Shown one piece after another: positions 1-64,000 of a stretch of DNA of 64,000 bases. The stretch lies in the NCBI GenBank assembly GCA_965113315.1, contig OZ220370.1. One strand, written 5' to 3'. The notes beneath the pieces are model-generated. The model saw only the letters and a program-made list of their open reading frames with translations. It was not told where the DNA came from and did no database searches. The number at the start of each line of letters is the position of its first letter. Within the stretch, counting starts at the first letter, position 1. This DNA is from Podarcis vaucheri (Eukaryota). Both the position numbers and the translations under genes were made by a program.

Positions 1-302
1 TGCTCTTCTCTGTGATACTGCATTCCATTTCCACCCCACCCACCCCAACAGTCAGTCAGGATTCTGTGGCCAGGCCATAATTGAATATGCTCAGTCTTAT
101 TCATTAGTTTGTTTTGGGGAATTCCCTTGGACTTTCCCTTCTGAAGATTGCTCTTTATAATTCTGCATACAAAACTCGCCTCTTGCAAGTAGATATTGAC
201 ACTTTGGCTACAGAAGGACTGAAACTTATATCTCTAATTTGGAAAGAAAGCCTTAATTCCTCCCCTCAATCTCTTTCAACTCAGACTTGCTAACATATCA
301 GA

Positions 303-351
<49 letters not shown>

Positions 352-505
352 TATTTATACCCCACCCATCTGGCTGGGTTTCCCCAGCCACTCTGTGAAG
401 CTTCCAACAAAATTTTTAAAAATACAATGCAACATCAGACATTAAAAACTTCCCTAAACAGGGCTGCCTTCAGATGTCTTCTAAAAGTCAGATAGTTGTT
501 TATTA
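303..505 (-). mobile_element. LINE 3' end (L2-like) with (AAT)n tail
   Basis: (AAT)n 303-352 followed by a block repeated at 40396-40475 (opposite orientation) and 56915-57160. Confidence 0.65.
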
Positions 506-996
506 TTAGCTAAATTGTATGCCCCCCCCACACACACCTCAGCCCACATATTATAAATGAGCCTTCTCCAAGTGATGCTCTCCAGCTGTTTTGGACTACC
601 ACTCCCATCAACCCCAGCCAGGCTCATAGGAGCCAACTCCAAGGGGGTGAGGTCCCTTCGCCCCCCAATAAAATATTTGAGCCCCCCCCCCAGTTGATGG
701 CCATTGCCATTCAAATGGTGTGTGTGCTGAGCCTTGTGATTGATTATGTGGGGCAGGGTTTAACTGGACCCTCCAATATTTTATTCAGGTTGGCACCCCT
801 GGCCAGAGTGATGGAAGCTGAATGCACCATGTTGAGGGTGATTGTTGGAAAATTACCATCCATACAGATGCTCAGATGACTGTGTTTCTCATAAAGCTAA
901 CCTGTCTTTTATGTAACTTGTAAAACAGAGTTTTATTTGACTTTCATTCATATATATTTTAAAAGACGTCTACTGTTGCTAGTTTGCTGTGAAATT

Positions 997-2385
997 TACA
1001 TTGGGTTCCCCCCATCATCATCTACATTTGTCCTTTTGCTTTTGCTCCTCAAGTTCCCAATCTTTTTAACCTGCCAAAAGCAGTCTAAGTAAATTGATGA
1101 TGCTGGGAACTTTGGGGCAAATCTGCCTGCCCACGTGCACTCAAATAGAGGAATTCAACATAGTGCTATGTTGATCATTCTGTCAGGGCAAACATATCGC
1201 TTTGCCAAACAGAACAATCCTCTCCTAAGCATGCTGTTCTGGAGTTTTGCCTGACACAACCCAAGTCAATTTTGGAGGTGCAGGAAACAAACAGGGAGAT
1301 GAGGGGAGAAGCCCCTTATGCAAGTGGAATGACCGCTCCCCGCTTAAAACGGGGGGCGCCCTTTGCGTGGACGCACGCAGCCCCTGGATCTGGAGCAGCT
1401 CCATCAGCATAGGCTTGGTTTGCCTTCCCTCAGGTGGGATACCTGGAGGTCTCCACTTACCTCAGTCAGTTGTCCAATCCCACCTGGGGGAAGCGTTACC
1501 AAGGAGACCAGGCCAGGTAGGGGAGGGATTACCTGCCCACACAATAGAGGGAGGATCTTACCTGGGAATCCTCACTTGGCTCCAGAGCTCAGTGAGACTC
1601 AGTGAATCTTGCCCAAAAGAATTTGATCTAAATTTAGTTGAAGTTAATAGAAAAGGCAGGAATCCAAAGTACTCTATATACACAACCAGATGCTTCTCCC
1701 TGAACATCTGTTCATGCTTTGTTGGAGAGTGCTCCCAAAGGTCTACCACATTTGAGATGTGACTTGTCAGTCAGGAAGAAGGTAGAACCTCTAAAGCATC
1801 CCAAAAGCCACATCCCTTTGTGGAAAACCTTGTGGTGGGCACATGCAAGATCCAAAGTGTTGGGGGTAGAGGGGAACAGTGATGGTGATTCTTACCTTTG
1901 CATCATAGGCTACATTCCAGCCACACCTAAGTCAGGGGTTTCTATAAGCAAATAACTCCATCCTGCATTCATGCAAGGAAGTGGCATTTTCACAGTGCAA
2001 GGGCCTGTTCCAGCCAGATTAAAACATTCAAGGAGGGTGTGGAACAATACTAGTGAGGGGTGTGGCCTGCAGAGGGGTTGTGGTCTAGGGAGAGTCCCCA
2101 GGGTCAGAAAGAAGGACCTCCTGAGCTTGAAGTTCTCCACCATTTCTCTAAAGTTTTGTTGTGTGCGATGCCAGCATGTTGTCCTTTGGCTTTGGGGCAA
2201 AGTTATAACTGAAGGTCAGTAAGAGAATGAGCTGAATAGTTGTCTGAAGACGGGTGATAAAAAAGCTGTGTGTTTCTACTAGTTCACTCAGCAAGCATTC
2301 CCTCCAATACAATCTGATACTCCAAGAACAATGGCTTGCATTTAAAGAGGAGGAAGAAGCTGTCTGAACACGTGTGAAGAACACA
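997..2385 (-). other. Unidentified decayed coding-like element
   Basis: Higher GC than flanks; four consecutive near-open minus-strand frames joined by frameshifts and stops. Confidence 0.4.
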
Positions 2386-3450
2386 CAGGGGTTGCTAACC
2401 TTTTTGGCCCCATTTGAAAGCTGGGGAAACTGTTGTTGGCCACCGAAACCTCACTGCAACAAAGCACTCCCCACAACCTATTCTATTCATTACAGAGTGT
2501 CATCAATATGCAGATGACACGCCAACTCTGTTCCAACTGAGTCAAGAGAGGCAGGTGAGGTGTTAAACCAGTGCTTGGAGGCAGTGATGGGTTACCTGTG
2601 GACCAATAACCTGCAGCTGAATCCTGAAAAGAGAGAAGTGTCATGTGTCCCAAGTCCTCTGGAAGGAGCAGATCCATAATCTGGGAGCGCTCCTTGATTC
2701 AACACTGTCACTGGAATCTCAGGCGGCCTCTGTGGGTGAAGGGTGACTTATCAATTGGAATTGTTGTTGTTGAGTAGGGGACCCTGTAGGTGCCCAGGAT
2801 GGTGTGTGCAAAAAAAATCACTAATGAAATTCTTGGAGTTGACTTACTTTTATTTTTGTTAGTAGATTAAGACATGGCTGACTGAAATTTCTATGGTCAC
2901 ATGAGCATGATCTCATTTTCATCTAATGTTTGCATTCTGTAAAAATCTCTGGTGTGAATATAAAGATATCTCTTTGCACAGTGTACTGCTTTTAAATATG
3001 CAGCCAACATGAGGACAGGCCCTTAAAAAAATCTGCTTGTAACCTGATGCATATATTACAATATAGATTTAGGGAGTTTTTCACTGACTTGCATTTCACA
3101 TTCATGAATAAAATGAGAAATTGTTCTTGTTTTGGCTATTCGTTATACAGATGCTTGCAAATTCATATTTACATATTGCATTCCCTAGTAGTGAGAGGTG
3201 CATGAAATGCATTGGTTTAACTGAAGAGGTGGCAGTAATGTGAAGGAAAATATACAAGAGAGGGAATGGACCTGTGCAAGGACACTGTGGAATCAGATTC
3301 TTACTTTTAATCTGTATACATTTTAGCAATATGAAGGCTGAGCATGCAAAGTTTGAAAGATATCGATGAGATGGGTTTCTATGAGCTCTATAAGTGGGGG
3401 GAAATTAAGGTGAGCTTTACGCTGACTGTTCTTTCTTGTTCCACTTCTAG

Positions 3451-3489
3451 GTATCCTTGGAGTTCAGCACTGCTGCTTTTCATGTTCAG
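3451..3489 (+). CDS. DSG1: Desmoglein-1-like exon 2 (end of signal peptide), VSLEFSTAAFHVQ
   Basis: ttctag acceptor, cag|gtaatt donor, 39 nt, phase 0/0; resembles the short desmoglein exon 2. Exon 1 not found in window. Confidence 0.8.
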
Positions 3490-3975
3490 GTAATTTAATC
3501 ACCACAGTGTTATTAGCAGCACACCATATGCTTATCTAGTTAGACAATGAGACTTAGGCTCAATGAGACTTACTCCCAGGTATGTGTAAATATCAGGGAG
3601 TAGGGTCTATTTAGTACAGTGGGACTTCTGAGGGTTTTGTTTGTTTTTGTTTGTTTTTCAAAGCATAGGATCACTATGTAAAGCATCTATTTGCTGGTGT
3701 GTCCCACAAATCTATTACATATGAATCAAAGACTTGCAGACGAAACACCCTATTTTGAACCGTTACATGAAATTCAGCCCTCCTCCAGCTCTTCTTACCC
3801 ACCATACACATCCTTTCCTGGACATGGGCCTTATTTTCACATGTTCCTCCTGTCTCCTTCAGAACCCTGACCTTGAGTCACCCACTTTTCCATCAAACCA
3901 CATTCAATATTCAGAACAACTGGTCCTCATGGTGTTCAGTTAATCCTTTTAATGCTCATGTTCTGTTTATTCAAG

Positions 3976-4104
3976 GTGAAAGAATGGGATGAAAAAGGCG
4001 TGGAGAGATGGAAAAGCCACCACAGGCAGAAACGAGAATGGATTAAATTTGCTGCAGCCTGTAGAGAAGGGGAAGATAATTCAAAGAGGAATCCAATTGC
4101 AAGG
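3976..4104 (+). CDS. DSG1: Desmoglein-1-like exon 3 (propeptide, furin site RQKR, mature N-terminus [23 protein letters not shown])
   Basis: Mature N-terminus matches DSG1/DSG4 type with Trp2; aag acceptor, gtaagt donor; 129 nt. Confidence 0.95.
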
Positions 4105-5579
4105 GTAAGTTCCAAGCGAATCAGAAGAGTTCAAGACTTGTAAATTACTAAGCAACACTTGTAGATTATCAAGCAAACAAGGCAGAGATCCTCCCATGTA
4201 CTGACTAAGTAGCAAAGTCCACTGGGCTTAAATAAATGACTCTGCAGTTTCAGTGTGCGAAACTTACAGCAAAGATCTGATAAAAGTTGATAATGAGGAA
4301 AAACGTAAAGTACCAACAACTTTTTTTTTACAGTCTAGGAGCTTTTTTTGGAAAGTGTGGTGTCTAATTCACACACACTCTCTTTAAAATGAAGGTTAGT
4401 TGTTTGACTAGGACTAAGGGTGCATGGGCATAGCCAGGATTTTTGTTAGGGGGCAGGCTTTTGTTGGGGGGGGCAGAACTTCAGATTTGTATTGTTTTTT
4501 ATTGATTGGGGGGACAGCTGCCCCCCATCCCCCTTTGCTAGGGTGGGAGTCAATTAAGTGTTACTCAGTATAGGCCTACTTTAATCCATTCATTTCAGTC
4601 GATCTATTCTGAGTAAAATTTAGTTGACTTGCTACCATAATGGTTTGTAACAAGACACAGTGCTGGAATCTGTTTTCTTCTTCAAGTTTGAGTCCGGGGG
4701 GGCAGGCGTAATAATAACTAAAAGTGTCTCTCAACAACTCTGCCCTCCCCCCTAAAAATAAGATCAGCATCTCTGACCTCCCCCCCTCAAAGAAAGCTCA
4801 AGAACTCCAGGCTCTCCTTAAAAAAGCTCAGCAACTCTCCCTCTCCCCCCCCCAATGACAATGGGTTGATCACTGCCAGTTGTTTTATACTGGGAGTAGA
4901 TTGCAGTCTCTAGGGAGTTGGACGGGCCTGCAATAAATGATACACTGGCTAACAACCTGAAGTTGCAGCTGCTGGCAGGAGAAGCCCCTCCACAGAGTTC
5001 CACTCCTGCAGTGCAAGGAGCAGAGGAAACTCTTGTCTGTTCCCCCATCCTCCTACAACTCATTGTGCCCCTTCAATTTGCCCTGGAGGCTTGGGGGATA
5101 TAATCAAAGTTAGTGCTACCTCCCCATCCTCTCCTCTCATGCACTTACATCCTGGTTTCACATTTTGATGAAGAAACCAGGATGAAACCACAGTTTGCTT
5201 TTTGGAGATAGCGGGAAACCATGGTTTAAAGAAACAACAATCAAAATGTCACAGCTGGTGTGTGAGGAGAAAGGGGGATTGGAAGGATGGGGATGACACT
5301 GCAGGAATGACACTTGCTCCTAGGTTAATATACCATGGTTTATTAAGCCAAGGTCTACATCTAAACCAGCACCAAAGTATGCCAGCTTCATGAAACAAGT
5401 AGCAAAATCTTCCCCTTTTTTTCTCAGTACACTGCTGATATGAGTAGGCCATCTCACGAGAATGTTCCTTCAATATAGAGCCATTCGTACACATTTAAAT
5501 AAAAAATAAATAAATACATAAGTAAATCTAGGGTTGAGGAAAAACATAGCTAATTTTTGTTTTTTGTTTTCTGTTGCAG

Positions 5580-5735
5580 ATCCGATCAGATTGTGAAGAA
5601 ACTCAGTCACTTATATACAGAATCTCTGGAGTAGGAATTGATCAGCATCCCGTTGGAGTGTTTATCATTAATCAAAAGACTGGGGAAATTAATATAACAA
5701 AAATAGTAGACCGAGAGGAGACACCAATGTTTGTT
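5580..5735 (+). CDS. DSG1: Desmoglein-1-like exon 4 (EC1), IRSDCEET...[11 protein letters not shown]
   Basis: Cadherin YRISGVG and DRE motifs; tgcag/gtaagt; 156 nt. Confidence 0.95.
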
Positions 5736-6161
5736 GTAAGTACTATGTGTTTGCAAAACTATAACGTCTTTTCCCTCTATTACTTAGAACTAGAATATCT
5801 GAAGGGCATTATCTTCCCATATTAGTCTATTTACTTACTAAGGTTACCTCAGGCTGCTAACCATGATGACTATGTTCTACTTCCACTGTCTTCTGATGGC
5901 TATGTTCTACTTCCACTGTATGCTTCTGAATGCTAGTTCCTGGAAACCACAAGGTGTGGGGGGGAGTGCTCTTGAACTTGGTCCTGCATGCAAGCTTCCC
6001 ACGAGCATCTGGCTGCCCATTGTGAGAACCGGCTTCTGGACTAGATGAGCCACTTGGCTAATCCAGCTGGGTTGTTCTTACATCCCTTAACATTGCAGAT
6101 GCATCTGGTGGGAACTACAGGGCCTTTTAAGGAGCAACCACATACCGTGTTTTTCCGTGTA

Positions 6162-7389
6162 CAGTGGTGCCTCGCAAGACGAAATTAATTCGTTCCGCGA
6201 GTTTTTTCGTCTAGCGAATTTTTCGTCTTGCGAAGCATGAAATCCCATAGGAATGCATTGAAATTCAATTAATGCATTCCTATGGACGCGGGTGGCGCTG
6301 TGGGCTAAAGCCTCAACGCCTAGGGCTTGCCGATCGAAAGGTCGGCGGTTCGAATCCCCGCGGCGGGGTGCGCTCCCGCTGCTCGGTCCCAGCGCCTGCT
6401 CACCTAGCAGTTCGAAAGCACCCCCGGGGGCAAGTAGATAAATAGGTACCGCTTACCAGCGGGAAGGTAAACGGCGTTCCGTGTGCGGCTCTGGCTCGCC
6501 AGAGCAGCGTTGTCACGCTGGCCACGTGACCCGGAAGTGTCCCCGGACAGCGCTGGCCCCCGGCCAATAAATGTGAGATGGGCGCACAAACCCCAGAGTC
6601 TGTCAAGACTGGCCCGTTTGGGCAGGGGTACCTTTACCTTTACCTTTATGGTCAAAAAAAGTCCAAACAAAGCCAAATTTGGTACAACAAGAGTTTATTA
6701 AGTGCTCTTTAAAGTCACACATACTGTAAAGAGCATTTCAAAAATTGAAGGAACAATAAATTAAGTTTCTAAACATGACAGAAAAACATTTAAAAATCAA
6801 CAAAGTGTACAGTACATTTTCTAACACTCTGGGGGACAACTCGAAGAAGGTTCCTCTTCCACTCTTTGCTTCTTGCTGAAGAACCCCCTCCCCAACTGTT
6901 CCCCCAGCCACCCACCACACAGAAATTCAAATCCAGAATTTTTTTTAAAAAACAGCAGAGTGGCCCAATGGTCACAGAAAATCATAAAAATGCAGAAAAA
7001 AACCACACAAGCTTCCAGATTCTTGCAAACCCCTCCTCAACACCAAGTCCTTGAATTCCAAACACCCCAACTCAAAATCCAAAAACCCCCCAAAAAAGTT
7101 TTAAAAGTTTAAAAGAAGTTTTGGAAAAGCTTCAAAAATCACCAAAGTCTTCAAAAACCTCAAAAAAGGCTACCACACCGCGTTCTATGAGTTGCTCCTC
7201 GAAGTCAAGTCGCAACTGTATTAACGGTGTTAAGAAAAAGGAAACAAACTTGCAAGACGTTTTCATTTTTCGTCTTGCGAAGCAAGCCCATAGGGAAATT
7301 CGTCTTGCAAAGCAGCTCAAAAAACGGAAAACCCTTTTGTCTAGCGAGTTTTCTGTCTTGCGAGGCATTCGTCTTGCGGGGCAACATGG
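6162..7389. mobile_element. Non-autonomous Tigger/pogo-like DNA transposon
   Basis: TIR CAGTGGTGCCTCGCAAGACGAA / TTCGTCTTGCGGGGCAACATGG, TA duplication, subterminal TTCGTCTTGCGA repeats. Confidence 0.8.
6284..6648 (+). mobile_element. Sauria SINE (young subfamily)
   Basis: tRNA-like head GGTGGCGCTGTGG / GGTTCGAATCC, (ACCTTT)n tail. Confidence 0.92.
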
Positions 7390-7750
7390 TATAAGACGTC
7401 CCCATGTATAAGATGACCCCTATTTTTTTAACCCAAAATTAAGAAAATGCACTATGCACTATCCATATATAAGATGACCCCTTATTTTAAACTTCAAAAA
7501 TTTAGGAAAAAATATAGTCTTATACAAGGAAAAATATGGTAATTTCTGGGACTCCTTTGTTGTAGACTAACGGTGATGATTTCATAACATAAGTGACTAT
7601 TGGACAATTATTATGGAGGTTTTTTATTCATTCTGCTGTTGTCACTCATTTTATTTTTAGTGCTGATTTTGTTGGTTATGCTTGCTTTGTTGTTTCTCAC
7701 TGGTATTCACCTTGAAAGGCAGACTGTATTTTATAATACATTGTTGTTAA

Positions 7751-7784
<34 letters not shown>

Positions 7785-7904
7785 CCTGCAGTATTTTTAA
7801 ATTAGATTTTTTTTTATCTAACAAATGAATAGTTTTAAGTATTTTGAATACTACATACTCCTTCTGAGTTAATCTTTGATTTTTTTTATTATTTCTTAAT
7901 GCAG

Positions 7905-8052
7905 ATTAAGTGCTTTGCTATAAATGTTGTGACCGGACAATCAGTGGAAACACCACTTGACCTTCGAGTCCGGATTCTGGATGTAAATGACAATTCACCC
8001 ATATTTACACAAAGTGTGTTTTCAGGGTCAATTTCAGAGGGCAGCATGGACA
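7905..8052 (+). CDS. DSG1: Desmoglein-1-like exon 5 (EC1-EC2), IKCFAIN...DVNDNSP...SMD
   Basis: DxNDN motif; gcag/gtaagt; 148 nt, phase 0/1. Confidence 0.95.
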
Positions 8053-8638
8053 GTAAGTACATTACACATTGTAGCCATTTCTGCCACTGGATAAAATAAG
8101 TATGCATCTGTCTTTCTCATCATGTTCCATTTCAATCTGGGATTCCTCACCCACCCTCATTCGGTTGCCCTTTCCCCATTTCTATGCACTTCTACTCAAA
8201 AATAAGCCTCATTGTGTTCAATGGGGGCTGCTCTTGGGTGGGTTTAGGATTGCAGACCAAAACCCTGTGTCTGTAGAGTAGGGATCTGGGAAACTGTAGT
8301 CCCTCCAGGTGATTGCTAGACTACAACTCCCATCATTCCTCAGAATTGGCCATGCTAGCTGATGGGAACTGGAGACATGGGGGGGGCAGAAGTTCCCTGT
8401 CCCTGCTTTAGAGAAATAACCAAAATGATGCATTTTAAAGGCACATCAGAGTTTGCTACATTTGTAGGGCAGCAGATTAGCAGAGACTGGGGAACTTCAT
8501 TGAAACATACCTAACATTTTGGAAAATGCCTCTTAGTAAGATATTGGAGAATTCACAAATTATGGCATCCTTACAGTTTTAATAAACTGAAGTGCAGCTC
8601 TTAAGGTTTTGTTTGAGTGGTCCTCTCCTTCTTTCCAG

Positions 8639-8802
8639 ACACATTGGTGATGAAAATAACTGCTACAGATGCAGATGAGCCAAATAACCTGAATTCCAAA
8701 ATTGCCTTCAAGATTGTGAGTCAAAATCCTGGAGGTCCATCAAAGTTTATTTTGAACAAACAGACTGGAGAACTTCACATTGCAAATATCCTTGACAGAG
8801 AG
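8639..8802 (+). CDS. DSG1: Desmoglein-1-like exon 6 (EC2), [25 protein letters not shown]...LDRE
   Basis: ATDADE and LDRE motifs; ccag/gtaaaa; 164 nt, phase 1/0. Confidence 0.95.
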
Positions 8803-9395
8803 GTAAAAATACATTGCTTTTCCTGAGAAATACCACAGTTTGTATGCTAGGGGAAAGAGCTATTCAGGACTTAAGAAAGCTTTCTGAAAAGTCAGCACAA
8901 AATAATTGGCTATTGTGCATCTATTCAAGAAGAGAAAATCAGCCGGGGGGGGGGATCAGAAAGATAATATGGGTTGAAGTGACAGATATGCAGAAAGCTG
9001 TAACCTTGTGCATGTTTACCTGGGAGTAAATGCCATTGAACTCTGCATCAAAATTGAATGAGGTTGCGAAAAATGATGTCAATGAAATAGAGACGAACAA
9101 GACACTTAAAATGCTTCATAACTTTTCCCATTACATCACATCATAGGATCCCTCCAGACAACCAGTTTATTGAGAATTCATCCTGATTTTCTTGCACAAA
9201 CCTTACACTGAGGTTCACTTATATCCTCTGTTCTTTATTCAGGCATTATTCTTATTTGTTTGCAGGGCTGTTAAATGAAAATTCATCCTTACACTTTTCA
9301 ATTCACTTCCCCCTTCACTTTCAAGCACAATAAGTTAGATTCTTTTTTAAAGGGGGGGAGATTTGTTTACTAGCACTTCAGTCCACTTTAATTGT

Positions 9396-9756
9396 GGGAC
9401 GCGGGTGGCGCTGTGGGTAAAACCTCAGTGCCTAGGGCTTGCCAATCGCATGCTCGGCGGTTCGAATCCCTGCGGCGGGGTGAGCTCCCGTCTTTCGGTC
9501 CCAGCTCCTGCCCACCTAGCAGTTCGAAAGCACCCTTAAATGCAAGTAGATAAATAGGTACCGCTTTATAGCGGGAAGGTAAACGGTGTTTCCGTGTGCT
9601 GCGCTGGTGCAGGCTCGCCAGAGCAGCTTCATCACGCTGGCCACGTGACCCGGAAGTGTCTCCGGACAGCGCTGGCCCCCGGCCTCTTAAGTGAGATGGG
9701 CGCACAACCCTAGAGTCGGACACGACTGGCCCGTACAGGCAGGGGTACCTTTACCT
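9396..9756 (+). mobile_element. Sauria SINE
   Basis: Same head, body and ACCTTT tail. Confidence 0.9.
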
Positions 9757-9915
9757 AAAGTTCAAGTACACACCCGAATCCCTCCCACAAAATATGGTCC
9801 ATGTAAAACACTTTCCATGATGAGATTAAAGAGCACTACAGTGTAGAAGTGTGCTTTCTCACTAATGTGAATGTTTAAACGTTTGTCTTCCTTCCTTCCC
9901 CTCACTTTTATATAG

Positions 9916-10050
9916 GAACATGCAAGCTACAGTCTGGTTGTGAGAGCCACAGACAGGGATGGAGGTCCAGATGGAATATCATCTGAATGTTCCTGCGAGG
10001 TTTCTGTAACTGATGTAAATGATCAGTTTCCAACGTGTGCACAGAGCTCG
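9916..10050 (+). CDS. DSG1: Desmoglein-1-like exon 7 (EC2), EHASYSLVVRATDRDGG...DVNDQFP...SS
   Basis: Manual translation; tatag/gtaagc; 135 nt, same size as DSG2 exon 7. Confidence 0.95.
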
Positions 10051-10950
10051 GTAAGCTATTGACTAAAGCAGTATCACCAGCAACAATCAAGTCCACATTC
10101 TACAATACCTTCTAGGAGCAGGAACTAGAAGAGGGGTGTTCAGGGGTGGGTTTATATGCCTTTGGAAGTAGAAATGGAAGCAGTCCAGACTATCAGCCTA
10201 GTTTCTACTTTCCCTTCAAAAAAATAAAATGAATGGAAAATGAATCTGTATTTCACTGAAAGGAATACCCTACTAATGTCATATAACCTGCGATAATGTT
10301 AAGCTGACAACTATTGAGGCCAGGCTTCTCCAAGCTGGGGATGTTGCTGGACTACAACTCCCATCAGCCCCAATCAACATGGCTGATGGTCAGGGATGAT
10401 GGGAAATGCAAGTCCAACAACATCTTGAGGGCACCAGGTCGGGGAAGGTTGTTTTAGACCAACTCTCAGGAGTTGACCTTTCATAGCGCGTTCACACAAA
10501 ATAAAGGATTTTGCACATAAAAACATTTAGCGTTTCAACTGCATACCTAAAAGAATAGGTATACAGTATATTTCTAAATAAAACAAAGGAAAATAAAGTT
10601 TAATAGTGACTGCATGCTTGAAACCATATGATTTACGAACTGATTTGTAAATGCAGGAAATGAAATACAGAGTTACATGGAAGATTGTCTACACATACTA
10701 ACTGTTGGTGGGCAACAGTTAGTATCATATCATAAAATCATATGGCAGAGAACCAAAGAAAATAAATAACTAGGAGGGAGTTGAGGGGAGTTACTCTATA
10801 TTGAGCTGCTGAGAACAACAAAATATGCAAAACAAAAAATGGATTGGTGGGATTACCATAGCAAGCTGAGTTGTGTTTTGATTCATTGCATTTATATATT
10901 ATAGTTTATTTTTCCCAATTAAAAAAAAATAAAGTCCTCAGTGTGCTTCA

Positions 10951-11346
10951 AAAGGTAAAAAAGGTAAGGTAAAGGACTCCTGGATGGTTAAGTCCAGTCA
11001 AAGGTGACCATGGGGTGTGGCACTCATCTCGCTTTTCAGGCTGAGGGAGCCGGCGTTTGTCCACAAACAGCTTAGTGGGTCATGTGGCCAGCATGGCTAA
11101 ACCTCTTCTGGCGCAATGGGACATTATGACAGAAGCCAGAGTGCACAAACATGCCATTTACCTTCCCGCCACAGCAGTACATATTTATCTACTTGCACTG
11201 GTACACCTTCAAACTGCAAGGTTAGCAGAAGCTAGAATAGAGCAATGGAACCTTACCCCATTGCATGGATTCGAACTGCCGACCTTCTGATCAGCAAGCC
11301 CAAGAGGCTCAGTGGTTTAGACCACAGCACCACCTGTGTGTGTCCC
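10951..11346 (-). mobile_element. Sauria SINE (older, diverged)
   Basis: AAAGGT tail at left, diverged body. Confidence 0.85.
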
Positions 11347-11626
11347 ACAGCTATCAGAGAGAGCTTTGACCTTCTAAAAACACTTTTCTTCAGCTTGCTG
11401 TGGTTATCCCAGTCACCCACAGATTGTTGTGCACTATGCCATAAGTAAGCATAATACTCTTTCATTCCGTACAGCTAATTGTATCCATATGAGTGACAAA
11501 TGATACATATCAGACCATTAGTGTTCATAGCAAGTTTGAAATGAGTAGCAGCCATGTGCAAACTGCCTTTCGAGTTAGTGGGAAACCCATGCATGCATGT
11601 CAACAATTGTTTTCTTTCTTTTCTAG

Positions 11627-11812
11627 TACGCAATTACCATTGTAGAAAATACACTCAATCAAGAGGCTCTGAGAATACAAGTTTTTGATTTAGATCAAGA
11701 GTATACAGATAATTGGTTTGCAGAATTTTATTTTATCTCAGGAAATGAAAATGGCAACTTTGACATAGTCCTAGACAGAGCAACTAACGAGGGTATCCTG
11801 AGGGTTATAAAG
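11627..11812 (+). CDS. DSG1: Desmoglein-1-like exon 8 (EC3), YAITIVENT...DLDQEYTDNW...SGNE...TNEGILRVIK
   Basis: Manual translation; ttctag/gtatga; 186 nt, same size as DSG2 exon 8. Confidence 0.95.
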
Positions 11813-12796
11813 GTATGAATTTTCCTATTTTCATTGAAAGTCAAATTCTGATCCTATAACTGTTTATTGAAAGTAGAAAATATCCACTCTTTTTCATATT
11901 GTCCAAGAAACACAGAGTGAGAGATAACTGTAGTCTCTCAATAAAATAAGCTCTAGAGCAGGGGGTGAGGAAACTGGGGCCTTCCTGATGTTGCTGGACT
12001 ACAATTCCCATCATACCTGCCCATCCAACTGATGGGACATGTCCAACAACACATGCAGAGCCACAGGTTCCCCATCTCCAAACTTCAGCTTTGCTTCCCA
12101 ATTGACTTGCTTTATATAGTGCCTTAATTCATCTCCGTGTTGTGCACACATCAAGTGTGCATGTTTGCAAAGGGGTATCTACACAATCAGCAGTCCTGCA
12201 TGGGACATGGCTACATTACTTATCTGCAGACTTTCACACTCAGTGTATGGATGTAGAAGGTCAGTGATATGCATGATTCTGGGGGTGATATCAGCGGTGC
12301 TCCCCAGATTTTCATGCTGCTCTTTTGCAGGTATGACAAAGAGCCAGGGCTAGAAATGCAGTTTTGCCACATGTGTCAGGTTCTTAATCAACCACACAGG
12401 ACTGTGGACTGACAGTGGCTTTTCATGTTTCCTGCATTTTTTGTGTCATCTGTCAACATCTGTGCTCTGTCTGAAGCACATCTGGGGAAACTTCCTGATT
12501 CATATGTAATCTATGGAATTTATTAAACAGATTTTAAAAAAACAGAATGATCATAAGATCGTTTGACTGCTTTATTTGGATTTGACTTGTATGTGCTGGC
12601 TCTCCTTTTCGCTGCATTCAGCTTTTCTGGAAGAGTCTTGTTATGCAAGCAGCAAATGATTTTAATACAAGATACTTTCCAGCGAATGGCTTTCTAACAA
12701 TAAAAATGCTATGTGTATGATAAATGGATGTGCATAATACCTTGTGTAAAGGACCAGAGAACAGCATGCATTACACCGTTTCTTTCTTTGTTTTAG

Positions 12797-13080
12797 GAAA
12801 TTAACTATGAAGAATTTTCAAGCATACCACTGAGTATTGGTGTGCGAAACATAGCTCCTTTCCATTCTTCAGTGGCTTCACAATATCAATATTCAGCGGC
12901 TTCTCAGGGTACCCCAATTACAGTACAAATAACCAATGTAATGGAAGGACCAGCATTTTATCCAACTTCAATAAAAGTGTCTGCACCTGAAAGCTTAACA
13001 ACTAAAACTATACTTACCTATGACGTTGGAACATTCCAAGCTATCGACCAGGATACTGGGAAAATTGCCACTAACGTCCG
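12797..13080 (+). CDS. DSG1: Desmoglein-1-like exon 9 (EC3-EC4), EINYEE...NVMEGP...DQDTGKIATNV
   Basis: Desmoglein NVxEGP linker; ttttag/gtaaaa; 284 nt, phase 0/2. Confidence 0.95.
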
Positions 13081-14156
13081 GTAAAATAGGCTTTGTTTTC
13101 AGGATTCTTCTTTGTAGCTCACCCCAAGAATTCAGACTTATCAGAGTGTGTGTGTGTGTGTGTATTTTCAGTATAAGCAGGACTCCATCTTTGCACCCAC
13201 ACATAGACATGCATACACACAGAGAGAGAAAGCAAAAGCTCTTGTTTCCAAAAAGGATGGAGGGTGGGGGTCTGCTCTCGCCACCACTTTTAATTGTTTT
13301 CCGAGATATGGAGAGAAGGAAAAGGGGAAACCGGGATATTCTGGGATCAAATCAGAAACCAGGATGGCTTCTGTGATTCTGGGACTGTCCCTGCAAAATT
13401 GGGACATTGGAGGGTCTGCATTTAGTATACAATAGGTGACCTTCAAAGTTGATCTTTCTCTGCTCTTTAAACTGCATTTGTCAAAAATGAATTGTGGCTA
13501 TTATATGGTTGATTTTTAAAGGAATGCATTTACAGTTCTGAATTTCAAATGTCAACGTTTTGAGGATACAGAGACTTCTAAGTGACTGTGGTATAAATAA
13601 ATCCACTAATGGTACTCATCTATATTCTTGGTGGGGAAAACCTTGAGGCCTCTGGTGCTAATAATGCACATTATTAATCCTAAAATAGCAAATCACAGAG
13701 CAATAAAAATAGTGTTATCTTAGTATGAATACCAATGCAAGGCAGATGTTCTATTATGGCCCTTCCCAGACATGAGGAGTTCCTGGTGACGTGGAAATTG
13801 GAGACTCATTATTCTTACCTACAGTGATTGTGCCTGCCTGCTATATAGCAGAAGTAGGAACTGCACAATCAGAGGTCTTCTAGGTTGAGTCCAACCCCTG
13901 CTCTGAACCCTGCAGGACACAGTTACAGCACCCATTACAGATGGCTGCTGAAGTACCTTCAGCAAAGTCTTGTCACCTCTGCTCATTCTGCATAATATGT
14001 GGAACCAAAACTCTAAGATACAACAAAAAGGTTTGCTCTCACATAACAGTATTTTCTCCTATTAAACTGAGCAAATAAAATCAGTCAGTTTGTGCAAATG
14101 TAAGCACTGTTACATCTTAAAATGAAGCCCAATTCATTTCTGCTAATCAAAAACAG

Positions 14157-14299
14157 CTACGTCATGGGACGTGATCCAGCCGCCTGGTTTCGAGTCAACC
14201 CAACAACTGGCGTCATCTCTTTCAACAAAGTGATTGATCGGGAATCAATCTATGTAGTCAATGGGGTATACTCTGCAGAGCTGCTAGCTATTACTAGAG
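14157..14299 (+). CDS. DSG1: Desmoglein-1-like exon 10 (EC4), YVMGRDPAAWF...IDRES...LAITR
   Basis: aaacag/gtaaga; 143 nt, phase 2/1, same size as DSG2 exon 10. Confidence 0.93.
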
Positions 14300-14759
14300 G
14301 TAAGAAAAGAGCTGGTTTTTTAAATATAATTTTCCTTGCTATTTACAGGAAGTCTGCAACAGCTTGAAGAAATGCAATTCTGCAAACTGAGATAGTTTTT
14401 CCAACTATCTCGTAGTCCATTTTGAGCTAGTGAAGAAAGTAGCCTTTGTGGGTTTCAAATAGCTAAATATACAAATATTCCCCCTTCAACAACTGCACCC
14501 AAATGTTGGTGTGGGTAGTTTCAAATCCACACATGAAACTGATTCCCCATAAATCACCTCTGAAGACTCCACACTTCTTGAGCTCCTCTTTGTGTAAACT
14601 CTCTTCTGTCTCAGCTTCTTCAGCTTCCAACAGTAGAAATTGAAAGCGCAAAATAAATGCATGCTGCTCAGTCATGCAACAGAATGTTTACAATGATACC
14701 CATATTTTCAAATGAATGGAGACACAAACTGCCGCTGAGGGACTTTTGAGGCTTTAGAG

Positions 14760-14895
14760 CAGGCATAGGGAAACTTGGCCCTCCAGATGTTTTGAGACTA
14801 CAATTCCCATCAACCCTGACCACTGGTCCTGTTAGCTAGAGATGGTGGGAGTTGTAGTCCCAAAACATCTGGAGGGCCAAGTTTGCCTATGCCTG
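14760..14895. mobile_element. Palindromic hAT-type MITE
   Basis: CAGGCATAGG...CCTATGCCTG, 8-bp TSD ctttagag/ctttaaag; degenerate relatives near 8280, 10320, 11960, 17050, 17340, 53250. Confidence 0.8.
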
Positions 14896-15049
14896 CTTTA
14901 AAGAGATACAGGGCTCTACAAGATTTCTCCTACTGGCAGTTCAGTGCTGCTGTTCAGTGGTGTTGATCGTGATATCCAAGGATATCACGTTTAAACTATC
15001 CAAATTATAAGAGGCATGTAAACTACCATATGTGAACTAGTACTGATCA

Positions 15050-16130
15050 TATAAGAAGCAGGGGCTGGATCAGACCAAAGACCCATCCATTCCAGCATGT
15101 TGTTCTCACAGTGGCTAACTAGATGCCTACTGGAATCCTGGAAGCACTCTCCTCATTTGTGGTTCTCAGCAAATGTTATTCAGAAGTATATTGCCCCTGA
15201 CCCTGTTTAAAGAATTGAGGCTGGTGACTATTGATATATTTTGTGGAATCAAATTCTGTAATTGTGCTGTGTGAAGGATTACTTCCTTTTGTTACTGAAT
15301 CTTCCATCATTCAGCTTCATTGGATGAGCTCAGGTCCTAGAATCCTAAGAGGCTCTAGAATGCTAAGAAAGAAAATGTCTCTCTATCCATTGCCTTCAAA
15401 CCATGCATAATTTTATATACCTCCACCATGTCCTCTGCCCTTAACTTGCCATTTTTTAAAACTAAAAAGACCCAAATGTTGCAACCCTTCCACATTAAAG
15501 AGTAGTTCCAGCTCCAGTAGTTGCAACCCTTCCACATCAGAGAGTAGTTCCAGATCATTTTGGGTGCCCTTTTCTTCACCTCTTCCAGCTTCAAAATATG
15601 ATTTTCAAGAGAAAGTGACCAGTGTACAACACTTCAAGTGCAGTCCCACTGTGCAGCTGTATAGCAGTTTTATTTTCAGTTCCTTTGCTTATAATCCCAC
15701 ACATTGAATTCACCCTTTTCACAATTGCCACACACTACGTTGGCATTTTCATTATCGGTCTCATTCCCGATCAGTCCCTGCCAGTTCAAACCCTTTTAGC
15801 ACAAATGTCACTTAAGCAATTTTTGCCCTCAGTGTGCAGAACTTTGCCCTTACTTACATTGAATTGCATTTATCATTTTAATGCACATTTGCTCAGCTTA
15901 GAGAGCTCCTTTTGAGGCTCCTTGCAATCCATCTTTTTAATTTTATCATCCTAAACAATTTGGTGCCATCAATAAACCTGGCTACCTCATTGCTCAACCC
16001 TAACCCTAACTCCAAGTTCAAGTTTTTTAAAATCACTGTTCCCAATCCCTTGGGAGATACAGTTTATTATATCCCTCCATTGTGGGAGCTGCCTGTTTAT
16101 TCCCACTCTCTTGCTAACCCATTTGTGACA
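15050..16130 (-). mobile_element. CR1 LINE 3' fragment
   Basis: Minus frame LEEVKKRAPKMI...DMVEVYKIMHG matches CR1 ORF2 C-terminus. Confidence 0.85.
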
Positions 16131-16634
16131 CAAAAATGTAGTTTTTTCTGAATCTGGAAATGTTCCTGCTTTCACAGATACACCATTACTGGGACTGCCT
16201 ACATTTATTTTCACCAGTTTTCAAATGGACAAACTGCAGGGTAATGCAGAATCAATCTGCAATGAGATTTTAGTTTCAAAATGAAACCAGTTTCTCAAGA
16301 AGCACTTTTGAGGACCAAAAAGTATCCCATAAAACTAGATTGTGTGTGGACAATGTACTAAGTCTCCACTGATTCTAGATAAAATGCTGTCTGCAGACAG
16401 CCTTCCTTCCCCCCCCCCCCCCCGCTTTTTATCCCATTATCAGCCATTGAGTATTTAACAGCTGTTTAACTTCAAACAATAAAATCAACCACTTGTTTAC
16501 TTTTCTGATTTGTACAAATGTAGTTTTGCCATGCTGTTTGCTTACCAGGAGTATTTTTCTTCTGCAACATAGACTAGTAAGATGCACCTGATTCCACCCA
16601 CCCACCATCTTCATATAGATGTCTTTTATTACAG

Positions 16635-16856
16635 ACAGTCCTTTCACAACAGCTACTGGTACCATTGTGCTTACTATTGATGATGTCAATGACAACTGCC
16701 CTACTGTAACAGACGAAATCAGAAGAGTATGTGTGGACAATCCAACAGCGGTAATCACAGCTCACGATCTAGATGGCCATCCATATGGTCCACCTTTTAA
16801 ATTTACAATAGTGGCACAGTCTCCAGGAAGTTCGTGGAACATCAGAATAGTGAATG
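16635..16856 (+). CDS. DSG1: Desmoglein-1-like exon 11 (EC4-EC5), DSPFTTATGT...DDVNDNCP...DLDGHPYGPPF
   Basis: Intact DxNDNCP and DxD motifs; acag/gtgagt; 222 nt, phase 1/1. Confidence 0.93.
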
Positions 16857-18157
16857 GTGAGTACATTTATATGTAGAGATCACCTTGCCAGTCAATGCTT
16901 GCCTGACTTTCTAAGCTGGTTTACCTTCCAACACCTCCCTCCTATCCCTGCACCAACCATTTCTTTGTATGGTAAGTTTGTAAGAATCGGTGTGCTTTCT
17001 GGTCACTCTCAACTTGGGCATGTGGGAATCCTACACAACAGTTTGAGCAGGCATCTCCAGATGTTTTGGACTACAATTCCCATCATCCCTGACCACTGGT
17101 CCTGTTACCTAGGGATCATGGGAGTTGTAGGCCAAAACATCTGGAGGGTCGCAGGTTGGGGATGCCTGAGTTTGAGCATCTGGGCCACAGGAAGGGAGAA
17201 ACATCTATTGAGTTTGTAGCAAACAAAGACATTCAGACAAAGGCATGGTGCAACTGTGTAATGTTATGTAATTCAGCTTCAATATAATGCAAATGTCTTG
17301 CAGTATCTGTAATCAATTAAAGCATCCCTGAGAGTGAGCCTTCTTCAACCTCATGTCCTCGAGGTTCTGGGACTGCATTTCCCATCATCCCCTACTGTTG
17401 GCCACGCTGGCTGAGACTCTGGAAGTTGTAGTCCAAAACATCTAGAGGGCAGGTGTGTGAAGGCTGGGGAAGGCTGCTCAAAGCATTTGCTAGAGGAATG
17501 TTCTCCAAGCATGACCATCAAATAACCCTCTCCTGCTCTCTGGCTTCTCTGTGATCAACATGAATGTAGCTGTTGGGTACCTGCCCCCATTCACTTTTAT
17601 CAGTTGATGGTCAATTCTTACAAGACATTGCTAATTAACTTCATCAGCCCAGGGAATGGGAGGGTAAGCAAAGAGAGAAGTCAGTGGCATAGCTGCACTG
17701 TGCTGCAGGAAAGAAACTCAAATGTGCTTTCTGAATGCACCCAGATGGGTTCTGAGATTTGTATCCTACATCGCACAAGATTAGGCTCCCATCAGCACAT
17801 GCATTTCTGCTTGCTCATCAGGACTTCCCCCTTCTTCTTACCCCCACATGCTCCCTGTGCCCTCCCCAGCTTTGCTCCTGAGGGTTGACAGAACTCCTAG
17901 AACAGATTTAGTGAACATCCATGGGAAGGAGAGGGTGAGGAAATCCCATTGTGCAAGAGGAAATCCTAACACCAACAGCACACTCACTCAGCACTATGTT
18001 GGAGGTGACCCTGAGAGATTAATGTAGTCTAGGCTACCCTCATAAGGACTGCTAACTTTATTTAGGAACATGAACTTGACCCTGAGCAGAGATTCCAAAG
18101 CAGAATTCTTAATCTAAATTATTATTTTTGTTTCTTCCCTCTCCCCGTCCCAAACAG

Positions 18158-18862
18158 ATACCTCAGCAGCACTGTTCTCCCAGGATATAGAATTTGTCAT
18201 TCATGAGGTCCAAGTTAGAGTGTTCGACAACAGTGGCAGAAGCTGTGATAGGCCACTGGTTATTCCTTTGCAAGCCTGTCATTGTGACCGCAATGGGAAC
18301 TGTGTCAAGTCTGCCACTCGAAGAATCACTGTTACTATTATTGGTGGTGGTGCTGGTGGAGGTGGTGGTGCTGGTGGTGCTGGTGCTGGTGGAGGAGGAG
18401 CAGGAGGAGGAGCAGGAGGAGGAGGAATGGCAGGAGGTGGAACAGGCGTTATTGGTGGAGGTGGCCAGGGAGGAGTCATTGGGGGAGGAACTAGTGGAGG
18501 AGGAACCAGCGGAGGAGGAACTGGCTGGGGAGGAAGCACAGGGGGAGGAGCAGGGGGAGGAGCAGCTGGCGGAGGAGGAACTGGTGGAGGAGGAACTGGG
18601 GGAGAAGGAACTGGAGGAGGAACCGGTGAGGGAGCAGGCACCTGGGGAGGAACAGGAGGAGGAAGAGATGACGGAACAGGAGGAACTGGTGGTGGCACTG
18701 GTGGTGTTATTGATTATGGTGATGGTGGCGCAGGTGGCTATGGTGGTTATGGTGGCTATGGTGGTTATGATGGTTATGGTTGGGGCAGACAAGGAGGCGC
18801 AGAAACTACACTTAGTGCTACAGCCATTGGCCTGATGTTCCTCGGAGGACTAATATTTGTGT
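18158..18862 (+). CDS. DSG1: Desmoglein-1-like exon 12 (EC5 C-half, 152-aa Gly-rich stalk, start of TM helix)
   Basis: Pyrimidine tract + aacag acceptor, gtaagt donor; 705 nt open frame, phase 1/1; begins with EC5 DNSGRSC...ACHCD..C and ends with TM AIGLMFLGGLIFV. Confidence 0.93.
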
Positions 18863-19194
18863 GTAAGTATTCTACTGAAACTAAATTAACTATTTCTGTT
18901 TTGTTTGTTTGTTCTTTGGAATTCTGTGTGTTTTTTAAAAGGGAACTAGACCGCTGATCTTTCTTATTTAGAATTTTGCTATAACATTATTGCATTAATG
19001 AAAGCTGCTCTGTGCACCTTCCCATGAAATGAGGATTTTTGACAAGAGGAGAGTTGAAGATTTTGGAGTCCCATTAACTATATGTTTATGTTCACACACT
19101 TTAAAATCACAACCTAGCCTTGAAGGAAGTATCAAGTGCTGCACTTAACACAGAAATGTGTGCTACCATAGCTTAATGCACAAGGCTAAGCAGA

Positions 19195-19541
19195 GGGACG
19201 CGGGTGGCACTGTGGGTTAAACCACAGAGCCTAGGGCTTGCCTATCAGAAGGTTGGCGGTTCGAATCCCTGCGTCGGGGTGAGCTCCCGTTGCTTGGACC
19301 CTGCTCCTGCCAAGCTAGCAGTTTGAAAGCATGAAGTGCAAGTAGATAAATAAGTACCGCTCCAGTGGGAAGGTAAACAGCGTTTCCGTGTGCTGCTCTG
19401 GTTTGCCAGAAGCGGCTTAGTCATGTTGGCCACATAACCCGGAAGCTGTATGCCGGCTCCCTCGGCCAATAAAGCGAGATGAGTGCCACAACCCCAGAGT
19501 CGTCCGCAACTGGACCTAATGGTCAGGGGTCCCTTTACCTT
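19195..19541 (+). mobile_element. Sauria SINE
   Basis: Full length, TSD taagcagag. Confidence 0.92.
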
Positions 19542-19636
19542 TAAGCAGAGTCAATGGCCAAATAGCTGTCTTACTTGTTTCCAAAAAGCCTTAAGATGCC
19601 TCATCAACAGATAGTTCTGGGTGCAGCAATGAAAAT

Positions 19637-19845
19637 ATAGGAAGTAGCCTTGTGCTGATTCAGACCAGTGCTCCATCTAGCTTGGTATTGTCTCTACACT
19701 GACTGACAGTAGCATTTCTGGGGTTTTAGGCAGCAGTTTTCCCCAGCCCTGCCTGGAGATTGATTGGGGATTGGGAATCTTGGGGATTGAACCTGGGACC
19801 TTCTGCATGCAAAGTAGAGGCTTGACCACTCAGCTATGGCTCTTC
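19637..19845 (-). mobile_element. tRNA-derived SINE (Squam3-like)
   Basis: Reverse complement of ATAGCTGAGTGG...GGTCCCAGGTTCAATCCC head; same family at 38067-38222 and 57518-57700 (+). Confidence 0.7.
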
Positions 19846-20560
19846 CCAACTGCACCTGCAAAGCAGATCCAGAGATGCACCAGTTGCCATAGGAGTGCTG
19901 CTCATGTAGCTGCCAGGGCAGCTGCTGTATCAGCAATGGGAATGGTGTTAAACTGGATCCCAGCACCAGTGGGCTGACTGGTCTGCTTGAATCAGAGTTA
20001 TATCCTGGCACCTAATGCTGTCTCAGCCATGCCTGTTCGTGTAAAGAAGGATAAATAGAAATAATGTGTTGTTCGTAATGCTCACCATTGAAACATAAAA
20101 GTGGTTAAACAAATAGATTAAGAAATATAGATGATAAGAGAAAATAATTTAGAACAGTAAGAAAACACAATTAAAAGGACAGTAAATAGGAAACCATGGA
20201 AAGAGTGGAAGGGAAGTAAAAGTAAAGATATATAGTAATTTGGATGAATATAGATAAGTTATTATTACTGTAATTCGTGTTTTATATATATGCTGTTATC
20301 TTTCTTATTATTTTGTGCATGACTGTAACATAGTATGTGTTGTCGACAAGAAATAATAGAAAAGTAAATAAGAAAAAAGGAAGAAAGAAACATAAAAGTG
20401 GTTAGAAATCAAAGGATTCTTGGTTCTGTCTAATTTAAAATTCCTCTTGGGTCTCAGAACTTTTCATTCCTTGCAAATTAAGTTGCGTATTTATATTTGG
20501 AGACAAATATATGCCATAATGCTTAAAAACGGCATCAATTTCTTTTACCTCATCTATTAG

Positions 20561-20712
20561 TGGTTCCAATTCTGATGTCACAGAGTGACTGTTGTGGCTA
20601 TTGTGGATCTGGTCCTACTGGTGGCGTTGGGGCTGGATTTGAGCCTGTGCCTGAATGTTCAGAAGGAGCTATTCATTCATGGGGAATTGAAGGAGCACAG
20701 CCGGAAGACCGG
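20561..20712 (+). CDS. DSG1: Desmoglein-1-like exon 13 (TM end, intracellular anchor), LVPILMSQSDCCGYC...FEPVPECSEGAIHSWGIEGAQPEDR
   Basis: FEPVPECS(D/E)GAIHSW is DSG1-like; attag/gttggt; 152 nt, phase 1/0. Confidence 0.92.
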
Positions 20713-21119
20713 GTTGGTTCATAACTTTGCAGAAAGCTTTACAGGATCTATCCCATTATCAATATGAAGCCTCTAACACAATGATGGACCTGTCAGACTT
20801 CCTAGCACAACCATTATTGTCTGTCCCATCTATTCCATTTCAACATTTGTATTCCACTCTTCAGTGTTTTCACTCCGAGCCGACTCCCAAGTAATATAAA
20901 AGCAACCAAAATAAGCATAGCAAAACAACATATTACTTGGTTGACTATTTTCCTCCATATTGATCTGCCCAACTGCTAGGATCAGCTGAGGCAAGTCTCC
21001 CAGGCAGAAGCAGCTCACCAGGTGGGGTGGAACTGCTGTGCTAGCTTCCTGACAGGTGGGCCACTGATGTTTACTGGGAGGGAGGAGCAAGGCAGCAGGG
21101 AGGTTGGTGCAGTATCACC

Positions 21120-21910
21120 ATCATCATCACCATCATTAAAATTTCTATACCATCCTTCATCTGAAGATCACAGGGTGGTTTACAATATAAAAACACAAAA
21201 TACATACCATAATAACAAGCAAAAATAATTCTCCCCCCATCCATCCCCAGTTTAAAAGGCCATAGATTTTTTAATTAGCCAAATGTCTCAGAGGAGTGTT
21301 TTTATCTAGCACCTAGACATATGTAACCAAAGCCCAGGTGACCTTCCCTGGAGAAAGCATTCCACTAAGAGGGAATGACCACAGAAAAAGCCCGTTCTCA
21401 TGTTGCAGCCCTCCAGACCTCTCACAGAGGAGGCACACTAAGAAGGGCCTCAGATGGTGATCACAGGGTCCAGCTCACTTCATATAGGGAGAGGCAGTTT
21501 TTGAGGTAGCGTGGTCCTGAGCTTTTTAAGGCTTTATAAGTCAAAAGCAGCACTTTGAATTGGGCCCAGAAACTAATTGGCAGCTGGTGCAGTTGAGCCA
21601 GGATTGGCATTATATTCTCAAGCCGTCTTGCCCCAGTGAGCAACCTGGCCTCCGAATTCTGCACCAGCTGATGTTTCCAAACTGTCTTCAGAGGCATCCC
21701 TATGTATAACATGCTGCAGTAATCTAAGCTGGAGGTTAAGAGAGCATAGACAACTAAAGTTAGGCTATCCTTGTCTAGGCAGGGGTGCAGCTGAAGCAGA
21801 TGGAAGGTACTCTGTGCCACCAAGGCCACCTGAGCCACAAGTGACAGCGGCAGATCCAGAAGTACTCCAAAGTTGCATACCCACTCCTTCAGAAGAAGTG
21901 TAATCCCATC
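21120..21910 (-). mobile_element. L2 LINE 3' fragment
   Basis: ORF 21461-22003 contains TSSLDYC...QLVQNSEARLLTG...FKVLLLTYKAL, typical L2 ORF2 C-terminus. Confidence 0.88.
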
Positions 21911-22226
21911 ACTTACCTGACCTCCTGGTAGGTGGGTTGCTGCTGCGGAGGGGGAGGGGCCAGGCAGCAGTGTCAGCCTTATGCAAATTGGCTCCCCCTC
22001 CACTGCCTTGTCCCACCTTCACTCCCTGTGAACAGCAGCAGCTCTGCGGCCGGGAGGTTAGGTAAATGCTCCCACTCCAACCCAACATCTGCTTCTAATG
22101 CCTGTCTAGTTTCCCATTATGCTTGTGGTCCTCTGAATCAAGCCAAAAACCTTGTATTTACATCTCTTTTAAAAAATCAATATTTAAACTAGCTTTTTAA
22201 AATTTATTTTTACTCACTTCTTTTAG

Positions 22227-22290
22227 GATGTTTCAAATATTTGTGGGCAAGTGGCAAATACAGGCATGGGCGACTATGGTGACTCCTCAG
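22227..22290 (+). CDS. DSG1: Desmoglein-1-like exon 14, DVSNICGQVANTGMGDYGDSS
   Basis: Strong ttttag and cag|gtaagg sites; 64 nt, phase 0/1, required to keep frame between exons 13 and 15. Confidence 0.85.
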
Positions 22291-22451
22291 GTAAGGCTAA
22301 ACAGACATTGTAAGTTTGGTAAATAATACTTTTCATATATATTCCTTCCAGTGGATATATGGAAGGATAATACAAAAGGCTTGGAGACACAGGGCAGCTT
22401 CAGAAGCATAACCCAGCTCCACAGCCTGTGTTCACCTACTATAGTTTAGAT

Positions 22452-22528
22452 CAGGGTTTCCCAGACTTGGGTCTCCAGCTGTTTTTGTAGCCCGAAAACA
22501 GCTGGAGACCCAAGTTTGGGAAACCTTG
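22452..22528. mobile_element. 77-bp hairpin hAT MITE
   Basis: Near-perfect inverted repeat, exact 8-bp TSD gtttagat. Confidence 0.85.
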
Positions 22529-22712
22529 GTTTAGATCTTGTTAGCACCTCCAACGTTAACTGAAGTCCATACCATTGAAATCCAGAGATCAACAGATGTT
22601 CCTTTGTGCATATGGCATTCATCCATACAGATAAGCTGCTCGCCGTGTGGCTTTCACAGAAGAAGAAGTAGAAGAAGAAGAGAGGAGGGGGAGGGGGGAG
22701 GAAACACCTATA

Positions 22713-22948
22713 CAGTGGTACCTTGGTTTACGAACTTAATCCGTTCTGGAAGTCCATTCTTAAACCAAAACCATTCTTAAACTGAGGTGCGCTTTCCCTA
22801 ATGAGGCCTCCCACCGCCAGTGCCCTTCTACCGCTTCCATTCGTAGACCAGGGTAAAGTTCGCTAACCAAAACACCTACTTCCGGTTTGCGGAGTTCATA
22901 TACCAAAGAGTTCATTAACTGGGCTGTTCGTAAACCGAGGTACCACTG
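22713..22948. mobile_element. Tigger/pogo-like MITE
   Basis: TA-CAGTGGTACCTTGGTTTACGAAC...GTTCGTAAACCGAGGTACCACTG-TA. Confidence 0.88.
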
Positions 22949-23171
22949 TATATGAGCACTAGTAGCAGTTGGCCTATTAGGATGCACTGCTCCAACAACT
23001 TCAATGTGCCCTCAACCAGCCCCACTCTGCCGGCTTTCTTGATGGTGGCACTGGCTGTCAGCTTCCTCCTCTTCAGTCTCAAGACTGCCCTTGTAGAACT
23101 CAGAAACAAAGAGGATGGGTGCAAAATTAGAATTAGCTGGCTCAGTCTGTCATTACCTCTAGCACTACCTA

Positions 23172-23332
23172 CCGTATTTTTCCATGTATAAGACTAGGTT
23201 TTTTTTCCTTAAAAATAATGTCAAAAATTAGGGGGCATCTTATACACGGATACATCTTTCCTCTTAAATCTGAGTCCCCCAAAATAGGGGGCATCTTATA
23301 CATGGGGGTGTCTTATAGATGGAAAAATACGG
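23172..23332. mobile_element. CCGTA-type Tc1/mariner MITE
   Basis: TA-CCGTATTTTTCCATGTATAAGAC...GTCTTATAGATGGAAAAATACGG-TA. Confidence 0.85.
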
Positions 23333-23526
23333 TACCTTTTGCCTAACCAGACCCAAGGGACACCAGACACTACTGCTTGCCCATATTAATGGGGTTTAAA
23401 GTGGCTTGAATTCATCTCCGCATTGGCTACTAGGCCAGGATGTTTGGGGGCTACATAAATTACCACTGTTCCTCCGAAAGCATCATGCAAAACTAATATG
23501 GGGTTGTTGTTGTTTCTAATTTTCAG

Positions 23527-23738
23527 ATATCTATGCAACTAAGTATAAAGGTGGAGTGAGTACAGGAGTTGAAGAGACAATCGGACTCGGAGCAGTTAAA
23601 GGCTATGGAACGAATGTTGATTACGGAACTACTACAGGCTATGGAACAACAGGAAGAAAAGAAGCATATGGAGGGACCATAAAAGAATACAGAGAGAGTG
23701 GTGTGAATATGGCTTTCTTGGACAGCTATTTTTCGGAG
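23527..23738 (+). CDS. DSG1: Desmoglein-1-like exon 15, DIYATKY...EYRESGVNMAFLDSYFSE
   Basis: NMxFLxSYF motif; tttcag/gtaacc; 212 nt, phase 1/0. Confidence 0.93.
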
Positions 23739-24308
23739 GTAACCCACGTTCATCTCTTTCAACGCAGGCAGTTTACTAAATGTGCCAGTTTGGGACAAGT
23801 CCTTACCATGGTTGTATGCAACTGTCCTTGCCAGTATATGTAGGGCAAATTTCAGTCCCAGGTAAACAGGACTATATTCAGGGTCAGAGAAGTCCAAACT
23901 GCTTTTATCCAAGTTGCTGAATGCAGTTGCTTTAGCAAATTGGAGGGGTGGTAGGGAAAGGTGGTGACTTTAGGATGCTTTGCACCAAGTGTATTTCTGT
24001 GTGCAGAGAAGTTATACTTGCTGGTTGTATCTGACCACATCTGCCCCTGCCACATCATTTCCTAGGCACATCAATTTCTCCTTCTGCCCTCAACATAAAC
24101 TCTGCATGCCTGACCTTTGGCTAACAGCAGAAGGAATTTATCTGAACAAATCTAATCACTCCAATTGCACATTTTTTAACCACTGATATTCTGTCTGGTG
24201 CTCAATAGCAGTGCATTGCATCTCTTACTAATAGATTTGTTTTCTTCTTCATGTTGATCACAAGAAAGCAAGGACTTCAATTCTGTCTTCCCCTTTCTTC
24301 ATTTTTAG

Positions 24309-25349
24309 AAAGCGTTTGCCTATGCTGACGAAGACGAAGGCAGACCTGCAAATGACTGTCTCCTGATATATGATCATGAGGGGATAGGCTCTCCTGTTGG
24401 TTCCATTGGCTGTTGCAGTTTTATTGGCGATGATCTGGATGACACCTATCTAGATACACTGGGACCTAAGTTTAAGACCTTGGCAGAAATCTGCCTGGGT
24501 GTGCAAATTGAGCCATTCCCAGATACTGACTCAAATTGGCCATCTTTGCCCAATCCTGATCTCGATATAAGCCTGCCACCGCCTGGAACTACCATCGTTG
24601 TTAATACATCTTCAACTATGACTCCACCTCCTCCTGTTGGCAGCACGACGGTTGTTACTGAAAATACCTACACAACTACTTCTGCTGTACAGCCTCCAAG
24701 GCCTGATCCTATGCTCCAAGGCAATGTAGTGGTGACTGAGACGTATACAACGGGGCCAACAATGAAACCTCCTACAATGAATGTCGATCCTCTGTGTGGA
24801 TCAAATGTTGTGGTAACAGAAAGGGTGCTTGCTCCTGGCGCGGTCACTGATTTGCATGGCATGATAGATATTCCAGAGCTACCAGATGGGTCCAATGTGG
24901 TGGTCACAGAAAGGGTGATTGCTCCAAATGCAAGGATGCCCCCTTCCATGAGTATTCCTGACCTGTCTGAGGGGTCAAATGTAGTGGTGACGGAAAGAGT
25001 GATTCGACCTGTTGGAGGCATGCAGGGCAATTTGAGCATTCCTTCTGAGTTATCAGGTGGACGCAATGTGGTTGTTACTGAAAGAGTAGTGTCAGGGGCA
25101 GGAATGAGTGGAGGCATTGGTGGCATGAGTAGCATCCCTTCTGAGTTATCAGGTGGACGCAATGTGGTTGTTACTGAAAGAGTAGTGTCAGGGGCAGGAA
25201 TGAGTGGCGGCGTTGGCAGCATGAGTGGCATCACAGGTCAAATGCTGAGTCCCGATAATCTCTTTAGCCAAACAATAGGATCCGCTTCTCCTGGTACGAG
25301 TCGAAAGCGAGTGACAAAATACAGCACTATTCAGTATTCAAATCAATAA
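24309..25349 (+). CDS. DSG1: Desmoglein-1-like terminal exon 16 (ICS, proline linker, repeat unit domain, terminal domain; stop TAA)
   Basis: [22 protein letters not shown]...LGPKFKTLA; six NVVVTE repeats; C-terminus [24 protein letters not shown] closely matches the mammalian DSG1 tail as recalled. Confidence 0.96.
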
Positions 25350-28300
25350 AGCCTCTTGCAATTACATATTGCTGCAAAACTCCTTTTTAAGAGAGAGATT
25401 TGCCACTGAACAATGTTACTATTTATACATAGCAAATCACATGGGGGGGGGGGAAGAGACTTGCCTGAAAACTTCTTAAAGCTATGCAGACCAAAAAGGA
25501 AATGCAGAATCACTGCCAATATAGGACCACTCTACCACCCTGCCCGCCCCCCATCCACAAATGGCAGTGAATATAATGCAGGAGCCAATGGCACAGACTT
25601 TTAATACATCATTGGTGTTGGAGAGCATTGTGGGTCCATCATGGTGCCTTCTTAATGTCATTTGCTAAAAACACCCTGTGTTTGCTTGCCAGATTATTCA
25701 ATTGTTTTTACCAGCCTGGAAAGAAAATGGAATTGTGCTCAAGGTGACTTTTAGGAACAGCTCCCTTAGGAACACTGGCTGGACTGTTTCACTCAGTTTT
25801 GGAACTGCTTGGTGTATTTCATAGTGCTTGCATAGAATCTCTTCCAAGTAGTAACTTCAGATGTAATGCACAGTTCAATTCTCTAGCTGGCAAACATGAA
25901 GGCGCTAGGTAATAAAGTGAGGGAAAGAGGAAAGAAACAAAATACATCAACTTTTGTATGACAGACTGAAATCCTGTGTGATATCACAGTCAGAATGGCA
26001 GGCTCTTATGAGCTCTTTTAAGGACAACACACAGCCCTGGCAGCAGAGGATTCCAGGTTGTATCTGGTTTAAGCAAAATTATTACAGGTCATTGCAATAT
26101 TGATGAATGATGCATGTTTAAGACCCCATTGAATGCCATCAGTTCTCAGAACATATCAGGCACTCTTTATGACTTTGTATATGATGAATACAAACTCTTC
26201 CTGGCCAGCTACAGGAACCACTCTGGTCATGAAACAATTACCTTTCTGACAGTATACATTACCATCCCTCTACTTAGTTTCCTATAGAGCTTAAACTGCA
26301 TGGCATACTGGCAGGAGGAACAACATACTTGGGAAAAAATGATAACAAGCCAAGAGCACAGGTACGGCTAAGCGAGCCTGTTGTATCATATTTCGAAAGC
26401 AAATTTGATTATTGAATGGTTTCTCTCTGAAGAAACTTGCTCTGATAAATCTGTATTTCCACAAAAGCTTAACATCTCCGGTTAAATATTTGCTATTACC
26501 TTTTTCCAAGCTGCTGCAAAACCCTAAAACTGAAATCCTATGCCTGCCATGGAGTAAGTCCCCACACTGAACCATGGATTACTTGTGGAACAAGCATAAG
26601 ATTGCACTGCTACCCAAATCTTTTCTATGTTGTTTATTGCTTTCATGGAAGCTTAAATGCACACAAAGCTGAGTCAATAAAATACTGAAAATATAGACTA
26701 TATTGGCCAGGATCCAAAGAGCTTCTTCAGGAATACCAAAGGGAACCTGCTTGCATGCACCCAGAAGAATATTGGGCTTTTCTTTCTTTCGTCATCATAT
26801 CCCTATGCTTTATCACAAACTAACACTTTATATATGATCATGAAGGTAAAGGCACATCTGTTGGTTCGACTGACAGTTACATGTTTATTGGAGATATGGC
26901 ATAGGGTGCTTCACTGGGCATGCAAAGGCCCTAGAAAAGTTCTTTGGGTTCTGGCTCACATGCTTAGTTATTTACCATATGTAAGTCGAAAGTAACTGCA
27001 GCATCGACAACATGCTCTGTAATGTAAATATATTTGTTCTTTTCAATGATTGTTCCCCCCCTTCAGATTATAATACTCTGTTCTCTTTACCTTGGAAGTG
27101 CCTTGATTATATTTGGTAGACATCTAAAGAAATTTAAGGACCTTGGTTTTTATGGCTGCTTAAAGGTGCTCCCAGTGTTTCGTTTCCTTCTGTTTTATAA
27201 ATGTGTGTAGTGGAACAGCCAGAAAATGAAAAGTTTCCAATTAGCAATAATGATGCCTTGGATTAACCTCATTAACTACCATACCACCACTGTCATGTCA
27301 ATACAGGATCCATTTCTAATGAAGCTCCTGCAACATTACAGTATTTGGTCCTTATATTTGACTTTCCTTGTGTTACAAAGCCATTCCACTTCAACCATTT
27401 ACTGGCTACTTCTCAACACAGGTTTTTAAAACATCAGAAACAGAACTTAGTTTCTCTTTGTATTTTTTTGGATCTATTCAGTTTCAGTAGCTTTCAGCAC
27501 TTACAAGGGCAAATGTTCACTATAAATTTTAGACCAGTTTAACTATTATGGTTTCACCCAAAGAATCCTGGGAATTATAGCTGAGTAGGTGGCCTGAGAA
27601 TTCACTATTAGAGCTCTATGGCACAAAACTACTGATTCAATAATTCCTTGTAGGAGCAAATATATGGTCATTGTGAGTGCAGTTATGCCCACAGTCAGAG
27701 ACAGTCACCATTTTGGCATATTTCAATTGTACAAGATAGTTCCATTCTGTCCGAATAATTATGTTGTATTTAAAATATTTAGTTGGGTATTAATTTTGAT
27801 TTGGTTATGGTTACTTATAAATGTAAATAACCATTGCTGCTGAGCAGTCTTCATTCAACCCACAATTGTACACATGAGGAAGCCCCGAAGAAGCTAAACT
27901 TCAAGGCAACTCTTTCTCTTTTGTGTGTTAACAACAAGGACTGCCAGTAACAAATAAGCTTCTCTAAAGTAAGAAACATGCACTCATTTGATAATAGACA
28001 TCAGAACATAGGTGTTTTTATTTTTAAAAACGTACTTCCTTACACAATATATTTTAAGCTGGTCTAAAATATTAGTACCCTAGAATTGCATGGCTGTAAT
28101 TAGCACAGTCACTTTTCACTCTTCTCTTCATGTTTATTGAAACTACTGTCTGGGAATAAAAATAATCCTAATACAAAACCTTTTTTTAATGAAAGAAGGG
28201 TTTGTTGGTTTGTTTTTGTCTGTCTATAGTACGATGCACTGATACGCCTTAGAAATGAACTGTTTAATACTTAGCAAACATAGGCTTTAACACTTACTTT

Positions 28301-28540
28301 TTCACTTATCAACTAGCAATAACATTGCCCTTCTAGTACCTAAAGCACTTGTTAGTAATAACCCCTATTGCTGTTTTCTGCTGTGATCGGGTTTTGTTTT
28401 GGTTTTTTTTAAAGAATTGCTTTGTTTGTGAGTAAACTACTGAAGCTCTGTGGTTACAATAAACTGGCAAACAAGCTTATATTTGAAGATGTAAAATAAT
28501 ATTCTGTTTAATAAAAACTTCTGGCCAAACTTGTTTGATT
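25350..28540 (+). terminator. Putative long 3' UTR with several AATAAA signals (25345, 25911, 26676, 28155, 28458, 28510)
   Basis: AT-rich and free of recognisable repeats; the 28155 and 28510 hexamers are followed by GT/T-rich tracts. True end unknown. Confidence 0.5.
26830..26895 (+). pseudogene. Degenerate copy of a desmoglein terminal-exon segment (IYDHEGKGTSVGSTDSYMFIGD)
   Basis: Gapless 52/66 nt identity to 24366-24431; in-frame TAG three codons later. Confidence 0.8.
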
Positions 28541-28754
28541 TCTTTACTGATGGAAGTGATTTGTAGTCTAAAGAGATACTTGTGCTGCAACCCTAATGTT
28601 TTTTAAACATTGTTTTAAGCAATTTTTTTTAAAACATTGGACCTTGGGCCACTTGCAGGTGGGCCACGGTACCATATTCTCACTTGCCTGCCCTGCCCCA
28701 TATATGTATGTCATACATCTTCGGTCAGGCCAATGCCAGCACCAGTAGCTCCTT

Positions 28755-29115
28755 AAAGGTAAAGGGACCCCTGACCATTAGGTCCAGTTGTGATCGACTC
28801 TGGAGTTGCAGCGCTCATCTCGCTTTACTGGCCGAGGAAGCCGGCATTTGTCTGCAGACAGCTTCTGGGTCATGTGGCCAGCATGACTAAGCTGCTTCTG
28901 GCAAACCAGAGTAGCGCACGGAAACGCCTTTTACCTTCCCGCCGGAGCGGTACCTATTTATCTACTTGCACTTTGACGTGCTTTCGAACTGCTAGGTGTG
29001 CAGGAGCTGGGACCGAGCAACAGGAGCTCACCCCGTTGCGGGGATTCGAGCCACCGACCTTCTGATCGGCAAGTCCTAGGCTCTGTGGTGTAACCCACAG
29101 CGCCACCCACGCTCC
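28755..29115 (-). mobile_element. Sauria SINE
   Basis: Full-length reverse copy. Confidence 0.9.
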
Positions 29116-29223
29116 TTGGGTGAAGAGTAAAAATGGCTGGAAGACAAAGAATGGGGTGGGAAAGGTATTCATACTCTAAGGGGAAAGGCTGTTGAAGGAA
29201 ATTACAAAGTGAGATGAGACATA

Positions 29224-30452
29224 AAGTGGTACCTTGGTTCTTATACTTAATCCATTCCAGAAGTCTGTTCCAAAACCAAAGCATTCCAAAACCAAGGTGC
29301 GCTTTCCCATAGAAAGTAAGGCAAAATGAATTAATCCATCCCAGACAATTAAAAGCAACCCCCAAAACAGCAATTCAACATGAATTTTACTATCTAATGA
29401 GACCATTGTTTCATAAAATGAAAGCAATAAACCATGCAATCTACCTGTACTACCCAGTATCAGAAACTGGCAGTGATCTACCCGTTGCCATTGGAGGGAC
29501 GAGATGGGAGGAGGGAATTTAAGTGGAGGGTTGGAAACACTCAAACTGGAGGAACGAGGAGCGTGTGGGGAAGGAGGTGGCTAACAGGATCCGAGCGGGA
29601 GGGGGGAGTTTAAGTGGGGCGGGGGGGAGAGGCAAAAGTTCTCTCCCCGCGCCCAAACCAACCCCCCTCCTCCCTCCTGCATGTTTTCCGGCATCATAAT
29701 CTGCCCAGTCCCGGGCACGGCGGCACCAGGACGCGACAGCAGCACCGGAACGTGGAGGGGAGGAGGCGGCTGCGCTCCTAGCCGCCAGACGCTGAGCCGG
29801 GTGGGCTGGAGCCTGCTCGCAGGGCGAGCGCCCTATCCCCTGCTCGGGAATGCGGCGCCCACACTGCCTTGCCTGGACCTCGCTTGGGGTCGGGCTTGGG
29901 ACAGGGGGGAAGGAGGGAAGGCGAGGGGGCGGGAAGGTCAACTTGCCCAGCATAGTTTCCCCACCACACGCTTCCCCCCCCCCCAAAAAAACCCACCACC
30001 TCTGCGCCCTGGGGGAAAGTCGCTAACTTCCAAGTCTCTCTACTCTGGAATCACTTACATTCCGAGGAGCTACTTTGCAGTGGCGTAGCGTGGGTTGTCA
30101 GCACCCGGGGCAAGGCAAGTAATTTGCGCCCCCTAACCCGTGGATTTGCGCCCCCTAACCCTAACCCCAGATGTTGCGCCCGGTGCGGCCGGCCCCCCCT
30201 GCACCCCCCACGCTACGCCACTGCTACTTTGTACCTAGGAAAGAGGCGCTTGCCAGCAGAGGAAAGGGAAGGAAGCTGCAGCAGTCACTGCTGGGGCCAA
30301 GCCGCTCGCTCAAAACAGAAGTGTGCACTCAAATCGGATCACGTTCGGTTTCCGAAAAATGTTCGAAAACCGGAACACTTATTTCTGGGTTTGAAGTATT
30401 CGGGTTCCAAGTAGTTCGAGAACTAAGCTGTTCGAAAACCGAGCTACCACTG
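29224..30452. mobile_element. 1.2-kb non-autonomous Tigger/pogo-like element with GC/CpG-rich interior
   Basis: TA-AAGTGGTACCTTGGTT...AACCGAGCTACCACTG-TA. Confidence 0.7.
30078..30223. mobile_element. hAT MITE containing CCCTAA units
   Basis: Perfect TIR CAGTGGCGTAGCGTG/CACGCTACGCCACTG, exact 8-bp TSD ctactttg. Confidence 0.9.
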
Positions 30453-30589
30453 TACTGCACACACACCTTACAGACAACATGCTAAGCCCAGCCTTGAGTG
30501 CAAGGGAGGGGTGTCAAAAAAGGGAGGGGGAGGGAGAGTCGTAGTCCCAGTAGCAGTGCCACTCCTCCCGGCAAATGACCCAAGTGAGG

Positions 30590-31282
30590 TGTGATAGAAT
30601 AACATTTTACAGACAACGATTTGGATTAAAAATGGTCACAACTTTATTGATTACAGGTGTAGGTAGAATTTTTGGTTCAGGCATTGGTTATGTATCCGTT
30701 TCAGTTACTTGCCAGAGGGCTGAAACCTTTTCAGGGACGTGCCAAGGAATGTGGCCTCCCCAAGACACTGATCTAGTGAACTGGCCGACCTAAGGCTGCC
30801 ACTGGAAGCTCTATGGTCTATCTGCAGCAAGCTTGGTTTCTGGACCCCAAGACCCCTTTAAATGGAGCATCAGGGTGTATGTACATATATCCCTACGAGG
30901 ACCATGTGCAGGTGAGGCATTGTGGGGGCTTGGGACCAGCAGGCAAACACTGATGCGGACACATATCCACACAAGCACACTGTGTTGAAAGGTAGCACAC
31001 ACAGAGCATATCTGCGCAGGGCTAAACTGAGGTATGGACTGAGGGCAATTTTGCTTGGGCAACTTCCAGGAAGGAAAGGCAATGAGTTCAATGAAGAATT
31101 AAAAGGGATTAAGAAAGGTGGGAGCAGGGCTAACATGATGCAATGGAGTTGCATATGCCATGAATTTCAATTGGCCTGAGGATCTCGATATATATGCTAA
31201 TCCTAATGAGTATGATCTCTTTTGCAAGTCAGTGATGTCAGTGGTAGTAGAACAATAGGACACATGTATAGATCACGTCACA
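30590..31282 (-). mobile_element. Possible solo LTR
   Basis: TGTGA...TCACA termini, minus-strand AATAAA near 30644; no clean TSD. Confidence 0.3.
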
Positions 31283-31362
31283 GGGTGGATGGGGATATGC
31301 ATACATCCATACACCCAAAAGCGCAACACACAACATGTTCCTAACACAGCATGTCAGCAATA

Positions 31363-31604
31363 CAGTGGTACCTTGGGATAAGTACTTAATTCGTTCCGAA
31401 GGTTCGTTCTTAACCTGAAACTGTTCTTCACCTGAAGCACCACTTTAGCTAATGGGGCCTGCTGCAGCCGCTGCGCGGCCGCAGCACGATTTCTGTTCTC
31501 ATCCTGAAGCAAAGTTCTTAACCCGAGGTACTATTTTTGGGTTAGCGGAGTCTGTAACCTGAAGCATATGTAACCTGAAGCATATGTAACCCGAGGTACC
31601 ACTG
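31363..31604. mobile_element. Tigger/pogo-like MITE
   Basis: CAGTGGTACC TIRs, TA TSD, internal AACCTGAAGC repeats; same family inverted at 44515-44753. Confidence 0.9.
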
Positions 31605-31689
31605 TAGTAGATAGTGTTTGATTGGTAAACAGGCAGCTTAAGCAGCATGTACCAATTCCTGTGGAAATTGAGTGAAAGCAAAATATGTT

Positions 31690-32282
31690 TTAGCAGTCAA
31701 CGAAACTGGAAAAGGTCCACACATGGTGGACATGTAGAAAGATGAAAGAATATTGGAAAATTGTTTATAATGAGTTGAAAAAATGTTTAAATTTACCTTC
31801 CCTAAAAAACTAGAGTCCTTTTTGTTGGGAATAACCCCGACAGAAATTTCCAGGTGCCAGAAAAGTTTATTTATGTATGCAACAACAGCGGCCTGTGTTT
31901 TGTTAGCCCCAAAATGGAAAGTGAGCGAGGTTCCTTGGAAAGAGGATTAGCAACTTAAGATGTTAGAATATGCAGATCTTACAGGTTTAACACACAGAAT
32001 AAGAGAGCAAGAAGAATGTATATTTAAAGAAGAGTGGAAAATATTTATTGAATATATGGAAAATAATTGTACACAGCTGAAAACACTCGCAGCATTAAGA
32101 TAAATTCAACAGAGTAAATAATATTTGATTGATATAAAAGTGGAAAATTGATATGAATGGTTAGAGTAAAATATGCAGGAAAGTATGATATGTAATATGA
32201 ACCATGGAAGGAGAAGAAGGGAAGTCACTGGATATTTTAAAGTTTGCAAAATGTTTAATTTGAAATGTAAAAAAGGAAAACT

Positions 32283-32288
<6 letters not shown>
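31690..32288 (+). mobile_element. L1-clade LINE 3' fragment
   Basis: Frame-disrupted ...WTC...EYWKIVYNELKK...FMYATTAA...KWK, typical squamate L1 ORF2 end; A-rich 3' UTR. Confidence 0.75.
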
Positions 32289-32330
<42 letters not shown>

Positions 32331-32333
<3 letters not shown>

Positions 32334-32616
32334 TTTCGTAGATTTTCACGGGTATAGGAATGCAGGTTTTGGTGTCTTCGGGTGTCTTCCCGTGTAAGAG
32401 TCGGGGTGTCTGTGCGACGTTTCGACGAGGTCTCACTCGTCATCTTCAGGCTGGTGCTTTCGGCTTCTTGTTCCAGTAACAAGAAGCCGAAAGCACCAGC
32501 CTGAAGATGACGAGTGAGACCTCGTCGAAACGTCGCACAGACACCCCGACTCTTACACGGGAAGACACCCGAAGACACCAAAACCTGCATTCCTGTACCC
32601 GTGAAAATCTACGAAA

Positions 32617-32649
<33 letters not shown>

Positions 32650-32769
32650 TTTTGGTGTCTTCGGGTGTCTTCCCGTGTAAGAGTCGGGGTGTCTGGGCGA
32701 CGTTTCGACGAGGTCTCACTCGTCATCTTCAGGCTGGTGCTTTCGGCTTCTTGTTACTGGAACAGAGCC
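32331..32769. mobile_element. Penelope-like element terminal-repeat fragments (inverted pair + third copy) in (TA)n
   Basis: Three copies of one ~140-bp unit carrying a hammerhead core; inverted arrangement typical of PLEs. Confidence 0.75.
32499..32536 (+). ncRNA. Minimal type I hammerhead ribozyme motif (copies on - strand at 32416-32449 and 32699-32732)
   Basis: CUGAAGA-U-GACGAG(UGAGAC)CUCGUC-GAAAC-GUC: conserved core, 6-bp stem II, loopless palindromic stem III, short stem I. Confidence 0.75.
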
Positions 32770-33159
32770 ATATATATATATATATATATGGTCCACACAA
32801 AACTTTTTTGAAAGGGAAGTTGTTACAGACACTGTTCTGCAGCCTACCTTATTTTATATATATTTTTCCATGTTTGAGAAATACCAGGGTTGGAGAAGGT
32901 GTTTTATCATATCTTTTCTTTGAAGTACAAAATCTATTCTCTGGGTCTTTAGATGTTAAAAAAAAACCTGACTGGCTGTAGTCAATATTGACATCTTAAT
33001 AGCAATATTCATCAAACTTTGGATCTCCACTTTAACATACCACATCCAGACAATTATGGAGTAACAGATTTCAGGTTTTTGTAGACTTTGTTTACATAGG
33101 CATTTATGTGCTGCTTTTCAACCTTTAACCCCTACCCACCATAAATAGTAAAGCAATAT

Positions 33160-33503
33160 AAAGGTAAAGGTAAAGGGACCCCTGACCATTAGGTCCAGTC
33201 GTGGCCGACTCTGGGGTTGCAGAACTCATCTCGCTTTATTGGCCAGGGAGCCAGCGTACAGCTTCCAGATCATGTGGCCAGCATGGCTAAGCCGCTTCTG
33301 GCGAACCAGAGCAGTACACGGAAACGCCGTTTACCTTCCCGCCGGAGCAGTACCTATTTATCTACTTGCACTTTGACATGCTTTCAAACTGCTAGGGTGC
33401 CAGGAGCAGGGACCGAGCAATGGGAGCTCACCCCATCGCAGGGATTCGAACCGCCAACCTTCTGATCAGCAAGTCCTAGGCTCTGTGGTTTAACCCACAG
33501 CAC
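33160..33503 (-). mobile_element. Sauria SINE
   Basis: Reverse copy, (AAAGGT)n tail. Confidence 0.9.
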
Positions 33504-35197
33504 GTCAGCCGGAACTCAGTTCCAGCATCTCTCAGGTGGGTGCCATTGCCATTATAAGAGAACAAGGGAGGCGTTCATGGTGAGTTGTGGCACTTTTTTC
33601 TAGAAAAATAGCAGTGAATATAATAAACCCAAGGAAGCTAGAAACAGGATAAAATAATCATAGAATAATAAATGAGAGAGCTAGAAGCTTAAATTGGGAA
33701 TACACAATTCAAGGCACATTCTTTCCCCTCAGTTCTGGGTCCTGCAGTTCATCACTCACAGAGTTACAATTCCAGCAACCCTTAACAAACTACAGGGCCC
33801 ACAATTCTTTGAGGGAAATGATGTGCTCTGAATATACTTTAAAGGGATGGTGCGTATGTAGCCCTAGATTAGAACTTTAAACTCGATTTTTTCCCCCTTT
33901 CAGAGTCATCAGAATCAGATACTAGGTGAGTCAGTCTAAGATATGCCCTGGTCTTTTTCCCAAGCTCCCTGAGAAGGAGTTAATCATATCTACGTGATGG
34001 CAAATGCCATTTCTTTGGCTTACTCAGCTAGAGACGGGTGTGGCATCTGTGAATGACGATCTGCAAAAGTTTCACTGAGAATATAAGGATTGTTGTAAGC
34101 ATTCAGTCACAACACAGCAATCTGCATTCATAAAAGAAAATGACTTCACCATTATGTTTGCAGTTGAGGTGGAAAGCAGGAATTGTTCTCCATGCAAAAA
34201 AGGCACCTCCATATTAAATTTTAACCTGGGCTTGCTGGGACTGGCAAAGTAAGCCAATACAAATGGATCTTTTGGGAAAGCGAGTGAAAATATGTGGGTT
34301 TGATTTTTGTGCTAGTTTGTTCATGCTAAGTTGGAGGGTATGAGATTCAAGAGGATAGAAAAGGTGGGTGCTACAGTTAAGAGAAATAAGCAGGGCCCAT
34401 TTCATGAATCCATCTGAACTTGAGTTTTCAGGCCAGTCTATCAGTGGTGCTCTCAGGGTAAGACTTTGGGCAGTGGGACAAGCAGAACCTAGATTTAATA
34501 GCCTTACAGGGAGCCCCCGATTCTGGGTAGTGTAGTTTTCCCCTCAGAGTTATAATTCCCAGCAACCCTTAACAAGCTACAGTGCCCAGAATGATGGAAA
34601 GAATGATATATAGAGTATACTAGATAGTATATATACTATAGTATATAGTATACACTATACTATATACTATATAGTGTATACAAAGCCTTCATAAGTAACA
34701 CACATTTTTCTTTTCTCTCCCCGCCCCCCCCCCCCGCCACCACACCATCCCATGTGTTGCCACTGTTCCTACATTCCTAACATTACTAAATGGTTTGTCA
34801 ACCCTGACTTTAAAAAAGAAAAAGAAACAGTATGCACATTTGCAGTTTTTCACTTTAAACTTACCAGGCATATCCATGGCTTTCTACATTTTCAAATAAG
34901 CAAAATGATGCACATGGCCATCTTAAGAGTGGGGCCCTGGTAAGGCAATTGTCTAAAGTTACCTTAGTTTACTATTTACAAATAGTATTTACAAATGCTC
35001 CTTTAAGTTTAATAACCTGTTAAAGTTCACTAATTCACTCCTATTAAACTTATTTAAGATTCAATCAATCAATTAGATTATTATGGTAATAGATCAGCAG
35101 TATAAAAATGGATAAAAATGCAATAATTATAACAACAAGGTACAATAGAACAAGCAGGAATAAAAACAGGGAGAAGAGAGTCACTAATCAACTAGAA

Positions 35198-35519
35198 CAG
35201 GGGTCAGCAAACTTTTTCAGCAGGGGGCCAGTCCACTGTCCCTCAGACCTTGTGGGGGGCGGACTATATTTTTGGGGGGGAGGGATGAATGAATTCCTAT
35301 GCCCTACAAATAACCCAGAGATGCATTTAAAATAAAAGTACACATTCTACTCATGTAAAAACACCAGGCAGGTCCCACAAATAAACAAGAGATGTGTTTT
35401 AAATAAAAGGACATATTCTACTCATGTAAAAACACGCTGATTCCTGGACCGTCCGTGGGCCGGATTTAGAAGGCAATTGAGCCAGATCCGGTCCTCGGGA
35501 CTTAATTTGCCTACCCATG
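35198..35519. mobile_element. hAT (Charlie-like) non-autonomous element
   Basis: CAGGGGTCAGCAAAC...TTTGCCTACCCATG, TSD aactagaa/aactagag, internal ~70-bp duplication. Confidence 0.75.
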
Positions 35520-36939
35520 AACTAGAGCTTTGAATGTTACTGAAGTGATCCAGTTGAACACTTGTGAAGAATCATGTGTCTGAAACACAAGATTTCGTCA
35601 ACTAAATGGTGGCTAGCGGGTGACCAGGGGAGGGAGGTCACTACCCTGTCCCATTTGTCATTTATGCACCTGCAAATCTCTGAGACTGAGGCCAACCCAT
35701 ACATTATTCATCAGTCACGTATAAGGAGAGTTTGCTGTGGTGGTTAAGTGCACACATGAAGGAATGGCATTCATTTCCAAGCACTCAGGAACATAACAGT
35801 GAACACACACCAAGGAACAGACACCACTGAACTCAGCCCCTGGCACTTCATTGTGTTTACAGACATGCACCTGTCCCAGGCAAGCTCAAATGCCAGAATA
35901 AAGGTGAATCAGCCATGAAGTTAAAGAACTCTCTCACAGCCTGCACAATTCAGACAATGGCTGTGAGACTAAACACACTCAGTGATCACACAGGGTTCTT
36001 TGTTGTACATACTACATGGTAACAAAATGATAATCTTTTATTCCAACAGCTTCAGAGTTTATAATGTAACTGATCTCAACTTTGCCTCCTGCAGTTCTTG
36101 ACTATAAGCTACTGGCAAAACCTGCCTACATAAGGCATCAGGGGTCTCTGGTGGGAAATTTGGCAGCCTTACTTGCTGTTCCACTGTGATAGCCTGCAAG
36201 AGGCACGAATGGCTGGTTTGTTCTCTGTGGCAGAAGTCCTGTGGCCCAGCAGATGGGCAGAAGGTGGCACTGCAGCCACCTTCTAACCACTCAGTTAGGA
36301 TCATGTTATACAATACTTGATGAACATTTAACCAGTGTTATACATTTATCAGTGTATCCTTGATGTGTTACAAAAATGTGACATGCCTAATGTCAAGCCC
36401 AGTAGCATCCTCCCATCTATCAATATTCCTCACCTTTGTCCTTTATCTGTATTTTTTGAACACCCTTCTTTCCCAGCTCCTCCTCCTCCTCCAGTCTATT
36501 CACTTTTCTTCCTCTTTCTTTTATTTCCTATTAATTTAAATTGCGTTCCATACTTCCACAGATGAGCACTAAGCAGCATGCAAAGGGTTTATCTCATTTT
36601 ATCCTCGCAGCAGCCCTGCCAGATGGGGTTGGGTGAGAGAGTGTGGCTGGTCCAGAGTCACTCCAGTGTTACCCATTTCGCAGCAATTTCTCTGCTGTCT
36701 TCTTTCCTTCACATCCTGCGTGTTTCCTGGGACTACATACAGTCACAAAGAAGTAAACAAGCTTCAGAATTCCTCAAAACTCTTCCTCCGGCTGGAAGGT
36801 TAAAGGCGAGGAGTGGGGAGGAGATGTCAGGATGTTTCTGGGAAAGATCAAAGTGCCTTAAGCTTTTTGTTGGTGATCTGGAATTTGGGAGAGTAATGAG
36901 AAAGAGCTGCGTGGGTTTTCTCAGAGTGAGGCTCTGCTG

Positions 36940-37810
36940 GATGCAGAAAGGTCTTAGGCTGCGAACCCAAGGGCGGACAAAACACCCATTTCCTCACTTT
37001 CTCTCTCCCTCGGAAAACATCAAAGGCGGGAACGATTCTGGAGAAAGGCTGCCTTCCGGAGCCAAAAGCCTCTGCACCGGGTAGGGCCGTGTCACACAGG
37101 GCCGGAGGGCGGGGTAGCTCCGCGCACCCTCCAGGTGAACCCTCCCAAAGCGCTACACTCCGCCCCTCGACGGCTCGCCTTTCCTGCCGGAGCTGCGGCC
37201 GGCCCCATTTTCTTATCACCAGCACCGGGGGAAGGCGCAGGGATAGCTGGACGCCCGCAGCGAAGAAGGCACCGAGACTTCTTCCTCTCCGGGCGGGCCG
37301 CTGCTTCTGCTGCTTTGGGATTCGGAGACGGAGGGGAGCAGCAAAGGGCTCTCGCCATGGCTTGCCATCTCGGACCTGGGATTTTGCTGCTCGTGGTGAG
37401 TTCTGAAGCCCACCCGGGGTTTCCCCACGATCAGATTTGCCCGAGAAATATACTGTATATGGGTGTGTGTGTCTGTGTGCGTGTGGAGAGAGCTTAACTT
37501 TCCCAGTTTTATTGTGCACTTCGAAGCACAGGGAGGGAAAAGGTCGCCCCGCAGGCGAATAGCAGGCTTGGCGGAAGGGTTTCTGCTCCTGGGGCGCAGG
37601 AGCGCGCGCCACGCCCGGGAACCTCGGCTAGGAGGTTGCGCGGGGGCAGGAATGGCTGCGCGCCCGCCCGGAAACGCCCCTCACCCAGGGGCTCTCCGGG
37701 TCACAACCGGCCTGCGGGGCTCACAAACTTCGCCTTCGCTTGGGAAATGGGTGGTTTTGAGGTTCGGCCGTCGCAGGGGGTTCCCGTCTAGGTGGCGGGA
37801 GCTGAAGCCC
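36940..37810 (+). promoter_or_regulatory. CpG island / TATA-less promoter of DSG2
   Basis: GC- and CpG-dense block spanning exon 1; GC boxes at 37107-37112 and 37160-37165; E-box CAGGTG at 37132-37137. Confidence 0.85.
37357..37395 (+). CDS. DSG2: Desmoglein-2 exon 1 coding part, MACHLGPGILLLV
   Basis: Strong Kozak gccATGg inside the CpG island, gtgagt donor, phase 0, hydrophobic signal start. Confidence 0.88.
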
Positions 37811-38775
37811 TCCAGGCAAGTTGCTGCTAGTTTTGGCCGTCTCTCCAGTTCTGCCAAGAGCCTTTTTGGGTGGGGGTGGAGCGACAAGAATAATCTATTG
37901 TCTGGTCACCGCCAGGTAGCTATGAAGGAAAGTCTTTGTAAATAGGAAAGTAACTGTAGGGGGGGTTGTTGATGTTGTTTTACTTTGTTGTAGCTGTGGT
38001 GTTCCCTGCATGACATGGAGATCTGTTGCCAGACAGTGTGGTGTAGTGGTTAGGTTGTGTTAGGCCAAGAAGCCATCTGCCTTGCATGTGAAAGGGCCCA
38101 GGTTTAATCCTTGGCCCTTCAGGTAGGGCTGGGAGAGGCTCCTTCTGCCTGAATCCTTGGAAAGCCAGGGCCAGACAGTACTGAGATGAACGATGGTCTG
38201 GTTCAGTAAAAGGCAGCTTCTTAGGGTGGAGACGACTCAGGTTCAAATCCCCACTTGGCCAGCAAGCTCACTGAATGACCTCTCAGCACAGGGTTGTTGT
38301 GGAAAAGAAAATGGAGGGGAAGTCTCATGCAGGCTCCCTGGAGGACAGGCAGGATGTAAAAGTAAATATTTTATTTTTTAAGTGATGGAATGGTCATATT
38401 CAGAAGCAGTATGCATGGGGAAGGCACTGTTGGGTAGAAATCTGTTACCTTCATGCCTTCTCTGTGAGCTTATTGGTGGAATCATCAGGTTGGTCACTGC
38501 AGGAAACGGTGAGTGGTGTTTAATGCTAGTCTTACACAGAGTAGTCCCATTGAACTACATAAACAGGATTATTAATTTCAGTGGGTCTGCTCTGAGTAGG
38601 GCTTAGTTGAATACAACCCAGGATGCCAGACTAGATGATGAACACTTGATCTGGTTCACTTTGGAATTCTCTTAGGTTCTTATGGTTAAGAATCTATATG
38701 TGGGCTAGCAACCAGTAAAACATTTTAAGCTAATCATTTAAACTAATACCTGGTTTACTAGTAGTACATATGAAA

Positions 38776-39415
38776 AGGGGTCTTAGTGAACCACAAGCTT
38801 AAGATGAGTCAATAGCAGCAGCAAAGAACAACAAAAATACCACTAATGCTATTATAGGCTGCATCAACAGAAGTATAGTGTTCAGATCAAGGGAAGTAAT
38901 ACGTAGTACCACTCTATTCTGCCTTGGTCTGACCACACCTGGAGTACTGTGTCCAGTTCTGGGTGCCACAATTTAAGGAGGATATTGTCAAGCTGGAACG
39001 TGTGCAAAGAAGGGCAGCCAAAATGATCAAGGGTCTGGAAACCAAGCCTTATGAGGAAGGATTGAGTGAGTCAGGTATGTTGAGGCTGGGAAACAGGAGG
39101 CTGAGAGGGAGATATGATAGCCACCTTCAAATATCTTAAGGGTTGTCACATGGAAGATGGAGCAAGCTTGTTTTCTCCTGCTCAGGGTAGGACCTGAATC
39201 AATGGTTTCAAGTTACAAGAAAGCAGATTCTGACTAAACAACAGGAATAACTTTTTGACAGTGGAACAGACTCCACCAGAAGGTAGTGGACTCTTCTTCC
39301 TTGGAAGTTTTTAAGCAGAGTTTAGATGGTCATCTATCATGGATGCTTTAGTTGAATTTCCTGCATTGCAAGGGGTTGGACTAGATGGCCTTTGGAGTCC
39401 CTTCCAGCTCTGTTT
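38776..39415 (+). mobile_element. CR1 LINE 3' fragment
   Basis: [18 protein letters not shown] coding block and GGTTGGACTAGATG...CCCTTCCA 3' end. Confidence 0.9.
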
Positions 39416-41480
39416 CTACTTTTATGGGCATTTGCTAGATCATTGTAAAAGCAATTAGTGTTTTCTCTGGCTTATGCTGCCCAAGATAGTTCAAGATATC
39501 TCTCTCTCTCTCTCTCTCTCTCTCTTAGAAGAAATAATTTTTTCCTCGCTCACCTACTGCTGGAAATACCAGACACTCAGTTTCACATCTTTTATCTTAT
39601 TGAAGATCATTTTGAAATAGACAAGTTTGGAACTTACTCCTTCCTCAAAGTAATAATAATAAATCATTGTTTCTGTCAGCTTTGCAAATATTTATTTATT
39701 TTACAAAATTTATATACCTCTTGATTGTAACAAGTGGTTTACAAGAAATATTAGAATTGCCAATTAAAAACAGTTCAAAGCAATTTAAAACATTTTAAAA
39801 TAATTAAAATTATCAGGAAAATACAGCAGATTAAAACACTTCAGTATCTACATGTCTGGAAATATCTCTTGATGTTCTTCTCAATTACATCACCCTGTGG
39901 TGTACTTTGCATAGGGAACCTGAACCCAGGCTTGTCCAGACTCATATAAAACTTTGAGGAAATGACAAAGATTCCAGAAAACGGTGTTGGTTCCTACACA
40001 TCTTGTGAAGCTAGAGACACCATGCAACCACCATTCGTTAAATTGTGCCCTGGGGGAATTTGTCTGACTGGTTTCATCCTACTTGCCCTGGAACATCTTA
40101 CTGATGTCATGGTTCAGCCCTAGAAAAAATGACGTAATGATAAAGAACAGAATATACTTCCCAACATATACAAAGAATCCCTACCTGTAGACAAGTCACT
40201 CTTGCAACTTGCTGATGGGAATGATGATTCTCCACTGCCCTTTGACACCTGAAATGTGTATTTTCAGGACCCGCGTTATTTTTTGTGACTGCATTTTTGT
40301 AACTTCCTTCCAGTAGAGATTCAGCAGGTTTCATCCCTGCTTTCTTTTAGATGTCACATAAAAACAGTGTTATTTAGACAGGCCTTCAAAGCATTTTTAA
40401 TACTTGGTTGGGAGCCGCCCAGAGTGGCTGGGGAAACTCAGCCAGATGGGCAGGGTATGAGTAATATATTGTTGTTGTTGTTGTTTTAACATTTTGTGAA
40501 TGTTTTTATTGTAACATCTGTATGGCGTGCACCACCCTGTATTTTTAAGGAAAATATTTGAAAATATTTCAATAAAAATATGTATACACGATATGGATAA
40601 AGTGGGCATAGACTGCCTCCCCCTCCCCTTACACTATAATATAATTTGTAGTAGCCCCTTGAAATTCATTGGAAGTAGATTCAGGACAGACAAAAGGAAG
40701 GACTTCTTCACACAAGACATGATAATTTTAATTATAATTATTATCACATTCTCTGCGACAGGTGTGGTTTTGGTCCTATCTTTAGCAACTTTACAAGCCA
40801 GTTAGATAAATTCATGGAGGACTAGTACAGTAGCTATAACTAAATAGAGCCCACAGTAGCAGAGGTATCATGACACGGAACAGCAGTTGCTGGAGAGCAA
40901 CTGCGGATAAGCTACTGTAGGGATGGAAAACCTATGGCCTGAATTAGATGGAGCCTACATCTGGTCCAGTAGGCCTCTTCATACATCGTATGTTCAGTAT
41001 TGGAACTGATAATGCTGAGATGCCATTGACTTACTTAAGGGCAAACTACATGTTACATATTGTTCTAGGAATGGATTGAGTATCAGTCTGAGAGAAACAG
41101 TATGGCCTTTTCCTCACCCACCTCCACTTCTGCAAGCTAAGCCATAATTTAGCTTTGTGTGTCATCCAAACCCAGGCTCACTCTTTATCTCACTCCTGAC
41201 AAACCATGAGCTGATTTACAGCTCATGGTTTGTCTGGAAGAGAGTACACTAAGCCAGTGCACTAAGCCAAAGCATGATTTAGCTCACAGCAGTGGCAGGA
41301 CTGGAGGAGAGGAGCAAAGTGCCTGCAGCTTCCTCCCCAAGAGCCTACATGCTCTCACATTCACAATTGTGCTTAGCATTAGATGCAAACTGAGCCTTTA
41401 TGTAATTTCCCCAGTATTGGAATTCCCCCTTGACTTAAGAGTGGAGAGTTGGCACACTAGTCTGTGTGTTATCTCTAGAA

Positions 41481-41744
41481 CAGGGTTTTCCAAACTTGGG
41501 TCTCCAGCTGTTGTTGGACTGGCTAGCGGGACCAGTGGCCAGGGATGATAGTAATTGTAGTCCAAAACAACTGGAAACCCAAGTTTGGAAAACCATGCTC
41601 TAGAGCAGCGATTCTCAACCTGTGGGTTCCCAGATGTTGTTGGACTACAACTCCCATCATCCCTGAGCTCTGGCCTTGCTAGCTAGGACTTGATGAGAGT
41701 TGTAGTTCAACAATATCTGGGGACCCACAGGTTGAAAAAGGCTG
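41481..41744. mobile_element. Two tandem palindromic hAT MITEs (41481-41597, 41606-41744)
   Basis: Three copies of target ctctaga(a/g) flank and separate them. Confidence 0.85.
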
Positions 41745-41877
41745 CTCTAGAGAAATTTGTGATTTCCATTTGCTATATGTTAATCATGTTCATAGATACT
41801 TCTTGTAAGGTTAGAACTTCTTGCTGCTCAAGAGATGTTGCTGATGATTTATTCCATGGCAGCTACTGAGGTCTGAT

Positions 41878-42242
41878 GGGGACGCGGGTGGCGCTGTGGG
41901 CTAAAGCCTCAACGCCTAGGGCTTGCTGATCGAAAGGTCGGCGGTTCGAATCCCCGCGGCGGGGTGCGCTCCCGCTGCTCGGTCCCAGCGCCTGCCCACC
42001 TAGCAGTTCGAAAGCACCCCCGGGGGCAAGTAGATAAATAGGTACCGCTTACCAGCGGGAAGGTAAACGGCGTTCCGTGTGCGGCTCTGGCTCGCCAGAG
42101 CAGCGTTGTCACGCTGGCCACGTGACCCGGAAGTGTCTGCGGACAGCGCTGGCCCCCGGCCAATAGATGTGAGATGGGCGCACAAACCCCAGAGTCTGTC
42201 AAGACTGGCCCGTTCGGGCAGGGGTACCTTTACCTTTACCTT
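41878..42242 (+). mobile_element. Sauria SINE (young subfamily)
   Basis: 14-bp TSD tactgaggtctgat; 6 differences from the 6284 copy. Confidence 0.95.
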
Positions 42243-43059
42243 TACTGAGGTCTGATATGTTTATACACAGCAAGAGCATCTAGGCCTACTGTTGGTTACC
42301 ATGTTGTAGGGGTTAAATTATGCTTTCTTTCACCCTGGTAAAAAACTCAGTTGACCCACACACCCACATTTGTATACATATGCACATACACACATCTCTT
42401 TGCTCCCTTCTGATATTCATCTCCTGCGGGTTTCTTTGACATTCTTGTTATAGCAGGGGCAGCTTTCAGAGGCTTCACTTGAACTCACTACAGCTTACTC
42501 TTGAACTTACAGTAGTCATTCTCATGAGTAAATATGCATAGATGCAAGTCCTTCCTTAGTAAATACGGAACTGTTTCACTTCCTTTTCCACAGCACAGGG
42601 TTATTTACTTCTCCGTCTGGTTTTAGTTCTCTGGGTCTAATTACCCATCAGTTAGTTATCCCATAAATCCTTACAAGAAGATATATGGCAAGTACCCTTC
42701 ATTTAATCCTGCCATGCCATTGATGTAGATGCTTAATAAAACAGAAACTCAAATCTTGCATGCGAACATGGAAAGGTCACTCTTAAGGTCAAAGATGAAA
42801 CTGCTAATGTAAAATGGCAATTATATTTATTTATATATAAAAGGTATGGTAGTTTTCAGTCGACACTAACATTTGATCTGTTTCTACAACAAACAGTCTT
42901 CTTTTCTTTTCTTTTCTTTTCTTGGAAATATATGTGTTTCCTTCTCCTGTGGTTTTGATATAGGATATCTTAAGAAAGACTTCACAGATCCGTACTAGAC
43001 AATTAGCTTGAAAGTATATCCAGTAAATAAAGGGTCCCCTTTCTCCTGTTTATACCCAT

Positions 43060-43520
43060 TAGTTTTGTTCTTGTTTTTTATCAGCTGTTGTCATTAATCC
43101 AATTTTATTTTATTGCTAAAGTAATAAGTGGAGTGGGTGGGTGTGGGTGTGGATGAATATTCTACTTTATTGCTGTAATTCTTCTCCTCTCTAATTTCTC
43201 CTTGATCTTGCCCTCTAGTCTATAGTTTACTCAATAATTGCTTGTTTGCTTTAGAAAAGGCAATCCCCAAATGTTTCACTGATCTATTATTAACTTGAAT
43301 TTTTGTTTTATCTTCTAAGTCTCTCAATTCATCATCTGTAAGATGAAAGGCTAAAAGTTTTGCCATTTGTATTCTGTTGTCTGCTTAAATCCATCAACAA
43401 TATTTAAACTTTCTGTTAGGCATATTTCAGCTTCAGTATTTGTTAATACTACATCACCTGCATATAGGCAGACCTTAATTTCCTGCCTCAAACAAGATTT
43501 TACCTGTATCATGTGAGGAA
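43060..43520 (-). mobile_element. Old L1-clade RT fragment
   Basis: EIKVCLYAGDVVL resembles the degenerate RT motif KxxLYADD. Confidence 0.5.
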
Positions 43521-43761
43521 AAGGGGCATGCTGATATCCCCACCCCCAAATGCAGGCATGATGCATAAAATGGAATAAAAGGAACACTTTATTGAACAAT
43601 CATAAATCTGTAGCAAGGAAGTGACAGTGCAGATAAATGAAGGCTTCAAACTAAATGAGGATGAGGAGAGAGCACATGCTCTGTGCTCCCATGACCTTAT
43701 TCTTCCCACTAGGGAGGGAAAGTCAAACACACCTTTTTTGTATTTGTATTTGTTGCATAGT

Positions 43762-44106
43762 GGTGGCGCTGTGGGTTAAACCACAGAGCCTAGGCCTTGC
43801 TGATCAGAAGGTTGGCGGTTCAAATCTCCATGACGGAGTGAGCTCCCGTTCAGTCCCAGCTTCTGCCAACCTAGCAGTTCGAAAGCACGCCAAAGTGCAA
43901 GTAGATAAATAGGTACCGCTCCAGCGGGAAGGTAAACGGCGTTTCCGTGTGCTGCTCTGGTTCAGCAGAAGTGGCTTAGTCATGCTGGCCACATGACCCG
44001 GAAGCTGTACGCCGGCTCCCTCGGCCAGTAAAGCGAGATGAGCGCTGCAACCCCAGAGTCGGTCACGACTGGACCTAATGGTCAGGGTCCCTTTACCTTT
44101 ACCTTT
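43762..44106 (+). mobile_element. Sauria SINE
   Basis: Head and (ACCTTT)n tail. Confidence 0.9.
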
Positions 44107-44514
44107 AATGTTTGTATTTATTGAATGGTAATTCTAGGGCTACAGTTGTGGCACTATGTTAATAAAGTGAATCGGCTGGTTTGTGTGCCACCATTATGAT
44201 TAGAGATATGGGGGGCATGTTCTATGGCGTATAGTTAGGAAAATGGTTTAGTAGACTGATCTGAAACTTGTAAGTGTATGAGTGGTGGGTTTGAGGATGG
44301 TCCGTGCCAAATTTGGGGTGGAAAGGATAAGAATTGGCTTATTTTGAACCAGTTAAACATTTGAGACAAGTTGGCAGATGGTGTGTGTTTTACTTCCATA
44401 GAATTTGCTGGGTTAATTTTTCCAGAAAGTTTCCTCCATTTGTACTGTGTGATTTGGGAAACAAGTAGTTGTGCAAAGTCAAGGAGATAATCTAGTATGT
44501 GCTTTTGTCCAATA

Positions 44515-44753
44515 CAGTGGTACCTCGGGTTACATACGCTTCAGGTTACATACTCTTCAGGTTACAGACTCCGCTAACCCAGAAATAGTGCTTCAGGTTA
44601 AGAACTTTGCTTCAGGATAAGAACAGAAATTGTGCTCCAGCGGCGCGGCAACAGGAGACCCCATTAGCTAGAGTGGTGCTTCAGGTTAAGAACAGTTTCA
44701 GGTTAAGAACGGACCTCCGGAACGAATTAAGTACTTAACCCGAGGTACCACTG
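44515..44753. mobile_element. Tigger/pogo-like MITE
   Basis: TA-CAGTGGTACCTCGGGTTA...TAACCCGAGGTACCACTG-TA. Confidence 0.9.
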
Positions 44754-47700
44754 TAGTAGTGTTGCATGGTTGTAGTTTTTATTTAAAAGGCATTTTTGTG
44801 GTTGAGGTTAATGGGAATTTGTAAGGGTGTTCCAAACACATGCTTAGTGTGAACTTGTTTCGAGAGAGGGTTAAGTCGAGGGAGAGGGTCAAATGGAGCC
44901 CTTGGCTTAGCTGTATCCTTTCAGTTGGACCCAATGCCAGCACTGGCAACTCCATGAATGGTGAGTAAAGGCAGGTAAAAGTCAGAAGTTCAGCTGGGCA
45001 GGGAAGGGAGGTCTCCTTCCTTGAGAGCTCAGTAGCACAGCTGATCCCACTGGGGCAACTTGCTGTTAGTACCTTGGGCAAGAATGGCTGCATTCCTGAT
45101 CAGGAAATCCATAGCACAGCCAAACCCATTGGGGCTGATTCACAATTGTTCTTTTGCACCTGCATCTCTGTCTGCCCCACACCTATCAGGTGTGAGCCAG
45201 GTGGGTGTGGTTTGGGCAAAACAGCCTCATGGGCCAAAATTGGGAATCGTGCCAAATTTGACTCATGGAGCAGAGGTGCCCCACCCTTGGCATAACACAT
45301 GGCAGCATGATCCCCTGCTTGCCACAAAGTATATATGTGCTCAAGACAAAATTGTAGCCATACTGGTTCTCTTCATGCGTCTCTTTGATACATTCATTTG
45401 TATCATTCGCATCCTGCATTTGTATGCATACAACCCTTGCTGTTTTTAGAAAGCACCTAAAATTGCTAGGTTCTATTCAAAAATTAAGAAATAAAGACTT
45501 GTCTTGCCCTTATCTTTAGACAGTAAGCCTGCAGGCATCTTAGGGAGGAAAGGAAAAAGGAAGGAAAAGAGAGGGAGAAGAGATGGTTATCTACATTAGA
45601 AGTTTCCTTGCATTTAATCTCTCCTCTGCAATTGGTGTTTGCATTGGAAATCCCCCAATGATGCCTTTCCTTCCCACCCGTGAACAGAAAACTGGCTTCA
45701 AAGGAGGACTTTTCTGCAGGAATGCAGTACAGAGGAAAGTGTTAAATTCTCTCTGTGTGTCTGCTGTGATCTTCATAATTCATCAGTCCACACCAGCCTC
45801 ATGCTATTTCTGTTGTTTTTAAAACATGCATGTTACAGACACATTTAACTGCCTCTCTAGATTGGCCCTTCAAGAGCCACTTGCATGTAAAAAAACAAAG
45901 GAAACGTGTCAGATTCCAGGACAGTGCATTGAAAGAGAACTGTAGTGTGTGGTGGAGCTTTTACTGTTTCACTGCAAGGCTGCTTTCTGGTTTGTTTTAG
46001 ATAGTGGAAATACTTCAGAAAGCAATTCTGTGTGACAGCTTAGTCTGACCAGCCCATTTGGCATTGATGTTTAGCAACTGTACAAATATTATTTGCAATG
46101 TTGACTCCCAAGTTGGTTCAACATGATAGAACGCTCCTGCTCGTGGGATTAAAATCCCAATTTAAGTCTGCTTTATTTTATCTCATAAGAAATGTCTGTA
46201 AGGGAAGGTGTGCAAAGTTCTCTATGTGTGCAGAAAAGGTTTTCGTCGTCTGTGTACTTAAAGCACTTCCATTTTGAGCTAAATCTCAGAAGGCTTTACA
46301 GAACCTTCTGCTGGTTCATACCTGTACAATCCCGAGAAAATGCATGAATCAGTTTCAACTGTGTTATGACAGAACGTTTAGTAATGGAAGGGCAGGGTAG
46401 CTTTCACACAAGACAAAGAAAATGCATTTCTCACCCAAAACAAAGAAATCCACCCTGGAACAGAACCTCCCCTAGGTTAGAAACACAACTTGGGAGCGTG
46501 CTGGGACTTGCAAAACAATGATTTAATATGGACACACACAAATGTCTGCATTGAAGTTAGGGAGCTGCCCAAATGAATACTTATTGTATAGGCTGCCAGT
46601 TCCTGCAACACAGTTTACAGTTGCTTACAAAGGGTGTGTGTCTTCTGATGTTAAAAGTCTGAATGTAAAGCATATTTCCCAACATCAGAAAACATTAATA
46701 TGAGAATAAGCTCTTCCTTTTTATTTGGAAGTTCTGTTTTCGCCCTGGCATGTTTATGATCCTGTTCTGAAAGAAAAGTCAGCAGAACTCATGATCTGAA
46801 TGAATGAAAGCTCATTAACTCAAATAGTTTTTTTATAAAGATGCATGTTGTTGACCATACTGCCATGTGGTAAATGCAACTTGTGCATGGATTGTCTTCC
46901 ATTCTCTTTGTGAAATCTAATCTTACTTTGCTGACTTGCTGCTGACACAGGTGGCCAGTACACAAACCTCAAGGTTGCTGCAGGTTCAGGTGCCACACAT
47001 TGAGCTTATATTGGATGAAACACTATTTAAGCAAGTATTGCACGGCTTGCTGGCTAGTAGACTCTCAAACCACACTGAAAATTTCCAGTTCAAGGCTATC
47101 CATGTATCAGGAGTTGGCAGAAATGAATAAATGGATTTGATATACAGAATAGGAGAATGCCACTCCTGCAATTTAGCTGGAGAGTGTTTGACCCCCACCC
47201 CTCCCTGGAGAAAGGTGAGGGGGTGGTCACATGGCCCCCTGTGAGCCAATAGGATGAGGTTTTTTAAGGCTGCACCTCCACTGACCTCATCCTTTTTTGC
47301 ATTTGAGGTGCCTACCCTCCGTTTACGCAGTGTGAGCTGTAGGCCGAGTAGGATTTGGGGAGCACCCTATCATAGGGTCTCCTTTTTTGCCTGCTCCATA
47401 CTGTGGGGCAAATTTAATTTGCATTCAGGAAGAGGTGTGGCTTGCTTGCCAGATTTGCATTGGTTTCGGGCAGGTGAGGAAGCAGAAAAAAGCCTAGGTT
47501 TACTGAAGCAGAATTGGATTGGGAGCACCAATTCAGTGCATTATCCTGGAGGGTTCTCCTTGAGGCCTGACTAGGTGCACATCTGGGTGAACGCCGGACA
47601 GCTGAGGCCAGGTATGCATGTGGGGACAATACCCAAGGTTTACTTGGCAATGAAGGAGTCTTTCCTTCCTGGTTCTTATGTGAGGAGACACAGCTCAGGG

Positions 47701-49345
47701 CTGCAGTACAGGCTTCTAGGGTGGTTACTAGAAGATTTTGAAGAAGTCTTCACCTGCCTGTTGAAATTCAGTTTGATTGGATCAGTTAACTCATATCACC
47801 CATGCCCTGTTTCTTACTTCAGGGCATGGAGAGGCAAATGCAGGTTTGTTGAATGTAAAGTTTGCCAAGAGATGGTTATGGAAACGTGGGACTTGACAGG
47901 AAATTATTCTTGTAAATAATAGTCTTTCTTTGTTCAGTGCTTTCTCTCTCTCTCGGTCTCGGTGTGGGCTTGTTGTAGGAAGTATACAGCCATAATACTA
48001 CTGCATAGTTCAAAGTCCCTAGTTCAGATCTCATCTCTGTCATGATGGCCTCCCTAGTCTCCACCTAAAAAGGGGGTAGTAAAATACCCAACTTTATCTT
48101 ATTGCTCTGGGTATAAAGCACTCTGAGCTCTCCAAAACAAAACACCATCTATTTGTTTTAAATATTTCTTTCTAATCTACATTTCTAAAAGCAGCCTAGT
48201 ATAGAAATATATGAATGAGGCAGCTATTTTAGACGTTCAGCAATGAAAACAATTCAGTGCAGCCTGTTAAAACCCAGTCTAGTGCAGGGGCTTAATATCA
48301 TTCATGTCCCCAAAGCCCTACTGAGCAGAAAGGTTTTAACCATCATCTGGCAGAAGTTCATTAAAGAGCAGCATGATGATGATGATAAATTACATTTATT
48401 AATCACCTGTTAGCGATTTACATTTTAAAATATTGATAAATCAAACCGGGGTTCCCAAATTGTGGTTGATAGACCGTTAGTGGTCTGTGAGCTTTCAGGT
48501 AGTTCACAGTACGTCTGTATGAAATATTCATATTGATCTATAAATGTATTTTTATTGCTTCTTTTGATTCTTGTGTTCTGTCTTCCTGTGTTAAATTCAA
48601 ATTGTAATACCATAAAATATAATATAAGAAAAGAAGCAATAAAAATACAGCCACATATCACACAGCATCTTGCATAGTGCATTACAAATGCTGCAAGTGG
48701 CAGGAAAATCACTAAGCATTCCTGGATGGAGGATGAGAAGTTGCCCAGGAAGAGAAATGGCCCAAGGAGAACTGCAGCCTAACAGGGGTGCATCCTGGCT
48801 CAGCTTGTTAAGCCATAATCATTCAGTTGTGTGAAGGGGAGAGCTATCCATAATTACACCTCTATAATATTAGCATCTCTATAGTTTTTGTTATAGGAAG
48901 GAACTTGGTATAAGGCTGCCATTTTGTAAACTTTTGCAGCAGCTGTTCATTTATTGTAATATGCGTATCAAGCTTGAGTTGAAGCAAGGGCAAAGTCTCC
49001 AAAGGTGGTTTATTCATAGAATTGATAAGCCAAATAGCAGTGTTTTGTCTCGTGATTCTTTTAAATGTGGAATGAAATAAAATTAAGCCTGTTTTGAATT
49101 TGGCCATACTACACTTAGCAATAGCCCAGGAAGCTAAGCAGGACCAGCTGGTACCTGGATGGATTTAATAAGATAATCTTTAAGCTTTACTGTTTGTTCT
49201 ATTGTATTCATTTTTAACATTACTGGGTGGACAAACAAGGAGGAATGCATTTGCTGAATTTCTCTGACACTGTGCACAGTTATTTTAACTCTCATGCTTG
49301 TTTTGTAGCTTTTAAAAAATACATTTCTCTATTATTATTTTTCAG

Positions 49346-49381
49346 AGCTGTGCCATCTTTGGGAGTGGACTTCACATAGAG
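49346..49381 (+). CDS. DSG2: Desmoglein-2 exon 2, SCAIFGSGLHIE
   Basis: 36 nt; GSGLH motif as in mammalian DSG2 exon 2; ttcag/gtagga. Confidence 0.9.
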
Positions 49382-50523
49382 GTAGGAGATTGTGTGAAAT
49401 TGTAATGAATGGAACAAACATACTTCCAAAATGAAGCTACAAAGGGGGGGGTGAATTGAGCTAGGAGGGAATATATGTAGTGCATAAGATGTTGTCTTGA
49501 GTGGATGGTGGTGTTTTGGTGGGGAAACAAGAATGTTAAATGCCCAACCACTTCCACAAAATAAATAAACACACTGAAATAACACACAGGAAGCTTTTCG
49601 AGCCTTAAGGAAAAGTATTCTTGCATTTATTTACAAAATAAGATATTCCAGGTATTGTATACAAAAAATAAAATATATACTTTTGAAAATAAATTATTTA
49701 GCACCAGATTCAACCAACCCGGCATATTAGAGGAAGCATAACTAGTACAATAGGGCTTTCCTGCCCCCCACCATGTCTCCCCCAAATCCTATCTGGAGGG
49801 TTATGAGGACCTCCAAAACAGAACATGGGAGGAGATGGGGTATCATTCCATCTGGAAAGCAGAAATGGAACCATCAGTAGAGTGCCACACTGAATTCCTC
49901 CCCTAAATTGCCATCTGTAGGGCTTCACTGAGAATGCAATAACATGTCAGTGAGGTCCATCATTAAATTAAAAGTGTGCTCAGTGGGGGGGGGAACCTGT
50001 GCACAATAACCCCATCCCCTCTACTCCTGACTTCGCTGCAAGTTTCAGCAGCAAGTTTCCATAGGCAGTTTGTAAGTGTGTTCAAACAAAAATGATTACA
50101 AGGCCCCTTCAGACCTTACCACTGAATACTAGAGGGTGGAGAGTACATGGCTGGTGCACTTTGAAAACCATTTCATGGTATTAAAATCCAGGAGAGGCTT
50201 TCTTCTGAAAAAATGTGCATAGGATTGTGCCGTTAGTCTGCGCAGTATGCTAGTTTCATCTGTTTTTTCTAACGAGCCCCACATTATTGTAAAATGGAAA
50301 AATACAAAAATGCACTTTTAAAATAGCCTTGTTCAGATGTTCATTCAGGATGTTGACATGCACAGTGTTCCATCTTTTTATATTTAACAAGATGCTTAGT
50401 CAACAAAAACCTCAAAGCGGTTCATATAGAATAATATAAAATATTCACTAAAAATACTGACAGAAACAAACTTGGAAAAACTAATGGACGTAAAATTTAT
50501 CAAAATATATGCTTTCCTGACAG

Positions 50524-50646
50524 ATTCCTGGAGGTAGAAACAAGCAGCTCCTTCATTTGGATGGTCACATTAGACAGAAGCGGGAATGGATTGTCCCACC
50601 TGCCCTCCTCAACGAAGAGAGTGAAAATAAGAACCCAATTGCTAAA
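50524..50646 (+). CDS. DSG2: Desmoglein-2 exon 3, IPGGRNKQ...RQKR|EWIVPPALLNEESENKNPIAK
   Basis: Furin site, Trp2, KNPIAK; gacag/gtaagt; 123 nt. Confidence 0.93.
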
Positions 50647-51472
50647 GTAAGTCAGAGCCAAATGAACAGAATCCTGAGAAATGTGGGGCAGGCTTGCTAT
50701 GGAAATGGGTATCTCTTTGACATCATCATATAGCACTTCCTTCCTGGTCATCTTAGCAAAAACAAAAAGTTAATTTCTGTGGGTTGTAACTAATGCTATT
50801 CCTACTAGTAGAAGACCCACTGAAATTAACGTAACTAACTTAGGTTGATTCATTTCAATGGATCTACTCTGGGTAAAACTTGGTTGGCTGTAACCCTATG
50901 ATTGCTTTATGTAAGTCACCTTGTGTGGGCTTTGTTCTAGAAAGCAGCATAGGTAAGCAAAGGAATAGGGAACGCAAATCAATTGATTGCTGATTAAATA
51001 CTGGATTTTACATCAAACTGTTCTGTACTGATAGCATTTCAATGGTGACATGAGGTATCACATCCTCCACTAACTTTGTCCTCGCTTTAAAGCCTGTTCC
51101 TACCCTTACTTCCCAATAAATATCCCTACCTATGGCCATCCTTCCTCCTACTGTGTCTCTGAGCTCCACATTTCTCCCATTTGCCTAAAGTTTTCGACAA
51201 TTCCCATGTAGTCGCACCTCTTTAGCCATGTTCAGGTGTTTGCCTGATAGTGTGATGGTTGAAAGCAGGAGCATGTGCTGTCCCAACCCGCAACATGATT
51301 GTGCATGTCATCCCCCTTACCTTTCCCACGTTGTTTGGGTAGGTCCTCAAGAGGCTTCTAATGCACAAGGTGCACAAGGTATTCTACTTATAAAAAAAAT
51401 ATCTTGTTTATTTGTACAGGGGCATTTAATTTCCCAAAACTCTGAACATTATTTTAATCATGTTCCTTACAG

Positions 51473-51634
51473 ATACGATCTGATCATGAAGGTGAACCCG
51501 GGATAGTTATTACTTACACTATTTCAGGCACAGGAGTCACTGAACCACCATATAATTTGTTTGTGATTAATGGAAAAACTGGAGACCTGAACATAACAAG
51601 AATAGTTGATCGGGAGCAAACGCCAATGTTCCAT
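51473..51634 (+). CDS. DSG2: Desmoglein-2 exon 4 (EC1), IRSDHEGEPG...VTEPPY...VDREQTPMFH
   Basis: 162 nt; ttacag/gtaagt. Confidence 0.95.
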
Positions 51635-51767
51635 GTAAGTGAAGCAATTAGACTTCCTTTTCTTATCAAGCACTCAGATTGATGTCAATTGCCATCATTC
51701 AACTTTTACTGTATTGATTTGAATTCACACATATGGATTATTTACTTTTCTGCCAATATTCTTCCAG

Positions 51768-51912
51768 CTGAAAGGTTATGCAATGGATCAGTACGGTAAT
51801 CACATGGAAAAACCATTAGACTTGAGAATTAAAGTTAAAGACATAAATGACAACTACCCAAAGTTTTCAAAGTCAGTTTTTATGGGCTCTGTTGAAGAAT
51901 TGTCTGAAGTAG
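51768..51912 (+). CDS. DSG2: Desmoglein-2 exon 5, LKGYAMD...DINDNYP...SVEELSEV
   Basis: GYA(L/M)D adhesion-site type and SVEELS are DSG2-like; 145 nt, phase 0/1. Confidence 0.95.
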
Positions 51913-53531
51913 GTAAGTCCTGGAGCTTTATTTAATACTTTCATTCTAACTTGATAGCAATTTTGTTTTCTGTGCATATCCTTGTACTTTTCCCTAACTA
52001 CCCTATCTCTTGGTCCCTTGTTTATGGTTGAAATCCTGTACATAGTAGCAGATGTGTCTCTTTCATTGATTTCACACAGATGTGCAGGGTCATGGTATTG
52101 CAATAGGTTAGGAACATCACACGCATTTGATCTGAGATTGGTCTTCAGAGGGGAAGATGCTGGAAAATGTAGCAGAGATTAATAGTGCAAGGTACACCTG
52201 AAATCCTTTCTTCTGCAAACTATTAAAGATTCAAGAGCCCTATTGCATCCTACCTTGCCCTGGTCACACAGGACAAATGATAAAATAAACCAAAGCTTTC
52301 TTTCGTTATGTGACGCTGCCTCGAAAATTATGGTAGTTTGGGAAGGGAGAGTGCATTTGCCTTACACTCTGACTGTGCAGGCTTTATTATCTACCCCTGG
52401 AGAATGAGCATGTTGAATTGTGCCACTTCCGACTACAGCTAGCAGGTCTCTTTTTGTAATGGCCCCTTGAACAAAAGAGTTCACTGCATAGTGGGGATAG
52501 GGGTGGGCTAGGACATTTTTTCAAGGTCTACTCACTGCACCCTACATGCAAGCCAGTCATTAATGGTGCTTTAGAACTTGAGGCTCTAAATAGTACAAGA
52601 AGTCTGTGTGTTTAGGGCAAGTTCTCTGCTTTAGACCTTTTCCCTCCCAATGCATGGAAAGCACAACAGGGACAGGACAGTGGTGGTGGGGCCAACAAGC
52701 ATGGCCGTGTGGTTGCTTGAGGGAGAATGCCCAAGTAGGACAATGGTGTCAGAGGCAGGTTAGCTACGCCAAATGGGCAGGAAGGAAAGACAAGCTGTTA
52801 CCCACTACCAATGCTAGGGATTCCAGCTGGGGAATGGTATTGTGCATTCCAGCCCTATCTGAGCAAACATGAAAGCATTTTGAAGTTTGATGAGATGCAG
52901 TCCATTCTACCAGATCCAGAGGCAAATAATAAGAAAAGCCACAGTAGTATTAGCTCAGCTTTTTGGGACAGGATATTGATTTGCATCTATTTCTAACATC
53001 ATTATCAGAAGGATGCTATGGGACAAGAAGCTGAGAACTATGTTGCGGGGATGGGGAGGCAAACTGGCACTACCATGAGCACTAGTCAAACCATGGGATA
53101 AATGTTATTTTATTCAGTTTTGGTATTAACATAGTGTTTATTTTTAAATACAATTTTAGTGCATTCTTTATCATTTATTCCAAGGGAATTTCGTCTAAAA
53201 ATCTAAAGTTATACAAATCCTTAGGACTTAGATGTCTTGGTCTAGTGCAGGAACAGAAAATTTGTAGTCCTCCCGATTCTACTAGACTGCACTTCCCATC
53301 ACCCCTGACCATTAGCCATGCTGTCTGGGGCTGTTGGGAATTGGAGTCCAACAACACCTGGAGAGCTATCCCTGGTCCAGTGTATGTTATTTGACCAAGC
53401 ATCTGTACCTGAGCTAAATCTTTGAGTGCACCATATAAAATTCAGTACAGTATTTGGGGCATTTGGAAACCTTCAGTTCAATATAATTTGTCCAATAGGA
53501 CTTTATAATTAAGTTTAATTTGAATTGTTAG

Positions 53532-53698
53532 GTGTTCTTGTGATAAAGATAGAAGCAACCGATGCAGATGAGCCAGGCAACCTCAACTCTAAAATTGCCT
53601 TCAAGATTATTTCTCAAGAGCCTAGCAATCCTCCTGCATTTGAAATTATCAGATCGACAGGCGAGGTCCGGACTTCACATTTTCAACTCGACAGGGAG
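53532..53698 (+). CDS. DSG2: Desmoglein-2 exon 6 (EC2)
   Basis: [14 protein letters not shown]...LDRE; 167 nt; gttag/gtaaat. Confidence 0.95.
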
Positions 53699-53939
53699 GT
53701 AAATGCCTTTTCCTCTCCTGGATTCCTCTCCTGTGTTATCCAGTTTCTCATTTATGTGGTAAAAATGCTATTGATGTCACTTTATAAATTACCTCAGTAG
53801 AACATAATCTTTAAGACCATAATCCTGATCAACTGATTTGCTTGCTTGATTCTGATATAAAGTGCCCTTCTACTCTAAAAATGCTCAAGGCAGCATACGA
53901 AAACAATAGGGGGGGAAGGGTATCAGGCATGTAGGAAAG

Positions 53940-54115
53940 ATAAAGGTAAATGACCCGTGGACAGTTAAGTCCAGTCAAAGGCAACTATGGGGTGCTGCGT
54001 TCATCTCGCTTCAGGCCGAGGCAGACAGCTTTCCGGGTCATGTGGCCAGCACGACTAAACCATTTCTGGCGCAATGGGACACCGTGATGAGTGCCAGAGC
54101 ACACAGAAACACTGT
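53940..54115 (-). mobile_element. Sauria SINE 3' fragment
   Basis: Matches the 3' half of the 10951 subfamily. Confidence 0.7.
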
Positions 54116-54399
54116 TCATCAGGCATGTCTACTAATAATAAATAGTTAAAAAAAATAAATTCAGCAAAATGTATCTAAAAGAGCAGTAATAATTATTGTT
54201 GATATTGTCATATATAAATGGTGGTATATAAATATTTTTATACATAAACCCCCACGACCTGGCTCTTGGAGGCTCCCAGGTCTTGGGCGGTGATCTCTTT
54301 TGGCTCCAAACAGTGGTATTTGGCCACTGATGGTAGATACTGATTTATTTTGGTATGCTGTTGCATTCACTTACACGTAGCTGCTTGAATATCATGCAG

Positions 54400-54534
54400 G
54401 TGCAAAGTAGCTACTCCTTAATTGTAGAAGCAAGAGACCGAGATGGAGATGCAATAGGGCTTGGTGAACGGACAACGGTACAGATCAAGGTTTTGGATGT
54501 CAATGACAATATCCCTTATCTTGAAAAAAGCATG
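54400..54534 (+). CDS. DSG2: Desmoglein-2 exon 7 (EC2)
   Basis: SSYSLIVEARD...DVNDNIP; 135 nt; tgcag/gtaagt. Confidence 0.95.
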
Positions 54535-54638
54535 GTAAGTGAAGTGATCTGACTGGAAGGCTTACATGCATTTGTGCTAAACAGCCTTTCCTGCCTTGAT
54601 AACATGGAAGAGACATTTAAAATCTTGTATGCTTACAG

Positions 54639-54824
54639 TATGATGGAAGCGTCCGGGAAAATACAGCTAATGTGGAGATTATGCGACTGAGGGCCTTTGA
54701 CGACGATGAGCAGTACACTGATAACTGGCTGGCAAACTTCACCATTGTGTCTGGCAATGAAGGAGGTTATTTCCGTATAGAAACAGATTCGCATACCAAT
54801 GAAGGAGTTTTGATTCTGGTTAAG
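54639..54824 (+). CDS. DSG2: Desmoglein-2 exon 8 (EC3)
   Basis: YDGSVREN...DNWLANF...SGNEGGYF...TNEG; 186 nt; tacag/gttagt. Confidence 0.95.
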
Positions 54825-55368
54825 GTTAGTGTTTAGTTTGCGGAGACTGTGTTTTGAATCATTGGTCCCAATGCAGACATGCAAAATTAACTGCATGAAA
54901 AAATGTTGAAAGGGAGGGTGCTAGCTGATGTGGATAAGCTTTCTGCACCTAAAGTAGTCAGGGTATACTTCCAAACTGGCTGTAATACCATATGGCTACA
55001 TATACTCAGTGGGGCCAATCCAGAGGCTTAATACTGCCTTCTAGTCAAGGGAGCTAATGTTCCACAACCCTGTGATAAAGCCTGCTGTGGCAACCATAGA
55101 TATATTGTCTTTGTTTGCATTCTACCAAGAGGACAAAATCTTACAAATGGAAAATGTAGCCTCCTCTGATCACTGTTTAATGCACAGACCTTAATGTTTT
55201 GTGAAGAAAGGAGGGTGTATGTGGGACTTCCATGTGCCACTGTGAATATCAAAGAAAAATGCAAATATATTTTATAATGTTCTAAATATCTAGAGATTTT
55301 GGCATATATATCATTCACTTGTCCAGGAACTGGCCCCAAACCAGAGCAGGTATAAACACACATGGAGC

Positions 55369-55369
<1 letters not shown>

Positions 55370-55400
<31 letters not shown>
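55370..55400. repeat. (TTGA)n microsatellite; others: (TTA)n 7752-7782, (TG)n 13146-13163, (CT)n 39500-39524
   Basis: Directly visible. Confidence 0.95.
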
Positions 55401-55403
<3 letters not shown>

Positions 55404-55784
55404 ATTTGCATTTGTTATGTGTTCTTTAGGGTCCCAGAGCAGGATATGTGCATTTCTTGAAACGTCACTTAAAACCATAATTAAGACAACAGTAGAAATC
55501 ATAGCCTGTTCTAAATCATTCATCTGCATGGGCAAAGAGGTGCATCTTGATTAACTGATGAAAAGAGGACAGTGCCAGATGCAAGTCCAAGGGAAGGGAG
55601 TTCTTAGCCAGGAAAAGCCCTCCCATATCCCACTGCCCCTTGGATTTCAGGAGGTGGTGACACTCCAGCAGGGCCTCCCCTGGTGATAATGAAAGTGAAG
55701 TCTTAACGCTTATTCTCCAGCTTGGAATTCAGAGTGCACCTTTTCTGACTTGTTGCTGGGGGTTTATTCCCATTCTCCCTACAG

Positions 55785-56047
55785 GAAATTAATTATGAAG
55801 AGCTGCAGAACATTGACTTGAATATTGTTGTTTCTAACAAAGCAGCGTATCACAAATCAATTATTTCTAAGGGCTTCCAAGCAAAACCAATTCCAGTTAA
55901 AATTAAGGTGGAAAATGTGATAGAAGGCCCTGTATTTAAGCCCAACAGAGTTACAATTCAAGCAAATAGAACAATGAAAGTGAACCAGGTTATTGGGCGC
56001 TTTGAAGCTTATGATGAAGATACTGGAAAGATAGCACAAAACATCAG
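55785..56047 (+). CDS. DSG2: Desmoglein-2 exon 9 (EC3-EC4)
   Basis: EINYEE...NKAAYHKSI...NVIEGP...DEDTG; 263 nt, phase 0/2. Confidence 0.95.
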
Positions 56048-57235
56048 GTAAGAGATGCCTTTCTTCTTTTTTACCAAGGCAAATCACTGAAGAGTTGCTT
56101 AAATCAAGCTGCTGCTGCAGCATTCAGTTTGAGTGAAGACGGTCCTCAGTCTATGCCTCATTTGTGCCACTGCCTTTTGCTTGCAATATCTGTAGGCCGC
56201 AGTCACACACTTAAGAAATAAATAGCAGCACCCGCAAGATGCAATGATTTTATGCATAGCATGGCTCTATTTCTATTTCGTCTTATGACAGGGGTAGAAA
56301 ATCTCCAGTCCAGGAGCCAAATGTAGTCCTCCAGGCTCTCTGCCTGGTCCTTTGTACTCTCCCCAAGCCACATCCCTCACCAACCCCAATCCATACCTTT
56401 CTGGAAGTGTTTTCACTTGGATGGAAGGTGACTTTGAACTCTGATAATGCCTGTTGTCTACCTGGATGGAGACAGGGGTGTGAATGTGTACAGAAACTAG
56501 CCTGCTGTATAAAGGTGAATTCTACATTCGTTGTGTTGCCTACGTTTGCCCCTGGTTACATCCCTGTAATGGGCAGGGGACCAGAGGCAAAAGTGGCTGC
56601 CAGAAGGTTGCCTGGGAGAGGATGTGGCCCTTCTTCCCCATTTCTGTCTTCTGGCATGATGGGGACCTGATGGGGCAAGCAAAAAAAATGACACGAATTC
56701 ACATTCTTCCTGAGCAGACTTAGGATGACATGAAGTTTCCAGGCATCTCCTATAAATGCATGACTTCCTTCAGAAATGTATGTGTTATTTTATTGTACTA
56801 CACTGACATACATCATAAAACGTATGTTTCTATGATTTTTTGAATGTGAAAAATGACCCTGAGTTGTTGAATGAAACTAAATGAAGATGTTTCACCATCA
56901 ACCAAGCCTGTGTAGTAATAATAATAATAATAAGTTATTATTTATACCCTGCCCATCTGGCTGGCCAGCCACTCTGGGTGGCTTCCAACAAAATATTAAA
57001 AATACAATAAAACATCAGTCCTTAAAAATCTTCCCTAAACAGGGCTGCCTTCATATGTCTTCTAAACATCAGATAGTAGTTTATTTCCTTGACATCTGAT
57101 GGGAGGGCATTCCACAAGGTGGGCGCCACCACCAAGAAGGCCCTCTGCCTGGTTCCATGTGTGTCTTTGAGCGAAGTGTTTTCTTTATACACCGATTGTT
57201 GTGACCATTCTAACTTAAATTAAAAATCTGCACAG

Positions 57236-57378
57236 GTATGTTAAAGGCCAGGATGTTGCGAACTGGTTTACAGTAGACTCTAGGACTGCTGAAATCAAAC
57301 TTAACCGAGTGATTGACTATGACTCATCTTTTCTTGTCAACGGTACTTACACTGCAACAATTTTGGCTATAAGTAAGG
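57236..57378 (+). CDS. DSG2: Desmoglein-2 exon 10 (EC4), YVKGQDVANWF...IDYDSSFLVNGTY...ISK
   Basis: 143 nt, phase 2/1; cacag/gtaagt. Confidence 0.93.
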
Positions 57379-58684
57379 GTAAGTGATGCTTCTTCCATTT
57401 CTTCCTTAAGAATAATTCATCAGCCTTTTCATTCATACTCCACGTCTTAATATGTTAAAGCCCAAAGCTAGATTTGGAAAGTGGCAGCAACCATCTGACC
57501 AGTAAGCTTTGGCGAAGGGTGGTAACTCAGTGGTGCAGCATCTTCTTTGTGTGCAGAAGGCCCCAGCTTCATTCCATGGTGTCTCCAGGTAGGGCTAAGA
57601 GAGAACCTTACCTGAAACCATAGAGAGCCACTGCCGGTCTGCATAGACAAGGCTGAGCTAGACGGACCACTGGTCTGTCTCTGTATAAAGCAACTTCCCA
57701 AGTTTCTGCACAGGGACCAGCAGCTCCAAAAATCTTGGCTACACTTACTAGCCAGACATGAATCATGGTGGCCATCAATTGTCTTGCCTCCCTCAAATCC
57801 TCTGGCATTCACCATGGGCTTGGGAGACGTACAGGCTCTCTTCCCTCATTTGTGGTGGGATATGGAGAAGGCAAAAATCAGGATTCTCTCTCCATGCTCA
57901 GGAGAGACTGGTGTTGCTTTTCACGACTGGGCAGAGAGCCAGGGTCATTTACCTCTGTTGAGTAGATGGTAGGGACTGAGCCTGTTTTTCCTTCAGTAAG
58001 TACCTGGAGCATCATTGGCATTTAGGCAAATGATGTATTAGTAGAGGCTTTTAATAAAGCCTGATGGATTACATGCTTTAGCATGATGACATGAACATGA
58101 TTCCACAAAAATGTCAAACTTCACACACATGTATCTGCTTTTCACATTAGAGTCCTTGTAATCTAATACGCATTTTAGAAAGTTGTTTATTCGCTATGTA
58201 CATGGACAACTCTTTAAGATATCGTAAGCAATTTTGCAGGATGGTCCCCAAGATAAAGGAGCAGGTTTCCTTCTATGTTTGGATACAGTTGGATGCCATT
58301 TGGGATTAAGATGGCAGAATGGACCTTTCAACATTGCACTGATATTTTTGCTTTTGTAGAATTTTCTAGAAACACTGGATCCAAGGCTGTTAGTCTTGAA
58401 TAAAGTGTCTGACGGTCCACAGAGCCCAAAGAATTGGAGTATCAGTATGGTAGTCATCTCCAGCAACTCAAATAATTGCCAAGCAAACATTTCCATGGGT
58501 TTGAATTGCATCCTATATTCAATCATTGTGTTGTTGAAATGGATTGCAAACCGAACACTGAATTCACATTAAAACCTTTTATACACTCAAAGAAGCAAAT
58601 GAAATTCTGCATTGATAAAACTATGTTTTTGCATTCTTAAGCAGTGAAATACAAATGCTTTGCTTTACTTTACATATTTTGCAG

Positions 58685-58912
58685 ACCAGCCTCCAAAAAC
58701 GGCTACAGGTACCATTGTGATTCAGGTACAGAATACCACTCTCTACTGCCCGACCATTGTGACTCCACGTCAAACTGTCTGTACCCATGCGAAGTTTGTT
58801 AACGTCTCTGTTACTAATCGAGGAGGTTATCTAAATCGCGGCCCTTTCACTTTCACTATTGTTGATGAGCCTGAAAGAGTGTCAGACAAGTGGAGGATAA
58901 TCAGAGTGGATG
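58685..58912 (+). CDS. DSG2: Desmoglein-2 exon 11 (EC4-EC5), DQPPKTATGTIVIQVQNTTLYCP...KWRIIRVD
   Basis: 228 nt, phase 1/1; tgcag/gtaagt; KTATGT, CP, QTVC and GPF conserved. Confidence 0.93.
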
Positions 58913-60095
58913 GTAAGTATGAGTCACTATGACATGTTTTACGGCAGGGGTGAGGGTGTGTAGGAACTAGTCGACTGTACCAGGTAAGATTTGCATTTGT
59001 TACCCTACCCATCTTTGCCTCCTGTGTGCCCCCGTGCATTTCCCAAACAGATTTAGGAGGGGGCAGTCCCATTGTGCAAGCGGAGATCCATTTTGTTGAT
59101 GATGATGATTTATTACTTGCCCAAGACAAGGTTGCAGCATTAAAACCAATATTAAAACCAAGCTTAAAACTCACAACCATTGGGTACAAGCCTGTTATTT
59201 TAGTTGTGACTCGGCTATTCCTCTCTTGGATAACATGCGCTGGCGAAAGTAGCATTGCTTTGAAGTGTAGCTTCAGAAGTAGGGGCTTAGCTTCACCAGA
59301 GGCAGAGAATAAAAAATCTGAAGCTGAGTGGCCGAGATTATTTGTCTGAAGATCCTTAGATCCTTGTGGTCAGTTCTCATGCTAGGAGAGCATCTCTCCC
59401 AAGATTTGTCACCCACTGAAATAAGCCAGAAATGCTCTGCACTTACTGCTATCTGAAAGTTGAGCGGAAAAGTTTTAGCTATACCTGAAAAAGATGTAAG
59501 ATACCACCCCTTTCCTCATTTGGGTACTGGTTGTAGAGAAAGAGAAATTCTCTGTGGTCTTTCTGCTTCTTCTCCTTGAGACAGGCTGGGAAGGTACTCC
59601 AAAGCCATACCTGCAAGGAATTAACACACATCTAGGAAAACTGTTCTTCATATTCTGTCTGGTTGGCAGACTGGATACTTGCGGAATTGCTGTAACACCA
59701 GGAATGCTCATTTAAAGACTATTTAGCATCCATTGATAATTTTAGCTCTTTAAACATTGTGCTGATGTCTCTGTGTAGACCTGGGGGGTCTACCTGTGGT
59801 CCTATAAGAGGACCTATAGCTCCCATTGGTGGAAGTTGTAGACCACCATCTCAAGGGCCGCAGGTTCCATCCCTGGTGCCAAAAATACAGTTGCCAAAGG
59901 TGGTTTACAACAATTAGGTAATCTAGAATCTGATGTGTTTATCTCCATAATATAACTGTGTTTATCTCCATAATATAACTTCAGAACATCAAGTTGCTAA
60001 CCCTAAAGTCGTATCTGCTCATAGTTCTGTCATACTTTCAGCTACTTAGATTACATTGCTTTATATTGATTGTTACTGTCTTTTTCCCTGTGAAG

Positions 60096-60323
60096 GATCT
60101 AGAGTACAGCTTATACCAGAGAATCTGAAGCCTGGATCATATGAAGTTCCTCTCCTGGTGAAAGATAACCAGGGTCTTAGCTGTCCCGAGTATCAAACTC
60201 TAAGACTGGATGTTTGTGAATGTGCAGAAGGTGGTGGTTGCCGAGCAGCAATCGTCGGCTCATCGGTTTTTCTAGGACCTGCAGCAATTGCTCTGATAAT
60301 TCTGGCGTTGTTGCTGCTGCTGT
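60096..60323 (+). CDS. DSG2: Desmoglein-2 exon 12 (EC5, TM), ...DNQGLSCPE...VCEC...LGPAAIALIILALLLL
   Basis: LGPAAIAL TM start typical of DSG2; 228 nt, phase 1/1. Confidence 0.95.
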
Positions 60324-60829
60324 GTAAGTAACTAGCGTTATTCCAGAAGAATTGGCAGAATGCTCTGCACCACCTGCACTCTGACACAATGACTCCTCCT
60401 TGCGAGGACTTGCAATCTTCATGCAAGCTTTATGGGCGTGAACCAACCAAAGTTAAGCCCCTTCTGGTTTTCTCCCATTAGACTCGATAGGACTTAAGAG
60501 GGAGCTTAATATTCTGACCTTTTACATATGGTGCGGTAAAGAGTAGAGCAATACATTTAAGGAACTTTGTTAAAATTTTATTTGTCTCTGATACACCTTT
60601 CCCAGTCCTTTTAAAGCTTTTGATCCTTGTTCTTCCTATCTTTTATCAAAAATTCAACTTTCATACGAGGTGAAATGTTGTTTGGCAGCTTGACCAAAAA
60701 ACAGGCAACAAGCCACGAGGCCTTCCAAACTAGGAGCAGCTAGTTAAAGTCTGGAGTAAGAGCACTGTTCATTTAAAATAATAATCAAAATAATGTTCCA
60801 AGAAGCAATGAATTCTGCAAAGTATTTAT

Positions 60830-61310
60830 TAGATTTATTACCCACCCCTCACAAGGCCCCTGCTCAGGTTACAACATTATAACTGTACTATTAAAAACAA
60901 GTAAAACATTTTGTACAATTATTAAAGCAGCTGTTACCATTCCACAGAGCAGTACAGTAAAGGTTGAAGAGGTGGGTCCCACATAAATATTTTAATTGTC
61001 AAAGGCCTGGGGAGAGAGGTGTATCTTCAGCATACTGCAGAAGTTACACAATGAAGATGGTAGGAATACCTCTGTGTGAAGGGAGATCCACCATTTAAGG
61101 GCTGCCACAGAGGAAGTCCTTTCCCGAGTCAACATTTGCCATACGGATGGCGGAACTACTAAAAGAACCCCCTCAACTGAACTTAACACCCAAGACGGTC
61201 TGTAGGGATGGAGGTGGTTTTTTCAGATATTTGGAGCGCAAGTCATTCAGGGTTTTAAACCCCAGGGGTGGGCACCATGAATTTGGCCTGGAAATAAACT
61301 GGCAACCACT
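60830..61310 (-). mobile_element. Old L2 LINE 3' fragment
   Basis: Similar to 21200-21600. Confidence 0.55.
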
Positions 61311-61893
61311 GCAGCTGGGGGATTGATTTACCCATGTTTGCCTACCTAGCAAAATTGTGTTTTTGCTAAAAATGCAAGGGACTATAACGCCTACCCCGCC
61401 AATCACTGGAAAGGGTGCTCAGCCCCTCTCCTGGAGTCTTGCAGGCTTGCTTTCCCACATAGCTGCAAGCCTCTCTTCACTGTCTGAGCGCTAGGGGGGA
61501 AAACCTGAAGTTGCCAAAATTTGTACCTAAATCCTGTGTTTTCATGGTAATGTTGTGGAACATGCACAACTCTGAATGTGTGAGGCCTGCAAGCTGAAGC
61601 AAATGGAAGTTGCTTGCTGCTGTTCATGTTTGGTTCTCCAGTGCTCTCACCTCACTGGAATTTTAAAATGTGCTAAGCCATCAGAAAGTGTAGATTAGTA
61701 CAGGATTGGTACACAGCCTGTTGTTTGTGGTGCAATGTTTGCATTACATGGCTCTATTTTAGAGAACGCTGTAATATTTTGAATTGATTTTGGAGTATTT
61801 TGTTATATTTAATGGGCTATGAACGGATATTTAGGATTTGCTTCTGCAAGTTCAACCTTTGGTGGTTCGTTGATCTGCCGTGTTCCTTTGCAG

Positions 61894-62024
61894 TGGTGCC
61901 TCTCTTACTGCTGGCGTGTGGCTTTGGTGGATCAGGTGCCTCAAAAGGCTTTGTGGCAATACCCGCTAACAGTGAAGAAATGTTGCGAATATGGAACAAT
62001 GAAGGGGCAGCCCCTGAAGACAAG
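61894..62024 (+). CDS. DSG2: Desmoglein-2 exon 13, LVPLLLLAC...[11 protein letters not shown]
   Basis: WNNEGAxPEDK is DSG2-type; 131 nt, phase 1/0. Confidence 0.95.
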
Positions 62025-62919
62025 GTATCTTGTGTTTTGCCCTGATTTTGTATTTGGCATCAAGGAATGTTGATATCCTGCTTAATGCATGTCTGCTAAG
62101 AAGTAAACCCTGCTGAGTTAAATAGGATGTCCTTCCAAGGACGGGCATGTAGGGCTGCAGCCTAAGAGTCTGCTTTAGACAACAATGGGCTGAGTTACTT
62201 AGAACAATATGGCTCTTACTCTCTTATCAGTTTAAATAGGTATGGGGTAATTCATTTACATAATTAAAAAGTGTGTGTGTAAAAACAGTTGTACAAACAT
62301 AGGTGAGGTTGGTGTGAAGTTTCTGGGCTTCTAAATAGGCAGGATCAGGCTGAGACAGCTGTTCTCAGGCTACTTTTTCTGACGCAGCTGTACAGAAGCA
62401 TTTGGGAAGGAAGTTTGCTAAGAAGTTCTGCTATCCAACAGATATTCCCATTGACCTGGAAAGCTGCCTAACTACAAACTCTGTTGTTCTGAAAGGAGTT
62501 GTTTTTTTTTTGGTGGTTTTTTTTTTGGAGGGGACACAAGTAACTGTATATGGGGTGGTGCTCTAGCAAGGGGGACATTGTCCCCTGCTGCATGAACCAT
62601 AATCCCCAGATTCTCAGATTTCATTTTTAAATCATAGATCTCTAGCATCTGTAGAACCTGAAATCTGAGGCAGTATGCACTGGGCCACTCCATTCTTACT
62701 TCCCCCACCCTGGTAACATTCCTGCAGACACCTATGCAAATAGCCAAACCTTTCGGGATCTGTTCCTCTGGCATATTACGAATCTGCTCTTCCTTTTCTC
62801 CAAGCAGGAAGCAAATAAACTTCCTGAATCACATTTGCTTCCTAGCTGGCCTCGCCCAGCCCAGCCTGCCTCCTTAAATGAATGTAGTTTTACAGTTTTA
62901 TTTTTCTCTTTGACGTTAG

Positions 62920-63264
62920 GCTGCTGTCAGCCTAAGCCACATGACTTCTGTGAACAACTCGGCCTCAGGGATGGGGAATGGAAATGCATCGTCAAGCTTA
63001 GGCGTGGCAGGAGGTGCTGTGGTTTCTGGCTCTTCTGCATTTGGACAGCGTAACACCACAACCATCGAAAGGCGCTGGGAGGAGGCCCGTATGTCTCATG
63101 CACATCATGACGGCATGGATTTTGGAGGGGGCTCAACCATAGCAGGAGCAAGAGGAGTAGGAGGGGGAGACATGGCAGCACAGAAAATCCTGACAATGGA
63201 TAGCAGATACATGGAACATGCTGGAGCCGTGAATGAAGAATTCTTAAGGAGCTACTTCACTGAA
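62920..63264 (+). CDS. DSG2: Desmoglein-2 exon 14, AAVSLSHM...RRWEE...AVNEEFLRSYFTE (last exon lies beyond window)
   Basis: RWEE and NEEFLRxYFT motifs; gttag/gtaaga; 345 nt. Confidence 0.92.
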
Positions 63265-64000
63265 GTAAGATTTCCACTTTTATGAGATGCTTCCTCTCTT
63301 GGTTGACTTCCCCTTCCCCTGTTTTGTTTAATTCTGGGACCTTTGTATTTTCCACTCCTTAGTTTATTAGGATTGGTTTGGGCATCGCTCACATGCAGTG
63401 TTGTGGGTTTCCTGGAAAATGTGAATATTTCCCTATGCAAGTTATCACCATTTCCCTAACATTCTCAGTTTGCATCAGGATTTTTCCCAATGTCCTCAAA
63501 AGTGATCTAATATAGCACATTTATTTTACTTGTGTTCATTAAACAAATCTAAACACTTTGAAGACTGCCATGCTTACCTTTAATTTGCCATGGGCAGTCA
63601 TTCATTGTTACTAAGGAACATATGAAAAGGGGGAAATTTCTATAGAAAAATAAAGCACTGGGGGAAAGAAATTCTGCCCTACATCCTGCTGTCTCTGACA
63701 GAGTTAAGCCAAAAGTGCCACCACTTCTATTACCCAGAAGTGGGATGGCATTGTCATCAATTTCTAAGGAGGGGGAAATTGCATATTTTTCCCTGGGGCA
63801 TGGAGCTTGCAAGCAGCGTCATAGCTGTCTTTCTCCCATTACCCTTTCCTTTCCAAAAGTAATGAGAGCTACCACTATGTGGGCAAACTACAATTTTAAA
63901 AAGGAGAGTGGAGGTGGGGAAGATAAGATGCAGACATTCAGCTGTCACTTTTCTCCCGTAAATGCCCATCCCTGAAAATAGGAAGAATTTTATGCCTGGC

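What the first reader, a model, noticed from the sequence alone, without database searches (positions are those of the whole stretch)
18343..18798. Desmoglein with a 152-residue extracellular glycine-loop stalk between EC5 and the membrane
Seen: exon 12 is 705 nt, versus 228 nt for the homologous DSG2 exon in this window. The excess is an in-frame segment with 96 Gly in 152 aa (63%). It is built of GGGA/GGGT units punctuated by V/I/M/W and ends in (GGY)4-DGYGWG just before the TM helix. Splice sites, phase, EC5 cysteines and TM are intact. Known: desmogleins such as DSG2/3/4 join EC5 to the TM by a short linker. Gly runs anchored by aliphatic/aromatic residues define the glycine loops of loricrin, K1/K10 end domains and corneodesmosin, and GGY repeats occur in sauropsid corneous beta-protein tails. 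Inference: this could be a squamate epidermal desmoglein with a built-in flexible or cohesive spacer (contour length about 55 nm at 0.36 nm/residue). It might do in cis what secreted corneodesmosin does in mammalian corneodesmosomes, or act as a protease-sensitive release point for skin shedding. I do not recall such a domain being described.
Basis: partly seen in the sequence, partly recalled or inferred. Interest (0 to 1): 0.85.

Follow-up and report, generated by a model that had tools for sequence, protein, structure and literature searches.

The report
Glycine-rich stalk in reptile/bird epidermal desmoglein
A lizard skin-type desmoglein (a cell-cell adhesion protein) carries a transcribed, about 150-residue glycine-rich floppy segment between its last extracellular domain and the membrane; the segment also occurs at variable length in other squamates, birds and a crocodile, is annotated in databases, and I found no paper describing it.

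Summary
Exon 18158-18862 (+) is 705 nt with AG/GT borders. It encodes the end of EC5 with four invariant cysteines, then 152 residues with 96 Gly (18343-18798), then the start of the TM helix. The equivalent DSG2 exon in this window is 228 nt.

RNA from a very close relative or conspecific splices this exon at both borders. One 896-nt cDNA contig runs through the whole tract into the next exon. No splice joint inside the tract was listed, so it is not an intron or an assembly artefact.

The tract is not squamate-specific. In this desmoglein, the segment from the last EC5 CxC to the TM measures:
- 16 other squamates: 97-172 aa
- 40 birds: 74-132 aa
- Crocodylus: 119 aa
- turtles: 51-62 aa, not Gly-rich

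Mammalian DSG1 has a cysteine-free, hypervariable low-complexity spacer instead of EC5, and it is Gly-rich in wallaby and platypus. Near-identical bird sequences differ by in-frame 4- and 8-residue indels. AlphaFold2 gives no fold (pLDDT about 40) and Pfam has no match.

Best reading: a disordered, slippage-driven flexible juxtamembrane stalk. RefSeq models contain the tract, yet seven full-text searches found no description. This scan has not noted it before on other DNA.

The parts
3925..25346 (+). Mapped coding part of the DSG1/3/4-type desmoglein gene. Exons by tblastn with Zootoca desmoglein-1-alpha P0186: 3925-4113, 5571-5756, 7905-8063, 8638-8802, 9916-10050, 11627-11812, 12779-13081, 14158-14343, 16619-16855, 18158-18862, 20561-20713, 22227-22289, 23523-23738, 24309-25346. 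The first exon is not mapped.
   Evidence: 66-100% identity per exon; Pfam Cadherin and cadherin cytoplasmic motif on exon translations; tree.
16619..16855 (+). Preceding exon: end of EC4 and first half of EC5 (…TGTIVLTIDDVNDNCP…).
   Evidence: RNA joint 16855>18157/8, GT..AG: 193 raw reads in X23 and contigs in three other runs.
18158..18342 (+). Second half of EC5 with the four conserved cysteines and the last strand RITVTII.
   Evidence: Aligns to residues 507-551 at the end of EC5 in solved human DSG3/DSG2 ectodomains. Invariant cysteines. AF2 strands at exon residues 38-42 and 48-53.
18343..18798 (+). Glycine-rich tract, 152 aa with 96 Gly. Degenerate tandem sub-arrays lie at 18342-18445 (9/12/15-nt units), 18480-18621 (15/30/45/60-nt units) and 18716-18788 (9/18/27-nt GGY units).
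   Evidence: AF2 pLDDT 38-48 with no secondary structure. No Pfam match. Covered by RNA reads and by a collinear cDNA contig.
18799..18862 (+). AETT plus the first part of the transmembrane helix (LSATAIGLMFLGGLIFV); GT donor at 18863.
   Evidence: AF2 helix at residues 220-231. Nearly invariant in 45 sequences.
20561..20713 (+). Next exon: rest of the TM helix and the cytoplasmic anchor (VPILMSQSDCCG…).
   Evidence: RNA joint 18862>20561, GT..AG: 165 raw reads and contigs in three runs. Translation.
60096..60323 (+). Equivalent EC5-TM exon of the neighbouring DSG2 gene, 228 nt, with a linker of about 12 residues. It serves as an internal comparator.

Best explanation
The tract is a genuine, transcribed coding part of the lizard's DSG1/3/4-type (epidermal-type) desmoglein. 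It forms an intrinsically disordered, very flexible glycine-rich stalk between the last cadherin domain (EC5) and the membrane. It arises and changes length through replication slippage or unequal exchange of GGN-rich repeat units, in a juxtamembrane linker that tolerates almost any in-frame low-complexity sequence. The same position carries a Gly run plus an acidic/Tyr/Thr-rich tail in squamates, birds and a crocodile, and only the non-Gly tail in turtles. Mammalian DSG1 has a comparable hypervariable spacer. Its most likely role (inferred, not shown) is mechanical: a slack tether or entropic spring that decouples the adhesive EC1-EC5 rod from its anchor. It would add roughly 5-10 nm when relaxed, by polymer scaling for about 150 residues, and up to about 55 nm only if fully stretched. 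Exact length and sequence would be under weak constraint.
For: Shown:
- The exon is open and in frame from EC5 to the TM.
- Both exon borders are used in stranded raw RNA reads (193 and 165 reads), and introns have about zero depth.
- An 896-nt cDNA contig is collinear through the whole exon and spliced to the next one.
- No joint inside the tract is listed.
- Named orthologues carry a tract at the same place: after the strand following the last EC5 cysteine, and before ...TTLS-AIGLMFLGGLIFV.
- The repeat unit differs by lineage: GGGGGGM in Elgaria, GGGGA in snakes and Pogona, GGGAA in geckos, GGGT/GGGA here.
- In-frame indels separate close sequences: +15/-6 nt between the window and the RNA contig, and 4- and 8-residue gaps between otherwise near-identical bird ORFs.
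- TRF finds several degenerate sub-arrays.
- Gly codons are mixed (GGA 51, GGT 30, GGC 11, GGG 4), so this is not a young pure microsatellite.
- AF2 with a 45-row alignment gives pLDDT 38-48 and no secondary structure across residues 62-210.
- No Pfam family matches.
- The Gly run is dispensable: turtles have none, and some birds have a run of only 2-7 glycines after the last EC5 strand.
- Mammalian DSG1 has a cysteine-free 42-97 aa G/S/T/N/D spacer at the same place.
Against: - No protein-level evidence covers the tract itself.
- The RNA comes from 'organism A', whose introns differ from the window by about 2-3%, so it may not be the same species.
- Read depth drops inside the tract (6-73 against 120-230). 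I attribute this to the tool skipping 18328-18433 and to allele divergence, but a minor internally spliced isoform cannot be excluded.
- Persistence of a long Gly run in every sampled squamate, with Gly kept despite synonymous codon diversity, hints at selection on composition. A purely neutral spacer model does not predict that.
- Aromatic and aliphatic 'anchor' residues could mediate weak self-association, which disorder predictions would not reveal.
Confidence: 0.7

Rival explanations
1. Cohesive glycine-loop domain. Gly loops anchored by V/I/M/W/Y self-associate between neighbouring or opposing desmogleins. They would do in cis what secreted corneodesmosin does in mammalian corneodesmosomes, and so strengthen corneocyte cohesion in sauropsid skin.
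For: The composition resembles glycine-loop sequences: 63% Gly with 16 of 152 residues V/I/M/W/Y and a (GGY)4 block. Elgaria has a regular GGGGGGM repeat and Pogona has GGGGL. Corneodesmosin is listed among mammal-specific genes (PMC5554394), so sauropsids may lack a separate factor. A Pogona DSG1-type desmoglein, presumably the orthologue, is present in cornified claws and skin (PMC11704414).
Against: Anchors are not conserved. Snakes and geckos use mostly Ala/Thr, and the first 27 residues here have none. Ser, co-dominant in corneodesmosin, loricrin and keratin loops, is rare (3 of 152). Turtles and several birds lack the run. No binding test was done. Monotremes and marsupials have Gly-rich DSG1 spacers as well.
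Confidence: 0.15
2. Programmed release point. The stalk is the site where extracellular proteases sever the desmoglein during desquamation or ecdysis.
For: An exposed, disordered juxtamembrane segment is accessible. The membrane-proximal part holds R, Y and W residues that trypsin- and chymotrypsin-like proteases could use. Squamates, which shed in sheets, have the longest tracts.
Against: Most of the tract is Gly/Ala/Thr, a poor substrate for such proteases. Birds and a crocodile, which do not shed in sheets, also have the tract, while turtles lack it. No cleavage data exist.
Confidence: 0.07
3. Not part of the mature protein. The tract would be mostly removed as an exon-internal intron, or it would be an assembly expansion.
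For: RNA depth is lower inside the tract than in its flanks. Two of three contig sets break at 18327. Some automatic gene models of other species skip parts of this exon.
Against: No internal joint is listed, while joints with as few as 4 reads are. One cDNA contig is collinear through all 705 nt apart from +15/-6 nt in-frame differences. Dozens of RefSeq models and independent genomic ORFs keep the tract in frame.
Confidence: 0.03
4. A folded glycine-based structure, for example a polyglycine-II helix bundle or a beta-solenoid, forming a rigid pillar of defined height.
For: Very high Gly content and short repeats. The (GGY)4 block has a 3-residue period.
Against: AF2 finds no structure (pLDDT about 40). 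Repeat periods are irregular, with 4-7 residue units and 9-60 nt DNA periods. Length and unit vary freely among species and alleles.
Confidence: 0.03

Closest known systems
Mammalian desmoglein-1 membrane-proximal region (called 'EC5' or extracellular anchor in the literature)
   Same: Same gene group: the amniote DSG1/3/4 clade has 99% support. Same position directly before the conserved TM (…GPAGIGLL… / …AIGLMFLGG…). It is hypervariable, low-complexity and free of cysteines. It is Gly-rich in wallaby (34 of 89) and platypus (25 of 86).
   Different: Mammalian DSG1 has no EC5 cysteine fold at all, so the spacer follows EC4. The sauropsid protein keeps a complete EC5 and adds the tract after it. 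Eutherian spacers are S/T/N/D-rich rather than Gly-rich and shorter, at 42-97 aa. One-to-one orthology is unresolved: mammal DSG1, gorilla DSG3 and the sauropsid clade form a trichotomy, and no mammalian DSG4 was in the set.
Zebrafish desmoglein alpha glycine-rich insert (Goonesinghe et al. 2012, PMC3268089)
   Same: A Gly-rich insert of unknown function inside a desmoglein ectodomain, confirmed by ESTs. A lungfish DSG2-like protein, P0050, has a similar insert at about residues 398-450.
   Different: It is 40-43 aa, lies within EC3 of a DSG2-type gene rather than between EC5 and the TM, and is described as unique to zebrafish.
Glycine-loop domains of corneodesmosin, loricrin and keratin 1/10 end domains (from established knowledge; corneodesmosin context)
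   Same: Gly-dominated quasi-repeats punctuated by aromatic or aliphatic residues. Corneodesmosin acts extracellularly on corneodesmosomes.
   Different: There is no sequence homology. Here the partners of Gly are A/T rather than S. The anchors are irregular and not conserved between lineages. The tract is covalently part of the cadherin rather than a secreted or intracellular protein. Adhesive behaviour is untested.
Other desmogleins with an intact EC5 and a short linker: DSG2 in this window, human DSG2/DSG3 structures 5ERD/5EQX, amphibian DSG4-like
   Same: Same EC5 cysteine pattern and the same exon design, with EC5 end, linker and TM start in one exon.
   Different: The linker is about 12-30 residues and the exon is 228 nt in DSG2 here, against 175 residues and 705 nt.

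Membership tests
Desmoglein (desmosomal cadherin) | Tandem extracellular cadherin repeats | tested here: met
   Pfam Cadherin PF00028 hits on exon translations. The EC4 exon matches human DSG3 at 1e-19 and DSG2 at 6e-9. Four Cadherin stretches in the orthologue P0186.
Desmoglein (desmosomal cadherin) | Membrane-proximal EC5 with four conserved cysteines, then a single TM helix | tested here: met
   C29, C40, C42 and C48 are invariant in 45 sequences. The segment aligns to the end of EC5 in 5ERD/5EQX. TM helix in the AF2 model.
Desmoglein (desmosomal cadherin) | Cadherin-type cytoplasmic segment and desmoglein repeat units in the last exon | tested here: met
   PF01049 on the last exon. 96% identity to residues 883-1228 of Zootoca desmoglein-1-alpha. 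Top hits of the last exon are desmogleins.
DSG1 orthology group, as opposed to DSG3 or DSG4 | Groups with mammalian DSG1 to the exclusion of DSG3 and DSG4 in a tree | tested here: inconclusive
   The sauropsid clade, mammal DSG1 and gorilla DSG3 form an unresolved trichotomy inside a 99%-supported amniote clade. No mammalian DSG4 was available. RefSeq names alternate between desmoglein-1-like and desmoglein-4-like.
DSG1 orthology group, as opposed to DSG3 or DSG4 | Gene order in the cluster (mammals: DSG1-DSG4-DSG3-DSG2) | tested here: inconclusive
   The gene lies directly upstream of DSG2 on the same strand, which is the DSG3 position in mammals. The window does not show what lies further upstream.
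Glycine-loop proteins (loricrin, K1/K10 tails, corneodesmosin) | Gly-rich quasi-repeats | tested here: met
   96 of 152 residues are Gly, with degenerate tandem units.
Glycine-loop proteins (loricrin, K1/K10 tails, corneodesmosin) | Regularly interspersed aromatic or long aliphatic anchor residues, conserved as a pattern | tested here: inconclusive
   16 of 152 residues are V/I/M/W/Y but are unevenly spaced here. The pattern is regular Met in Elgaria and Leu in Pogona, but mostly Ala/Thr in snakes and geckos.
Glycine-loop proteins (loricrin, K1/K10 tails, corneodesmosin) | Serine as the main partner of glycine | tested here: not met
   S is 3 of 152, while T is 14 and A is 12.
Glycine-loop proteins (loricrin, K1/K10 tails, corneodesmosin) | Demonstrated self-association or adhesion through the loops | not testable with these tools
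A complex prediction was not run, because such tools are unreliable on disordered low-complexity sequence.

The most novel reading that the evidence does not exclude
The stalk could be a functional, sauropsid-wide adhesive or mechanical module of corneodesmosomes. Its Gly loops and the conserved acidic/Tyr-rich tail would self-associate, doing in cis the job of corneodesmosin, which is reported as mammal-specific. Its evolvable length would tune intercellular spacing and the compliance or release of hard, beta-protein-filled epidermis. The low-complexity spacer of mammalian DSG1 would be the remnant of the same ancestral amniote module after loss of EC5.
Probability: 0.13. Interest if true: 0.8.

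Novelty: new variant of a known kind. Interest (0 to 1): 0.55.

Why it matters
Reviews and structural models treat every desmoglein as five cadherin domains sitting directly on the membrane. Here the main epidermal-type desmoglein of lizards, snakes, birds and a crocodile carries a spacer of about 75-175 residues that is largely glycine. Mammalian DSG1 carries a different low-complexity spacer with no EC5 fold.

If the stalk changes the reach, compliance or cohesion of the junction, it bears on how rigid sauropsid epidermis (scales, claws, feathers) stays coherent and is shed. It also bears on how desmosome geometry, with an intermembrane spacing of about 32 nm, is set.

The natural series of lengths gives ready-made variants for force-spectroscopy and cryo-tomography tests. 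It runs from no Gly-rich stretch in turtles and some birds to about 150 Gly-rich residues in this lizard, with allelic indels as well.

If the tract is only a tolerated slippage product, it is still a clear example of a long low-complexity insert surviving in frame in an essential adhesion protein. It is also a practical warning, because several automatic gene models break or mis-frame at this exon.

Tried and rejected
- Spliced-out or exitron reading: rejected as the main form. Both exon borders are used, one cDNA contig is collinear through the tract, and no internal joint is listed.
- Assembly artefact: rejected, from the same contig and from orthologues in over 60 species.
- Squamate-specific innovation: rejected.
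- Known protein family for the tract: none in Pfam.
- Defined fold: none in AF2.
- Firm DSG1 orthology: could not be established.
- A sequence search with the exon alone returned only five unnamed ORF clusters from Logan assemblies. Cluster look-up gave no organism for them. Their sequences match the bird pattern seen in named proteins.
- The tuatara protein model P0275 is mis-framed at this exon and gives no answer on the ancestral state.
- The joined (spliced) protein of the window gene was not built or searched. Exons were searched separately by reference, and database orthologues served as full-length proxies.
- No complex prediction was run, because a result on disordered glycine repeats would not have changed my odds.
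- Seven full-text searches found no paper on this tract. An eighth attempt failed on a format error.

Full report
**1. What is in the sequence**

Window 18000-19100 shows a polypyrimidine tract and cag|AT at 18157/18158. It shows GTGT|gtaagt at 18862/18863. This gives an exon of 705 nt.

Only the frame starting at 18160 is meaningful. It reads the end of a cadherin domain with four cysteines (…RSCDRPLVIPLQACHCDRNGNCVKSATRRITVTII). A glycine-dominated stretch follows, and then AETTLSATAIGLMFLGGLIFV.

The 456 nt at 18343-18798 encode 152 residues, 96 of them Gly. The stretch ends in (GGY)4-DGYGWGRQGG.

Tandem Repeats Finder resolves it into several degenerate sub-arrays of 9-60 nt units with 67-100% matches. 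Gly codon use is mixed: GGA 51, GGT 30, GGC 11, GGG 4. So it is an old, diverged repeat rather than a pure microsatellite.

An open frame through such G-rich DNA proves nothing by itself, because another plus frame and a minus frame are open too. The case for coding rests on the frame link to both flanks, on conservation and on RNA.

**2. The gene**

Stop-to-stop frames and tblastn with Zootoca vivipara desmoglein-1-alpha (P0186) map 14 coding exons of one desmoglein between 3925 and 25346 on the plus strand, at 66-100% identity. The window therefore comes from a lacertid lizard, but not from Zootoca itself.

A second desmoglein, DSG2, follows from about 37.6 kb. Its equivalent EC5-TM exon is 60096-60323, 228 nt, with a linker of about 12 residues.

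- Pfam finds Cadherin and the cadherin cytoplasmic motif on exon translations.
- The EC4 exon matches human DSG3 far better than DSG2.
- The pre-glycine segment aligns with the end of EC5 in the solved DSG2/DSG3 ectodomains.
- The four cysteines are invariant in a 45-row alignment.
- The frame continues into the next exon as VPILMSQSDCCG….

I did not build or search a joined protein of the window gene. Database orthologues served as full-length proxies.

**3. Is the tract in the mature RNA?**

Sequencing runs holding window:18158-25400 were found. Four of them were laid on window:16500-20800.

- In the stranded raw RNA-seq run X23, introns have about zero depth.
- Joint 16855>18157/8 has 193 reads and joint 18862>20561 has 165 reads, both GT..AG. 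The same two joints stand in contigs of three further runs from three studies.
- Contig record 4 of run X1 (896 nt, depth about 1800) lies on 18157-18327 and 18434-18862, then jumps to 20561-20713.
- The 106 record letters between its first two pieces equal the 106 window letters that the tool skipped as repeat. The cDNA is therefore collinear through the entire exon and spliced to the next one.
- That contig differs from the window by a 15-nt insertion after 18565 and a 6-nt deletion at 18770, both in frame.
- No joint inside the tract is listed, although joints with only 4 reads are.

Depth inside the tract is lower, 6-73 against 120-230. The dip coincides with the skipped repeat and with a cluster of allele differences that would push 151-nt reads under the 92% threshold.

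Caveat: the RNA is from 'organism A', whose intron sequence differs from the window by about 2-3%. It is a very close relative or a divergent conspecific. A minor internal isoform cannot be excluded.

**4. Distribution**

- The exon translation alone found five clusters of 188-228 aa genomic ORFs with the same layout and shorter tracts.
- The last exon, searched against cluster representatives, retrieved Gekko japonicus desmoglein-1-like (P0030, 1224 aa). It has a tract of about 150 residues at the same place.
- Searching with P0030 gave 120 named sauropsid proteins.

I measured the segment from the last EC5 CxC to the TM:

| Group | Length (aa) | Median | Gly fraction (median) |
|---|---|---|---|
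| 16 squamates | 97-172 | 139 | 0.54 |
| 40 birds | 74-132 | 102 | 0.34 |
| Crocodylus porosus | 119 | – | 0.41 |
| 5 turtles | 51-62 | 60 | 0.13 |

- In birds a Gly run is followed by an acidic/Tyr/Thr-rich half.
- No turtle has a Gly-rich window.
- The present lizard has the longest segment of the sample, at 175 aa.
- The run always starts right after the strand that follows the last cysteine (…GAT-K/R-I-I/V-I-I-GGGG…). The segment always ends in …YGR…TTLS-AIGLMFLGG.
- The repeat unit differs by lineage (GGGGGGM, GGGGA, GGGGL, GGGAA, GGGT).
- Near-identical bird ORFs differ only by 4- or 8-residue gaps inside the run.

This pattern points to continuing slippage and turnover in a fixed, tolerant location.

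Amphibian DSG4-like proteins and DSG2 have short linkers.

**5. Relationship to mammalian genes**

In a 40-sequence tree the sauropsid proteins form one clade with 100% support, and it follows the species tree. That clade sits in a 99%-supported amniote clade, in an unresolved trichotomy with mammalian DSG1 and gorilla DSG3. No mammalian DSG4 was available. The gene is best called a DSG1/3/4-type desmoglein, and RefSeq names alternate between '-1-like' and '-4-like'.

On that tree, one gain plus a loss in turtles and two separate gains each cost two changes. The identical start point of the run in birds and squamates favours a single seeded origin, but this is inference.

In 17 mammals the stretch from the end of EC4 to the TM is 42-97 residues. 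It has no cysteine and a hypervariable G/S/T/N/D composition. It is strongly Gly-rich in wallaby (34 of 89) and platypus (25 of 86). So mammalian DSG1 has a low-complexity spacer in place of EC5, while the sauropsid protein has EC5 plus a spacer. Whether the two spacers are homologous is open.

**6. Structure and likely mechanism**

- AlphaFold2 on the exon, with a 45-row alignment, gives pLDDT 38-48 and no secondary structure for residues 62-210. It gives short strands in the EC5 part and a helix for the TM.
- Pfam has nothing on the tract, either in the window or in the orthologues.
- By topology the tract is extracellular and juxtamembrane.

The best-supported reading is a disordered flexible stalk. 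Polymer scaling for about 150 residues gives an end-to-end distance of roughly 5-10 nm relaxed. This is an inference. For scale, desmosomal membranes are about 32 nm apart, and current models keep EC5 at the membrane (PMC7959525).

Such a tether would add slack and entropic-spring compliance between the adhesive rod and the plaque.

Turtles have no Gly-rich stretch. Some birds keep only a run of 2-7 glycines after the last EC5 strand. A long run is therefore not required for basic function. Its presence in every sampled squamate, and the retention of Gly across synonymous codons, leave room for selection on composition.

**7.

The corneodesmosin-in-cis idea is coherent:
- Corneodesmosin is listed as a mammal-specific gene (PMC5554394).
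- It modifies desmosomes extracellularly (PMC10801484).
- A Pogona DSG1-type desmoglein was detected by mass spectrometry in both claws and back skin (PMC11704414). I presume it is the orthologue, but the identity with the Pogona protein in my set was not checked.

Against it, the anchor residues are not conserved across lineages, and serine is rare. The run is dispensable in some lineages, and nothing was tested. I give the idea about 0.15.

A protease release point is less likely, at about 0.07. Most of the tract is a poor substrate. The phylogenetic distribution also does not follow sheet-like shedding.

**8. Novelty**

RefSeq models of dozens of species already contain the tract, so the sequence feature is not new to databases. 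Seven full-text searches found no paper that describes or discusses it.

The nearest published item is the 40-43 aa Gly-rich insert in EC3 of zebrafish desmoglein alpha, 'of unknown functional significance' (PMC3268089). Reviews state that desmogleins have five EC domains followed by the TM.

I class it as a new variant of a known kind: a desmoglein with an undescribed, lineage-wide, hypervariable glycine stalk. Interest is moderate. The feature is real, expressed, widespread and gives clean experiments. Its function may still prove to be no more than a tolerated spacer.

**9. Limits**

- Protein database searches were exhausted, so the partner desmocollin, mammalian DSG4 and the lacertid's own annotated protein were not examined.
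- Tissue labels of the RNA runs are coded and unknown.
- No DNA run was laid.

Noticed in passing
P0033, P0327-P0445 (mammalian DSG1 proteins; no window coordinates): In all 17 mammalian DSG1 sequences checked, the stretch between the end of EC4 and the TM is 42-97 aa of hypervariable G/S/T/N/D low complexity with no cysteine. There is therefore no EC5 fold, although reviews describe five EC domains for all desmogleins.
   Followed up: partly
P0050 residues about 398-450 (Protopterus annectens desmoglein-2-like): A glycine-rich insert of about 50-60 residues sits inside the EC3/EC4 region of a lungfish DSG2-like protein. It recalls the published zebrafish Dsg-alpha insert and suggests repeated Gly-run insertions in desmoglein ectodomains.
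   Followed up: no
P0275 residues about 530-590 (Sphenodon punctatus Ensembl model); also P0200, P0249, P0252 and many 'partial' bird models: Automatic gene models often mis-frame, skip or truncate this exon. The tuatara model reads …HGWGWGRVRVCH…, which looks like G-rich sequence read in the wrong frame. The tract is under-represented in some annotation sets.
   Followed up: partly
window 16932-17219 and 19092-19667: Intronic interspersed repeats attract very high RNA depth and many chimeric joints or loose ends in all four runs. Reads from other copies of the repeat family pile up here, so these are not features of this gene.
   Followed up: no
window 23523-23738 and the C-terminal part of 24309-25346: The cytoplasmic tail also holds Gly/Tyr/Thr-rich low-complexity stretches (…GYGTNVDYGTTTGYGTTGRK…). 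The protein therefore carries glycine-rich sequence on both sides of the membrane.
   Followed up: no
window 37000-38000: A GC-rich island (GC 0.60) lies about 12 kb downstream of the first gene's stop. It probably marks the promoter and first exon of DSG2, whose remaining exons start at about 50.5 kb.
   Followed up: no
If real, it hints at a lost tandem duplicate between this gene and DSG2. I did not examine it.
   Followed up: no
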